From Azolla caroliniana (taxonomy: Eukaryota; Plantae; Polypodiophyta), in the NCBI GenBank assembly GCA_043228905.1, contig JBHGNT010000012.1, positions 14,136,001-14,200,000 of the forward strand: 64,000 nt of DNA. The letters run 5' to 3'. The notes beneath the pieces are model-generated. The model had not been told where the DNA came from. It searched no databases and was given only the letters and a program-made list of their open reading frames with translations. Below are positions 1 to 64,000 of this stretch, piece by piece (the first letter of the stretch is position 1; each line of letters opens with the position of its first letter). The position numbers and the translations under genes are program-made.

Positions 1-112
1 CATGATAGCTAATTAGCTACTAGACCAGCTAATAAGCTACTAGAACAACTCATTAGATACTAGAATAGCTAATTAGCTACTAAGATAGTTAACTAGTTAC
101 GAGAATAACTAG
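1..112. repeat. Degenerate TAGCTAATTAGCTA palindrome array
   Basis: Same 14-bp perfect palindrome as the array at 4180-5560. Also present at 2148-2200 and 8217-8270. Confidence 0.9.
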
Positions 113-130
113 TTCCCCTTTATTACGCAG

Positions 131-1969
131 GTCGATTTATTTATTAGGTTCAAATGAGTGCATCCAAATATCAAAGTTCAACTACGAACATTCGAGTCTC
201 TTAAGCCACACTTTGTGAGACGCTTAAAGGATCGATACACATGTTGTTGCATTTACCATGTATAGATGGGTTTTCTGAAGGACTGTTAATCTACTACGTC
301 ACCATAGCGCATCCCTAACTAATACAGTTTGCACATGTGGGTGCCCAATCTGTCGATCAAGCCCGCAAGAGGAGTGTAAATCATCTGAGCACGTTATCTC
401 TTCCATGAGTTATTTATTAGATTCAATATTGTGTCCGAGAGAAACTGACGCTATCCTCCATAGTCATAAATGTGTCATGGGTTTATGTCAAGATTGTGGC
501 CCTACTAGATTTAGGTGGTGTCTAAATGAATTGAGTAGTGAAATATTGATATCTGTGAACTTATTTGAGTCAATGAACACCAATTTCGAAGGAAAGGTGT
601 GTAAAAGAAAGGATCTAGTTTAGAAGATGCTTAAACCAAGGGATTTGGTGTCTCTGTTTGTAGTATCTCTAGGAAAGTTCATTAAACACAACTTCATTTA
701 TTCATGGCAGACCCATCAGTTTAAGACTTGCATATCTGATTTCCCAAATGATGTAGTAGTTTCAGTAGTAGATTTCGCAGAGAATTATACTTTCAAGCAA
801 CAGAATGAAATTCAATCTATGCATTGGTGTTCAGTTCAGGTAACCATTTTTGTGCACATAACATATTTTCGAGTTTCAGGTGATGTTAAAAAAGTAATTC
901 ATTTCTTTATTTCTGATGATAAGAAGCATGATACCTTGTTCGTCCAACACTGTTTGAAGTTACATTGGCAGTGGTTATTAGCTCAACGTTTGGAGCTTAG
1001 TCAACATTGGGTCTGGTCTGACGGAGCTGCGTCACAATTCCAGGCTCGACATCCATTTTATTTTGTGGGGAGGAATCCTGCTATAACAGGTTTGGAGATG
1101 AGATGGAAATTTTTGGGTCTAGCCATGGTAAAGGTGAACATGATGGTGCAAGGGATGTTATAAAGCGGGCACTTACCCATGAACAACTAAAGATAGATGG
1201 TGTGCACATAAATTGTGCATCACATGTAGTTAAATTTTTAAGAACAAATATGTCAACGAGTGCAACAGGTGTTTATTCCTCGCAAGTCCGAGATATCAAA
1301 CGTGAATTTTGGGAAGTGAAGATAGATGAAGTAAATAGGGAGAAGACCTGGGAGTGCCAAGGAATTCCCGAATTGCGATCTCTGCATGCTATTCGCGGTT
1401 ATTCCAGGTTGGATGGTCATTGTATTGCGGTTAGAGAATTGACTTGATTTTGCTTCCATTGTGTGCAGGGAAATTGGAGATATTGTCTAAACAAAGAATA
1501 CATTCAGAATTGGGAGTATCACACTCTGAATGATAAGGAAGCAGTTGATGGAGAAACAGGGCAGAATGCTGACTTCACATATGAGGGACTTGGAGATACT
1601 TTGAGTGATGTCTTGAACGTTGGGGATAACTTCGTTGTAAATGCTGAAGAAGGCAATTTAGAGGGTGCCGATTTCTATATATTGAAGTGCACGGTTAATA
1701 AATAGTGTGCAAGGCTGAATATTCTAGATGCATGGGGAAATTTTGTATCTCCTAGGACATTCTACATCGAAGGCATTTTTTATGCAAAACTAGATGACTA
1801 CGAATATGTGTACAGGTTGTTAGAAGACAAACCAACATCGTACATGTACTCTCATTTGGTCAGGTGCATCAACGTCCCAATGTCAGAATACAATAGCTGC
1901 TTAGGTTTATACACTATTGGTGCTAATGTGTATGAATGTATTTACAATAGTATGCCATGGAATTTGTAG
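131..1969 (+). pseudogene. Sola2-like DDD transposase, disrupted by stops and frameshifts
   Basis: ORFs 405-623, 627-1163, 1103-1447 and 1463-1705 join into one protein. It has Cys-rich N-terminal motifs, then VDFAENY..Q..HW, FISDD..HD, WSDGAASQF and GSSHGKGEHDG. I recognise these as the Sola2-type catalytic motif series. There is a splice acceptor (cgcag) at 130. Confidence 0.7.
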
Positions 1970-3094
1970 CTACAAGTAGCAATTACCATGTTCTCTTGTA
2001 AAGCAAACATGTATTTCGCGAAAACAGTTAAATAAATTCGTTTGAGAATCAATTTCTTGTATACAATCTGCTTTCTACGCTTCTTTCTCAATAAAATCAT
2101 GTCTTTTTTGTTAAGTTTTAAGTTATAAGTTATAGGAAATAGTCATCAGTAGCTAATTAGCTGTACAAATGTAGCTAATTAGCTATCAATAGCTAAATAG
2201 TCATCAATAGCATGAAATCAACAATCTACAACATATTCCTCAAATTACACAATAGATAAGTACAGTGGGAACAAGTAATTAAATTCTTCATTGAATAATG
2301 TCATCTCTTTACATATTTATAAATTACCATTGGAAATGTCTACAAATCTCCTATAAACAGCTAAGCTCTTGCTAGTCAGTGGAACGAGTGTACATATATT
2401 ATCCGCATATCGAGCTCGGTATGGAGTCCACAACCATGCACCTAGTTGGCAGCTCACTGTTTGCACCAAGTACTGTTCAGGCATTTCCTCGGGTAGAATG
2501 AGACAACATCTCCGAATATTGAAGTAGTGTCGGAAATGTTCTGTATCCAAAATCAATGTGTTGTCGGCATTATATTCAGGCCAAGTAGCCCAAAAATAAA
2601 AAAGTCTCTTGAATCTTGCAGCTTCCATTTGCTCACAATTTTCTCGTGCCCATTGACCTTTAAAATGACTTCGCCATTTTGGGAAGAATCTTGCTAAACA
2701 CTTCCACACATCTGATTTTGGTTTTTCACTCCAAATAAACAAATCAAAGTATTGCACAACCCACTCTAGAAACTGATTCGCGTCCCTCCTTGGCTGCATA
2801 TATCTCACACTCATCAAGACTTTATCAAGCTCGAAGATCAAGTCTCTTCTTTTGACTTCTAGTGGTTTAGGTTTCCATTCCTGAAACTAAGCCCCTGTTA
2901 CACCATTTTCTGGTAGGACACGATCAATCTCAATCAGCTCAGGTTCGGCCGACACAACTGGCGTCCTTTTCCTCTTCAAACCCCTAGTCGATTGTGTTGG
3001 GCCTGGCTTCACATTCTGGTGCTCTTGTTTTGTCGACTTAGTTATCAATCCTTGGATTACCTCGGTGCATGTAGCTACTGATCTGCTCGATATC

Positions 3095-3285
3095 AGTCCA
3101 CTGGTATCACATGCTGCATCTACCTGCAACATCAAGTCATCCGTGCAACATGCTACATCTACCTGCAACATCAAGTCATATGTGCAACATGCTGCATCTA
3201 CATGCAACATCAAGTCATCCGTGCAACGTGCTTGATCAACTTGTGGGACCAGATCACTTGTGTTAGTTGCTACATCTACTTTATA
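3095..3285 (-). repeat. 39-bp coding tandem repeat (DDLMLQVDAACCT, about 4 copies)
   Basis: Repeated catctacctgcaacatcaagtcatccgtgcaacatgct inside ORF 2887-3450. Confidence 0.85.
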
Positions 3286-4179
3286 GATGGGGCCCTTTAA
3301 ACACGCCACAACATCAACAGTATCCACACTGCCATTGGCCTTACGAGCAATAGAATCAAACTCTTTAGACTCTGCAACATCAGAAAACACCAACATATTC
3401 ACACTCACAAAGTAACTAACAGTCTCACAAAACAACATCCTAAACATCAAAGAGTTTCAGTCATAGAAGAACACTCTTCAAATTATCTTGGAAAAACATC
3501 ATAGAGTTCCATTACATAATGTGGATCAAGCAACAACCAATCTGAGGTTTTACTTGTCCAACAGGATAGTAAAACTTCCTAAAACCCTAACAAAATCCCT
3601 AACCTAACAATCATATCCAACTAAACAGTATTTCGTTCCACTACGTCTGGGCCCCTTGACCAAGTAACTGGTCTTGTTCCCGATCGTGGCCCCTTCTTCA
3701 GCCTTTTTCTGGTCGGTTGCCCATTTAGCCTTGCTTCTTTCACCCAATGTGCAAGTGTGTCCTCCTCCGACAACCTTCCCATCGCCTCAGCAGCTAATTG
3801 CACATCAACCGTTAATTGCGCTAGCTTTTCAAGTACAGAGGGATCTGTTTGGACATTTTCAGTAGTTGGGCTCGGTTTAGTGGAATCAAGGTCTTGAGAT
3901 ATGAAGAAATGTTGCATCAAGTGTTCATAAACATTGTTGTTGTGAACCTCAGTTTTACATGTTGTTTCCACTATTTCATGGCATTTCACATCGTTGCCTA
4001 ATTCAGTACACTGTTCCAAAAGAATAGGGTGGAGCTGATCTGAAGGAGATGTGATAGCAGGACTCTTACTTTCAGCCACGTTGGCAGCAATATCCTCATC
4101 TGTTGCAGCGTCATTAGCACTAGACACATCATGTGCCGTCCTTAATCCACAAGATTGTACAATAACATGGCTGCTATTT

Positions 4180-5560
4180 AGGATAGCTAATTAGCTACTT
4201 TACTAAACTATGGTAGTAGCTAGGATAGCTAATTAGCTACTTTACTCAACTATGGTAGTAGCTAGGATAGCTAATTAGCTACTTTACTAAGTATGGTAGT
4301 AGCTAGGATAGCTAATTAGCTACTTTACTCAACTATGGCAGTAGCTAGGATAGCTAATTAGCTACTTTACTAAGTATGGTAGTAGCTAGGATAGCTAATT
4401 AGCTACTTTACTCAACTATGGCAGTAGCGAGGATAGCTAATTAGCTACTTTACTAAGTATGGTAGTAGCTAGGATAGCTAATTAGCTACTTTACTCAACT
4501 ATGGTAGTAGCTAGGATAGCTAATTAGCTACTTTAGTAACTATGGTAGTAGCTAGGATAGCTAATTAGCTACTTTACTCAACTATGGCAGTAGCTCGGAT
4601 AACTAATTAGCTACTTTACTCAACTAAGGTAGTATGTAGGATAGCTAATTAGCTACTATGGTAGCTAATTAGCTACTTTACTCAACTATGGTAGTAGCTA
4701 GGATAGTTAATTAGCTACTTTAGTAACTATGGTAGTAGCTAGGATAGCTAATTAGCTACTTTACTCAACTATGGCAGTAGCTAGGATAGCTAATTAGCTA
4801 CTTTACTCAACTAAGGTAATAGCTAGGATAGCTAATTAGCTACTTTTCTCAACTATGGTAATAGCGAGGATAGCTAATTAGCTACTTTTCTCAACTATAG
4901 TAATAGCTAGGATAGCTAATTAGCTACTTTACACAACTATGGCAGTAGCCAATTAGCTAGTAGAATAGCTAATTAGCTACTAGGATAGCTAATTAGCTAC
5001 TTTCTCAACTATGTAGTAGCTAGGATAGCTTATTAGCTACTAGGATAGCTTATTAGCTACTTTACACAACTATGGCAGTAGCTAATTAGCTACTAGGATA
5101 GCTAATTAGCTGCCAGTAGCTAATTAGCTAGTAGGATAGCTAATTAGCTAGTAGGATAGCTAATTAGCTTTTTTACACAACTATGGTACTAGCTAATTAG
5201 CTATGAGTAGCTAATTAGCTACTAGGATAGCTAATTAGCTAGTACCATAGCTAATTAGCTACTAGGATAGCTAATTAGCTAGTAGCTCATTAGCTGCCAG
5301 TAGCTAACTAGCTGCTAGTAGGATTGCTAATTAGCTACTTTACACAACTATGGTACTAGCTAATTAGCTATGAGTAGCTAATTAGCTAGTAGCTAACTAG
5401 CTGCCAGTAGGATAGCTAATTAGCTAGTAGCTAACTAGATACCACTTAGCTAGTTAACTACTGTAGTAAACTATGGCAGTAGCTAATTAGCTAATAGGAT
5501 AGCTATTAGCTGCTTTAATCAACTATGGTAGTGGCTAATTAGCTACAACAATAGCAACAA
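4180..5560. repeat. Satellite of about 42-bp units built on the palindrome TAGCTAATTAGCTA
   Basis: Unit ggatagctaattagctactttactcaactatggtagtagcta, decaying into roughly 20-bp half units rightwards. Confidence 0.95.
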
Positions 5561-7012
5561 AATAGTTTCCATACTTTTTACGGCTTAGCTAATTAGAAAA
5601 GACTAAGTTTATTAGCTACAGTATGGTATACCTGTTAGTTTTCTCCACTCATTTGGAAGAGTTGTACTGCAATCTCCCAAACAGAATGCAGCAATTCGAC
5701 AGGCATGTTGAAAACAAAGCAGATGGTATGTGTGGTTACATGGTTGTAGGTGAACCAACAACGACGCAGTTTTGTCATCCACACCTAACCCGCAAGCGAT
5801 GCAACGTGCTTGAACTGTCAATAAATCATTTTTTGGTTCTCCTTCATTTGGTAAGCGAGCAATAATGTTCAGGTCCAAATCCTGTCTGGTCGTTACCATT
5901 CCCTCCACAAAATGTAGGTGCTTCTTAAGGCAGCTAACTACATGTTCTTGATGAATGTATTGTTCCTTCAATGCAATAGAGAAATTTACCGATTAATTAT
6001 TCCTGTCTAAGAAAGATACACCAACTTTGCGCAGGAATCGTTAACTTACTTGAAGCTTTTCCAAATTGTAATCTACAATAGTATTTACACCTAGAAGGTC
6101 CAAGTTCATTGAAAGAACCTGGATCTCTATTTGCAGTTGTATTTTACGCTAGGGATCTAGTGGCCCCTCTAATTCAAGCTCCTGTTGCGCAACCTATTCC
6201 AGATAATGCTTGATTAGCACATTTTACCTTAAAGTTATTTATAACACAATCACATACCAGCAAGACAATAGTTACCTGAATCTTATTTCTAATCGTTGTA
6301 ACAGCGGAAGTAACTTTGCTCTCCATTGCAGAAGCCATTGTGGCTTTCTCTAAATCAGTCTTAAAAAATGCCAATGTCTCACAGGCGTCATGGACATTTT
6401 TTAGCATATAGCTAACCAATGTCTCATTTGTATCATCGACATTGGCTTTCCTTGGGTGTCGGTGTTGTGTATGCCCCCGGTTTTGCTGGGAGTCGGTAGT
6501 TGCATCAACAGCTGCCATGCTCCAAAATCTGTCTATTTTTTGTGCCAAGGTTCCCATCTTTCGGCATCTTTTTACCGATGCCTCACCATAGACTGCCCAA
6601 GCTACCATATACATTTCAGGGTCTCTGGATTCCTTCCCTGTTTTGCAGTACTCATATGCAAATGCTCTAGGAAATGAAACTGACAACTCATTGTTGACTG
6701 GGATCTCCTGATGAACTTTCTGGTGCAGCCTCATGCAATCATCGTACAAGTGGGCTCGTACATGCTTCAGCTTGACCTTGCCTTTGACTCTAGGCACTGT
6801 ATATACTGTCATCTAGTCTACATCACTGATCAATTTATCACTTAGGACAGCAAGGTCAACACCCTCGAGTGACAGACCATAGGTATCGTGGAAGTCCTCC
6901 TTTGTCTCGCAAAATTTTGCGAAGTTTAGCACTCTCGAATACGGAGGAACAAGCCATCTGAAATATCATTTCAGAAATCAGAAGTAGTGCAAAATCAGAA
7001 TATGTCAGAATC

Positions 7013-7535
7013 AAAAACCCCAATCAACAATAACAGAAATAGTGCAAAATCTTTAACTTAGCAAATCAAAAACCCTAATCATAATTTGTATTCAGAAATT
7101 TGAAATAAGAAACCCTAATCAAAATCTATAATCAGAAGTTTGAAATCAGAAACCCTAATCAAAATCTGTAATCAGAAGTTTGTAACCAGAAACCCTATTT
7201 AGAAATTCTAATCAGAAATTTATAATCAAAAACCCTAATCAGAAATTTCAATCAGAAATTTCAATCACAAACCCTAATCAGAAATTCTAAACAAAAATTT
7301 ATAAACAAAAACCCTATTAAGAAATTCTAATAAGAAATTCTAATCTGTAATCAAAATTTGTAACCAAAAACCCTATTCAGAAATTCTAATGAGAAATTTA
7401 TAATAAAAAACCCTAATTAGAAATTTCAATCAGAAACCCTAATTAGAAATTTCAATCACAAACCCTAATCAGAAATTCTAATCAGAAATTTATAAACAAA
7501 AACCCTAATCAGAAATTTCAATCAGAAACCCCAAT
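7013..7535. repeat. AT-rich minisatellite containing telobox AAACCCTA
   Basis: About a dozen units of aaaccctaatcagaaatt(t/c)aatcagaaatt. Confidence 0.85.
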
Positions 7536-7622
7536 CATCACTAAAGACAGGATTAAACACAAAAAAAGTAATATAAACACACCTGCTGCTACTCCCCGAT
7601 CTGCGAGACATCCTTGTATGGG

Positions 7623-8048
7623 ACTCCAAGGACTTCACCCTATTCGATTTTAGGGAAATATGAATCGGCACCAAAGTTCAAACAGTAGTCAAAAAGAAAA
7701 AACAAATGTTTAGGGTTTTTGTAACTGAAACATACCTGGACGATGATCGAGAGGGTTCTGTGTTGTAGCTCTCAATTTGCAATGTCAATTTTCTGCTGCT
7801 GCGGGAGCTACGTCTGCGTTCGTGCTCTGAGTACTCCAAGGACTTCACCCTATTCGATTTTAGGGAAATATGAATCGGCACCGAAGTTCAGACAGTAGTC
7901 AAAAAGAAAAAACAAATGTTTAGGGTTTTTGTAACTGAAACATACCTGGACGATGATCGAGAGGGTTCTGTGTTGTAGCTCTCAATTTGCAATGTCAATT
8001 TTCTGCTGCTGCGGGAGCTACGTCTGCGTTCGTGCTCTGAGTACTCCA
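7623..8048. repeat. 210-bp near-perfect tandem duplication
   Basis: actccaaggacttcacc starts at 7623 and again at 7833. The second copy ends with actcca at 8048. Confidence 0.95.
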
Positions 8049-8319
8049 TCTGCGTTCAAAATCAAACTTAGGCTAAACAGGAAATTGATGACATTGAAGT
8101 CGACCTTAGATGATGGTGCTATTCCCCAAGATCCACTACGTCTGAAACAGAAGTTCAAATATTTGAGTTTTTTCATAAATTAGTTTTTCAAATATTTGAT
8201 TTTCCCACAAAAAAGACTAGCTAAACAAATAGCTAATTAGCTATGGCCATTTTAGTAGCTAATTAGCTATAATAGTGTTTCCACTCGCATGCTTTTACCC
8301 CACAACAAAAGTATGTGAC

Positions 8320-9960
8320 AAAGATCTTGGAAATATTCAACATGTCAAAAGCAAAACCAATTGGGTTTGCGTTGCCGATTCAGAGAAGCCCAAATACAAA
8401 CCTCAACTCATCTCAAAGGGATTCAAACAAGAACATGGGGTCGACTACGACGAGATATTCTCATTAGTAATCAAAATGACCACCCTTTGGCTCCTACTTG
8501 GGGTCGTGGAGAATAAAATCCTAGAGCTTGAGGAGCTGGATGTCAAGACGACATTCCTACACGGACACTTGGAAGAAGACATCTATATGTCTCAACTGGT
8601 AGGCTTCACGGTGACCGGGGAGGAAGGTCACCTCGTCTGTCGATTGAAGAAAAGCCTCTATGGCTTAAAACAAGCGTCGAGGATGTGGTACCTCGACGTG
8701 GTACCAGAAGTTTGACTCCTACATCAGGCAACTTGGCTACCATTGGTCTGGCCCTGACCCATGCTTGTATATTCGGCAATTGGCCGATGAGTTCCAGATC
8801 TACCTGATCCTATATGTCAACGACATTCTAATTGTAGGGAGCAATCAAGCCGAGATCGAAAACTAAAGTGGAACCTTCACAAGAAATTTGCGATAAAGGA
8901 ACTCAGATAAGCCCGACATATATTGGGCATGAGGATCAAGCAAAATCAAATGGCAAAGACCCTCTAGCTCTCCCAGTCCAACTACATCCGAAAGATGTTG
9001 AGGTGCTTGCTTCAATATGGAGAACTCGAAGCCAGCACAACACTGCTTCCGACATCAATTCGACTATTGGACAGAGACTCTCCATCGACAGATGAGGAGA
9101 GAAAGCTCAATGGAAAGATACCCTATGCATCAGCTGTAGGAAGTGTCATGTATGTGATGGTGGCGACCCGACCCGACCTTGCATATGGCGTAGGGGTCAT
9201 TAGCCGGTACATGTAGAATCCATAATGAAAGCATTGGGAGGCCGTCAAGCACATCTTCAGGTATCTAAGAGGAACCAAAGACATACAACTGACTTTTGGA
9301 TCGGCAAATCCGGCCGAAGTTGATGGCTATACCAACATGCTATGCCGGAAATATGGATAATAGAAACTCGACATTAGGCTACCTTTTCACTTATGGTGGC
9401 AGCTGCACAATATCATGGAGATCGAAGCTTCAAGAGTGCACGGCCCTGTCCACTACAGAGGCAGAGTACATAACAACATTGGAGGTCGCGAAGGAAGCAA
9501 TCTGGCTGCACCGACTATCTGTTGATTTTTCGACGACAAATCAAATCGACCATCCAAAGCCGACCTTTTATTGTGACTCTCTGAGTGCAATACACCTCAT
9601 TCGAAATCCAATCTATCATGGGAAGACGGTACAGTTCCATCATATCCAGGAGCTCGTAATAGAGAAGAAGCTTGAAATCCAGAAGATCGACACCGAGGTG
9701 AACATCGTCGATTGCTTGACGAAACCACTCCTAGAACAACGCTTTCAAGCATTAAGGACAATGATGGGACTACGACAAGCAACCAAGCAGAAGAGTGTCG
9801 AACGAGTAGCAAAACATAAGTCGAAGATGGACCCGATCAGACAAGCCGAAATGGCAAAGTCCATAGAATCAGAATACCAAAAGCTTGAAGACGCATCACT
9901 AAACAAGGATGCCGACTAGAGATGAGACGATCCAGGGGCGAACGAATCTGAAAACAGATC
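8320..9960 (+). mobile_element. Degenerate Ty1/copia RT-RNase H fragment
   Basis: KGFKQEHGVDYDEIFS, LDVKTTFLHG, LKKSLYGLKQA, PYASAVGS, ALSTTEAEY and DCLTKPL, with several stops and frameshifts. Confidence 0.95.
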
Positions 9961-9984
9961 GAGGATCCAACGAGCAGCATACGT

Positions 9985-10524
9985 TGTTGGATGTGCCATT
10001 TTGAAGCTCTCGTAATGATTGATGAAGGCTTTCATTTTCTAGTTGAAGTTGTTCCAAGATTGCCATTACTTGGTTTAAGTTGTTGACCAAGTCGGACATG
10101 GTAACAAGAAGAGGAAGGTGAACAAACTGTCACGGACGACGAGGCTAAATACTAAGAGAGAGAGAGAGAGAGAGAGAGAGCATAGACAAGAGAGCAAGAA
10201 AGAGAGAGAGGAAGTAGACAAGAGGGCGAGAACTGAATTATGCTTCCGTAACTGGTGTTGTTCACCTTGATTGTAATCAAGGTGCACCCAAGTATGTATA
10301 CAAGAATGTGGAGATATGCATGTAAGCTAGGAAACATCTAGAGAGTGCATGAAGATGCATTCTCTAGAAGTTTCTTGAAAGTTCTAGTGATTAACCTACA
10401 TGTAATAAGTTGAATCTTATACAAGTCAATAATGTATAGATGGATGTAGCTCAACTAGTAAGGTTGCCCAATAAGACCAGGAGGTCATGGGTTCAACCCC
10501 CTACATTCCATTGAGTTCATGACA
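9985..10524 (-). mobile_element. 5' LTR (10128-10524) and gag start of a Tcn1-like gypsy element
   Basis: Minus-strand TGTCATG...GTGACA termini. ATG at 10099 begins a coiled-coil gag N-terminus (MSDLVNNLNQVMAILEQLQLENESL). The LTR core matches the LTR at 45600. Confidence 0.8.
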
Positions 10525-10529
10525 CTGTA

Positions 10530-10860
10530 GCTTAAGAACGTGTTCACGCTTAAGATACAAGATAGAAGGAGTTGTCCTATTATGCCAACAAACTCCCCCA
10601 TAAAAGGATGTAAAAACAATGATATGGGGTTATCTCCCCCGTAACCCTAGATTACAATTTTAATCTAAAGTTATGATTACAAGTCGATCAGCATATGGCC
10701 GAATCAACAGAGGTAAAGTTAGGATCTAGCCTGATTTGGCTAGTTGTCCGGATCGTATGTTATATGGGCCGGCTTGTCTGAGTTGGTCGGATTGACTTGT
10801 TCAAATCGTCTTGCGTCTGAAATGGCTCATTTGCCTAGATTGGCTCATGTCTTATTTTGA
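10530..10860 (-). mobile_element. Copia 3' UTR, PPT and LTR-start fragment
   Basis: Inverted homologue of 58385-58700. The minus strand reads GGGGGAGTT then TGTTGGCATAA. Confidence 0.75.
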
Positions 10861-13532
10861 TTCTTAGCCTTGGGTCGATCTTCTACTTTCCGCTCGTGCT
10901 CCCACTCATCGAGCCTCACCCTCCGTCAACACCTAGCCCAACTCCTTCCTCTCCCATTCATATGTCCTCGAACCTAGCGTCAACCTACCTGACAAATTCA
11001 ATGGCTCCATGGTGCATCTTGCAGCTTCATCAATCAAATTCATCTTATCATCCGCTTACAACCCCAACATTATGCTAGCGATTTCTCTCGGATCGGCCTC
11101 GTTGGCACCCTTCTCTTTGGGCTGGCACAAGCGTGGCTTGTACCATTGATCGAAACTTCATCCCCACTCTTAGACAACTTTCATGCCTTCCTTGTGGAGG
11201 TTGAAGCCACATTCAGAGAGATAGACCGGCGACGAACAACACTCACGAAGCTCTATTCCTTACAACAAGGCTCTCATCCAACTTCGGTCTATGCTTGAGA
11301 GTTTTGTCAAATCGCGTGCAATGTTAACTAGGATGACCAAGCCTTATGCGACTAGTTTCATCGAGGCCTCCGAAACGATGTCAAGACTCTTCTCTTAAAC
11401 TTTTTGGAGCCCACATCGTTGTCTCATATAATATCCCAAGCCATTCAATGTGATAATCGTCTTTTTGAGCTTCGATAGGAGGAATGGGGGACTCAAGGCT
11501 TCCCATCTTCCTCCCACAATGCTCCACTCACAAAGCTATATATATCAGTTTCACCAAGCACGCCATGGTTTCCATCCTCCAATGATACCCATACTCTGAT
11601 GGAGGTCGACCCCCATACCCCAATGGAGATTGACCATGCTCGGTTCCAACCATTAACGGATGCCCAACGACAAAATCAACGTGACAATGGCCTCTGCCTC
11701 TATTGTGGTACCCCCGACCATGTCATGTGCCACTATCCAATGCACGACCCTCGTCATCAATCCCACCAAGCACGTCTTGCGGAGGTTTCTCGACAATAGG
11801 AAAACAACCAAGTAGGAGCTGTGCCGCTAGACACTTTCTGTTACCCTACTTCTCTGTGCTCCTACAATTCAGCCACACCAGCATGAGGTTTTACTTTGCA
11901 AGTAAATCTTTGTTTTGGTTCTACTTCAATACAATCCCATGCCTTGCTCGATTTTGGTGCATCTACTTGTTTTATCGATATCTTGTTCATCCGAGCACAT
12001 AAAATCCCCACTGTCCGCACAACATAACCCATATCCGTTGAAACTATCGACGGGCGGGTTCTCTCTTCGGGGGTGGTTACCGAAGCCACTGTCCACCAAG
12101 AGGTATTAACATTCTACCTTATTGCAACCCCTTGACATCTGATTGTTTTAGGGCTCTCCTGGATTGGAAACACATATATGGTGGATTGGTCACGACTCCC
12201 CACCCCGTTACTTGTGTGGGGGTTACTTTCAGCTTGGGTGCACATTCTTCTTATTTCAACTCAATCTCCGGCACTATTGATTCTATTGTGGCCGATTCTA
12301 GCTTGGTCGCTTTTGTGCCCATTGTGTCACAGGACGTCTCTGTTCCGGTCACCAATTTCCCCGCAAGATATAACGACTTTTTGGATGTGTTTGAAAAGCG
12401 AAATCCAGACTGGTTACTGACACATCGCCTTTATGATTGCCCAATCGAACTCCAAGATGGCTCACATCCACCATTGAGGATCTTCGCACATAACTGGATG
12501 AAAACCTCGCCAAGGGCTTCATTCAACCCTCCAAATCACCAGTTGAGGCCCCAATCTTATTTGTCAAGTTGAGGCTCTTCGCACATAATTGGATGAAAAC
12601 CTTGCCAAGGGCTTCATTCAAGCCTTCAAATCACCAGCTGAGGCCCATCTATGGGCTATCTGAACCCGAATATGAGGCTCTTTGCACATAACTAGATGAA
12701 AACCTCGTCAAGGGCTTCATTCAACCCTCCAAATCATTAGTTGAGGCCCCAATCTTATTTGTCAAGAAGAAGGACAACTCATTACGACTATGTGTGGATT
12801 ATGAGGGTTTGGACTCTGAACAAAATTACGGTACACAATCGTTATCCCTTGCCTTTAATTCCAACCCTCCTCAACCGACTTCGAACCGAGCGTATTTCTC
12901 CAAAATCAACCTTCGGGGAGCCTACAATGTGGTGCGTATCAAGCCTGGAGACGAGTCGAAAATGGCCTTCCGGAAACGCTATGGACATTTCGAGTACAAA
13001 TCAATACCTTTCGGTCTCACCAATGCCCCCGTAGTCTTCCAACATATGATGAACAATATATTTCGGGAGTATCTCGATCACTTCGTGGTGATCTACCTTG
13101 ATGACATTCTAGTTTTTTCTTCCAACACAGAGGAGTACACACAACACTTCCGCCTGGTTCTATCCAAACTTCGGGAACATGGGCTTTACGCCAAAAGTGA
13201 GAAATGTGAATTCGATTGAACCTCTGTCGAATTCCTAGACTACATGATTTCACCCTTCAAGATCACAATGGATGCACGCAAGGTAGCGACAATCACTGAT
13301 TGGCCTGTCCCCACTCGGTTGAAAGAGGTACAATCATTTCTTGGTTTTGCAAATTCCTATCGATGATTTATCAATGGTTTTTCCTCTTTAATGCAACCTC
13401 TAATCATCCTTACTAGAAAAGATACTCCATTTCTTTGGACCTTCCCGGCGCGAACTGCTTTTGATGCCCTCAAGGCAATTTTTCTCATAGCCCCACTGTT
13501 TGTCCACCCTAACCCCACAAGCCCCTTCCAAG

Positions 13533-16500
13533 TGACGGGAACTAAAACGCTCCGTGTACGCAACGCTCGGCCACAACCGAGCTTAGAATCATGCATAGAA
13601 AACGAAAAATAATGCACGACACAATGGAGAGAAGAGCACACAGGATGTTTACGTGGAAAACCCAAAACTAAGGGAAAAACCACGGCAGCCCACAGGCCGC
13701 AAACTATCACTATGTTAGAATGTACAACAGTGAGTTCACGGAGGCAACGACCTCGTGCTCACGATCCTCGCCGCAGGCGGCAGTTACAACAGAGGCAACG
13801 ACCTCTTTTTCTCTCTCTCTCTCTGTACACATTTATGCGCTCTCACTTCTTGCACCAACAAGAATAACCATACATATAAGTTTGCCCTAAGTCATATTTA
13901 TACTAATATGACTTTTCGGCTATTTACAAATATAGCCTAGATGGACTCTCAGAAACATATTTACGAATATGTCTCTTCATCCGGTGAGCATTCCTCACCG
14001 GGTCTACACCATCCGGTGAGCATTCCTCACCGGGTCTACACCATCCGGTTCTCTGTAGCCGGGTACTCCTCATCCGGTTCTCACCGGGTCTGCACCATCC
14101 GGCTCTCCGTAGCCGGGTACTCCTCATCCGGTTCTCACTGGGTCTGCACCATTCGGCTCTCCGTAGCCGGGTACTCCTCATCCGGTTCTCACCGAGTCTG
14201 CACCATCCGGCTCTCCGTAGCCAGGTACTCCTCATCCGGTTCTCACCGGGTCTGCACCATCCGGCTCTCCGTAGCCGGGTACTCCCCATCCGGTTTCGGC
14301 CTCGGCCGAGTTTGTTCATCGGCACTATTCTTCTTCCTTCCCATCCGGAGGGACCTGTCTCCCAACAAACTCCCCCTTCACTCCGGCATGGGGTGTCTTA
14401 CTAGTCCGATCCTTTTCCGGCATGCATCCAACTTGTCGGGTATCAGAACTTTGGTCGGCATATCTAACCCGTTCTCGGCCGTGTGGATCTTCGTCAGTGC
14501 GAACTCCTGGTCATCTACTCTTTCCCGGATCCAGTGATATCTCCGCTGGATATGCTTCGTCCGGGAATGGTAGGCCGCATTCTTAGCAAGATGGATGGCA
14601 CTTTGACTGTCGCAATAGAGCCGGTATTCATCTTGCCGGATACCAAGCTCTCCGATGAAGTCCTTCATCCATAAGATTTCCTTGCCAGCTTCCACAGCTG
14701 CCATGTACTCCGCCTCCGTGGTTGACAATGCAACTGTCTTCTACAACCTCGACTACCACGAAACAACTCCCCCTGCATATGACATTACATACCCGGATGT
14801 AGACCGGCTGGTATCCACATCAGCCGACATGTCCGAATCGGTGAAACCATCAAGTTGAGGTTTTCCGGAGCCGAATCGGAGACACATATTTGAAGTGCCC
14901 TTCAAATACCGGAGTATCCATTTGACCGCGTTCCAATGCTCCTTGCCGGGATTGCTCATAAACCGGCTCACCACTCCGACTACGTATCCTATATCCGGTC
15001 GGGTACACACCATTGCGTACATCAAGCTCCCGACGGCAGAGGCATATGGAATCTTCATCATATCCACCTTCTCTGCTTTCGTCTTCGGGCTTTGCTTACC
15101 GGATAGCCTGCAGTTTGCCGGAAGTGTCGATCCAACCGGTTTCGCATCTGACATGTTGAACCAGTGAAACACCTTTGTCACGTACTTCTCATGTGACATC
15201 CATAATTGCTTCTTTGACTGGTCCCGAATGATGTGCATCCCCAGCATCTGTCTTGCCGGACCCAAGTCTTTCATTGAGAAGGTTCGGTTGAGAACCTTCT
15301 TCAGCATCCGTATTTTGACTTGGTCTCGTTCGACGATCAACATGTCATCCACGTACAGAAGGAGTATCAGGAAGTCGCCTCCTTCGAACTTCTTCCCAAA
15401 CACGCAGTGATCGGCCTACGTCTTGTGGTACCCTTGATCGGTCATGAAGGAATCGAACTTCCGGTACCATTGTCGGGGAGCTTGCTTTAGTCCATACAGG
15501 CTCTTCTTCAACCGGCATACCAGGTGCTCTTTCCCTTTCTCCACAAATCCTTCCAGTTGCTGCATGTAGATCTCCTCTTCGAGGTCCCCGTGAAGGAATG
15601 TCGTCTTCACGTCCAGCTGCTCTACCTCGAGGTCCATGCTTGTCGCTATACTCAGCACCATCCGGATGGAGGTCATCTTTACCACCAGGGCAAATATCTC
15701 GTCAAAGTCCACACCCTTTTTCTGCTGGAACCCTTTCACCACGATCCTGGCTTTGTATCTCGGGGGTTGCCAGCATCTCCCGGTTTCAACTTGTACACCC
15801 ACTTGTTTCGGAGTGCTCGCTTTCCTTTCGGCAACTCCACCAATTCGTACGTATGGTTCTCATGCAAGGAATCCATCTCGTCCTGCATGGCACTTAACCA
15901 TTTGCGGTTGTGGGTGTCATCCTTCGCTTCTTCGAAGCTTTCCGACTTCCCCTCATCGGTCAGCAGAACATGCTCTACATCCGGAAATCTCCAAGGGGGC
16001 CTTCTATCTCTGAGAGGATATCTCCGTCTTCGAGCTTCGGTAATCGGCTCCTCCATTTGCTCTTCATCCGAATCCGATTCGGGGTCTTGGCCGGTTCTGG
16101 TTTCAGCTTCCTCTACTTCTTCTTCAGCCTATTCGGTATCCTCACCGTAACCAGCTGGTCCCTCGAGTGCTAACTGGTCTCTTGCCGGTTGGGTCTGCTC
16201 ATCGTAGAGTCGATCCTTACTGGTCGACTCGGAGTTCATTGTCTTCTTCTCCGACTCCCAGTCGGTGAGCGTCTTGTCCTCCATGAAGATAATATCTCGA
16301 CTCCGGAATACCTTCTTGTCGACCAGGTCCCACACTCTGTAGCCGAATTCATCGTCACCGTAACCGAGCAATATGCATGGCCGGGTCTTTGGATCTAACT
16401 TTCCTCTCCGGTCCTTAGCTACATGCACGTACGCAAGACACTCGAACACCTTCAGATGCCGGTAGGATACTTCCTTACCGGTCCACACTCTCTATGGCGT

Positions 16501-19201
16501 GTCTCCATCCAAGGGTACTGACGGTGATCTATTTATCACATAAGTCGTCGTCGACAGTGTCTCAGCCCAAAACTTCTTGGGTAGTTTTGCATGCGCTACC
16601 ATACTCCAGACCCTCTCCATTATGGTCTGGTTCATCCTCTCGGCCAGTCCGTTTAGTTCCGGCGTCTTCGGCACGGTAAATTCGAGCCAGATTCCCTTCA
16701 AGCGGGTAGTACTCCTCGAACTGCCCCGGTATTCTCCTCCGTTATCTGCTCGAACCGCCTTCAGCTTCCGGCCGGTTTCTCTTTCCACTCTCGCGTGGAG
16801 CTCCTTGAAGACGGATAGCACCTGATCCTTCGTCTTCAGCGGTGTGGCCCACAGCTTCCGGTTGTGGTCATCTATGAACGTCACGAAGTACTGCGCTCCG
16901 GCATGTGACTTCGTGTCTACTTGACACACATCCGTATGCACCAACTCCAGTGGTGCATTACGTCTCATCGGTGGCCTTGGTCGGAAGGAGGTCCGGTTTT
17001 GCTTACCGGCCAGACAATCAGTGCACTTCTCCAAGTGCACGTTCATCACTGGAATGAGGTTGTCGTCTGCAAGCCTCTTCATCCCCTTCTCACTCATATG
17101 ACACAGCCTCTTGTGCCACAGCTCACCGGCAGTGTCGGATGCAACGTTCACTTCTTCCGGACATAACCGGGCATTCATCAGGTACAGTGTGTTGACCTTC
17201 CGGGCCCGAGCCACAATCAGGCTCCCTTTGCTGAACTTCATGACACCGTTCCGAATGCTACCCGTGTAGCCTTCATCATCTAGCCGACCGGCTGATACTA
17301 GGTTCAGAAGAACCTCCGGAACGTGTCGGACATCCTTCAGCTGCAACTTGCATCCAGTTGGTGTTGTTAGCCACACGTCTCCTATGCCGACAATTCGGCA
17401 TGTGCCTTCATTCCCCATCCGGACACAACCGTGATCACCGACTGAGTAGGATGAGAAGCATTTCTGGTCCGGGGTAAGGTGGAACAACGCTCCGGAGTCT
17501 ACCACCCAGGTCATCTCGTCGCCGGCAAGGTTTATCTCACTCTCCTCAGTGATGAGCATCAACTCTTCTTCACTTGCCACGATTGCCGTCGTTCCCTTCC
17601 GGTCCGGCCCCCTCCGGTATTTACCGTTCCGGTCTGGGGTCCGCTTCGAATCAGTACCGTCGATCTCCTTATCTTTTCGGAAATGCCGACAGTTCTTTTG
17701 GAAGTGTCCCGGCTTGCCGCAATAGAAGCAAGTGGGCCTCCCCCTTGACTTTGACCGTGTCCCTGACTTCTCCCGGTTCTAGGGACTACGGTTTCTATGC
17801 CTTCCACGTTCCGATTCGGTAAGGAGCACTTTGGAGTTGGAGCTCGTATCTTTATCTTTCCGATGCGCCTCCTCATCTAGCAAGCTCGACTTTACTTTGC
17901 TAGGGATAACCGTTTTCCTTCCGGCCCGGCGTTGCCCAAAGTGACAACCAACGTCTCCCAGCTATCCGTGAAGGAACCGAGCAGGAGTAGCGCTAGTACC
18001 TCATCGGCGAGAGGTACTTCCAATGAAGTTGCCTGGTGGATCAGCCCCTGGAAGGCATTCATGTGCTCTGCCATGCTGGAGCCATCTTGGTATCGGAGTC
18101 TTACTAGCTTCCGGAATATTGAAACCTGATTAACAGCATTTTTGTTTTGAAACATTATGCCGATCTTCTCCCACAGCTCATGAGCCTTGCTCTCTTCATT
18201 GAAGTTGTTGTATAAGCTCATGTCGATGAAGCACCGTATGTACGCCGTTGTCTTCATGTGCATCACCTCCCATATTGTGGCGTCGATAATGTCCGGTCTC
18301 TTGTCCCCGAACTGAACTGGTAACCAAAGATCTTTAACCACGAGCATGTCCCTCATCTTCGACTTCCACACTGAATAGTTGGAGCCGGTGAGCTTCAACA
18401 TGCCGCCAAACGATTCGTCCATTTTTTGTGTTGTTTCGCTCTGATACCACTTGACAGGAACTAAAACGCTCCGTATACGCAACGCTCGGCCACAACCGAG
18501 CTTAGAATCATGCACAGTAAACGAAAAATAATGCACGACACAATGGAGAGAAGAGCACACAGGATGTTTACGTGGAAAACCCAAAACTAAGGGAAAAATC
18601 ACGGCAGCCCACAGGCTGCAAACTATCACTATGTTAGAATGTACAACAGTGAGTTCACGGAGGCAACGACCTCGTGCTCACGATCCTCACCATAGGCGGC
18701 GGTTACAACAGAGGCAACGACCTCTTTCTCTCTCTCTCTCTCTCTGTACACAGTTATGCGCTCTCACTTCTTGCACCAACAAGAATAACCATACATATAA
18801 GTTTGCCCTAAGTCATATTTATACTAATATGACTTTTCGGCTATTTACAAATATAGCCTCGATGGACTCTCAGAAACATATTTACAAATATGTCTCTTCA
18901 TCCGGTGAGCATTCCTCACCAGGTCTGCACCATCCGGTTCTTCGTAGCCGGGTACTCCTCATCCGGTTCTCACCGGGTCTGCATCATCCGGCTGTCCGTA
19001 GCCGGGTACTCCTCATCCGGTTCTCACCGGTCTACACCATCCGGCTCTCCGTAGCCGGGTACTCCTCATCCGGTTCTCACCGGGTTTGCACCATCCGGCT
19101 CTCCGTAGCCGGGTACTCTTCATCCGTTTTCGGCCTCGGCCGAGTTTGTTCATCGGCACTGTTCTTCTTCCTTCCCATCCGGAGGGACCTGTCTCCCAAC
19201 A
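13533..19201 (-). mobile_element. Full-length Ty1/copia element, family A, with frameshifts and stops
   Basis: LTRs 13533-14367 and 18452-19201 (TG..CA), TSD CCAAG (13528-13532 and 19202-19206). Minus-strand PBS TGGTATCAGAGC (tRNA-iMet) at about 18438-18449 and PPT AGGGGGAGTT at 14368-14377. Domain order gag-PR(DSGA)-INT-RT(YVDD)-RH. Confidence 0.97.
13975..14295. repeat. 54-bp (2 x 27) tandem repeat in copia A U3, also at 18895-19125
   Basis: ccatccggctctccgtagccgggtactcctcatccggttctcaccgggtctgca repeats with period 54. Copy number differs between the two LTRs. Confidence 0.9.
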
Positions 19202-19884
19202 CCAAGTTGAAACGGACGCCTCCGACTTTGCTATTGGAGTTGTCCTGTCCCAACAAGACGATAAGGGCACACTACATCATGTTGCCTTCTACTCTCGGAA
19301 GTTTACAACCCCGGAAATCAATTATCCGGTTTATGACAAGAAAGGTGCTAACCGACCACAAAAATCTAATTTACTTCACCATTAGTTGTACATTCAATTT
19401 GAGGCAAGCTCGATGTTCATCTTTTCTTGCCCACTACAACTTCGAGATCTTGTTTTGACCAGGAGTTCAACATCGGAAGGCTGATGCCCGCTCTCGGCAA
19501 CCTAATTTCGCATTGCGCCCAGAAGATGACGCATATTCGCAACAATCCCGTTGTTTGTTGAGGCTCGATCAACTTGAGATGTTCACAAGCTGCATGTTGC
19601 ATGATGATTCTTTGCTCAACGAGATCGCCACGGAAACCATGTTAGACCCATTCGCCAAAGACATAATGGCCCGTATCAATGACCCATCCCCAGACATCAA
19701 AAGCTCATATCTCAACCCATTTACAACCTGGGATGGGTTACTAAAGGATCATGTCCTACACGGGTACTACAAAATTGTCATGGTGAACCTCTTGCCTGTC
19801 ACTTTGGGGTCACGAAAACCCTGGAGTTTTGGTGGCCCAAACCTTGGAAATTTATCAAGGAATTTCTCAAGACATGTGATGTAC

Positions 19885-21494
19885 GTGCCTGATCCAAAAT
19901 GGCAAAATTAGCAGAAGTAGAGGAAGCGCAACAACGGCCATCTCGGCAATACTTCGAAGAAAGGGAGTCCTTGCGAAGAGAACTTTTGGAACTCCAACTC
20001 CGCTCAAGTCAGTTCCTTCAGAAGTTAGAAAAAACCGAGGTGCAACGAGCGGCATTAATGGAATTCCTCCAACACCTCAAAATCTCCATGAACCTCATAC
20101 TCGAATGACAGAAAAACCATTGTCGGTAGGAATTAGCCGATAATTCGGATCAACTTATCCAATGCTACGACATGCAGATGCAAAAGTCGGAGGCCCAACT
20201 CGCTAATGTCACAACATCGTGTGCAATCCTCAAGGCAAAGTTCGAACAAGACGCGGCGAAAGCACAAAACGACTTGAACACCCTCCAAGCCAAGTATGAA
20301 ATGGGCGAAGGCCGAATCAAAGCCATAGTGGCTAAACACAGAGTACAACTTAATCAAAAGGTTGAAGAGGCTCTAGCCCGAGGGTGGCAAGAATGGTTGG
20401 TACAGGCAGCCAAATTATAGGTTTTTCGAGCCAATGCCGAAAACTGGAAAAAAGAAGGTCGCGGATTTTATAAGATGGACGAAAGCAACATCCAAATCCT
20501 CTGCGAAGACCTCACCAACGAATACCAAGCCCTAACAAGCATACACACCATGGCCATTAGGAACCACCTTGAGGAATTCAACGACGATCTAATGCTACTG
20601 AGACTGGATGCGGAAGCCTATGAACGAGAGCGTCACCCTGCTGAAAAAGAAGAAGAAGCCACCGCACAGGCATCCACGGCCAATGTACTCAAGGAACCCA
20701 CATTGGCACCAAAAGAAGACAAAGAACCATGGTCGAGAGTGCAAACCGAGCAAGTGGACACACCGATCATAGGACCACTTCCAGAGGCAACCATTCCCAA
20801 GCCCACGACAGAGCTACCAACCGCTAGATATATCAGCTGAGTTGCATGCCAACAAGCCACAGAAGAAGAGCCACCTCTAACACCAACACAACCACCCCCC
20901 GAGGGCATCCTTAGCATTTTGGGAAGAAGACTGTCCCACGGGCGTGCCATGTGTTATTTGTGGGACAAAAGGGATGTACAATGTGAAACAAATCCAAGTA
21001 TATGAGTAGGTAAAGTAGGTGAAAAATGACAATCGGGAATGACCAAGGTAATGGGATATGTGCAACCGAGAATGAAGGCCGAGAAGAAAGGATTGATTGA
21101 AGCGCACCGAGCAGAAAGGGAAGCTATAAAACGAGAAGCAGAATCATAGGGGAGATATACGTATAAGGGAGAGGGATACCCTAGTCTAGGGAGAATTACT
21201 ATTATCTGTCTGATTGAATAGAACTCTGGTCGTGAGCCGTGTAACCTTTGCGTCTAAATCTATTAGTATATTTATCTTTGTGGGTCTAATCTGTCCAAGC
21301 CTCTATCTATGTTATTTGGATTTGTTGTCTTAATTTCAAGTGCAATTTACAAGGTCGATTGTGGCCGACAATTATTTTCCTAATTAACTAGCCATGCAAT
21401 CCCGAGGTTCTTGTCCACCACTACGTATCACGACCCCTTGACCCGATTACCTTAGAAGTAATCGAACCTATGTTATCTCAGAGCAGAGACAACA
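19885..21494 (+). mobile_element. 3' fragment of a non-chromovirus (Tat/Athila-like?) LTR element: coiled-coil extra ORF plus LTR 20952-21494
   Basis: Broken coiled-coil ORFs 19899-20840. The LTR runs TGTTAT...ACAACA with a CTATAAAA box and is preceded by ctgtcccacgggcgtgcca. Confidence 0.6.
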
Positions 21495-22289
21495 GTAGCT
21501 CCTCGGGATTCTTTATGACAACTTCAAGTAGGTGCCTCCCTATATTCATAGCCTGCGGAGCCTAGTTTCCCACTGCAACCTAGCCCCCAACCCAACCTTC
21601 CACCAACATCTAGCCTAGATTCTTCTCATTTTCTTGAGCCTAAGGTTAGCCTCCCAGAAAAATTTGATGGAATGAGGTCATGTTTTCGGTGATTCATCAA
21701 CCATATTCTCCTTGTCAATCGGCTACAACCTCAACGGTATGCAGATGATCTTCGACAAGTCGGCCTTGTGGGCACCCTCCTCTCCGGTCCCGCCCAAGCT
21801 TGGTTTGCACCATTAGTAGAAACTTCTTCATGTCTATTGGAGGACTTTCCCACCTTCCTCGCCGAGGTAGAGGCCACATTTGGAGAGACATACCGGCGAC
21901 GTACAACTCTCACCAAGCTTTATGCCCTCGAACAAGGTTTGCATGCAACTTCTGTCTATGCTTCAGAATATTAGAACCTTCGGAGCAACTGGGATGTCAA
22001 TTGGGATGATCAAGCCTTAGTTGATCATTTTCGATGGGACCTTCGGAGCAATGTCAAGAATCTTCTCTTGAAATTTCCCGAGCCTACCTCATTATCCCAA
22101 GCGATCTTATAAGCAGTCCATTGTGACAATCGTCTTTTTGAATTTTGCTAGGAAGAGTGCGAGACTTGGGGTCCACTCATTCCCTTCCACGACATGCCCC
22201 AGTAGTACATCCCCAAGTATCATTTGCATCGACTGCGTCATGGTCCCCTACTTTGGCGGATGCTCCGATCCCCATGGAAATTGATCAAA
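21495..22289 (+). mobile_element. Tcn1-like gypsy gag (first piece of an element split by nested insertions)
   Basis: EPKVSLPEKFDG, LLSGPAQAWF and PIPMEIDQ. Homologous to 11050-11640. Confidence 0.85.
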
Positions 22290-25200
22290 TAGGGGGAAAA
22301 GAGAAAGAGGGGGGAATTTATACTATTATAATTTATACTTACTATTATACTATTATAATTTATAATGTACAATGTACATTGTAGTATGTAGTCTTGTAGA
22401 CAATAGTATGTACATTTTATAATAGTATATGTCTTTCATTGTTTCAATATTTCATTTCCAAATTCCCCCCTCTTTCTCTTTTCCCCTTGTTTTTTCTTTT
22501 CTTGCTTTCCTTCTTCTCGCTTCCTGCTCCTTCTTCGCGCGCTACTCGTTGCTCCTTGTCGCTTCTCGGTGATTGCACGACATCTGTTGTTTGCCACTCC
22601 ACCACTCAGAAAGTATGTATTTGTCTCACTCTTTTTTTCTCTTTCTCTCTATTTTCTCTGTTTTTCTCTTTTATTGAATCTTTTTTCTTTGAATATTGCT
22701 CATGATAAGCGTGTGACAAATTGGAATGCATTACAAATTGAATATTACATGAGCATGCATGCAGGGAAAATTATATGCAATATCCAAAATTATTAAGTTG
22801 TGCATGTAAATTGAAGACTTTCCATCAAATCGAAGAGGATTCTATACACTAACATTAATCTGTAATAGCTCTGATTGAATGTCATCAGAACTAGATGCAT
22901 GTGTGATATTTAGTAGTAACCCTATTCTAGACACTCAAAGTTCCAGGATGTTATATTGGAAGCATACGAACTCTTGTTTGTGGACAATGTAATGCTCCCC
23001 AAGCAAGCAAGGAAAGTAAAATGTTTGCTTGTCTAGAATACAAACGCCATGTAATATTCTTGCCTTGTGCTTTCATCAAGCTCAAACTATTAAAAACGTT
23101 TCATAATATATAATATACCACATCAAATGTATTGCTCTTGTTTGCCTTCTTTACACTTTTTTGCATTAAAAATCTTCGTTAACTTCTTGCATTATCACAT
23201 AAATGTTCAAGTGCATTGTCCTAGAAAAGTTAGTGTATGGAGATGTGGAACAATGACATAGCTTTACCATAACCAAATTTATGTCCACACAATAAGATGT
23301 AGAAGTGGCATTTTAAGATTTATCATCAATTCAATAGTCTCGTGTATTATCTTCGCATGTCAACGGTTGTTTAGCACTCAACATTTCACACACATGACTC
23401 ATTCAAAAGAATATGTTTTCCCTTAAGCCATAGGTTTCACTTATTTAGACAATATAAATTCACGGGGAATGGCAACCATAAAGTCATTGATGATGACTTC
23501 ACTAACATATATGAATTGTTTGTGTTGGCTTGTGGCATTATTGAAAAAACAATGAGATGCACGAGTGGACATGATGGGGAAAATGACACATTGAAATTGA
23601 AGGCATGTTAAGATTTCCCTCTAATTTGTTGATTATCATGCATAAATAAGATCTCTCAAATGGAGTTGAAAAACGATACTTGGAAATCCATATGGACATT
23701 TACATACGGGCAAAATTCTTCTAAAAGTACTCAATTGATTTCTATTGTGTTATATAGTCTTTTTCCTTTATTGTTTGTCGTTCATGGAGAAATTGTTATC
23801 CATAATGTAGATAACGGTAGCTTCATCATCATCTATTATGGCCAAGTCACATAAAGTCTCCCTTTTCGATGGTCATGGAATTTGAGGGCCCAATAAAATA
23901 TTGGATTCTTTTTACAAGTTTATGCTTTATGTGCAACAAGTCATCTTATGGCTATTTTTGAATCGCAATTATTTAGAGTACATTGATTGCTTCGTGACTT
24001 CCTCAATGATTGCAAATTTAGGTTTAGTTTTTTACAATAGTTTCAACTAAGGAAGGGCGTGCGATGACAGGGCCATTGTTAACCATTTCCTTTATTGGAT
24101 TCCTTTGTCTCCCATCATTGAATTTTCTTATCTTTGCTTTATGTATGTATCTCTTTTAATAAGGAATAACTTTTTTAGACACTACCAATTTCTCTTCTTT
24201 TTTATCCCTAAGTATATTTACCTCACCATATTGATTAAATGTCAAGAAAGGTTTTGAAGAAACATATATGGCAGTTATATAAGGAATGTAACATAGAAGA
24301 TGGAACAACCTCACCATGCTCACATTTTACATTCAATCAATTTTGTTTTCTATAACATCTTATAAGTTCAAACTCAATTATTTATGGGTTCATGAAAAGT
24401 CGACGAGCATTATTACCTAGCATTTTTATTGTCCTCTTATTTTAATATATCCACTACTTTTTTCTCTTGATCTTTTTCTTCAATATTGTTTGCAATATAT
24501 TTGTTCCCTTAATTTCTATCACATTTACATACATGGATTTGCATGTGCATGTAAGCTAATATGAGCCTTCATCTTTCTTTCTTTCTTTTGATAGATTGGA
24601 AGATCTAGAGTGGAAACTATCCTTTATTGCCTCGTAATCTTGCATATATCCCAGGTATTTTAATCTTCTTATTGTATTTAGAATAGATTTAATTTGTGGA
24701 TTTCATGGATTTTATATATGTGTTTCCCCTTCTTATAAATCAAATCATAGATTATGTTAGTCCAACATACTCTACGTCAAGGTACCTTGATTGCCCATCT
24801 CATCTTTGTTTTTTTTCTCGGTTTGTGAATTCTCTCACTTTCAAGAGTATGTCCTGCCCCAAAAAACATAGATCACAACAACCTTCTATTAAGAGTGTGT
24901 TGCAAGAGAGCACATCTTAATGATACTCCAAATAATGAGGAAGAGGTTGTCACAAATGTAAATGTGTAAACATCTTCTAATAAAACAAAAAGAAAGTGGA
25001 GAAACCAATGGACTTTGCTCCACCCATGGGCATATTTGACAAAGTCCTTATTAGGTGATGAAAAAATTAAATGCATGTGGTGTGAAGATGCAAGAAGGAA
25101 TAATATTTTTACGGATGGTGGATCTCTTAGCATGCAATTGTCTTCATTGAATTAGGATGCTAAGTCATTCGATCATGTAACAGCAAGTGCCATGTATCAT

Positions 25201-27405
25201 GTAAATATACAAAAGGAAAATGCAAATGTGAAAGGCCCAATGGATGACAAAATTTCAGAAATCATGCATTTAGAATATGAGAGGATAATCTTATGCATGA
25301 AGTTGGTTCATTTTTATGCTTGCAATGATATTCCATTAGAGAAATATGTAAAACAATGTCAGTTACAAAGAGAACTTGGTACTCCAAATGCCCCTGCCTC
25401 AAATGAATATGGTGCTTATGCTAACGCTAAATCTGCAAGAGAATTCTTAATGGCTATTAAGAACCACACAAGAAAACTCTTGTATGACGAAATTCGTGGA
25501 AGTCCATTTTTCTCCATCTTGATTGATGAAAGCACAGATTGGACATTGGAAAAACACCTCATTATCTATTTCTTGTACTTAAGTGAAGGTGGCAAAGGGG
25601 AGCCACAGTGTAAATTTGTGCGTCTTCTTCCGGTGGAAAATGTGAAAGCTGAAGGTATCTATAATACTATCAATGAATTCATTTTGGAGAGCAATTTAGA
25701 TTTAAAAAAACTAGTGGCTTTTGCAAGTGATGGGGCATCATCTATGGTAGCGAAGAACAAATTATGGAGCAATTTCTAAGTTTCAATCCATGATGCCTAA
25801 TATTTTGGGAGTGCATTGCATTGCACATCGTGAATCACTTGCCATAAAAGATGCATATATAATGTCTCATGCACATGTGTTTAGCTTCCTTGCTGCATTT
25901 GCAAATAAAGTATACTCTTGGTTGGGAAAGTCAACTAATAGACACAAGGAGCTAAAAGAAATAATGAAACGACATGGTAAGGGTGATTTGAAGGTGCTTA
26001 AAATTCACTCCATAAGATGGTTATCTCGAGGCCAAGTAATGGAGAGACTAGTTACACTTATGCCTGCAATTTTAGAACAATGGGAAAAACATGAGAAAAA
26101 ATGGTACGAGTATGCTACTATATTCCAAGTGCAATTTATGTTACACCTATTGGCAAATATTCTTGTGGAATTAAATAAATTAAATGAGCAGTTCCAAAGG
26201 GAATTAATGCATGTAACTATGCTTGGTGTTCACTTGGATATCATCCACAAGAAACTTCGAAGAAGATATTTATCTTGTGAAACATTTGGCACTAGGTCTA
26301 TGTTTCTTGCAAACTTTCTATCTAATGTGAAAGATGGCATACTCACATATATTGGATGTGATAATGTTAGTCATTCACATCCATTGAAGTTTATACCAAT
26401 TCCAAACCCAAAGGAGGTAACAAAACGATGAAGAAGACTAGTAAGTGGTCTTGATAGTGAGAATGAAGATAGTAGTGATTTCAACTTCAATATTTTTCAT
26501 GGTAATGTTGAAAATGGTGGTTTGGATTAATGCATTAGCATTGGAAAGGACTTTGTCCAACATGTTATCGATGCTTTAAACAATCGTTTCCCCATGTTAC
26601 ATTTTTCAATGCTATAAAGTTGTTTAATCCATCTTCATATCCCATTGAGGAAAATGAAAGAGAGAAAAAGACAAAGGAATGGTTGCAAAAACTTATTGGG
26701 AAGTTTAATATTGATAGGCAAATTGTTGACATGAAAAGATGCTTCAATGAGCGAGAAGATTTTGTTGGTATGCTTGTTAGAATTGCTAAAGGAAGAGGAA
26801 TGCATGATGCATGGGATATTTGTTGCAAAGCACAATCTTGGTGGCAATTATTTCTAGGTATTATGCGATTGTGGCAACTATGTATGACTATTTCTATTAG
26901 TACAGCAGCATGTGAACGAGGTTTTTCACGTCAAAATATCATAAAAAATGATATTAGAAATGGTTTATCTTTGGAAACTTTAGATGCTTTGATGTTTATA
27001 TCCTTGAATGCTCAAGATACATGAAACATTTGTTGGAGGGATATATTTAACCTTTGGTTTGAAGATAAAGAGAGAAGGACAATATCATTAAAGTAGACAC
27101 ATATTGCACAATGCTTAATATGAGGAGTCACTGTATGATAAAGATTTTTTGTGTTTTTTGGGCTTTAAGAAATATATGATGATTTAAGTATTCAATTTGT
27201 ATGTTTTCATTATCTTTGTGAGCTAGTTATGTTTATTTGTGTATCATTGTATACTTTCTATAGTAATAAAATGTATAATAATGAAGCATCATATAGAGCT
27301 TTTCATTATTAAAACTTGTATGTCAAATGACATGTTAGTTTTTGCACTCTCGTGTCATGTGACATAAATCTTTAAAAAATGCCCGTCAAAAAACTTAAAG
27401 ACTAA
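22290..27405 (+). mobile_element. hAT DNA transposon remnant (transposase about 24850-27095)
   Basis: CxxC zinc finger, FFSILIDESTD, ASDGASSM, GVHCIAH (CxxH), RWLSR and the STAACERGFS dimerisation motif. AT-rich flanks. Matching TIRs were not found. Confidence 0.9.
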
Positions 27406-28248
27406 CCCGTCGTTTGCTTCTCAAAACCCTTTCCTGTTGAAGCCATCGACGGGCACGTCCTCTCGTCAGGAGCAATTACTCAAAGTACGATCCCATTAGG
27501 GCTTCGTGTGGGCTCACACTTGGAGGAGCTCCCCTTTTACCTCATCGAATCTCCTCGACATCCGATCGTTTTAGGACTAACGTGGTTGGAGGCGCACAAT
27601 CCAATTGTGGATTGGTGCAATCACTCAATCCCATTTAGCGAGCTAGGATGCTCGCGCAAAACTATGAAGGTCAATTCAGTTTCACATCCTTCGAAGAAGG
27701 TTGTTTCTGACTCGGCCACCCCACCCTCGGTCCAGGATGGGGTCGTTTGTGGCGCCGTTTCTAACACACTCCACGTTATTCCCAACAAATGCAAAGACTT
27801 CTCCGACATATTTGAGAAATCTAATGAAGATCGTTTGTCCGAACACCGGCTTTACAATTGTCCGATTGATCTTCAAGAAGGTCCGTGCCCACCCATTGGT
27901 CCTCTATATGTGTTGTCTGCACCAGAGCTGAAGGCCCTTCGTGTGTATCTCGATGAGAACATCAAGAAAGGATTTATTCAACTTTCTAAATCGTCGGTCG
28001 GGCCCCCATATTATTCGTGAAGAAGAAGGACGGCTCTCTACACTTATGCGTCGACTACCTGTCGTTATCCGCTACCTCTAATCCCCGAACTCCTTGGTCG
28101 GCTCCGCATTACTCATGTCTTCTGCAAAGTTGATCTACGTTGAGCATACAATATAATACGCATCAAGCCGGGGGATAAGAGAATACAAGGTAATGCCTTT
28201 TGGTTTTACTAACGCCCCAGTTGTTTTTCAACATATGATAACAACACC
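27406..28248 (+). mobile_element. Tcn1-like gypsy protease-RT piece
   Basis: VEAIDG, HPIVLGLTWLEAHNPIVDW, KKKDGSL and NAPVVFQHM. It resumes the element of 21495. Confidence 0.9.
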
Positions 28249-31050
28249 AGGTCATTTGAAACAGGTAATATGTCACAATTTAAGAACAGTCCATCCAAAA
28301 AAAGCACAAATTAGGTCATTTCACAAAAAGGACCATCCCATGCGTACAGGGTTTTTTGGAAATTGAATCCAAATATATTGATTTACACCATGTCCAAAAA
28401 TTTAGGGCGTTCAAAAAATGCCCCTAATAATTGACACGTGAAATTTACAAGAGAACGTACAAAAATTGCAGAATGACTAAAATGTATATTTATACATATT
28501 TGTGAATTGCCATATTAATGTAACATACAATATTTACATTTCATATATGAGATCCATCACTTCCGAGAGATACACCTTCCCCTTCAGACCCACCCGATGA
28601 ACTAGAAGAGCTTTGTGAGGTCTCATCCTCATCATCACTAGCAACCAATGCATTGTCTTCATCCAATTGCAATCCAATGTCACCGTTATTATGAGACATA
28701 CTCCTTGTTTGTCTCTATGTTGCATCAACAGGCACATCTGGGATCTTCTCTTTTATTCTCTTGATTGTAGTCTGTCTTAGATGGCTTGTTTTGGTCAAGG
28801 AGAAGTCATACACGAGTATGTCGACATTATCACTAGAGTAGACGTGCTTGGTAGATTCTTTCTTCTTCGCTTTCTGCTTGTGCCTTCGACATCCTTAATC
28901 ATCTCTAAAGAGTACTTCCCAGTAAATGCATCTTTGGAAGAGGTATGATACCAATGAACCATAATAGACTTTACTTGATTGCCTTCATCATCCTTAATAA
29001 TTTCAATGATTATGGCAATCCAGAAGGGATGGCCCAACTTATCACCCCAGCTAATGTTGCAACCAACATACCAACTTGTTGCTCATGTAGATTGCCTTGC
29101 CACCTCGCCTCTGCAACATGTGATAATCTTCGTCCCACATAAATATCTCTTTGTCGTGGACGAACTAGATTATTCAATTCAAGATTATCTAGTGGTTGTA
29201 AAGGAGTCATGCTTGCCATTGATGGGCCACCAAGCGCCCATTCGAATTGATTTTGTAGTGGCTAGTACCCTGTAAAGTGGTTATCTAATCTTGCTTGTTG
29301 ATGATTAAAGAAGACATTCCATCAATCCACATCCTGAAGACATCGTTAAATTCTTGGAGAACCTACTAAACATTTGATCTATGTGATCATGTGTATGACC
29401 AACTAGCAAGAAGTTGACCTTAATCTTCTAGAAAATACCCTTGTCTACTAACATGCTCAAATAACCAAACACAGTTGAGTTCTTGTTTTCTCCCGCCGTG
29501 TTGTCAAGTTGCACATATAGTATTGCTGGGAGTAAACCTTGCCAACTCTGTAGAACTCTTTGCATGACTATCACTATAAGATTAGGTTCGTTGTGGATAT
29601 TTGGATAAGTTAGGAACACTTGAGGCCTTATTGTCTAACAATACAGAAGACATCCTACTAGGTGCATTTTCACTAGGCATTCATCTCCAACATCCTTGGG
29701 CAAACTTCGAAAATGTGGCAAACAAGTTTTCTTCTGATCCATCCAATCTATAATCAAGCACACATATCTTTCTGGCAATTGAAGCGCTTTTTGACAATGG
29801 TGCATAACTTTAGATCTTTCCAACGCCTGACTTTCTCGATGTTCTCTCAATAAATTCTTATATTTTGTTATTTCTTCATATGTTGTCCCACTCTTGGCCA
29901 TGCTTTTTAAACTCGCGCATATAGAACAAACACCCATCCAAACCTTGCGGTGTATGACCACATTGTTAAACTTCGATCTCCATAAACGATGAAAATGTCG
30001 ATATTGTATGTAATGTACACTTTCTAATAACATGTCATCCTTATACGCTTGCTATACCTCACGACGAGTGAAGTTATCTGACAAATGTAACCTTCCAGTG
30101 ATGGGCATAACATCACATTGCTTCGAGGAATATATCTCCATCCATCTAATGGCATGTCGCCCAATTAGACCATTACATGTAGATTATGTATTGTTGAAAG
30201 GTACCCACCACCCCTTCAGTACTCAATGTTGAATTCTCTGTAGCCTCATTTTCCCGATGCTATAAGGAATTTTAAAAGCAACTCAACAACTCTTCGTAGT
30301 AAGTGAAAGGTAATATTCCACCTACTAAGAACATGTCAATTGAAATTTGATAGACTAAGGCTTCCACAACATACCTTACATATGTCAATTAAAATTTGTC
30401 GATCCAAACACAAAAAATTATATTGTTTAACACTCACTTGTCGAGGAACTCTTTGAAAATTTAGAGGCTTATTGACACAATCTTCGTTAGCATTCGATAA
30501 ACTAGACTCGACATGAGTTGTATCTACTTTAATATATCTTGTTTTACCTAAGTTCAATCGCTCTATCGAAAAAATTGACGTCGAGCTTTGCTCTTGATCG
30601 TCGTTGGTCTTAACATGGCACCTTTTATTATTAAGATGGCTATATTCCTCGATTGAGAATGACGAGTTATCAGATAATATAACAAGCTCAATAGAAAACA
30701 AAGAATTTTCACTCGACTTTGAGGACATTTTTCTCAAGGCTAATGTTCAAAATAGGCACAAGTTTGGTTCTATAATAAGCATCGAGTTCTCAATGAAAGG
30801 GACACCTCTTTCAATGAAAACTCGATGCACTGCATCGAGTTCCCATTGAAAAATGGGCTTTTCATGATCAATAGATCAGATTTGGTCAATTTGTTTTTTG
30901 TTTTTTTGTCTATTTCTTCAAGTTCTTTATGTGACATTCTATACAAAAACGTATGATTTTCACTAATTTTTACCTCAGTTTAGAGGTCTATATTGTTTAT
31001 TATTAAGATTATTGTTATATCCTTGTGTCATGACTTGTTGATTTTAGTGA
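28249..31050 (-). mobile_element. Sola1-like DNA transposon remnant
   Basis: Minus-strand fragments CSICASLK, LIIDWMDQKKTCLPHF, LYVQLDNTAGENKN and FLLVGHTHDHIDQMFS, plus a C-terminal HPFWIA..VHWY domain. Many stops. Termini were not resolved. Confidence 0.65.
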
Positions 31051-31127
31051 TCCACGACAGAAGGTGCCATCCTTCAAACTAAAAAATCCATCACCAACAA
31101 AAAGACCTTCTAACACCATGATGAAAG

Positions 31128-31758
31128 TGTTGGGAGATAGGTCCCTCCGGATGGGAAGGGAGAAGAACAGTGCTGATGAGCAAACCGGATGAGGAGTACC
31201 CGACTACAGAGAGCCGGATGGTGCTGACCCGGTGAGAACCGGATAAGGAGTACCCGGCTACGGAGAGCCGGATGGTGCTGACCCAGTGAAGAGTGCTCAC
31301 CGGATGAAGAGACATATTCGTAAATATGTTTTCTGAGAGTCCATCGGGGCTATATTTGTAAATAGCCGGAAAGTCATATTAGTATAAATATGACTTAGGG
31401 CAAACTTATGGTATAGTTGTCATTCTTGTTGGTGCAAGAAGAGAGAACTCGTAACTGTGTACAGAGAGTGAGAGAGAGAAAGAGGTCGTTGCCTCTGTTG
31501 TAACCGCCGCCCATGGCGAAGGTCGTGAGCGCTAGGTCGTTGCCTCCGTGAGCTCACTGTTGTAATCATTGTGATATAGTGATAGTTTGGAGTCTCTGGA
31601 CTCCCGTGGTTTTTCCCTCTCAGGGTTTTTCCACGTTAAACATCCTGTGTACTCTTCTCTCCTTTGTGTCGTGTGTCTTACTTTTCCCGTTTTCTGTGTA
31701 TGATTCTAAGCTCGGTTGTGGCCAAGCGTTGCGCATAACGAGCATTTAGTTGCCGTCA
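31128..31758 (+). mobile_element. Solo LTR related to copia family A
   Basis: TGTTGGGAGA...CCGTCA, reverse-complement homologue of 18452-19201. TSD GAAAG (31123-31127 and 31759-31763). Confidence 0.95.
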
Positions 31759-32561
31759 GAAAGCTGATTCTTGTTATCCGTATAGGTGTACGGGATGATT
31801 AGGGTATAATGTGTATGGTGTGGTGTGTAATATGTAATATGTAATATGTAATATGTATACGAATGTGTGAGGATGAGTATGTGTGAGCACATGCACAATT
31901 ATGTGCATGTGACAAAAGTGTAACGATCGTCTTTTTGTAACTGTCATTATTTACCGTTACATTATGTATTATATAAACCCCTTATGGGGCATGTAATGGA
32001 TATACCTTTTTCCCCTCTCACATTTTATGTCATTTTCTATCTAGATCTCTCACTATCAAAACCCCCTTGGGAGGGGGGGTGAAGCCATTTTTTCCCCTCT
32101 CACATTTTATGTCATTTTCTATTTGTCTTTCTCTCTAGCTCTCTCACTATCGAAACCCTCTTTCTAGGCTTCACCCCCCCACCCCAACAACACTTTTGGC
32201 ACACCCGAACGGCCGACCCTCCTTTGAGAGGAAGTCACTCCCTCACTCCCTCCCCGTCTCCCTCACTAATTTCTCTCCTCACTCTCTCTACCTAAAACCC
32301 TAGATACCCCAAAGTTCATCTCTATGTCCATCTCTCTCATTCTGTGTATTTGCGTTGTGTTTGTGTTATGCATGTTTCTATTTGTGTGCACTTCCAAAAG
32401 ATGAAGGTGAAGAAGAGGATGATGACGATGATTATGAGGAGGAAAGTGTTGCAGTTCCTGGCATAGAAGAATGGCAATAGGAGATAGAAGAATGAATGGG
32501 CCCGACAACTGCCTCATGGCCAGATTGAAGGCCATCACCAAGCACCTCCTCTGCATCGCGC

Positions 32562-35500
32562 TGTCGGGGTAGTTTTGGTTCATGCGGCGAAGTCGCAGGG
32601 ACTAAGGTTTAAAGGAGTTGGCTATATATTTTATAAGGCTTGCGCACAATGTTAGAAAGATTAAGGATAGGAAGAACAAAAGTTAGAAGTAATGTACGAG
32701 CGACAAATGAGCATAGATAAGAGATGAGAGACAATGTATGATTTAAAAAGTGAAAATGTATTATAAGAACAAGCTTTATATTACCAAAGTTACATTGTCG
32801 ATCACAAGATGCGACTTTTCTTTCGCTGAATTCTAGATTTGAACCCTTGAATTCAACTTTAAACCACAAGCCTCTTCACCCACAAGCTAACTTATTTGTT
32901 TGACTATATTATTCTCTAACTTTCTCTTCTCTCCCCTTTTGTTTTCCTTTCCCCTCTTTTTATAAGTATTGTCATGCATATGGTAATGTGTAGGAGCATG
33001 GCATGCATGTAATGCATGAGTTACCTGTGATGCTTGATCGCCATTTGGCGCACATGCATTACATTTGATGCATGATAGCCATCATGCTCATTTGAGCTCC
33101 CATGTATGAAAATATATATGTGATAAGTATAATGATGGATATAACCCTAAAAAAAATAACCTAGCTTAGTGGTGTATGCTTTGTGCTTGATATACAAGGT
33201 TGAGGGTTTAAGTCCCTCAATTTTACTTAATACAATATTTAAGTTTATTCTTATATAGTGAAGCACATTCTTGACAATATTTCAAAAAACAAATAACCTA
33301 CCATAGTGGTATATACATTGTGCTTGGTTTATAAGGTTGTGTGTTCAAGTGTTTGAAATATTACTGAATTCAATATTTAAATTTATTTTTATATCGTGAA
33401 GCAAATCCTTCACGACACCCACCCGCTCTGAACTTGCACACTAGTTGTGCAAAGTTCATCCAAAATCTTGAAAAAACTCTTCATTCCATTTTTGTACTGG
33501 ATGTTCCCTCAACCATTCTTTGTTTCTTTCACGGTTACACGTCATGGTTAAGAACTGGTCCGTCTTCCTTGCATCCTGACTCTTGATCCTCACGAAAGTC
33601 GAATCATCATTAATCACAATTGTTTCCATCCTTACCACATTGATGTATGATTCACCATCCTTTGTTTACATACTTACTACGCTATTGTATGGTTGACCAA
33701 GGATGACAGGGTAGGTTGATCCATCTTGCACATAGTAATTTTGATCCACCGACACATCTCCCATTGTTACTTTCACACTGGAACATGCTCTGAATAGATC
33801 CTCCGTCATCTCTGTTGCAACTCTTTTCTTCGACCCATGATTCTTATCGATTGGCCACCTTCCTTGAGCATAACATTCTGAAGACATCATGTTAATTTTT
33901 TATCCATGATCTATCAAAGAAATATAAGGAATTTGTTGCTCCGCAATTTTTGTAGGCCCCTCTGTTGTTGCTTGAGCCCAATGGTTCTTTGTATAATGAC
34001 TCCTATCCCCTTCATTATTTGCAATATTATTTATCTTCTTTACACTTGCAACATTGATGGTGTCACGATCTAGATCTTGGAGTGTTGCTGAACAAACTCT
34101 CGTAACTTCTTCCGTGACGTGTTTTAAATCTGTCACGTCTTCTGTGTCTGAAGCAAGCTGGAAAGCTGGATTTCTCTTCCCTTTTACTTTATCAGCTTCT
34201 TTCGACTCAGGAGCATCTTTTTCCATCTCTCTTCTCTCTTGTTCTTGTGTCTCATGCCTTTTTGCCAGATTAACCTCCTCAGCTCTCTTTCGCTTCTCTT
34301 CCACTAGTACATCTTGTGCATTCACTTGGGCGAATGTTGATAGTGCGTCTACTGGATCATTCCATCCAGTGAAGTGTCGTATTTCATCTCATGCTCTTTT
34401 TAATTCATCCACTCGAACCTTCCCTTTTCTTGCATACTCCAACACACGCTGCCAAAAGTCAAATCCACCATATGAGTCTTCTACACACAACCCTAAGGTT
34501 GTCACGGATTGTATCGCTTGAGTCGTTTCTCTCTCGACATCTTCCATTAGCTTTTTCATTCCACCTTTCCCGAAGTTGAGCTGGATTGGTTGTTGAGTCT
34601 TTGTCGAGTGAATCTTTCCATCTTGATAGTAGATTTTATCATGATTAAGAGAATCCCTATGTTCTTGATAGTCTTTCTTTTGGTGGTCAACACTATCACA
34701 CCACATACACCTTCGGACCATTCCACCTCCTTGCCTTGATGAAGTCGAGCTTTGTCTCGATTCAAGCTTCGTCACTTTGATCGACAAGTCTTTCATGCCT
34801 TTCACCAATTCATGCAAGAGTGAATCTTCTATTTTCTTCTCTCCCGAGTCGTTCCCCGTTTCGTCTCCCTTCTTCTCCAACAGCTCCATAAACCATAACT
34901 TTCTTTTACAAAAATGGGTGCAAGCCTTTTTCACCTCCTCCCAATCTTCAGTAAGTCCACTAGGACTATTTTGATCTTCCAGAAGCATTCCCAAGTCTTT
35001 CCTGTCTTTAATATTAGTAGCTTGTAGAAACAATATTACTTTATCTGGCATTATTATATTTCTATCCCTAACATTTAATTGCTCAAATCCTTCTGAAAAC
35101 TCTTTTAACAATTCCAAAACACTAAAATGTTTTTCAAACTCTACCCAATCCATGAAAGCTCGCCTTGTCATCCTTGACATATCGTTGAGGTTGTATTCAT
35201 TCAATAATGCTCTTTCGAAAGTCGCCCATGTCTTATGCTCTCTTTGTAGTTCCCGGATCCTTTCTTGTAGCCCAATCGCAACGACTCAACTCAAGCTATT
35301 AATTTTTGCCACTTCATTGACACCTCGTTTAAGCATTTCCTCTTTGTAAATCTTCAAAAATATTGTTCAATTCATACCTTCGAAGATCCCTACTCGTGCG
35401 AGAATATTGTCAATGGCTTTGTCGACGCTTGACATCATCCCTTGCTCCCGCATCATTTGTTCCATCATCGTACACATAAGCCTCATTTTCTCCTCCATTT

Positions 35501-36390
35501 TTCCTTGTCGTCACCTTCATGTCGGGCACCAAATGTCTCAAAGTAGTTGTGGTTCGTGCGGCGAAGTCGCAAGGACTAAGGTTAAAAGGAGTTGGCTATA
35601 TATTTTATAAGTCTTGCGCACAATGTTAGAAAGATTAAGGATAGGAAGAACAAAAGTTAGAAGTAATGTGTGAGCGACAAATGAGCATAGATAAGAGATG
35701 AGAGATAATGTATGATTTAAAAAGTGAAAATGTATTATAAGAACAAGCTTTATATTACCAAAGTTACACTGTCGATCACAAGATGCAACTTTTCTTTCGC
35801 TAAATTCTAGATTTGAACCCTTGAATCCAACTTTAAACCACAAGCCTCTTCACCCACAAGCTAACTTATTTGTTTGATTATATTATTCTCTAACTTTCTC
35901 TTCTCTCCCCTTTTGTTTCCTTTCCCCTCTTTTTATAAGTATTGCCATGCATATGGTAATGTGTAGGAGCATGGCATGCATGTAATGCATGAGTTACTTG
36001 TGATGCTTGATCGCCATTTTGCGCACATGCATTACATGTGATGCATGATAGCCATCATGCTCATTTGAACTCCCATGTATGAAAATATATATCTGATAAG
36101 TATAATGATGGATATAACCGTAAAACAAATAACCTGTCTTAGTGATGTATGCTTTGTGCTTGATATACAAGGTTGAGGGTTTAAGTCCCTCAATTTTACT
36201 TAATACAATATTTAAGTTTATTCTTATATAGTGAAGCACATTCTTGACAACATTTCTAAAAACAAATAGCCTACCCTAGTGGTATATACATTGTGCTTGG
36301 TTTATAAGGTTGTGGGTTCAAGTGTTTGAAATATTACTGAATTCAATATTTAAATTTATTTTTATATCGTGAAGCAAATCCTTCATGACA
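32562..36390 (-). mobile_element. Gag-protease-only (TR-GAG-like) gypsy element nested in the previous element
   Basis: LTRs 32562-33417 and 35534-36390 (about 857 bp). Minus-strand PBS TGGTGCCCGACATG at about 35517-35531 and purine tract GAGCGGGTGGG at 33418-33428. Gag has CMWCDSVDH and the protease has LIDHG and PVILGQP. No RT or INT in the 2.1-kb interior. Possible 4-bp TSD GCGC/ACGC. Confidence 0.88.
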
Positions 36391-36944
36391 ACGCCTCCTC
36401 TACGGGGGGCAACAGATGCTCCCCCCTCTGATATCCCCTCATGACAATCTCCAGCTCATCCTCGCCGACTTGGAGCTAGCGTCTAAGGAGGAGCGAGATC
36501 AACGCAACAGAGCAACGCGGAATTAGTGAAGGAGAGAGATTTCCTGGTGCAGTCCTTGGAATGCCGCGACAAGCAATGCGAAGCTCTTTCATCGAAGATG
36601 GAGGCCATGGATCGCCTACACGCACAGCAGGCGAAGGCGAAGAGTGGTTCTTATGACGATGTCAGCTGATGGAGGCGACAAGATCAAAAGTAGTAAGTTA
36701 AATGATTGACAAATCGATTGAAGAAGTCTCTCTCCTGCTTACATCTCGTCATCTGATCTGAACTCAGAAGAAGAAGAAAGAAGAAGACCTAGAGAAGGAA
36801 AGACAAAGATAGAAGGGAAGGAAACACTTCGTGCCCGTGGCGTACGTGAGGTCTGCAGCCCGACTGTTCACGGCCTAAACTGCTTTTGCTCCTTGGGCCT
36901 TTGCTCATGGTCCTGCTGATTTTGGAGCTCTTGATGGTAGCCGT

Positions 36945-37497
36945 GCATCGAGCAGTCGTTCCATGCCTTCTGGCTATGGCCGGTGGAGCTCTATTGAACT
37001 TGCTCCTCGCGACCCTATCCTTGGCGTCCCTTCTACCTTCCTTGCCAACACTAATCCTACAAAAATCAACGTTGGCGTGGGTGCTTATCGCAGTGATGAG
37101 GGGAAACCTGTTGTGCTTGAATGTGTTAGAGAAGCAGAACATCGTATTGGTGGCCGGGAGTCAAATCATCACAACATCTTCAAGGATGCTAGTGTCAAGT
37201 AGCATACATATAGATATTACAAGCCCAGCACAAGAGGCTTGGATTTTGATGGATTGAAGGAGGATTTGAAGAAATCTCCACGAGGTTCCATCATTCTATT
37301 GCATGCTTGTGCCCATAATCCAACTGGGGTGGATCCTACTCTTGAGCGATGGAAAGAACTTTCACAAATTCTCAAGGGTAAAGGGAATTTTCCATTGTTT
37401 GACATGGCGTATCAAGGATTTGCGAATGGTGACACTCAAAAGGATAATCAAGCCATCAAGATCTTTTTAGAAGGTGGTCATCAACTGGCTTGTGCAC
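36945..37497 (+). pseudogene. Captured aspartate aminotransferase fragments (mitochondrial type, intronless, internally deleted)
   Basis: APRDPILGV, KINVGVGAYRSDEGKPVVLECVREAE, LLHACAHNPTGVDPT and FDMAYQGFA. It ends before the PLP-binding lysine. Confidence 0.93.
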
Positions 37498-37519
37498 GTT
37501 TAGGGTTCAATCATGGGAC

Positions 37520-37708
37520 TATTTAGAACATCTTCGAGACTCCTTGTCCGCCCTCCCTCCATGCCCATCAAGATTTTGATCATCGATTCCATTGTTGCAC
37601 TCTTCCGATCTAATTTAGATAACAATGCAAGAGATCTAGCAAGAAGAATGGAGTGGTTCTTTAAGCTTTCCAGCAAATTGAAACAGTATGCACATCAGTA
37701 TGACATAG
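37520..37708 (+). pseudogene. Captured RAD51-paralogue (XRCC3-like) fragment
   Basis: Walker B region IKILIIDSIVALFRS, followed by DLARR..FFKLSSKLK..AH.Y.IA. Confidence 0.8.
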
Positions 37709-37721
37709 CAGGTGGTGGATC

Positions 37722-37890
37722 ATGTTGAGCAAGGAAGAGATTGAGAAGATGGTGCAAGATGTAGACAAATACAAATCTGAACATGAAGAACACAACAAGA
37801 AAGGGGAGTCTAAAATCTCTTTGGAGAACTATGGTTACAACATGAGAAATACAATTAACGATGATAAGATTGTTGATAAATTGGATGTCG
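37722..37890 (+). pseudogene. Captured cytosolic HSP70 C-terminal lid fragment
   Basis: [22 protein letters not shown]...K.SLENY.YNMRNTI.DDKI..KL. Confidence 0.93.
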
Positions 37891-38787
37891 CCGCAATTGC
37901 CACTGCCACCATCCGCTAGAATCGAAAGGCTGGAATATGAATTTCAAAAATCGAACAAAGAGAAAAGAGAAAGGGGTAGAAAGAAAATTTTCAGAAACTC
38001 GAGGGCACACAAACAAATTTCGGAAATAGAAGGGCAGGACATGAAATTTCTAAAACCGGAGGGTACTTAATATAATTTTAGAAAAAAAAAACCCTGAGGG
38101 GTAGGACATAAAAGTTCGGAAACACAACTCATCACTACACAAGAAAACATATCTATGTCTATATATACACACCCACATACACCCACAATTATTAATAAAC
38201 CTAAATAATGGTACCACAGTTGATAAAACGATTGGTGCGCGATCCAATCGTGCAATTATGCTGACCGAACGAGAAGGTTTGTGTCAAGCTAGCTCCAATC
38301 GGAGTTATCGATCGTCGAGGAATTTCCGACGTGTGAGAGAAGACATATGTAGTTCCAATCAACAAGAGTTTTTCCGGCATGGGCTTGTGGGTCCGACGTG
38401 TAATGCACTGTCCCACAGGCATGCCAGGTGTTATCCGTATAGGTGTATGGGATGAATAGGGAGGGTATAATGTGTATGGTGTGGTGTGTAATATGTAATA
38501 TGTAATATGTATACGAATGTGTGAGGATGAGTATGTGTGAGCACATGCACACATTATGTGCATGTGACAAGAGTGTAACGGTTGTCTTTTTGTAACGGTC
38601 ATTATTTACCATTACATTATGTATTATATAAACCCCTTATGGGGCATGTAATGGAAATACCTTTTTCCCCTCTCACATTTTATGTCATTTTCTATTTGTA
38701 TTTCTCTCTAGCTGCCTCACTATCGAAACCCCTTGGGAGGGGGGTGAAGCCATTCTAGGCTTCACGCACCACCCCAACAACAATTCT

Positions 38788-39757
38788 CGCAAAAAAATTA
38801 TCAAGTCAGGAGGTGACGACACTTCAAAGTTTTTTTTCTATAACACGACGAAGACTTTACGCGAAAAGAGTGGGGAGCCTCGCTTGAAGAGCTACCCCCA
38901 TGTGGAGTGGACACTGATCTACACCGAGGAAGAAGGGGACCTCCTTCTTATTCTTGCAACGTCTGACGGTGAAGGCAAGTTGCAAGTGGGAAAGACATTC
39001 ACCTACGGCTACGTACGGAACATCGAATATGAAGACAACGACTCATCGAACCTCTTCTTCAATGTTGATTGCTCGGTGGGGGTTCTTAGAGTCAAGATCG
39101 ATGAACTTAATTTCATAACTGACTCTTGCCACCCTAAAGCCCTAAAAAAGGATGTTCAGACAAAAAACAACTTGATTGTTGCTTTGCACCCGTACATTAA
39201 GGGAGAGCTGATGGTCGCGCAAGCAACAACCCCACCAAAGTCTGCCATGAAGTCCAAACCGGAACATAACAAGTACAAGAAAAGGCAGCAACCAAAAGAA
39301 GACGAGTCGAAGGTCCTTGAGTTCGTAGAAGATGAGGAAGAAGCCGAGCTCGAAGTTATTCCTACAGGGGGCCACATATCATCAGGGATACTCACCTCAG
39401 AGCAAAACCGGATCAAAGAAAATATTGTAAACACGAAGCTTGTCCATAAAGCACAATTATTTCACTTACCAACTTGCTCTATTCAACGACCACCCATCAA
39501 TCCGGAGACAGGAAGACGGCCTCTAGAAATACGAGAGCCACATGCAGTGCATGTGCAGAACTTAAAAAGCAAAATGAAGATTAATCCACATGTGACTATA
39601 GTGCTATTCTTAGTAATGGTTGACTTCAAGTACAATTCGGCAGATGATTACACATACTATGTGATTGGAGGATCCCACTTTGTTGAAGCCCGACATCAAC
39701 TGGTCAAGGAGTATCCTCTTACCCCTTTCTTCAAGTATGCAGAATGTAAACTATATG
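38788..39757 (+). pseudogene. ParB/Srx-like domain ORF (start exon piece at 31118-31127, tail at about 42957-43065)
   Basis: ORF 38884-39807 contains HVQNLKSKM..P..V.FLVMVD..YYVIGGSHFVEARHQL. It continues as GLTHEDTKLLSWDHN after the intervening insertions. Confidence 0.5.
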
Positions 39758-41115
39758 TGATAGGGTGTATAAGACATAGGATTGTCGTACACAATATCAG
39801 GGCTTGACCAAGCAGATTAGAGAGAGTTGTGAATTAAAATATAATAACGGCCAAGGTAACTACGAATTAGAGAGGGAGACTCAAGAAATTAACACAAAAG
39901 ATAGAGAAGATAAGAAACGGCTAAGAATGTTATAATATTCCATTATCAAGTCCATACAAAGGAGATAAACTCCACATTGAACTAAAAAACCAAATACCGT
40001 CTTACTTCCAATCACTCAAACCCACTACTAAGACCCTTCCTCTTCCACTAAGACACCTCTTCCCAAGACTCCTCCTCTATTTGGACCCCTCCTTCCAAGA
40101 CTATCACTTCCTCTTTTATAATTTTCTTCTTTCTCCTCATTCACGTTATTTTTAGAAGCTTTTTATCTCCTATTTTTAGCTAAGACCCAACGACCTTCTA
40201 ATCGTTATATCTCCCTCATCAGAGCTCTAAATTTGGAGATTTAAAAAGCTACAGATAGCTATCATTGCGGGCTTTCTAACCCATATTTGCATATGATATT
40301 TGGCTTCCAAACGATAGAGTTATGACCATTCGTATTAGACTGTTTTGAGGTGGCCCGCTTTTTCTCTTTTTACTTTTCTCTTTGTCTCTTACTTTTACTT
40401 TTGACTTCTTCTTAAGATATTGGTTCGTGTTCTTTGCCTCGAAATGTGAATGCTCCATACCTTATATTCTTCTAACGTTCAATGACTTGAATTGTAAAAA
40501 CACTTTCACATTTAGCCTCCCCCTTGCTTGTTTAGCAAACCATTTATGGTGTGAGTTGAAGATAAAAGAAGAAAACAAACTCCTTCACCTTATGGTAGGC
40601 TATAGACAAAGGAGTATAAATATTAAAAGTATATCAAATTATTGTGTGAGAGAAAACCCCCGTTACACGATAGGAAAAAATCTCACGCTTCTAAACACAC
40701 ACTCACACACACATTGACAATTGCCATCACCATCTTTCTCCTTGTCAACACAAAGAAAGAGGTTACCACAATTATTATGTCTTTGCCAACTCTCCAAACA
40801 CAAGTAGGGCCATGGGATACATAACTCTTGATAGAAGTAAGCATGTAAGCATATGAATGAATCTTTCGAGCGAGCGAACCTTTTGCACAAATACCTTCAA
40901 AGCTTCGAGACTTGTTGGAATGATGATCTTTTGAATTACGTTGATCTTTGAATCATCCACATCTTCTTGGCACAACACATTTTCCACACTACCTTGTTTT
41001 GTATAAATGACCATTTGATCTACGATCTTATCTCAAAAAGGAGGTGAAATTTGATCTCGTTTGGTCGAATCATTCAAGGGCTGGAAATTGATCTCATTCT
41101 TCTTGGGAACCAAAA
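39756..41115 (-). mobile_element. 3' LTR (about 39756-40510), PPT and 3' non-coding region of another LTR family
   Basis: TGTGA...TTCACA termini. cctcccccttg at about 40516-40526 is a minus-strand PPT. It interrupts the ParB-like ORF. Confidence 0.6.
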
Positions 41116-41119
41116 CCAT

Positions 41120-42935
41120 AGGTGACACACACCAAGGTATAAGTCCCGAATCGTGGTGAAGGGCTTCCAACAAAAGAAAGGAGTGGACTTCGATGAGATC
41201 TTTGCCCCAGTAGTAAAGATGACATCCATCCAGACAGTATAGGGCATAGTGGCAAGCATGGACCTTGAGGTAGAGTAACTGGACGTCAAGACGGCATTCC
41301 TACATGGCGACCTTGAAGAAGAAATCTACATGCATCAACCGAAAGGATTTGAGAAGAAAGGGAAGGAGCACCTGGTGTGCCGGCTGAAGAAGAAGCTATA
41401 CAGACTGAAGCAAGCTCCTTGGCAATGGTATCGGAAGTTCGACTCTTTCATGACCGACCAAGGGTATCACAAAATGCAAGCCAATCACTGCATGTTTGTG
41501 AAGAAATTTGACGCAGGAGATTTCCTAATACTCCTCCTATATGTGGATGATATGTTGATCGTTAGACGAGACTAAGGCAAGATTCGGATGCTGAAGAAGG
41601 CTCTGAACCGGACCTTCTCAATGAAAGACTTGGGTCCAACAAGACAGATATTGGGACTGCACATCATCCGGGACAGGTCGAAGAAGTTGTTGTGGTTGTC
41701 ACAGGAGAAGTACGTGACAAAGGTGCTTCAACGGTTCAACATGTCGGAGGCGAAACCGGTCGGATCGACACTTCCGGCAAACTACAAGTTATCCGGAAAA
41801 CAAAGCCTGAGGACAAAGGCGGAGAAGACGGATATGATGAAAATACCATATGCCTCTGCCATCGAGAGCTTGATGTACGCAATGGTATGTACCCAGCCGG
41901 ATATTGGATATGCAGTTGGAGTGGTGAGCCGGTTCATGAGCAACCCCGAAAGAGAGCACTGGAACGCGGTCAAGTGGATACTCCGGTATTTAAAAGGCAC
42001 CTTGAGTATGTGCCTCTGGTTTGGCTCCGGTAATCCCCAACTTGACAGATTCACGGATTCGGATATGTTGGCTGATGCGGATACCAGTCGGTCGACATCC
42101 GGATATGTCATGAATTATGCAAGGGGAGCTGTTTCGTGGCAATCATGGCTGCAGAAGACGGTTGCGTTGTCAACCACGAAGCCGGAGTACATGGCAGTTG
42201 TGGAAGCCGACAAGGAGATAATCTGGATGAAGGAATTCATCAGAGAGGTAGGGATCCAATAGGAGGAATATCGGCTCTACTGCGACAGTCAAAGTGCCAT
42301 CCACCTTGCAAAGAACGCGGCCTACCATTCCTGGATGAAACATATCTAACAGAGGTACCACAGGATTAGAGAGAGAATAGAAAATCAAGAGTTCGTGTTG
42401 ACGAAGATCCACACGGAGAACGGGCCGGATATGCTGACCAAGGTGTTGACAACCGACAAGCTAGACATGTGCCGAAAGCGGATCGGGCCGACGAGACATC
42501 CCATGCCAGAAGAGAAGACATATTTGTAAATAGGTTTTGAGTAAGCCGATTGAGGCTATATTTGTAACTAGCCGTAAGTTCATATAAGTATAAATATGAA
42601 TTAGGGCAATCACTTTACGTTGTTGTCATATTGTTGTTGAGATAACTGTTGTATAGAGAGAGAGAGAGATACAGAGCGATACTCTGTTGTAACCACTGGC
42701 TGGTGAAGGTACAGAGGTCGAGGTCGTTGCCTCTGAGTGTCTGTTTGTACCTTTTCCTATATAGTGATAGTTTGGAGTCTGTGGGTTCCTGTGGTTTTTC
42801 CCTATTAGGGTTTTCCACGTAAACATCCTATGGATCCTCCATCGTTCTTTGTGTGTGTAAGTGCGCTCACTCCTTACTTCCCATTCCTGTGTTTGATTTC
42901 CGTCCAAGTGATTCAAGACTCAGTTGTGTCCGAGC
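41120..42935 (+). mobile_element. Copia RT-RNase H fragment with a partial 3' LTR (related to families A and B)
   Basis: KGFQQKKGVDFDEIF, YVDD, PYASA, RHPMP. The PPT and LTR start are deleted at about 42510, and the LTR body lies at 42512-42935. Confidence 0.93.
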
Positions 42936-43059
42936 AATATTCCGTGCTATTCTTCTTAGGCCTTACACATGAAGACACCAAGTTGTTATCTTGGGATCAT
43001 AACAATGATAATGACTATAGACAAAATATGTCATGTATCGAGCACATCAAGTTCTTCCA

Positions 43060-45935
43060 TCACGAGTACCTTGATGATATTCTCATTTTTTCGCCAAACA
43101 TAGAGGAGCACACTCGTCAACTCCAATTAGTTCTTGCCAAACTTCGTGAGCACGGCACGGCCTCTATGCCAAAGGCAAGAAATGTGAGTTCGAGCATACC
43201 TCGATCAAATTCCTAGACTACATCATCTCGCCCACTTGCATCACCATGGATATGATGAAGGTCGTTGTCATTCGGGAGTGAGCGCTTCCAAGTCGACTTA
43301 AATATATGCAATCCTTCCTCGGCTTCACGAATTTTTACCGTCACTTCATCAAGGGGTTTTCCACCCAAGCACAACCTCTTATCGCCCTCACCGGCAAAGG
43401 TACTCTTTTGTTATGGACCTTGACGGCGCAAAATGTGTTTGACTCACTCAAAAACACATTCATCATTGCCCCAATGCTGCTACATGCCGACCCCACAAAA
43501 CCCTTCCAAGTCGAAACTGATGCCTTTGACTTCACCATAGACTCCATCTTATCCCAGGCAGATGACACCAACCTAATGCACCCAGTGGCTTACTACTCCC
43601 TGAAACTCATAACATCCGAAATCAATTATCCCATATACGATAAGGAGCTTGTTGTTATCATTGCTGGCTTTGAAGAATGGCGGCCCTACTTGGTTGGCAC
43701 ACAACATCATGTCCATGTAGTGACCGATCATAAAAATTTAGTTTATTTTTCCACCACTTGTACTTTGAATTGAAGGCAAGCCCGTTGGTCGACATTTCTC
43801 GCTGACGACGATTTTGAGATCATATTTCGACCTGGTGGCCAACATGGGAACGCCAATGCCCTTTCTTGTCGAGCCGACCTTTCACTCAGCCCCGGGGATG
43901 CCACTTATGCTCAACAATCTAGATGTTTGCTAAAACCCGACCAATTGCATCTTTTTGCCACTTGTATGTTGTAGGATGATTCATTACTCCATCAAATCAC
44001 TAATGCATCCACGACCAATGTGTTCGCCAACGAGATTCACGATAGTTTGCAAAACCCCTCCTAGGAGACCAAAAGGAAGGACCTTGACCACTTCACCATA
44101 CAAGATGGTTTGCTATTCCGATATCATCTCTTATACATCCCAGAGTGCCCGTGTCCTACCCAGGTGTTCTGGGAATGCCACGATGACCCACTTGTGGGTC
44201 ATTTCGGGGTCGCAAAAACCGTCGAGCTAATCTCTCAAGGGTACTAGTGACCACAACCATGGAAGTTGGTCAAAGAATACTTAAAGAGTTGTGAGGTTTG
44301 CACTCGCTCCAAAGACGCTCATCATCGTCCATACGGCTTACTCCAGCCGATTCCATGCCCCAATCGTCCCTAGGCCTCTAGCTCTATGGACCTGATAACT
44401 TATCTACCCTTGGTCAATAGCTATGACTCAGTGTTGGTCATTGTCGATCGGTTTACAAAGATGGCTCACTTCACTCCATGCTCCAAAACCATTTCCAGCA
44501 AAGGAATGACACATATACTCCTCAACAATGTGGTCCGCTTGCATGGACTCCCCGATGATGTCATCTCCGATCACGGACCCCAGTTTGTCTCTCACTTCTC
44601 ACAGTGCTTGCTACAAACTTTAGGCATCTCTGTCAAGTTGTACTCTGCCTATCACCCCCAAATTGATGGGTAGACGGAGCACGTCAACCAAATCCTTGAG
44701 CAGTATCTTTGGTGCTTGGTTAGTTACCAGCAAGATGATTGGGTCAACTTACTTTCACTCGAGGAATTCACCTACAATAATTCTCTCCATGCATCGACCT
44801 GTGTCACTCCCTTCTTTACATCCTCGCTTCAACATTTCCCTCCCTACCACTTCCGTGAACCCTTCGGCTGAGGGTCGCGCACGCATTTTAGAAGAGCTAC
44901 ATCATGATTTATCCTTGGAGCTTAGTCTTGCTAGTGAACGATACAAGAAGCACGTTGATAGCCATCGATCTGCCACTCCACACTTTGTCGACGGAGACAT
45001 GTTCTAGTTGTTACGACGGCATATCTCTACTACTCGTCCATGTGCAAAACTTGATTACAAGAAGTTGGGACCATTCCCTATCGTCGAGTGCATCAATCTC
45101 ATCGCCTTTCGGCTCACCCTTCTATCCCACTTCCGGATTCATGATGTTTTTCATGTCTCCCTCCTTGAACCCCATTATGCTTCACAACTCCCAGGATGCC
45201 AAGACCCACCACTAGCACGTGTGCAATTGAAGACAGTGGAGGAATACGAGGTCGACCAAATTCTTGACTCGCATTGGCACCGTCGACACTTGCAATACCT
45301 CGTCTTGTGGAAGGGTTACCCCATGTCTGACACCACATGGGGAACCATTGGAAAATTTACAAAATGCCCCGGAGGTGGTCCGGGATTTTCATCATCGATA
45401 TCCCCACAAACCAGTGATCGATTTGGGAAGCTGGCGTAGGAGGGGGGATAATGTGAAGATTCGATACCCCATGTCTGACACCACGTGGGGAACCATTGGA
45501 AAATTTACAAAATGCCCCGGAGGTGGTCCGGGATTTTCATCACCGATATCCCCACAAACCAGTGATCGATTTGGGAAGCTGGCGTAGGAGGGGGGATAAT
45601 GTGAAGATTCGAACTCTTGACATGACCATGTTATAATGAAGTGTTATGTGTTAACCAACATATCTAGTATACTATCATGTATATAATTGCTCTGTGTAGT
45701 TTTTAGCTAGTATAGTGTGCATAGTTTCTCCCTTGTATTATTTACACTTAGCATATGCATGCGTACCTACATCCTCTATTGTATCACATGCGTGAAATAG
45801 GTATGCATGCCACTTAGTATAAATAGTTGAGTTCACCTTGAAGGAATTCAAGGTGAACAACACCAGTTATGGAGTCTTTTAGTTAATACCACTCATCCAT
45901 TTAGTTATCTTCTTTCTAGTCTCTTGAGCTTATGA
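43060..45935 (+). mobile_element. Tcn1-like gypsy RT-RNase H-integrase-chromodomain and partial 3' LTR (from 45600)
   Basis: YLDD, ETDAFD, VDRFTKMAHF, SDHGPQF, GPF and chromodomain EYEVDQILDS..LQYLVLWKGYP. PPT AGGAGGGGGGATAA precedes TGTGAAG. Confidence 0.93.
45317..45612. repeat. 148-bp tandem duplication including the PPT and LTR edge
   Basis: taccccatgtctgaca starts at 45317 and again at 45465. Confidence 0.95.
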
Positions 45936-46308
45936 TCTATCCGTGATAAGTCAAACCTTGTACTAAATAAGCGTCGTTGGTCGAATAATTTGCAAACGAT
46001 TTCCTCCGACCTACTTTAGTCAGAATTGCACTTGTGACTGAGGTGTATTTGACGGCAACAGTCGACATGTTGCATACGGTAGTGACGAAAGTTTCCCACG
46101 AAGGGGAGAGACTGCTCATGAGCAACATTGCTCTCAGTTAATCTTTGATCATCATTCCTTGGTCCGCAATTTTGGAGCTTAAACTTTCATACTCATTCAG
46201 ATGTGTGCATACACCAAGTCTGATTCTTTCATCCGAAGGTTGTAAAGAAGGTTTATGGTGGCGACCTTCTTTTCATAAGTGTCTGAATTTAGTGTCTTCC
46301 AAAGTTGG

Positions 46309-49300
46309 TGTCATGATATGGCAAGACTCAAACCCATGACCTTATGTTAGGTGGGTCAAGATCTTGACCATTAGACTATATGTTGTAATACGAAAGATAT
46401 TATTTTCATTTAAGTTTTACTATAGAAAATTGATTCCGTATTTCTCTGGAACATTCTAGAAACTTAAGGAGCACTCATGAGAATACTATAAAAGGAGGCG
46501 CAAGGAATTATTTCAAACCAAATCGGTTCAACGTTAGTCTTAAGCCTCCTAGCTACTATTGTATATTCTCTTAACATAAATTATATATATCTTTTGTTAT
46601 CATCATTCTCTCTCTCTCGATCTCTCTCTCACACACTCACTTTTTCCTTCTCTTGAGAGTTCTACACCTCCCTTAGTACTAATCCTCATCTTTTAGTACT
46701 AATTCCTTCTCTGTCTTAGTAATATTCCTGACAGTACTTCTCTATCTTAGTATTGTTCCTAACAGTTTGAACCGATTTCCGTCTCCTCCTCCTCTTCCTT
46801 TATCTTCTTGCTTCTCCCTCCCTTCATACTAATCTCTTATTCCTCTTTTCTCTCATACTATGGCCACTGTCAGCGCTCAAGAATATCAATCCGTTTTTCG
46901 AAGTTGCAATGCTTGAAAGAGAAGTTTCTCGCATTGGAACAAGAAAATCAACGACTGTTGGGGGAGCTTCAACAAATCTCCTTAGAGAAGCAGCTGACGC
47001 AAGAACATGGGGAACTAGCCTTATGCATGCAACAACTCGAAGCAACCATAGTAGTGATGCAACAACAAGGACCCAGTACGCAAGGGGTTCATAAAGAACC
47101 CAAGTTCGGCCTTCCCATGAAGAACCAAAGTCATTGACAGAAGCAATCAGTCGCGCGGTGAGATGTGACAATCGTCTTTTCGAACGAAGTTTGGAACGTC
47201 AGTTCTAGATGTGAAGGGCAAGATCAAAGCCCACCTACGCCTTAGTGGTAGCAAAACCTTTTCCAAGGGAGTCATATAATGTGTCTCTAGTGAATACTCC
47301 AACTCCGATGGAAATTGACACTACACGTCGTCACGGACCATTATCGAAAGAAGAAAAGCAGTGACGTCAAGAAAATTGACTATCTTTATTGCGGTGGACC
47401 AGGGCATATTGCAGTGAACTGTCCCCATAGGCCAAGAAGACAGGTAAACCAAATAGTTGCTAGTTCTAATTGTACTAAACCCGAGTCTATTTCAGTAGGA
47501 ATATCTAATAGTCCTAATAGTACTAATAGCGCAAATCTATCGAACAAATTTGATGTCCTTAGTCAGTTAGAAGAAGAGTTAAACAACTAAGTCCAGCCAA
47601 AATAGGAACTGTTTGGTTGGACAACCCTAGATCTGTGCAGCCCATTAGTTATTCCATTCCCTCTAAGCAAGTTAGCAATGTGTTGTTAGCCCAAGTAACA
47701 ATTAGTACTAAAAGTACCTCTCCATTACATGTCTCAACACTCCTAGATTCCGGAGCTAATTCTTGCTTCATGGATAGGAATTTTGCCCAAGCTCACCAGA
47801 TATCCCTAAGAAAACTCCTGTGTCCAGCCTCTATAGTAGTCATTGATGGTCGTCCCATTGCTTCTGGAAATATCATAGAAGTGTCAGAGCCCGTTAATAT
47901 TGTCCTAGATAATTTAGCGTTTGTAGTATCCTTTAATATAATTAGTATCCCAGAACATCCCATTGTTTTGGGATTACCATGGCTCGAATTACATAACCCA
48001 AACATAGATTGGAGAACAAGAGAAATCCGGTATCGACAAACCCGAGGATCTACTCATAAGATCGCAACCATTTCGCTACATCAGTTGCGTGAGGAAGGAC
48101 GCAAGGAAGAAATGCTTCTCTTCGCAGTATCAGTAAAACCCTCCAACACCATTAAAGAGGAGTCCATCGTTCAACTTCCAGAGAAGTATCGTCATTATGA
48201 TGATGTGTTTGATAAAGTACAAGCCAATACGCTTCCTCACGATCGACCGTATGATTGCCCCATCAATTTACAACCAGGAAAAGAGCCACCATGGGGACTG
48301 ATCTACAATTTGTCACCAACCGAGCTAGAAGTCTTCCGAGCCTATATAGAGGAGAATTTGGCAAATGGTTTCATTCAACATTTGAATCTCCAGCCGGCGC
48401 ACCCATTTTCTTCGTCAAGAAAAAGGATGGATCACTTCGACTTGTTGTAGATTACCGTGGCTTGAATAAGGTCACCATCAGGAATAGGTATGCACTTCCC
48501 CTTATCTCAAGACTTTTAGAACGGATCAATGGTGCAAGGTTCTTCACAAAGATCGACTTACGAGGAGCATATAACCTCGTATGGATCTGACCAAGAGACG
48601 AATTGAAGACCGCGTTTCGCATCAGATATGGCCACTTTGAGTATACAGTCATGCCATTTGGCCTCACAAATGCGCCAACAGTCTTCCAGCACATGGCAAA
48701 TGATATATTCCGAGATCTCTTGGATGTTTGTTTGATCATCTATTTGGATTATCTACTGGTTTATTCGAAGACCCAAGAAGAGCATGATTCTCATGTAATG
48801 TTAGTACTAAAACGACTTCGAGAACATGGCCTTTATGCAAAGCTAGAAAACAATAGTTTCAAGTGCAACCAGGTAGAATTTTTGGCCTATGTCATTTTCT
48901 CGGAAGGCATCTCCATGGATCCAGCTAAGATCAAAATGGTGGTAGCGTGGCAGACTCCGCGTTCGTTTGCAATGCTTTTTAGGCTTTGCCAATTTCTACC
49001 GCAATTTTATACAAGATTACTCAAAGCTTGTTCTGCCTCTCACACAGTTTACCAGGAAGGGACAATCTTTCGCTTGGTCTGAAGAAGCAGGCATCACTTA
49101 AGAACTCCTATTCTGGCTCATGTTGATACGGAAAAACCATTCATCATCGAAGCAGACGCGTCGGATTTCGCCTTGGGTAGCATTTTGTCACAACAAGGCG
49201 ATGATGAAAAGCTCCATCCTATGGCTTTCCACTCACGCAAGTTGGACGATGCTGAAATCAACTATGAAATTCATGATAAGGAGCTATTAGCAATAGTGGA

Positions 49301-52300
49301 CTCTTTTACGCAATGGAGGCATTTTCTAGAGGGATCTTCTCATCAAGTCACTGTATTCAATGATCACAAAAACCTTGCCTACTTTTAGAATGCTCGTGTA
49401 GTAAATCGACGTCAAGATCCATGGGCCCAATTCCTCACTTGTTTTGACTTCAAAATTACATATCGTCTGGGGAAGCAACAAGGGAAGGCGGATGCATTAT
49501 CACGACACTCGTAACTAGCACCGCGTCCTGACGAGCCAGCTTTCGATAACCAAAAGCAAGTAATCTTGGGACCGGCACGACTGCAAGCAATGCAGGTCTT
49601 CGGTATGCCCTTGAATTCCCACATTATCGATACCATATGTGAGGACTTGAAGAAAGATGCTTTCGCCCAAGCCATTCTAGCACAAATTGATCCCTCTCGA
49701 GCATCTTGTTCACAATCGCAACAACTAGGTATGGACTATCGACAATTCAAATGTCATGATGGATTACTATTCTTTAAGAAACTCTTGTATGTTCCTAATG
49801 GTTCTTGTCGCCTTCGAGTAGTCCAAAACTATTATGACACATATACAGTTGGGCATTTTGGTAGTACTAAAACATTAGATTTAGTACAACGATCATTTTG
49901 GTGGCCCCATATGTGACAATTTGTCGAAGATTTTGTTCGGACTTGTGATACATGTTGCAGAGCAAAAATGCCAAGGCATCATCCATATGGTTTATTAGAA
50001 CCATTATCAATTCCAAGCAATTTGTGGCAAATCCATTGCTCTAGATTTTATCACATATCTTCCGGTCTTTAATGGATTCAATGCGATCTTAACAGTAGTA
50101 GATCGATATACGAAGATGGCCCATTTCCTGCCATGTACTAAGGAAATCTCCAGTGAGGAAACCGTCGAAATTGTCATGTGTGAAGTATGTCGGCATCATG
50201 GCCTTCCCAATAGTATCATCAGCGACTGTGGACCCCAGATCATCTCGAAATTCTGGAAGAACCTCTTTAAAATGCTCAAGGTCACTTGTAACCTCTCCTC
50301 TGGCTACCACTTGCAAAAGACGGCCAATCAGAACAAACAAATCAAACGTTGGAGCAGTATCTTCTGTGCTTTCTATGCTATCATCTAGATGACTGGGTGG
50401 ATATTCTCCACTTCGCCGAATTTGCGTATAATAACTCTGTGCACTCATCGACAAAGGTTACACCATTTTATGCTTATATGGGCTATCACCCCCGGTGGTG
50501 TGTATTTGAAACCCTAGAGTTACCCACAAATCCTTGCGTAGAGGATCGTTTGGAGCGGTTACGCAAGATACAAGCGGATTTATCTACTCATCTACAACAA
50601 GCTCAACAAACACACAAGGTTTATGTGGATCGTCATCGGCTTCCATCTAGTTTTAACATTGGAGATGGGGTATGACTACTACGACGACACATCAAGACTA
50701 CTTGCCCATGCGAGAAGTTGGATTATCGGCAATTAGGTCCTTTCCGTATTATCAGAAAAATTGATGATGTCGTTTTTTGTCTCGATCTACCTCCACAACT
50801 TCAGATACATCCAGTGTTTCATAGTGTTAAGAATTGACGCTTTCAAAACCTTCACCTCTCGACCACAACCGAGGAAACACGAATCAATGCAGCAGAAAAT
50901 CAAAAACACAGAGAGAGACTCGAATGCACAGGGTTTAGCGTGGAAAACCCTAGACGGGAAAAAACCACGGGAGTGCAAGACTCCAACTATCACTATACGC
51001 AGGGAATGTACAATGGCGAGCTGCAAGGAGACGACCTTGAGCTCGCTGTCCTCGCCACAGGCGGCGGTATTACACAGAGGCGTCGACCTCTTCCTTTCTC
51101 TCTCTCTGCTGCTCTCACTTCGCTCCCTCTAAGTGGAAAACAGAAAAATGAGTAACAACTACAAAACTGTTTGCCCTAAGTCATATTTATACACATATGA
51201 CTTTCGGGCTATTTACAAATATAGCCTCAAGGGCCCTTGGCAAACATATTCACAAATATGTCCCCGCATCCGGATCTCTCTCCGGGTACATTCGTCATCC
51301 GGCTCTGTAGCCGGGGTCTTCATCATCCGGCTCCATAGCCGGGGTCTTCATCATCCGGATCTGGAACCGGGTCTTCATCATCCGGCTCCGGAACCGGGTC
51401 TTCATCATCCAGCTCCGATACCGGGTACTCCTCATTCGGGTCTTCATTCCCGATTCCCGGACATCCGACCATCCCATCCGGAGGGACCGTAATCCCAACA
51501 AACTCCCCCTTCACTTCGGCATGGGATGTCTTTCCAGTCCGACCCTCTTCCGGCACGCTTCCAACTTGTCGGGTGTGAGCACTTTGGTCAGCATATCTGA
51601 CCCGTTCTCGTCCGTGTGGATCTTCGTCAGCACGAACTCCTGGTCTTCTATCCTTTCCCGGATCCAGTGATATCTTCGCTGGATGTGCTTCGTCCGGGAG
51701 TGATAGGCCGCGTTCTTCGCAAGGTGGATGGCACTCTGACTGTCGCAGTAGAGTCGGTACTCCTCCTGCCGGATACCGAGCTCTCTAATGAAGTCCTTCA
51801 TCCATATCATTTCCTTGCCGGCTTCAACAGCCGCCATGTACTCCGCCTCCGTGGTTGACAACGCAACCGTCTTCTGCAGCCTCGACTGCCACGAAACAAC
51901 TCCCCCTGCATACGTCATCACATACCCTGATGTGGACCGGCTGGTATCTACATCAGCCGACATATCCGAATCGGTAAAGCCGTCGAGTTCGGGCTTACCG
52001 GAGCCGAATCGGAGGCACACGTTTGCCGTGCCCTTCAGGTATCAGAGTATCCACTTGGCCGCGTTCCAGTGCTCTTTGCCGGGATTGCTCATGTACCGGC
52101 TCACCACTCCGACTGCATATCCTATGTCCGGTCTTGTACACACCATTGCGTACATCAAGCTTCCGACGGCAGAGGCATATGGTACTTTCATCATGTCCTC
52201 CTTCTCAGCCTTTGTCTTGGGGCTTTGCTTGCTGGACAACTTGCAGTTTGCCGGGAGGGTTGACCCGACCGGTCTTGCTTCCGACATGTTGAACCGGTGA

Positions 52301-55300
52301 AGCACCTTTGTCACGTACTTCTCCTGTGACAGCCACAACTGCTTCTTCTTCCGGTCCCGGATGATGTGCATCCCTAGTATTTGCCTCGCCGGACCCAGGT
52401 CCTTCATTGAGAAGGTTCGGTGAAGCGCTTTCTTCAGCATCCGTATCTTGACCTGGTCCCGTCCGACGATCAACATGTCGTCCACGTACAGGAGGAGTAT
52501 TAGAAAGTCTCCTCCTTCGAACTTCTTCACAAACACGAAAGTGATCGGACTGCGTTTTGTGGTACCCTTCGTCGGTCATGAAAGAGTCGAACTTCCGGTA
52601 CCATTGCCGGGGAGCCTGCTTCAGTACTTTCTTCTCGAATCCTTCCGGTTGCTGCATGTTGATCTCTTCTTCGAGGTCACCGTGAAGGAATGTCGTCTTC
52701 ACGTCCATCTGTTCTACCTCGAGGTCCATGCTTTCCGCTATGCTCAGCACCGTCCGGATGGAGGTCATCTTCACTACCGGGGCAAATATCTCGTCGAAGT
52801 CGACGCCCTTCTTCTGCTGAAACCCCTTCACCACGATCTTGGCTTTGTATCTCGGGGGGTTTCCGGCATCTCCCGGTTTCAGCTTGAACACCCACTTGCT
52901 TCGAAGTGCCCGCTTTCCTTTCGGCAACTCCACAAGTTCATATGTGTGGTTCTCATGCAGGGAATCCATCTCCTCCTGCATGGCACTTAACCACCTGCGG
53001 CTATGGGTGTCAAGCTTTGCTTCTTCAAAACTCTCCGGCTCCCCTTCGTCGGTTAGCAGCACGTGCTCTGGTTCCGGAAATCTCCGGGGGGGCCTTCTCT
53101 CTCTTAGAGGATATCTCCGTTCCGGAGCTTCGGTAACCGGCTCCTCCGTTTCCTCTTCATCCGAATCCATTTCGGGATCGGGGCCGGTTCCGGTATCAGT
53201 TTCATCTTCCTCAGCCGGTTCTGTTTCTTCACCGTCTTCGGCCGGATCCTCGAGTGCTAACCGGTCCCTTGTCGGTCGGGACTGCTCCTCATAGAGTTGA
53301 TCCTCACTGGTCGACTTGGAGCTCTTCATCTTCTTCTCCGACTCCCAGTCGGCGAGTGTCTTGTCCTCCATGAAGATGATATCACGACTCCGGAATATCT
53401 TTTTGTCGACCGGGTCCCATACACGGTAGCCGAACTCGCCATCGCCGTAACCGAGGAATATGCATGGCCGGGTCTTTGGATCTAGCTTTCCTCTCCGGTC
53501 CTTTGCCACATGCACATATACAAGACACCCGAACACCTTCAGATGCCGGTAGGATGCTTCCCTACCGGTCCACACTCTCTGCGGCGTGTCTCTGTCCAAA
53601 GGTACTGAGGGTGATCTGTTTATCACGTATGTCGCCGTCGACATTGCCTCAGCCCAAAACCCCTTGGGTAATTTCGCATGCGCCAGCATACTCCGGACCC
53701 TCTCCATTATGGTCTGGTTCATCCTCTCGGCCAGCCCATTCAGTTTCGGCGTCTTCGGCACAGTAAACTCGAGCCGGATTCCCTTCGAGCGACAATACTC
53801 CTCGAACTGCCCCCGGTATTCCCCTCCGTTATCCGCTCGTATCGCTTTCAGCTTTTTGCCGGATTCCCTTTCCACTCTCGCGTGGAGTTCTTTGAAGACG
53901 CACAACACTTGGTCCTTTGTCTTCAACGGTGCCGTCCACAGCTTCCGGCTGTGGTCATCAATGAATGTCACGAAGTACTGGGATCCGCCATGTGACTTCG
54001 TTTCTACTTGACACACGTCAGTGTGCACCAACTCCAATGGTGCGCTACGTCTCGTCGGTGGCCTTGAGTGGAAGGAGGTTCGGTTCTGCTTACCGGCCAG
54101 GCAATCGGTGCACTTCTCCACGTGCACATGCTTCACTGGAATAAGGTTGTCTTCTGCAAGCCTCTTCATCCCCTTCTCACTCATGTGGCACAGTCTCTTG
54201 TGCCACAGCTCACCGGCAGTGTCGGCTGCCACGTTCAACTCCTCCGGACACAACCAGGCATTCATAAGGTACAGTGTGTTGACTTTCCGGGCCCGAGCCA
54301 CTATCACGATCCCCTTGCTGAACTTCATTATGCCGTTCCGGATGCTACCTGTGTAGCCTTCATCGTCTAGCCTCCCGGCCGAAATCAGGTTCAATCGAAC
54401 CTCCGGAACGTGTCGGACATCCTTCAGCAACATTTTGCATCCGGTCGAGGTTGTCAACCACACGTCTCCTATGCCGGCAATCCGGCACGTACCTTCATTT
54501 CCCATCCGAACACAGCCATGCTCACCGGCTGTGTAGGATGAGAAGTATCTTCTTTCCGGGGTCAGGTGGAACGACGCTCCGGAATCGACCACCCAGGTAG
54601 TCTCATCGCCGGCAATGTTTAGTTCACCTTCTTCGGTGATGAGCATGATCTCCTCTTCACTTGCCGCGAGTGCCGTCGTTCCTTTCCGGTCCTGCTCTCG
54701 CCGATCCGAACCATTCCGGTCCGTGGCTCCCCGGTAAGCATCGTTCCGTTCCGAAGACTTCTTCGAATCGGTGTCGTCGGCTCCGTTGTCTTTTCGGTAA
54801 TGCCGACAATTCTTTCGGAAGTGCCCCGGCTTCCCACAGTGGAAGCATGTGGGCCTTCCTCTTGACTGCGACCGGGTCCCGACTTCTCCCGTCTTTGCGG
54901 ACTCCGGTTCCGTTGTCTTCCCCGATCCGATTCGGTAAGCAGCATCTTCGGATCGGAGGCCGGTTCTTTATCTCTCCGACGCGCTTCTTCGTTCAAAATG
55001 CTTGTCTTTACCGTTTGTAGGGACAAGTTATCTTCAGTGCAGGAGGTGCTGAGAGTCACCACCAAGTTCTCCCAGCTTGCCGGCAATGTACACATCAGGA
55101 TGATGGCTTGCATTGCGTCCTCCAACGGGAACTTGATCGCCGCAAGCTGGTTCACGAATCCCATGAACGTGCTTACGTGTTCCACCATACTCTCGCCGTC
55201 CCGGTACTTGAGGTTCACTATCTTCCTCATCAGGGAGGTCCGGTTCAACGCATTCTTCCTCTCGTAGAGGCCCGACAGCTTCTGCCACATCTCATATGCA

Positions 55301-56978
55301 TTGGTGTCGTTCGCCACATGTTGTAGAACGCTCACGTCGACGTATTGCCGAATGGTTGCAACGGCTTTCCGGTTCAGAAGCCTCCATTCCGTCTCAAGTA
55401 CCCCCTTGGGTATTTCCGACCTGTCGATCGGTTCATACAGGTCCCGAACAATGAGCAGATCCTCCATCTTTATCTTCCAGTCGGCGTAGTTCTGCGCATT
55501 CAGCACCATCATCCCCGGCTGCCCGCTGCTGCCGCCTTCCATTTTCTGCACTGCAGTCGCTCTGATACCAGATTGTTAGGAATTGACGCTTTCAAAACCT
55601 TCACCTCTCGACCACAACCGAGGAAACACGAATCAATGCAGCAGAAAATCAAAAACACAGAGAGAGACTCGAATGCACAGGGTTTAGCGTGGAAAACCCT
55701 AGACGGGAAAAAACCACGGGAGTGCAAGACTCCAACTATCACTATACGCAGGGAATGTACAATGGCGAGCTGCAAGGCGACGACCTTGAGCTCGTTGTCC
55801 TCGCCACAGGTGGCGGTATTACACAGAGGCGTCGACCTCTTCCTTTCTCTCTCTCTGCTGCTCTCACTTCGCTCCCTCTAAGTGGAAAACAGAAAAATGA
55901 GTAACAACTACAAAACTGTTTGCCCTAAGTCATATTTATACACATATGACTTTCGGGCTATTTACAAATATAGCCTCAAGGGCCCTTGGCAAACATATTC
56001 ACAAATATGTCCCCGCATCCGGATCTCTCTCCGGGTACATTCGTCATCCGGCTCCGTAGCCGGGGTCTTCATCATCCGGCTCCGTAGCCGGGGTCTTCAT
56101 CATCCGGATCCGGAATCGGGTCTTCATCATCCGGCTCTGATACCGGGTACTCCTCATTCGGGTCTTCATTCCCGATTCCCGGACATCCGACTATCCCATC
56201 CGGAGGGACCGTAATCCCAACACATAGTTCTCTCCTCGAACCCTATCAAGACAACACCATCCCAAGTCGTCTTAAACAACCTCCACCCCGATCAAACTTG
56301 AAGATGGACCTGAGTACGAGGTTGTCGTCATCCTCGATTCCAAGATTGTTCTCAACAAGTTCTACTATTTTGTCGATTGGCTAGGATATAGTCTTAGCGA
56401 GCGTACTTGGGAACCAATAGAGAATGTGAACAATGCTTGTGCTCTTCTTGAAGACTTCTATCGTCAATATCCAGACAAATTGGGTCCTCAATCCAAAACG
56501 ACTCGTGACACTCGTCGTTTTAAAGGGGAGATAATGTCATGATATGGCAAGACTCGAACCCATGACCTTATGTTACATGGGTCGAGCTCTTGACCATTAG
56601 ACTATATTTTGTAATACAAAAAATATTATTTTCATTTAAGTTTTACTATAGAAAATTGATGTATATTCCAGATTTCTCTGGAACATTCTAGAAACTTCAG
56701 GAGTACTCCTGAGAACACTATAAAAGGTGGCACAAGGCATTGTTTCAAACCAAATCGGTTCAAGGCCAGTCTTAAGCCTCCTAGCTACTATTGTATATTA
56801 TTTTAACATAATATATATCTTTCATTATCATCATTCTCTCTCTCACTCACTCACTCTTTCCTTCACTTGAGAGTTCTACACCTCCCTTAGTACTAATCCT
56901 CATCTTTTAGTACTAATTCCTTCTCTATCTTAGTATTGTTCCTAATAGCACTTCTCTGTCTTAGTAATATTCCTGATA
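46309..56978 (+). mobile_element. Complete but decayed Tcn1-like gypsy chromovirus with a nested copia
   Basis: LTRs 46309-46764 and 56535-56978, TSD GTTGG, PPT aaaggggagataa at 56522-56534. Motifs LLDSGANS, DLRGAYN, EADASDF, integrase core and chromodomain EYEV..ILDS..YFVDWLGY. Most of gag is deleted near 47120. Confidence 0.95.
50825..56222 (-). mobile_element. Full-length Ty1/copia element, family B
   Basis: LTRs 50825-51500 and 55574-56222, TSD CATAG, PBS at 55559-55570, PPT at 51501-51510. Gag-pol has frameshifts near 54880 and 52540, a small RT deletion near 52625 and a TGA at 52042-52044. Confidence 0.97.
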
Positions 56979-58339
56979 GTTGGAAGGCAATCGAACACGA
57001 TTGCAACATGATGTACACGGACTCCCACAGGTGCATCTGAATTGTGGCACAGACAATTCTGTCCAGCTTCTACCACTCAATCAGCTTGTATCCTTCTGGA
57101 GGGTTTTCATTCTCGACTGGATCGATCTGACCCTTGACTATTCGATAGTCTTGCATCTATTCCTTACAAACGTTGAAGTTCGATCCGTTGAACCTCCTCA
57201 GACTCATCTCTAACGAGCCGGATGTTGATACCATTTGTGTTGGTTGAATGGACTCTATTCGCAGTCGACTACAAATGGTGGTGAGAAGCAGCCAATTGGC
57301 TCTCTAGATGTTGTTCTGGTCGGATTTGAACACAAGTTGAATCGACTTCAACTATTGGCGAGTTCGGTCCGAAGTGACTACAGTCAATCGACTTAGTCGA
57401 ATAAGAGCCAAATTTGCCAATTTCGATTTCAAGTGTCAATTTTAAGATGCCGATCACAAATTTTGCATTGATTATCCAGGCCGATCCTGCTTCGGGTGAC
57501 TACAACGATGAGAGGGATGGAGCCGACTAGTCCTCCTAAATGTCGTTCAACCGAATGAAGCACGAATTGGGGAAGTTCCCTAGAGCCCAAACTGTTATGA
57601 GTGATTCAGACGAACGAGTGAATAGTGTCAATTGACCTATTCGATTGTCGTCTTATCCGATGTAGCACGATTGAGGCAGAGCCTTTAAAATAAAATCTCA
57701 CTCCGAGTGGCTACAATCACAGGGGTAAAGTACAGCCAACTTGGTTACTTTAATGGTGATTTAGAGCAATGGAGTGTAGTTTTTGTGGGTGTTTCTCTTC
57801 ACACAAAAAGTGATCTCATAGAGAGTTTCCAACTAAGATCTTCACGATGTACAGAGGGAGAGTTGTTGATGGAGACTAAGTAGACGGTGGTAGTAGAATT
57901 GAAAGAAACGCCAGGCTCTTATACCATATGTGGGGATTGTTGTCGTCTAGTGCGGAACAATCTCAACACTCCTCTCTATTGAAGGATCATTAACATGTAC
58001 TAGTTGAGTGGATTAATGGTTACAAGGAACTTAATCAAGTAACAAGATCAACACAAATTCAAGAAGAAGAGAGAGCAGAATGTTATGCACAAGGTGAACT
58101 TTATTATTCCAGCTCTACGGCTCAATATACAGAATGAACAACCACTTAAAGTAGGTTACAAAGTCACTTTCTATACTGACTAACTTAGGGCAATTGCCCT
58201 TCTTAGTATTTACAAAGATGTCTTAAACCTAGTGTGTACAAATGGGACAATGTGAATACATCCATTAAACACCCGTATTCGACAAAGATCTTTGGCTCTC
58301 CCAGTCCAACTACAACTGAAAGGTGTTGAGGCAATTGTT

Positions 58340-58787
58340 TCAATATGGAGAAAGCAGATGATTGACTCAAGGTTAAGAATCAGAATCGGACATGAGCCGA
58401 TCCAGAAAAATGAGCCGATTCGAACAAGTTGATTCGACCAACTCAGACAAGCCATCCCATATGATACGATCCAAACAACTAGCCGAATCAGGCTAGATCC
58501 CGACTTCACCTTTGCCGATTCATCCATATGCCGACCGAATTGTAATCATAACTTTAGATTAAAATTGTAATCTAGGATTAGGGGGAAGATAACCCCAAAT
58601 CATTGTATGTAGAAAGAGTAGTCCTTTTACGGGGGAGTTTGTTGGCATAAAAGGACATCTCCTTCTATCTTGTATCCTAAGTGTGAACACGTTCTTGAGC
58701 TAGGGCTTGAGTATATAAGCTCACCCTAACATTGTAACTATGTACTTCTTGAGTTCGAAGGTTAATGTAACATAGTCTTACTTTGAG

Positions 58788-58790
<3 letters not shown>
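58340..58790 (+). mobile_element. Copia 3' UTR, PPT and LTR start
   Basis: GGGGGAGTT followed by TGTTGGCATAA at about 58631-58650. Homologous to 10530-10860. Confidence 0.75.
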
Positions 58791-58792
<2 letters not shown>

Positions 58793-58850
<58 letters not shown>

Positions 58851-58910
58851 CTGTCACTCTCTATCTCCCTCTCTCTCTCTCCCTCTCTCTCTCTATGTGT
58901 GTGTGTGTGT
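58793..58910. repeat. Compound microsatellite (CT)n(CTAT)n(GT)n
   Basis: Directly visible in the sequence. Confidence 0.97.
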
Positions 58911-58934
58911 AATCGTGCATATCGTCTCCTACGT

Positions 58935-59238
58935 TGTTTGTGAGACTAGTCACAGGTCCTGAATCATCTTCCGCACTAATATCTCTACATATTATCTTCA
59001 ACAAAAACCACCGAAATCGTGGTGTCAAGCCTAACAATTGTATAAAAAAAACCATGTTTGAATCATAACTTATATAACTTCCCCATGTTTGTGAGACTAG
59101 TCGACAAGTCTTGAATCATCTTCTGCACCAACATCTCTACTATTATCTTCAACAAAAACCACCGAAATCATGGTGTCAAGCCTAGCAATTGTATTAAACA
59201 AACCATTTTTGAATCATAACTTATATAACTTCCCCATG
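58935..59238. repeat. Tandem duplication of about 151 bp
   Basis: tgtttgtgagactagtc starts at 58935 and 59086. Confidence 0.9.
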
Positions 59239-59329
59239 TATTTGTCTTAATCTCCTAGTTCCTCACCCCTTCTAACTACCCAATCCAAGGCCCCTACGGT
59301 TCCGCTTGAGCGACACATGCACAGGAAAA

Positions 59330-60100
59330 TTTGCAACAATGTTAATAAGAAATAAGGAAATTTCTGGTAGGGATTAAAAACTTTGCCCAACATTGTGAGC
59401 AGAAAGGATATATTGGAGTTCTCAAGTAATGCTTTGAAGTATGTGAGCGTTGAGGATAGATTACTAGAGGCACTAAGGATGGAGCGACAAGATGCCAAAA
59501 TGTCAAATTTGGAACATTATATTGCAAATATTAACTACCAACATTGGTCCCAATATAAGAAAAAAATGCCAAAACATAAAATCGCATCCCACTACCTCCG
59601 TGAGCCTTGTCTCTCAAAGAGCCTTAAATTCTTTGAACTCTCTCACGCAATTGGTTCCAATATAAGGAAAAAATGCCAAAATGTCGTCCCACTACCTCTG
59701 TGAGCCTTGTCTCTCGAAGAGCCTTAACACTTCTATGAACTCGCTCACACAATTGGTCCCAATATAAGGAAAAAATGCCAAAATATATGAAATTGCATCC
59801 CACTACCTCTGTGAGCCTTGTCTCTCGAAGGCCCTTAACACTGCTTTGAACTAGCTCACACAAGTTAGGTGTTGAGATAATATCATGGCATCATCACCCA
59901 AATATGAAGATATGCAATGAAAACCTAGTGGAGGATGAATATCACTTACTTATCATGTGCTCAATATATATGGTTATTTGTGAAAAATATGATGACTTCT
60001 TAGACGGGCATGATAATGTGAGTGTCATACGCAAATCTCCACCAAGAAGGGTGAGCACATGTACATGCATTGTTTTCACCTCAAGAGATTTTACTTTACC
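59330..60100 (+). mobile_element. LINE ORF2 3'-end remnant with an internal triplication (59542-59862)
   Basis: HKLGVE...KICNENLVEDEYHLLIMCSIY resembles the C-terminal zinc knuckle of non-LTR ORF2. Confidence 0.6.
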
Positions 60101-60466
60101 TAACTTTAGCACTTTTCATTCAAATAGCATATATCGATTCTCACACATCCTTATCCTTTACTTCAAAAATTAACATGCTTATTTGCTTTTCCTGATGAGA
60201 GCAATAAGTTTACCATTGCTCTTATGATGACAACAAAGAGACAGGTACTCCTTGAACTCCTCCGGAACATTGGGAGGAAATTGGAAACCTCATAGTTCCA
60301 TGTTGTGTTAAAATATGGACAAATGTTAAAAATCTCATTAGCATATGTTGTTTGAATATAACCATTTTTGCCAACTTTTCACTCAAGCCTCTACCATTCA
60401 CCAAGTTTTCACCTCACCAATTTTGCACACTTCATGTTTCATCACATTATGGGGTTCATTAAGTAC

Positions 60467-60660
60467 TAGGAATTGGCAAATGTTCGGTTTAAACCGAATA
60501 GAACTGCCAAACCGTGGCTTAATGGTTTAAACGATTCAGGTTTAAGTTTTTATCAATGGTTTAGTTTTGGTTTCGGTTCGGTTTGGTGGTCAACAATTTA
60601 GTTTGTTTTGAGACATTATCAGCTTAAAAGTTTCCGATTTAAATGGTTTGGAACCGTGGG
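60467..60660. mobile_element. Possible MITE or hAT-end remnant
   Basis: TAGG start followed by clustered AACCG/CGGTT motifs. No partner end was found. Confidence 0.35.
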
Positions 60661-61026
60661 GTTTTTTTTAGTAACACTTTTATTACTAGTGGTAAACCTC
60701 AAAGTGAGGTGAAAACCCACAAAGAATAAAGAGAAATATACAAGTGTCGATTAGACATGAAAGAGCTTAAAAGCACTCAAAGTAAAGAGTGTAAATTTGT
60801 AGTTTGATGTCTCTAAGTTGCAAACAATCAAATGGATTGCTTAAAGAAGCTAACTTCATGCAATTGGTTCTAATAAAAGACCTTAGAGAAGTGCCCAAAA
60901 TCTTGTCCATTAGAGAAAATAGGCATTGCTTGATTGGGGGCACGGAATTTGTCCAAATAACCAAAAGTATTTCCCAAACCTTCAGCCAGGAAATCTTTGA
61001 GAAAGAGATGCACTTAATCTTTGTAC

Positions 61027-64000
61027 TGTTGAGAAACTCGGCGCTTTCCGATCGTTCGCCTCTCGGCCACAACCGAGGAAACACGGATCAATGCAGCAGA
61101 AATAGAAAAACACAGAGAGAGACTCGAATGCACAGGGTTTAGCGTGGAAAACCCTAGACGGGAAAAAACCACGGGAGTGCAAGACTCCAACTATCACTAT
61201 ACGCAGGGAATGTACAATGGCGAGCTGCAAGGCGACGACCTTGAGCTCGCTGTCCTCGCCACAGACGGCGGTATTACACAGAGGCGTCGACCTCTTCCTT
61301 CCTCTCTCTCTCTCTCTCTCTCTCGGCTGCTCTCACTTCGCTCCCTCTAAGTGGAAAACAGAAAAATGAGCAACAACAACAAACTGTTTGCCCTAAATCA
61401 TATTTATACACATATGACTTTCGGGCTATTTACAACTATAGCCTCAAGGGCCCTTGGCAAACATATTCACAAATATGTCCCCGCATCCGGATCTCTCTCC
61501 GGGTACATTCGTCATCCGGCTCCGTAACCAGGGTCTTCATCATCCGGCTCCGTAGCCGGGGTCTTCATCATCCGGCTCCGTAGCCGAGGTCTTCATCATC
61601 CGGATCTGATACTGGGTTCTCCTCATTCGGGTCTTCATTCCCGATTCCCGGACATCCGACCATCCCATCCGGAGGGACCGTAATCCCAACAAACTCCCCC
61701 TTGTCCGACCTTCTTTCGGCACGCTTCCAGCTTGTCGGGTGTGAGCACTTTGGTCAGCATGTCTGACCCGTTCTCGTCCGTGTGGATCTTCGTCAGCACG
61801 AACTCCTGGTCTTCTATCCTTTCCCGGATCCAGTGATATCTTCGCTGGATGTGCTTCGTCCGGGAGTGATAGGCCGCGTTCTTCGCAAGGTGGATGGCAC
61901 TCTGACTGTCGCAGTAGAGTCGGTATTCCTCCTGCCGGATACCGAGCTCTCTAATGAATTCCTTCATCCATATCATTTCCTTGCCGGCTTCAACAGCCGC
62001 CATGTACTCCGCCTCCGTGGTTGACAACGCAACCGTCTTCTGCAGCCTCGACTGCCACGAAACAACTCCCCCTGCATACGTCATCACATACCCTGATGTG
62101 GACCGGCTGGTATCTACATCAGCCGACATATCCGAATCGGTAAAGCCGTCGAGTTCGGGCTTACCGGAGCCGAATCGGAGGCACACGTTTGTCGTGCCCT
62201 TCAGGTATCAGAGTATCCACTTGGCCGCGTTCCAGTGCTCTTTGCCGGGATTGCTCATGTACCGGCTCACCACTCCGACTGCATATCCTATGTCCGGTCT
62301 TGTACACACCATTGCGTACATCAAGCTTCCGACGGCAGAGGCATATGGTACTTTCATCATGTCCTCCTTCTCAGCCTTTGTCTTGGGGCTTTGCTTGCTG
62401 GACAACTTGCAGTTTGTCGGGAGGGTTGACCCGACCGGTCTTGCTTCCGACATGTTGAACCGGTGAAGCACCTTTGTCACGTACTTCTCCTGTGACAGCC
62501 ACAACTGCTTCTTCTTCCGGACCCGGATGATGTGCATCCCTAGTATTTGCCTCGCCGGACCCAGGTCCTTCATTGAGAAGGTTCGGTGAAGCGCTTTCTT
62601 CAGCATCCATATCTTGACCTGGTCCCGTCCAACGATCAACATGTCGTCCACGTACAGGAGGAGTATTAGAAAGTCTCCTCCTTCGAACTTCTTCACAAAC
62701 ACGCAGTGATCGGACTGCGTTTTGTGGTACCCTTCGTCGGTCATGAAAGAGTCGAACTTCTGGTACCATTGCCGGGGAGCCTGCTTCAGTCCGTAAAGGC
62801 TCTTCTTCAACCGGCATACCAGGTGCTCCTTCCCTTTCTTCTCGAATCCTTCCGGTTGCTGCATGTAGATCTCTTCTTCGAGGTCACCGTGAAGGAATGC
62901 CGTCTTCACGTCCATCTGTTCTACCTCGAGGTCCATGCTTGCCGCTATGCTCAGCACCGTCCGGATGGAGGTCATCTTCACTACCGGGGCAAATATCTCG
63001 TCGAAGTCGACGCCCTTCTTCTGCTGGAACCCCTTCACCACGATCCTGGCTTTGTATCTCGGGGGGTTTCCGGCATCTCCCGGTTTCAGCTTGAACACCC
63101 ACTTGTTTCGAAGTGCCCGCTTTCCTTTCGGCAACTCCACAAGTTCATATGTGTGGTTCTCATGCAGGGAATCCATCTCCTCCTGCATGGCACTTAACCA
63201 CCTGCGGCTATGGGTGTCAAGCTTTGCTTCTTCAAAACTCTCCGGCTCCCCCTCGTCGGTTAGCAGCACGTGCTCTGGTTCTGGAAATCTCCGGGGGGCC
63301 CTTCTCTCTCTTAGAGGATATCTCCGTTCCGGAGCTTCGGTAACCGGCTCCTCCGTTTCCTCTTCATCCGAATCCATTTCGGGATCAGGGCCGGTTCCGG
63401 TATCAGTTTCATCTTCCTCGGCCGGTTCTGTTTCTTCATTGTCTTCGGCCGGATCCTCGAGTGCGAACCGGTCCCTTGCCGGTCGGGACTGCTCCTCATA
63501 GAGTTGATCCTCACCGGTCGACTTGGAGCTCTTCATCTTCTTCTCCGACTCCCAGTCGGCGAGTGTCTTGTCCTCCATGAAGATGATATCACGACTCCGG
63601 AATATCTTTTTGTCGACCGGGTCCCATACTCGGTAGCCGAACTCGTCATCGTCGTAACCGAGGAATATGCATGGCCGGGTCTTTGGATCTAGCTTTCCTC
63701 TCCGGTCCTTTGCCACATGCACATATGCGAGACACCCGAACACCTTCAGATGCCGGTAGGATACTTCCCTACCGGTCCACACTCTCTGCGGCGTGTCTCC
63801 GTCCAAAGGTACTGAGGGTGATCTGTTTATCACGTATGTCGCCGTCGACATTGCCTCAGCCCAAAACCCCTTGGGTAATTTCGCATGCGCCAGCATACTC
63901 CGGACCCTCTCCATTATGGTCCGGTTCATCCTCTCGGCCAGCCCGTTCAGTTCCGGCGTCTTCGGCACAGTAAACTCGAGCCGGATTCCCTTCGAGCGAC
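61027..64000 (-). mobile_element. Copia family B element, cut by the window end
   Basis: 3' LTR 61027-61691, PPT 61692-61701, open INT-RT ORF 62208-63968 and RNase H 61635-62186. Highly similar to 50825-56222. Confidence 0.97.

Follow-up and report, generated by a model that had tools for sequence, protein, structure and literature searches.

The window analysed here, a stretch of 64,000 nt of Azolla caroliniana DNA, contains at positions 31772-38782 a genuine LTR retrotransposon, both LTRs of which have TG..CA ends (Table 1). The LTR pair is 94.4% identical over 337 aligned sites (K2P 0.059), and the 5' LTR includes an 82-nt tandem duplication (32007-32088/32089-32170) that is specific to the window copy, most contigs of other copies skipping about 83-107 nt at this point. 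A previous description of this DNA, made from the sequence alone and referred to below as the first-pass annotation, is correct in its sequence statements apart from small corrections; the 3' LTR begins at 38429, a base ahead of a possible reading of 38430.

The interior of the element is a composite. Its 5' part is occupied by a nested LTR element on the opposite strand, which is separate from the replication signals of the outer element and around which no clean target duplication was seen; the zinc knuckle of the nested gag is decayed and its tail is protease-like. Downstream lies an intron-less mosaic of host mRNA pieces, followed by a 3' internal region derived from the family itself. A gag-PR-RT-RH-INT series is absent from the sense strand of the outer element, the only gag/PR-like ORFs being those of the nested minus-strand element. 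The copy studied here is old, decayed, dead and non-coding.

Table 1. Features of element 31772-38782 and of the second module site in the window (window coordinates)
Feature	Position	Strand	Basis or remark
Target-site duplication, left copy, ATTCT	31767-31771	.	Identical 5 bp outside each LTR
5' LTR, 421 nt, TGTT...AACA; TGTTATCCG...CAACAACA	31772-32192	+	End-to-end alignment of direct repeats
Spacer CTTT, 4 nt, U5 to primer-binding site (PBS)	32193-32196	+	Window sequence
PBS TGGCACACCCG; family consensus TGGCACGCCCG	32197-32207	+	11/11 complement of the tRNA-Arg(UCU) 3' end
5' leader	32208-32568	+	32208-32239 common to about a third of copies; to about 32440 subfamily; rest single-copy
Nested LTR element, gag/protease-like ORFs only	32569-36390	-	Own LTRs of about 849 nt, 95-96% identical
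Intron-less host mRNA mosaic, all plus sense	36391-38089	+	Pfam matches
Coiled-coil piece, captured host mRNA	about 36440-36670	+	
Aspartate aminotransferase piece	36963-37526	+	Pfam Aminotran_1_2, 5e-20
Rad51/XRCC3-like piece	37513-37728	+	Pfam Rad51, 3e-4
HSP70 C-terminus piece	37725-37919	+	Match 1.2e-4
A-run in host mRNA mosaic	about 38080	+	
3' internal region, family-derived	38090-38377	+	Alignable with metagenome contig L009
tRNA copy part 1, CATGGGCTTGTGGGTCCGA	38378-38396	+	tRNA-Arg(UCU) positions 40-58 (variable loop, T-stem 5' strand, T loop to A58), 16/19
13-nt insert CGTGTAATGCACT	38397-38409	+	Exactly between tRNA A58 and G59
tRNA copy part 2, GTCCCACAGGCATGCCA	38410-38426	+	tRNA positions 59-76 including CCA
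2-nt spacer GG, CCA to U3	38427-38428	+	Spacer NG in 5/5 module copies
3' LTR, 354 nt; starts TGTTATCCG, ends CAACAACA	38429-38782	+	End-to-end alignment of direct repeats
Target-site duplication, right copy, ATTCT	38783-38787	.	Perfect match to left copy
Second window site, part 2 intact, CTGTCCCACGGGCGTGCCA, then TG	20931-20951	+	Not decayed, same C missing; before another family's 3' LTR
Second-family LTR, TGTTATTTG...GAGACAACA	20952-21494	+	Homologous to L010 LTR

The first-pass annotation had reported TGGCACACCCG at 32197, just after the 5' LTR, and we find it there, 4 nt beyond the LTR end. Its standing in the family was assessed on 449 to 1363 Logan contig pieces per run covering 31700-32570, from four public runs under three species labels, in which the contigs of other copies diverge from the window copy exactly at the outer LTR edge, 31772. 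At position 32203 these contigs carry G for A in 88-93% of their depth in 4/4 runs (62, 40, 73 and 19 contigs), and the family PBS therefore reads TGGCACGCCCG (in about 90% of copies in these runs), the window copy having undergone CpG decay. A second CpG decay within the PBS, C to T at 32206, accounts for about 35% of depth, and among the best-supported variants listed none at or above 10% falls in the spacer 32193-32196. The motif at 32197 is accordingly conserved and perfect in the family consensus. Contig depth stays at LTR level throughout the PBS, drops to about a third by 32239, continues at subfamily level to about 32440 and is single-copy beyond. None of the public RNA runs contains this LTR family. 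By chance, about one 11-mer with at most one mismatch is expected per window; the chance that such an 11-mer lies at most 7 nt from an LTR end on the correct strand is about 6e-5 by our own arithmetic. In addition, the first 45 nt or so of the leader bear a weak likeness to the rest of the tRNA complement (local alignment score 24 vs 15.3 +/- 2.7 in shuffles, p about 0.01).

At the other end of the interior, the sequence immediately before the 3' LTR reads CTGTCCCACAGGCATGCCA (38408-38426), then GG, then TGTT. Its reverse complement TGGCATGCCTGTGGGAC is found on the minus strand at 38410-38426, so that the inverted tRNA-end motif described at first pass is indeed present. The extent of the tRNA-derived stretch had been underestimated: it runs from 38378 to 38426 and comprises about 37 nt of tRNA in tRNA sense, ending in CCA and split by a 13-nt insert. 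We refer to this arrangement as the module. Part 2 of the module lacks one C of the CC at tRNA positions 65/66 and carries two CpG-to-TpG/CpA decays; once CpG decay is undone, both internal ends of the element reduce to TGGCACGCCCG in opposite sense, as had been proposed, and at the 5' end the family consensus gives this string directly. Allowing three mismatches or fewer, the window contains the 17-mer two times, where 0.06 occurrences would be expected. ARAGORN and Rfam found no tRNA gene and no full cloverleaf in the window, and the element differs from a tRNA gene or a tRNA-derived SINE in that only the 3' about 37 nt of the tRNA are copied, interrupted by the insert. Folding predictions give the module no marked stability (z-scores -2.0 to +0.2). 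Within the insert a 4-bp hairpin is possible (GTGT/RCAC vs GGAC/GTCC), three of its pairs being changed on both sides; this apparent covariation, a single contrast between two lineages, is a hint only.

Relatives of the module were sought in metagenome contigs by an exact scan for GTCCCACGGGCGTG, which returned 119 loci. The filter of CCA, a 2-nt spacer and TGTT retained 3/119, the contigs L009, L010 and L115 (all ENA assemblies), the remaining 116 being chance matches; ARAGORN on the motif contexts alone of the 119 loci detected no tRNA, and a scan of viral contigs for the 17-mer gave 0 matches. Together with 31772-38782 and the second window site, five module copies could thus be read directly, and all five possess the CCA, a 2-nt NG spacer and the same single-C deletion. 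They span at least three LTR families, with LTRs starting TGTTATCCG, TGTTACCG, TGTTGTCC and TGTTATTTG. L009 belongs to the same LTR family as 31772-38782, its LTR and about 300 nt of the 3' internal region being alignable, and its module shows the same layout without decay. In L010 and L115, both from another LTR family (TGTTGTCC...), part 1 reads TGGGTCCGA and part 2 is the same, and the 13-nt insert between them differs in sequence. Part 1 is missing from the second window site owing to a deletion of about 110 nt, as seen by comparison with L010 and L120.

Moreover, the loose-end consensus of contigs before 31772 reads ...GCATTGACCCACAAGCCTGCCAAG in run X8 and ...CAGTACTACATGCATGACAAG in run X6, which corresponds to a noisy version of window positions 38400-38428 mixed with 5' LTR flanks and indicates that the 3' module is family-wide and present in two other species. 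By its sequence, the module is conserved over LTR families whose LTRs are barely alignable. The same missing C, the CCA and the 2-nt NG spacer in all five copies further indicate that the module is inherited from the template rather than recopied from tRNA in each cycle. A homology search with the eORF retrieved only two short ENA contigs, of which L120 ends within the module and L121 is interrupted, and no intact autonomous relative was recovered by this search.

The orientation of the outer element follows from two kinds of sequence. Host mRNAs captured by template switching during minus-strand synthesis have their sense placed on the sense strand of the element, and all of the captured pieces, at least four, are in plus sense, which makes the outer element plus-oriented. 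Compatible with this orientation, though not decisive, is the TATATAAA box at about 31972, inside the 5' LTR. In the relatives L010, L115 and L120 as well as at the second window site, the module is preceded on its own strand by a conserved ORF tail (...PE[DGN]IL.IL.E.) whose end lies some 110 nt away. The eORF of the window, on the plus strand, is located downstream of RNase H (8e-15) and an integrase zinc-finger fragment, with RVT_1 (3.5e-24) further upstream. In L010, the complement of the tRNA lies at the end opposite to the module, and the LTRs that are preceded by a module are followed by flank and not by a PBS, those of 20952-21494 and L010 both ending AGAGAYAACA before unrelated flank. 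The positions of coding sense, module and tRNA complement in the relatives thus establish the order PBS, coding sense, tRNA-sense module, 2 nt, 3' LTR. Of the neighbouring pol only a truncated fragment is present (12794-13219, 19203-19911); as the window has no 5' LTR matching the LTR at 20952, the membership of the upstream pol (element A, 11026-19911) in the same element as this LTR is putative. Element 31772-38782 itself is a plus-oriented, non-autonomous, gene-fragment-carrying member of a very abundant LTR-retrotransposon family.

To our knowledge, in every retrovirus and LTR retrotransposon studied, plus-strand synthesis begins at a polypurine tract (PPT) that resists RNase H and by which the left LTR edge is fixed as well. 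No PPT precedes the 3' LTR of 31772-38782, in agreement with the first-pass annotation: the longest purine run is 3 nt in the last 40 nt and 5 nt in the last 80 nt. Four of the five module copies (the window element, L009, L010 and L115) have a longest purine run of 4-5 nt over the 80 nt preceding the LTR, whereas control chromoviruses in the same window show a normal PPT, with purine runs of 9-10 nt (GTGAAGGGGGAG-TT-TGTTGGG in three copies; AAAGGGGAGATAA-TGTC). None of the relatives has a PPT. The PPT 3' end of the three GTGAAGGGGGAG copies is 2 nt before TG and, judged by distance from the LTR, the CCA end of the module sits where the chromovirus PPT 3' end sits. A 10-nt purine run before the second window site, GGGAAGAAGA, was considered as a PPT and rejected, as it represents the last codons of the eORF (...ILGRR/ILEEE), brought next to the module copy by the deletion of about 110 nt mentioned above.

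The identity of the tRNA is provided by L010, in which positions 1190-1265 form a complete tRNA with encoded CCA, classified as tRNA-Arg (tct) by ARAGORN and scoring 71 bits with the Rfam tRNA model. Read in element sense, L010 starts with the complement of this complete tRNA plus CCA. The assignment to tRNA-Arg(UCU) made at first pass therefore stands, while the tRNA end given there, ...CACTGGGCGTG, has to be replaced by ...GTCCCACCGGGCGTG-CCA (longer form ...GGGATTGTGGGTTCGAGTCCCACCGGGCGTG-CCA). The last 11 nt of the recovered tRNA match the family PBS perfectly, and the module copy of the window element lacks one C of the CC in the recovered end GTCCCACCGGGCGTG-CCA. Owing to its encoded CCA and its position at the 5' internal end of a mini-element, the whole-tRNA copy in L010 is a read-through copy of the primer. 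From this fossil we infer that tRNA-Arg(UCU) would be the working minus-strand primer in the clade.

We are highly confident of the architecture itself, that is, a PBS combined with a tRNA-sense module in place of a PPT. The CCA pointing toward U3 across a 2-nt spacer, noted at first pass and now observed in 5/5 copies from at least three LTR families, is the geometry that the terminus of a plus-strand primer needs. Both signals, PBS and module, were kept in a derivative without any coding sequence that still transposed, as its intact target duplication attests, and retention of the module despite the loss of all coding is what is expected of a cis-acting replication signal. On balance, we consider that the module probably acts as the plus-strand priming signal.

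In the mechanism that we propose, host tRNA-Arg(UCU) would prime minus-strand DNA on the 11-nt PBS. The complement of the module in minus-strand DNA would then read TGGCACGCCC... in 5'-to-3' direction, where a tRNA 3' end could anneal and be extended across the 2-nt spacer into U3-R-U5, with plus-strand DNA beginning at the base after CCA. Removal of the primer would leave a left end reading NG-TGTT, from which integrase would trim the 2 extra nt after CA. The leading candidate for the plus-strand primer, even if we stop short of calling it probable, is another tRNA-Arg molecule or a 3' fragment thereof, paired with the module complement on minus-strand DNA. Alternatively, and with rather less likelihood, the primer may be the element's own RNA copy of the module, cut after CCA by RNase H with a specificity already needed for removal of the tRNA primer. 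It is a real possibility, short of probable, that tRNA-Arg(UCU) primes both strands, in which case the PPT and PPT-specific RNase H cleavage would be dispensable; we know of no precedent for tRNA priming of plus strands.

The fixed spacing, the kept CCA and the copying of tRNA positions 40-58, for which the 11-nt PBS offers no partner, fit a site that has to pair with the tRNA itself. In eukaryotic tRNAs A58 is m1A, which blocks pairing and reverse transcription, and this modification may be relevant to an insert placed exactly at A58. On the other side, the single-C deletion and the 13-nt insert break pairing with a real tRNA beyond 10-11 nt, and the spacers differ in length, 4 nt at the 5' end and 2 nt at the 3' end.

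Among other explanations, the one that survives best, improbable as we judge it, assigns to the module only a pairing with the element's own PBS (11 bp, G+C-rich), which would circularise or dimerise the RNA, control tRNA loading or aid strand transfer, the plus strand being primed by something else. PBS and module are exact complements in the family consensus, and the ends of L010 pair far better than shuffled sequences (-53.6 vs -35.9 +/- 4.5 kcal/mol, p 0.002); in the decayed window copy, the energy of the duplex between PBS/leader and module is no better than that of shuffles. Contacts of the 5' with the 3' end are also known from Ty3, Ty1 and Drosophila Gypsy (PMC5371799, PMC1635307). However, such pairing leaves the absence of a PPT without explanation and accounts neither for the exact 2-nt distance from CCA to U3 in every family nor for the copying of tRNA positions 40-58.

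Very improbable is the view that the module is a non-functional relic, a fossil of aberrant reverse transcription (read-through of the primer tRNA, then rearrangement) riding beside U3. Read-through of the whole primer tRNA does occur in the clade, as the start of L010 demonstrates, and the window copy is dead. Nevertheless, the 1-C deletion, the place of the insert, the CCA and the spacing of 2 nt all recur unchanged across barely alignable LTR families under at least three species labels, the module was kept in non-autonomous derivatives that amplified, and a relic would still require a PPT, which is not there. Equally doubtful is the self-priming alternative raised at first pass, in which the tRNA-like 3' copy, cut after CCA, would prime the minus strand at the PBS without host tRNA, as a 3' analogue of Tf1. 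The module has the CCA end and the complementarity to the PBS that this scheme demands, yet the extended PBS of L010 copies a real tRNA with a full cloverleaf and the CC at 65/66, not the single C of the module, and a real tRNA was thus the primer at least in L010. Least probable of all is an element in minus orientation, with TGGCATGCCTGTGGGAC at 38426-38410 as an ordinary 17-nt PBS and the 32197 motif as incidental: suggested by the minus-strand gag/protease-like ORFs of the interior and by the likeness of LTR-CC-TGGCA... on that strand to a textbook LTR-PBS junction, it was rejected because these ORFs belong to the nested element with its own LTRs, the captured mRNAs, the family-wide 32197 motif, the relatives' coding regions upstream of the module and the whole-tRNA complement at the opposite end of L010 all contradict it, and an element read that way would still have no PPT and a tRNA-end copy before its other LTR.

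If the preferred reading, in which the module primes the plus strand, is true, a large and recently successful plant clade uses a tRNA-end copy for the PPT; the plus-strand priming step would then be evolvable, and the clade would offer a natural system for the choice of primers by reverse transcriptase and RNase H. The missing C serves as a barcode in this respect, as a plus-strand primer RNA ending ...CCCACCGGGCG (CC) would denote host tRNA and one ending ...CCCACGGGCG (single C) element RNA. In practical terms, such elements, which make up a large share of the genome, will be scored wrongly or placed in the wrong orientation by LTR-annotation tools that depend on a PPT. What the window newly contributes is a gene-carrying non-autonomous member, proof of the 5' PBS at family level, the public contigs, the split extended tRNA copy and the 1-C barcode. 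No description of a tRNA-sense, CCA-ended copy replacing the PPT was found in the literature covered by our search, outside which most subscription journals lay, and this is no proof of novelty; a literature search with the sequence strings returned unrelated primers only.

Among known systems, the closest are the Ty3/gypsy elements of the Tat/Ogre/Retand group, with which the element shares direct LTRs with TG..CA ends, a 5-bp target duplication and a tRNA-Arg PBS after the 5' LTR, and whose extra ORF 3' of pol has a counterpart in its relatives. In the available text of Neumann et al. (2019, PMC6317226), tRNA-Arg is the main PBS type in TatIII and Ogre and common in Retand, and the PPT is named as a general feature of LTR retrotransposons without being analysed. 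Such a tRNA-Arg PBS is present in 31772-38782; the family PBS string itself does not occur in the supplements of that paper (PMC6317226). Unlike these elements, 31772-38782 has a CCA-ended tRNA-sense copy instead of a PPT and no coding sequence, aRH and integrase included, and its placement in any of these lineages is at most putative.

Ty3 and Drosophila Gypsy possess a second tRNA-binding site near the 3' end, which is complementary to the tRNA, and they retain the PPT (PMC5371799; Gabus et al. 2006, PMC1635307). These 3' sites bind the T/D arms or the anticodon/T stems of the tRNA on RNA (PMC5371799, PMC1635307), and the one of Drosophila Gypsy is dispensable for cDNA synthesis (PMC1635307). 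The element resembles this bipartite PBS in having a second tRNA-related site near its 3' end, and communication of the 5' end with the 3' end via the primer tRNA is conceivable here as well. In contrast to Ty3/Gypsy, the 3' site described here is tRNA-sense, includes the CCA, lies 2 nt from U3 and occurs without a PPT.

Tf1 has the segment complementary to its PBS at the 5' end of its transcript and lacks complementarity to a tRNA. Akin to the self-priming Tf1/Sushi and Tcn1 elements, 31772-38782 has in its RNA a stretch that is the complement of its own PBS; in contrast to them, the PBS matches tRNA-Arg, and the whole-tRNA fossil shows tRNA use. Hepadnaviruses employ primer translocation between DR1 and DR2; a protein primes their minus strand, a capped RNA oligomer their plus strand, and tRNA has no part in it. 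They are similar in that a single short repeated sequence serves initiation of both strands, and differ in virus family and in all of these priming features.

Finally, captured genes in LTR retrotransposons have been surveyed in rice and sorghum (PMC3726574), and, as far as the available part of that survey goes, 31772-38782 is like the gene-fragment-carrying elements in that host mRNA pieces in element sense replace the interior while LTRs and priming signals are kept. It differs from them, again as far as that part of the survey (PMC3726574) extends, in that the 3' signal kept here is the tRNA-end module and not a PPT.

The ENA metagenome contig L010, which carries the tRNA-end module (a tRNA-sense copy of the tRNA-Arg(UCU) 3' part) in another LTR family, contains a mini LTR element that has the whole mature tRNA-Arg(UCU) and its CCA, as the reverse complement, at the 5' edge of its internal region. 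This copy appears to be a fossil left when reverse transcriptase read across the entire primer. The 5' LTR of the mini-element is not seen because the contig stops at the tRNA copy. In the plus-oriented, non-autonomous element 31772-38782, the leader directly past the 11-nt PBS (32208-32250) bears a weak likeness, in preserved order, to the rest of the tRNA-Arg complement, including GAAGTCA of the anticodon arm (shuffle p ~0.01), and may represent a decayed extended PBS akin to that of L010.

The 5' LTR of the same element also contains an 82-nt tandem duplication (32007-32170). Since the 3' LTR is devoid of it and it is bypassed in most contigs of the family, with joints of 83-107 nt, the duplication is a post-insertion change specific to this 5' LTR, or a minor variant.

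In L115, a second metagenome contig of the L010 type, a module-bearing element has a sense polyphenol-oxidase-like coding piece (L115:780-1020) fused straight onto its 3' internal part. The join lies near AACAGACG, which in L010 comes after the PBS, and would reflect either further gene-fragment capture or 5' truncation.

Upstream of the second module site in the window (20931-20951), a plus-oriented gypsy element extends from gag (~11026) as far as a zinc-finger fragment of integrase (19911), and then without a gap into an extra, coiled-coil ORF. This ORF has no Pfam match, is kept in two ENA contigs at 64-68% identity, and always ends in ...PE.IL.IL.., ~110 nt upstream of the tRNA-end module; it is a candidate accessory protein of the module-bearing clade. 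Within the RNase H coding region of the gypsy element lies a minus-oriented chromovirus (13528-19202), across which the PFQV/ETDAS reading is restored, with a CAAG-type duplication.

Two further insertions were observed. A plus-strand hAT-like transposon (24500-28100; DUF4371 and hAT dimerisation domain) splits a different gypsy copy, with gag beginning at 21693, and a minus-strand nested LTR element (32569-36390) encodes gag- and protease-like ORFs only; a clean target-site duplication was looked for around the latter and not found.

Coordinates of the coiled-coil ORF and of tRNA-related features
Feature	Location	Remark
Coiled-coil ORF, 3' of pol	window 19899-20840; P0001, P0002	
Tandem tRNA/SINE-like units	window 33149-33350 and 36122-36323	two per 849-nt LTR of nested element
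tRNA-Arg(UCU) reverse-complement copy	L010:1190-1266	element sense is minus strand of locus
Chromovirus-type LTR start with antisense tRNA-like unit	window 56538-56606; window 10441-10510; L121:755-800 (ENA contig from the extra-ORF search)	

Chromovirus-type LTRs carry an antisense tRNA-like unit at the LTR start, directly after a normal PPT (AAAGGGGAGATAA, then TGTCATGATATGGCAAGACTCGAACCC...), a tRNA-related feature which is distinct from the tRNA-end module.
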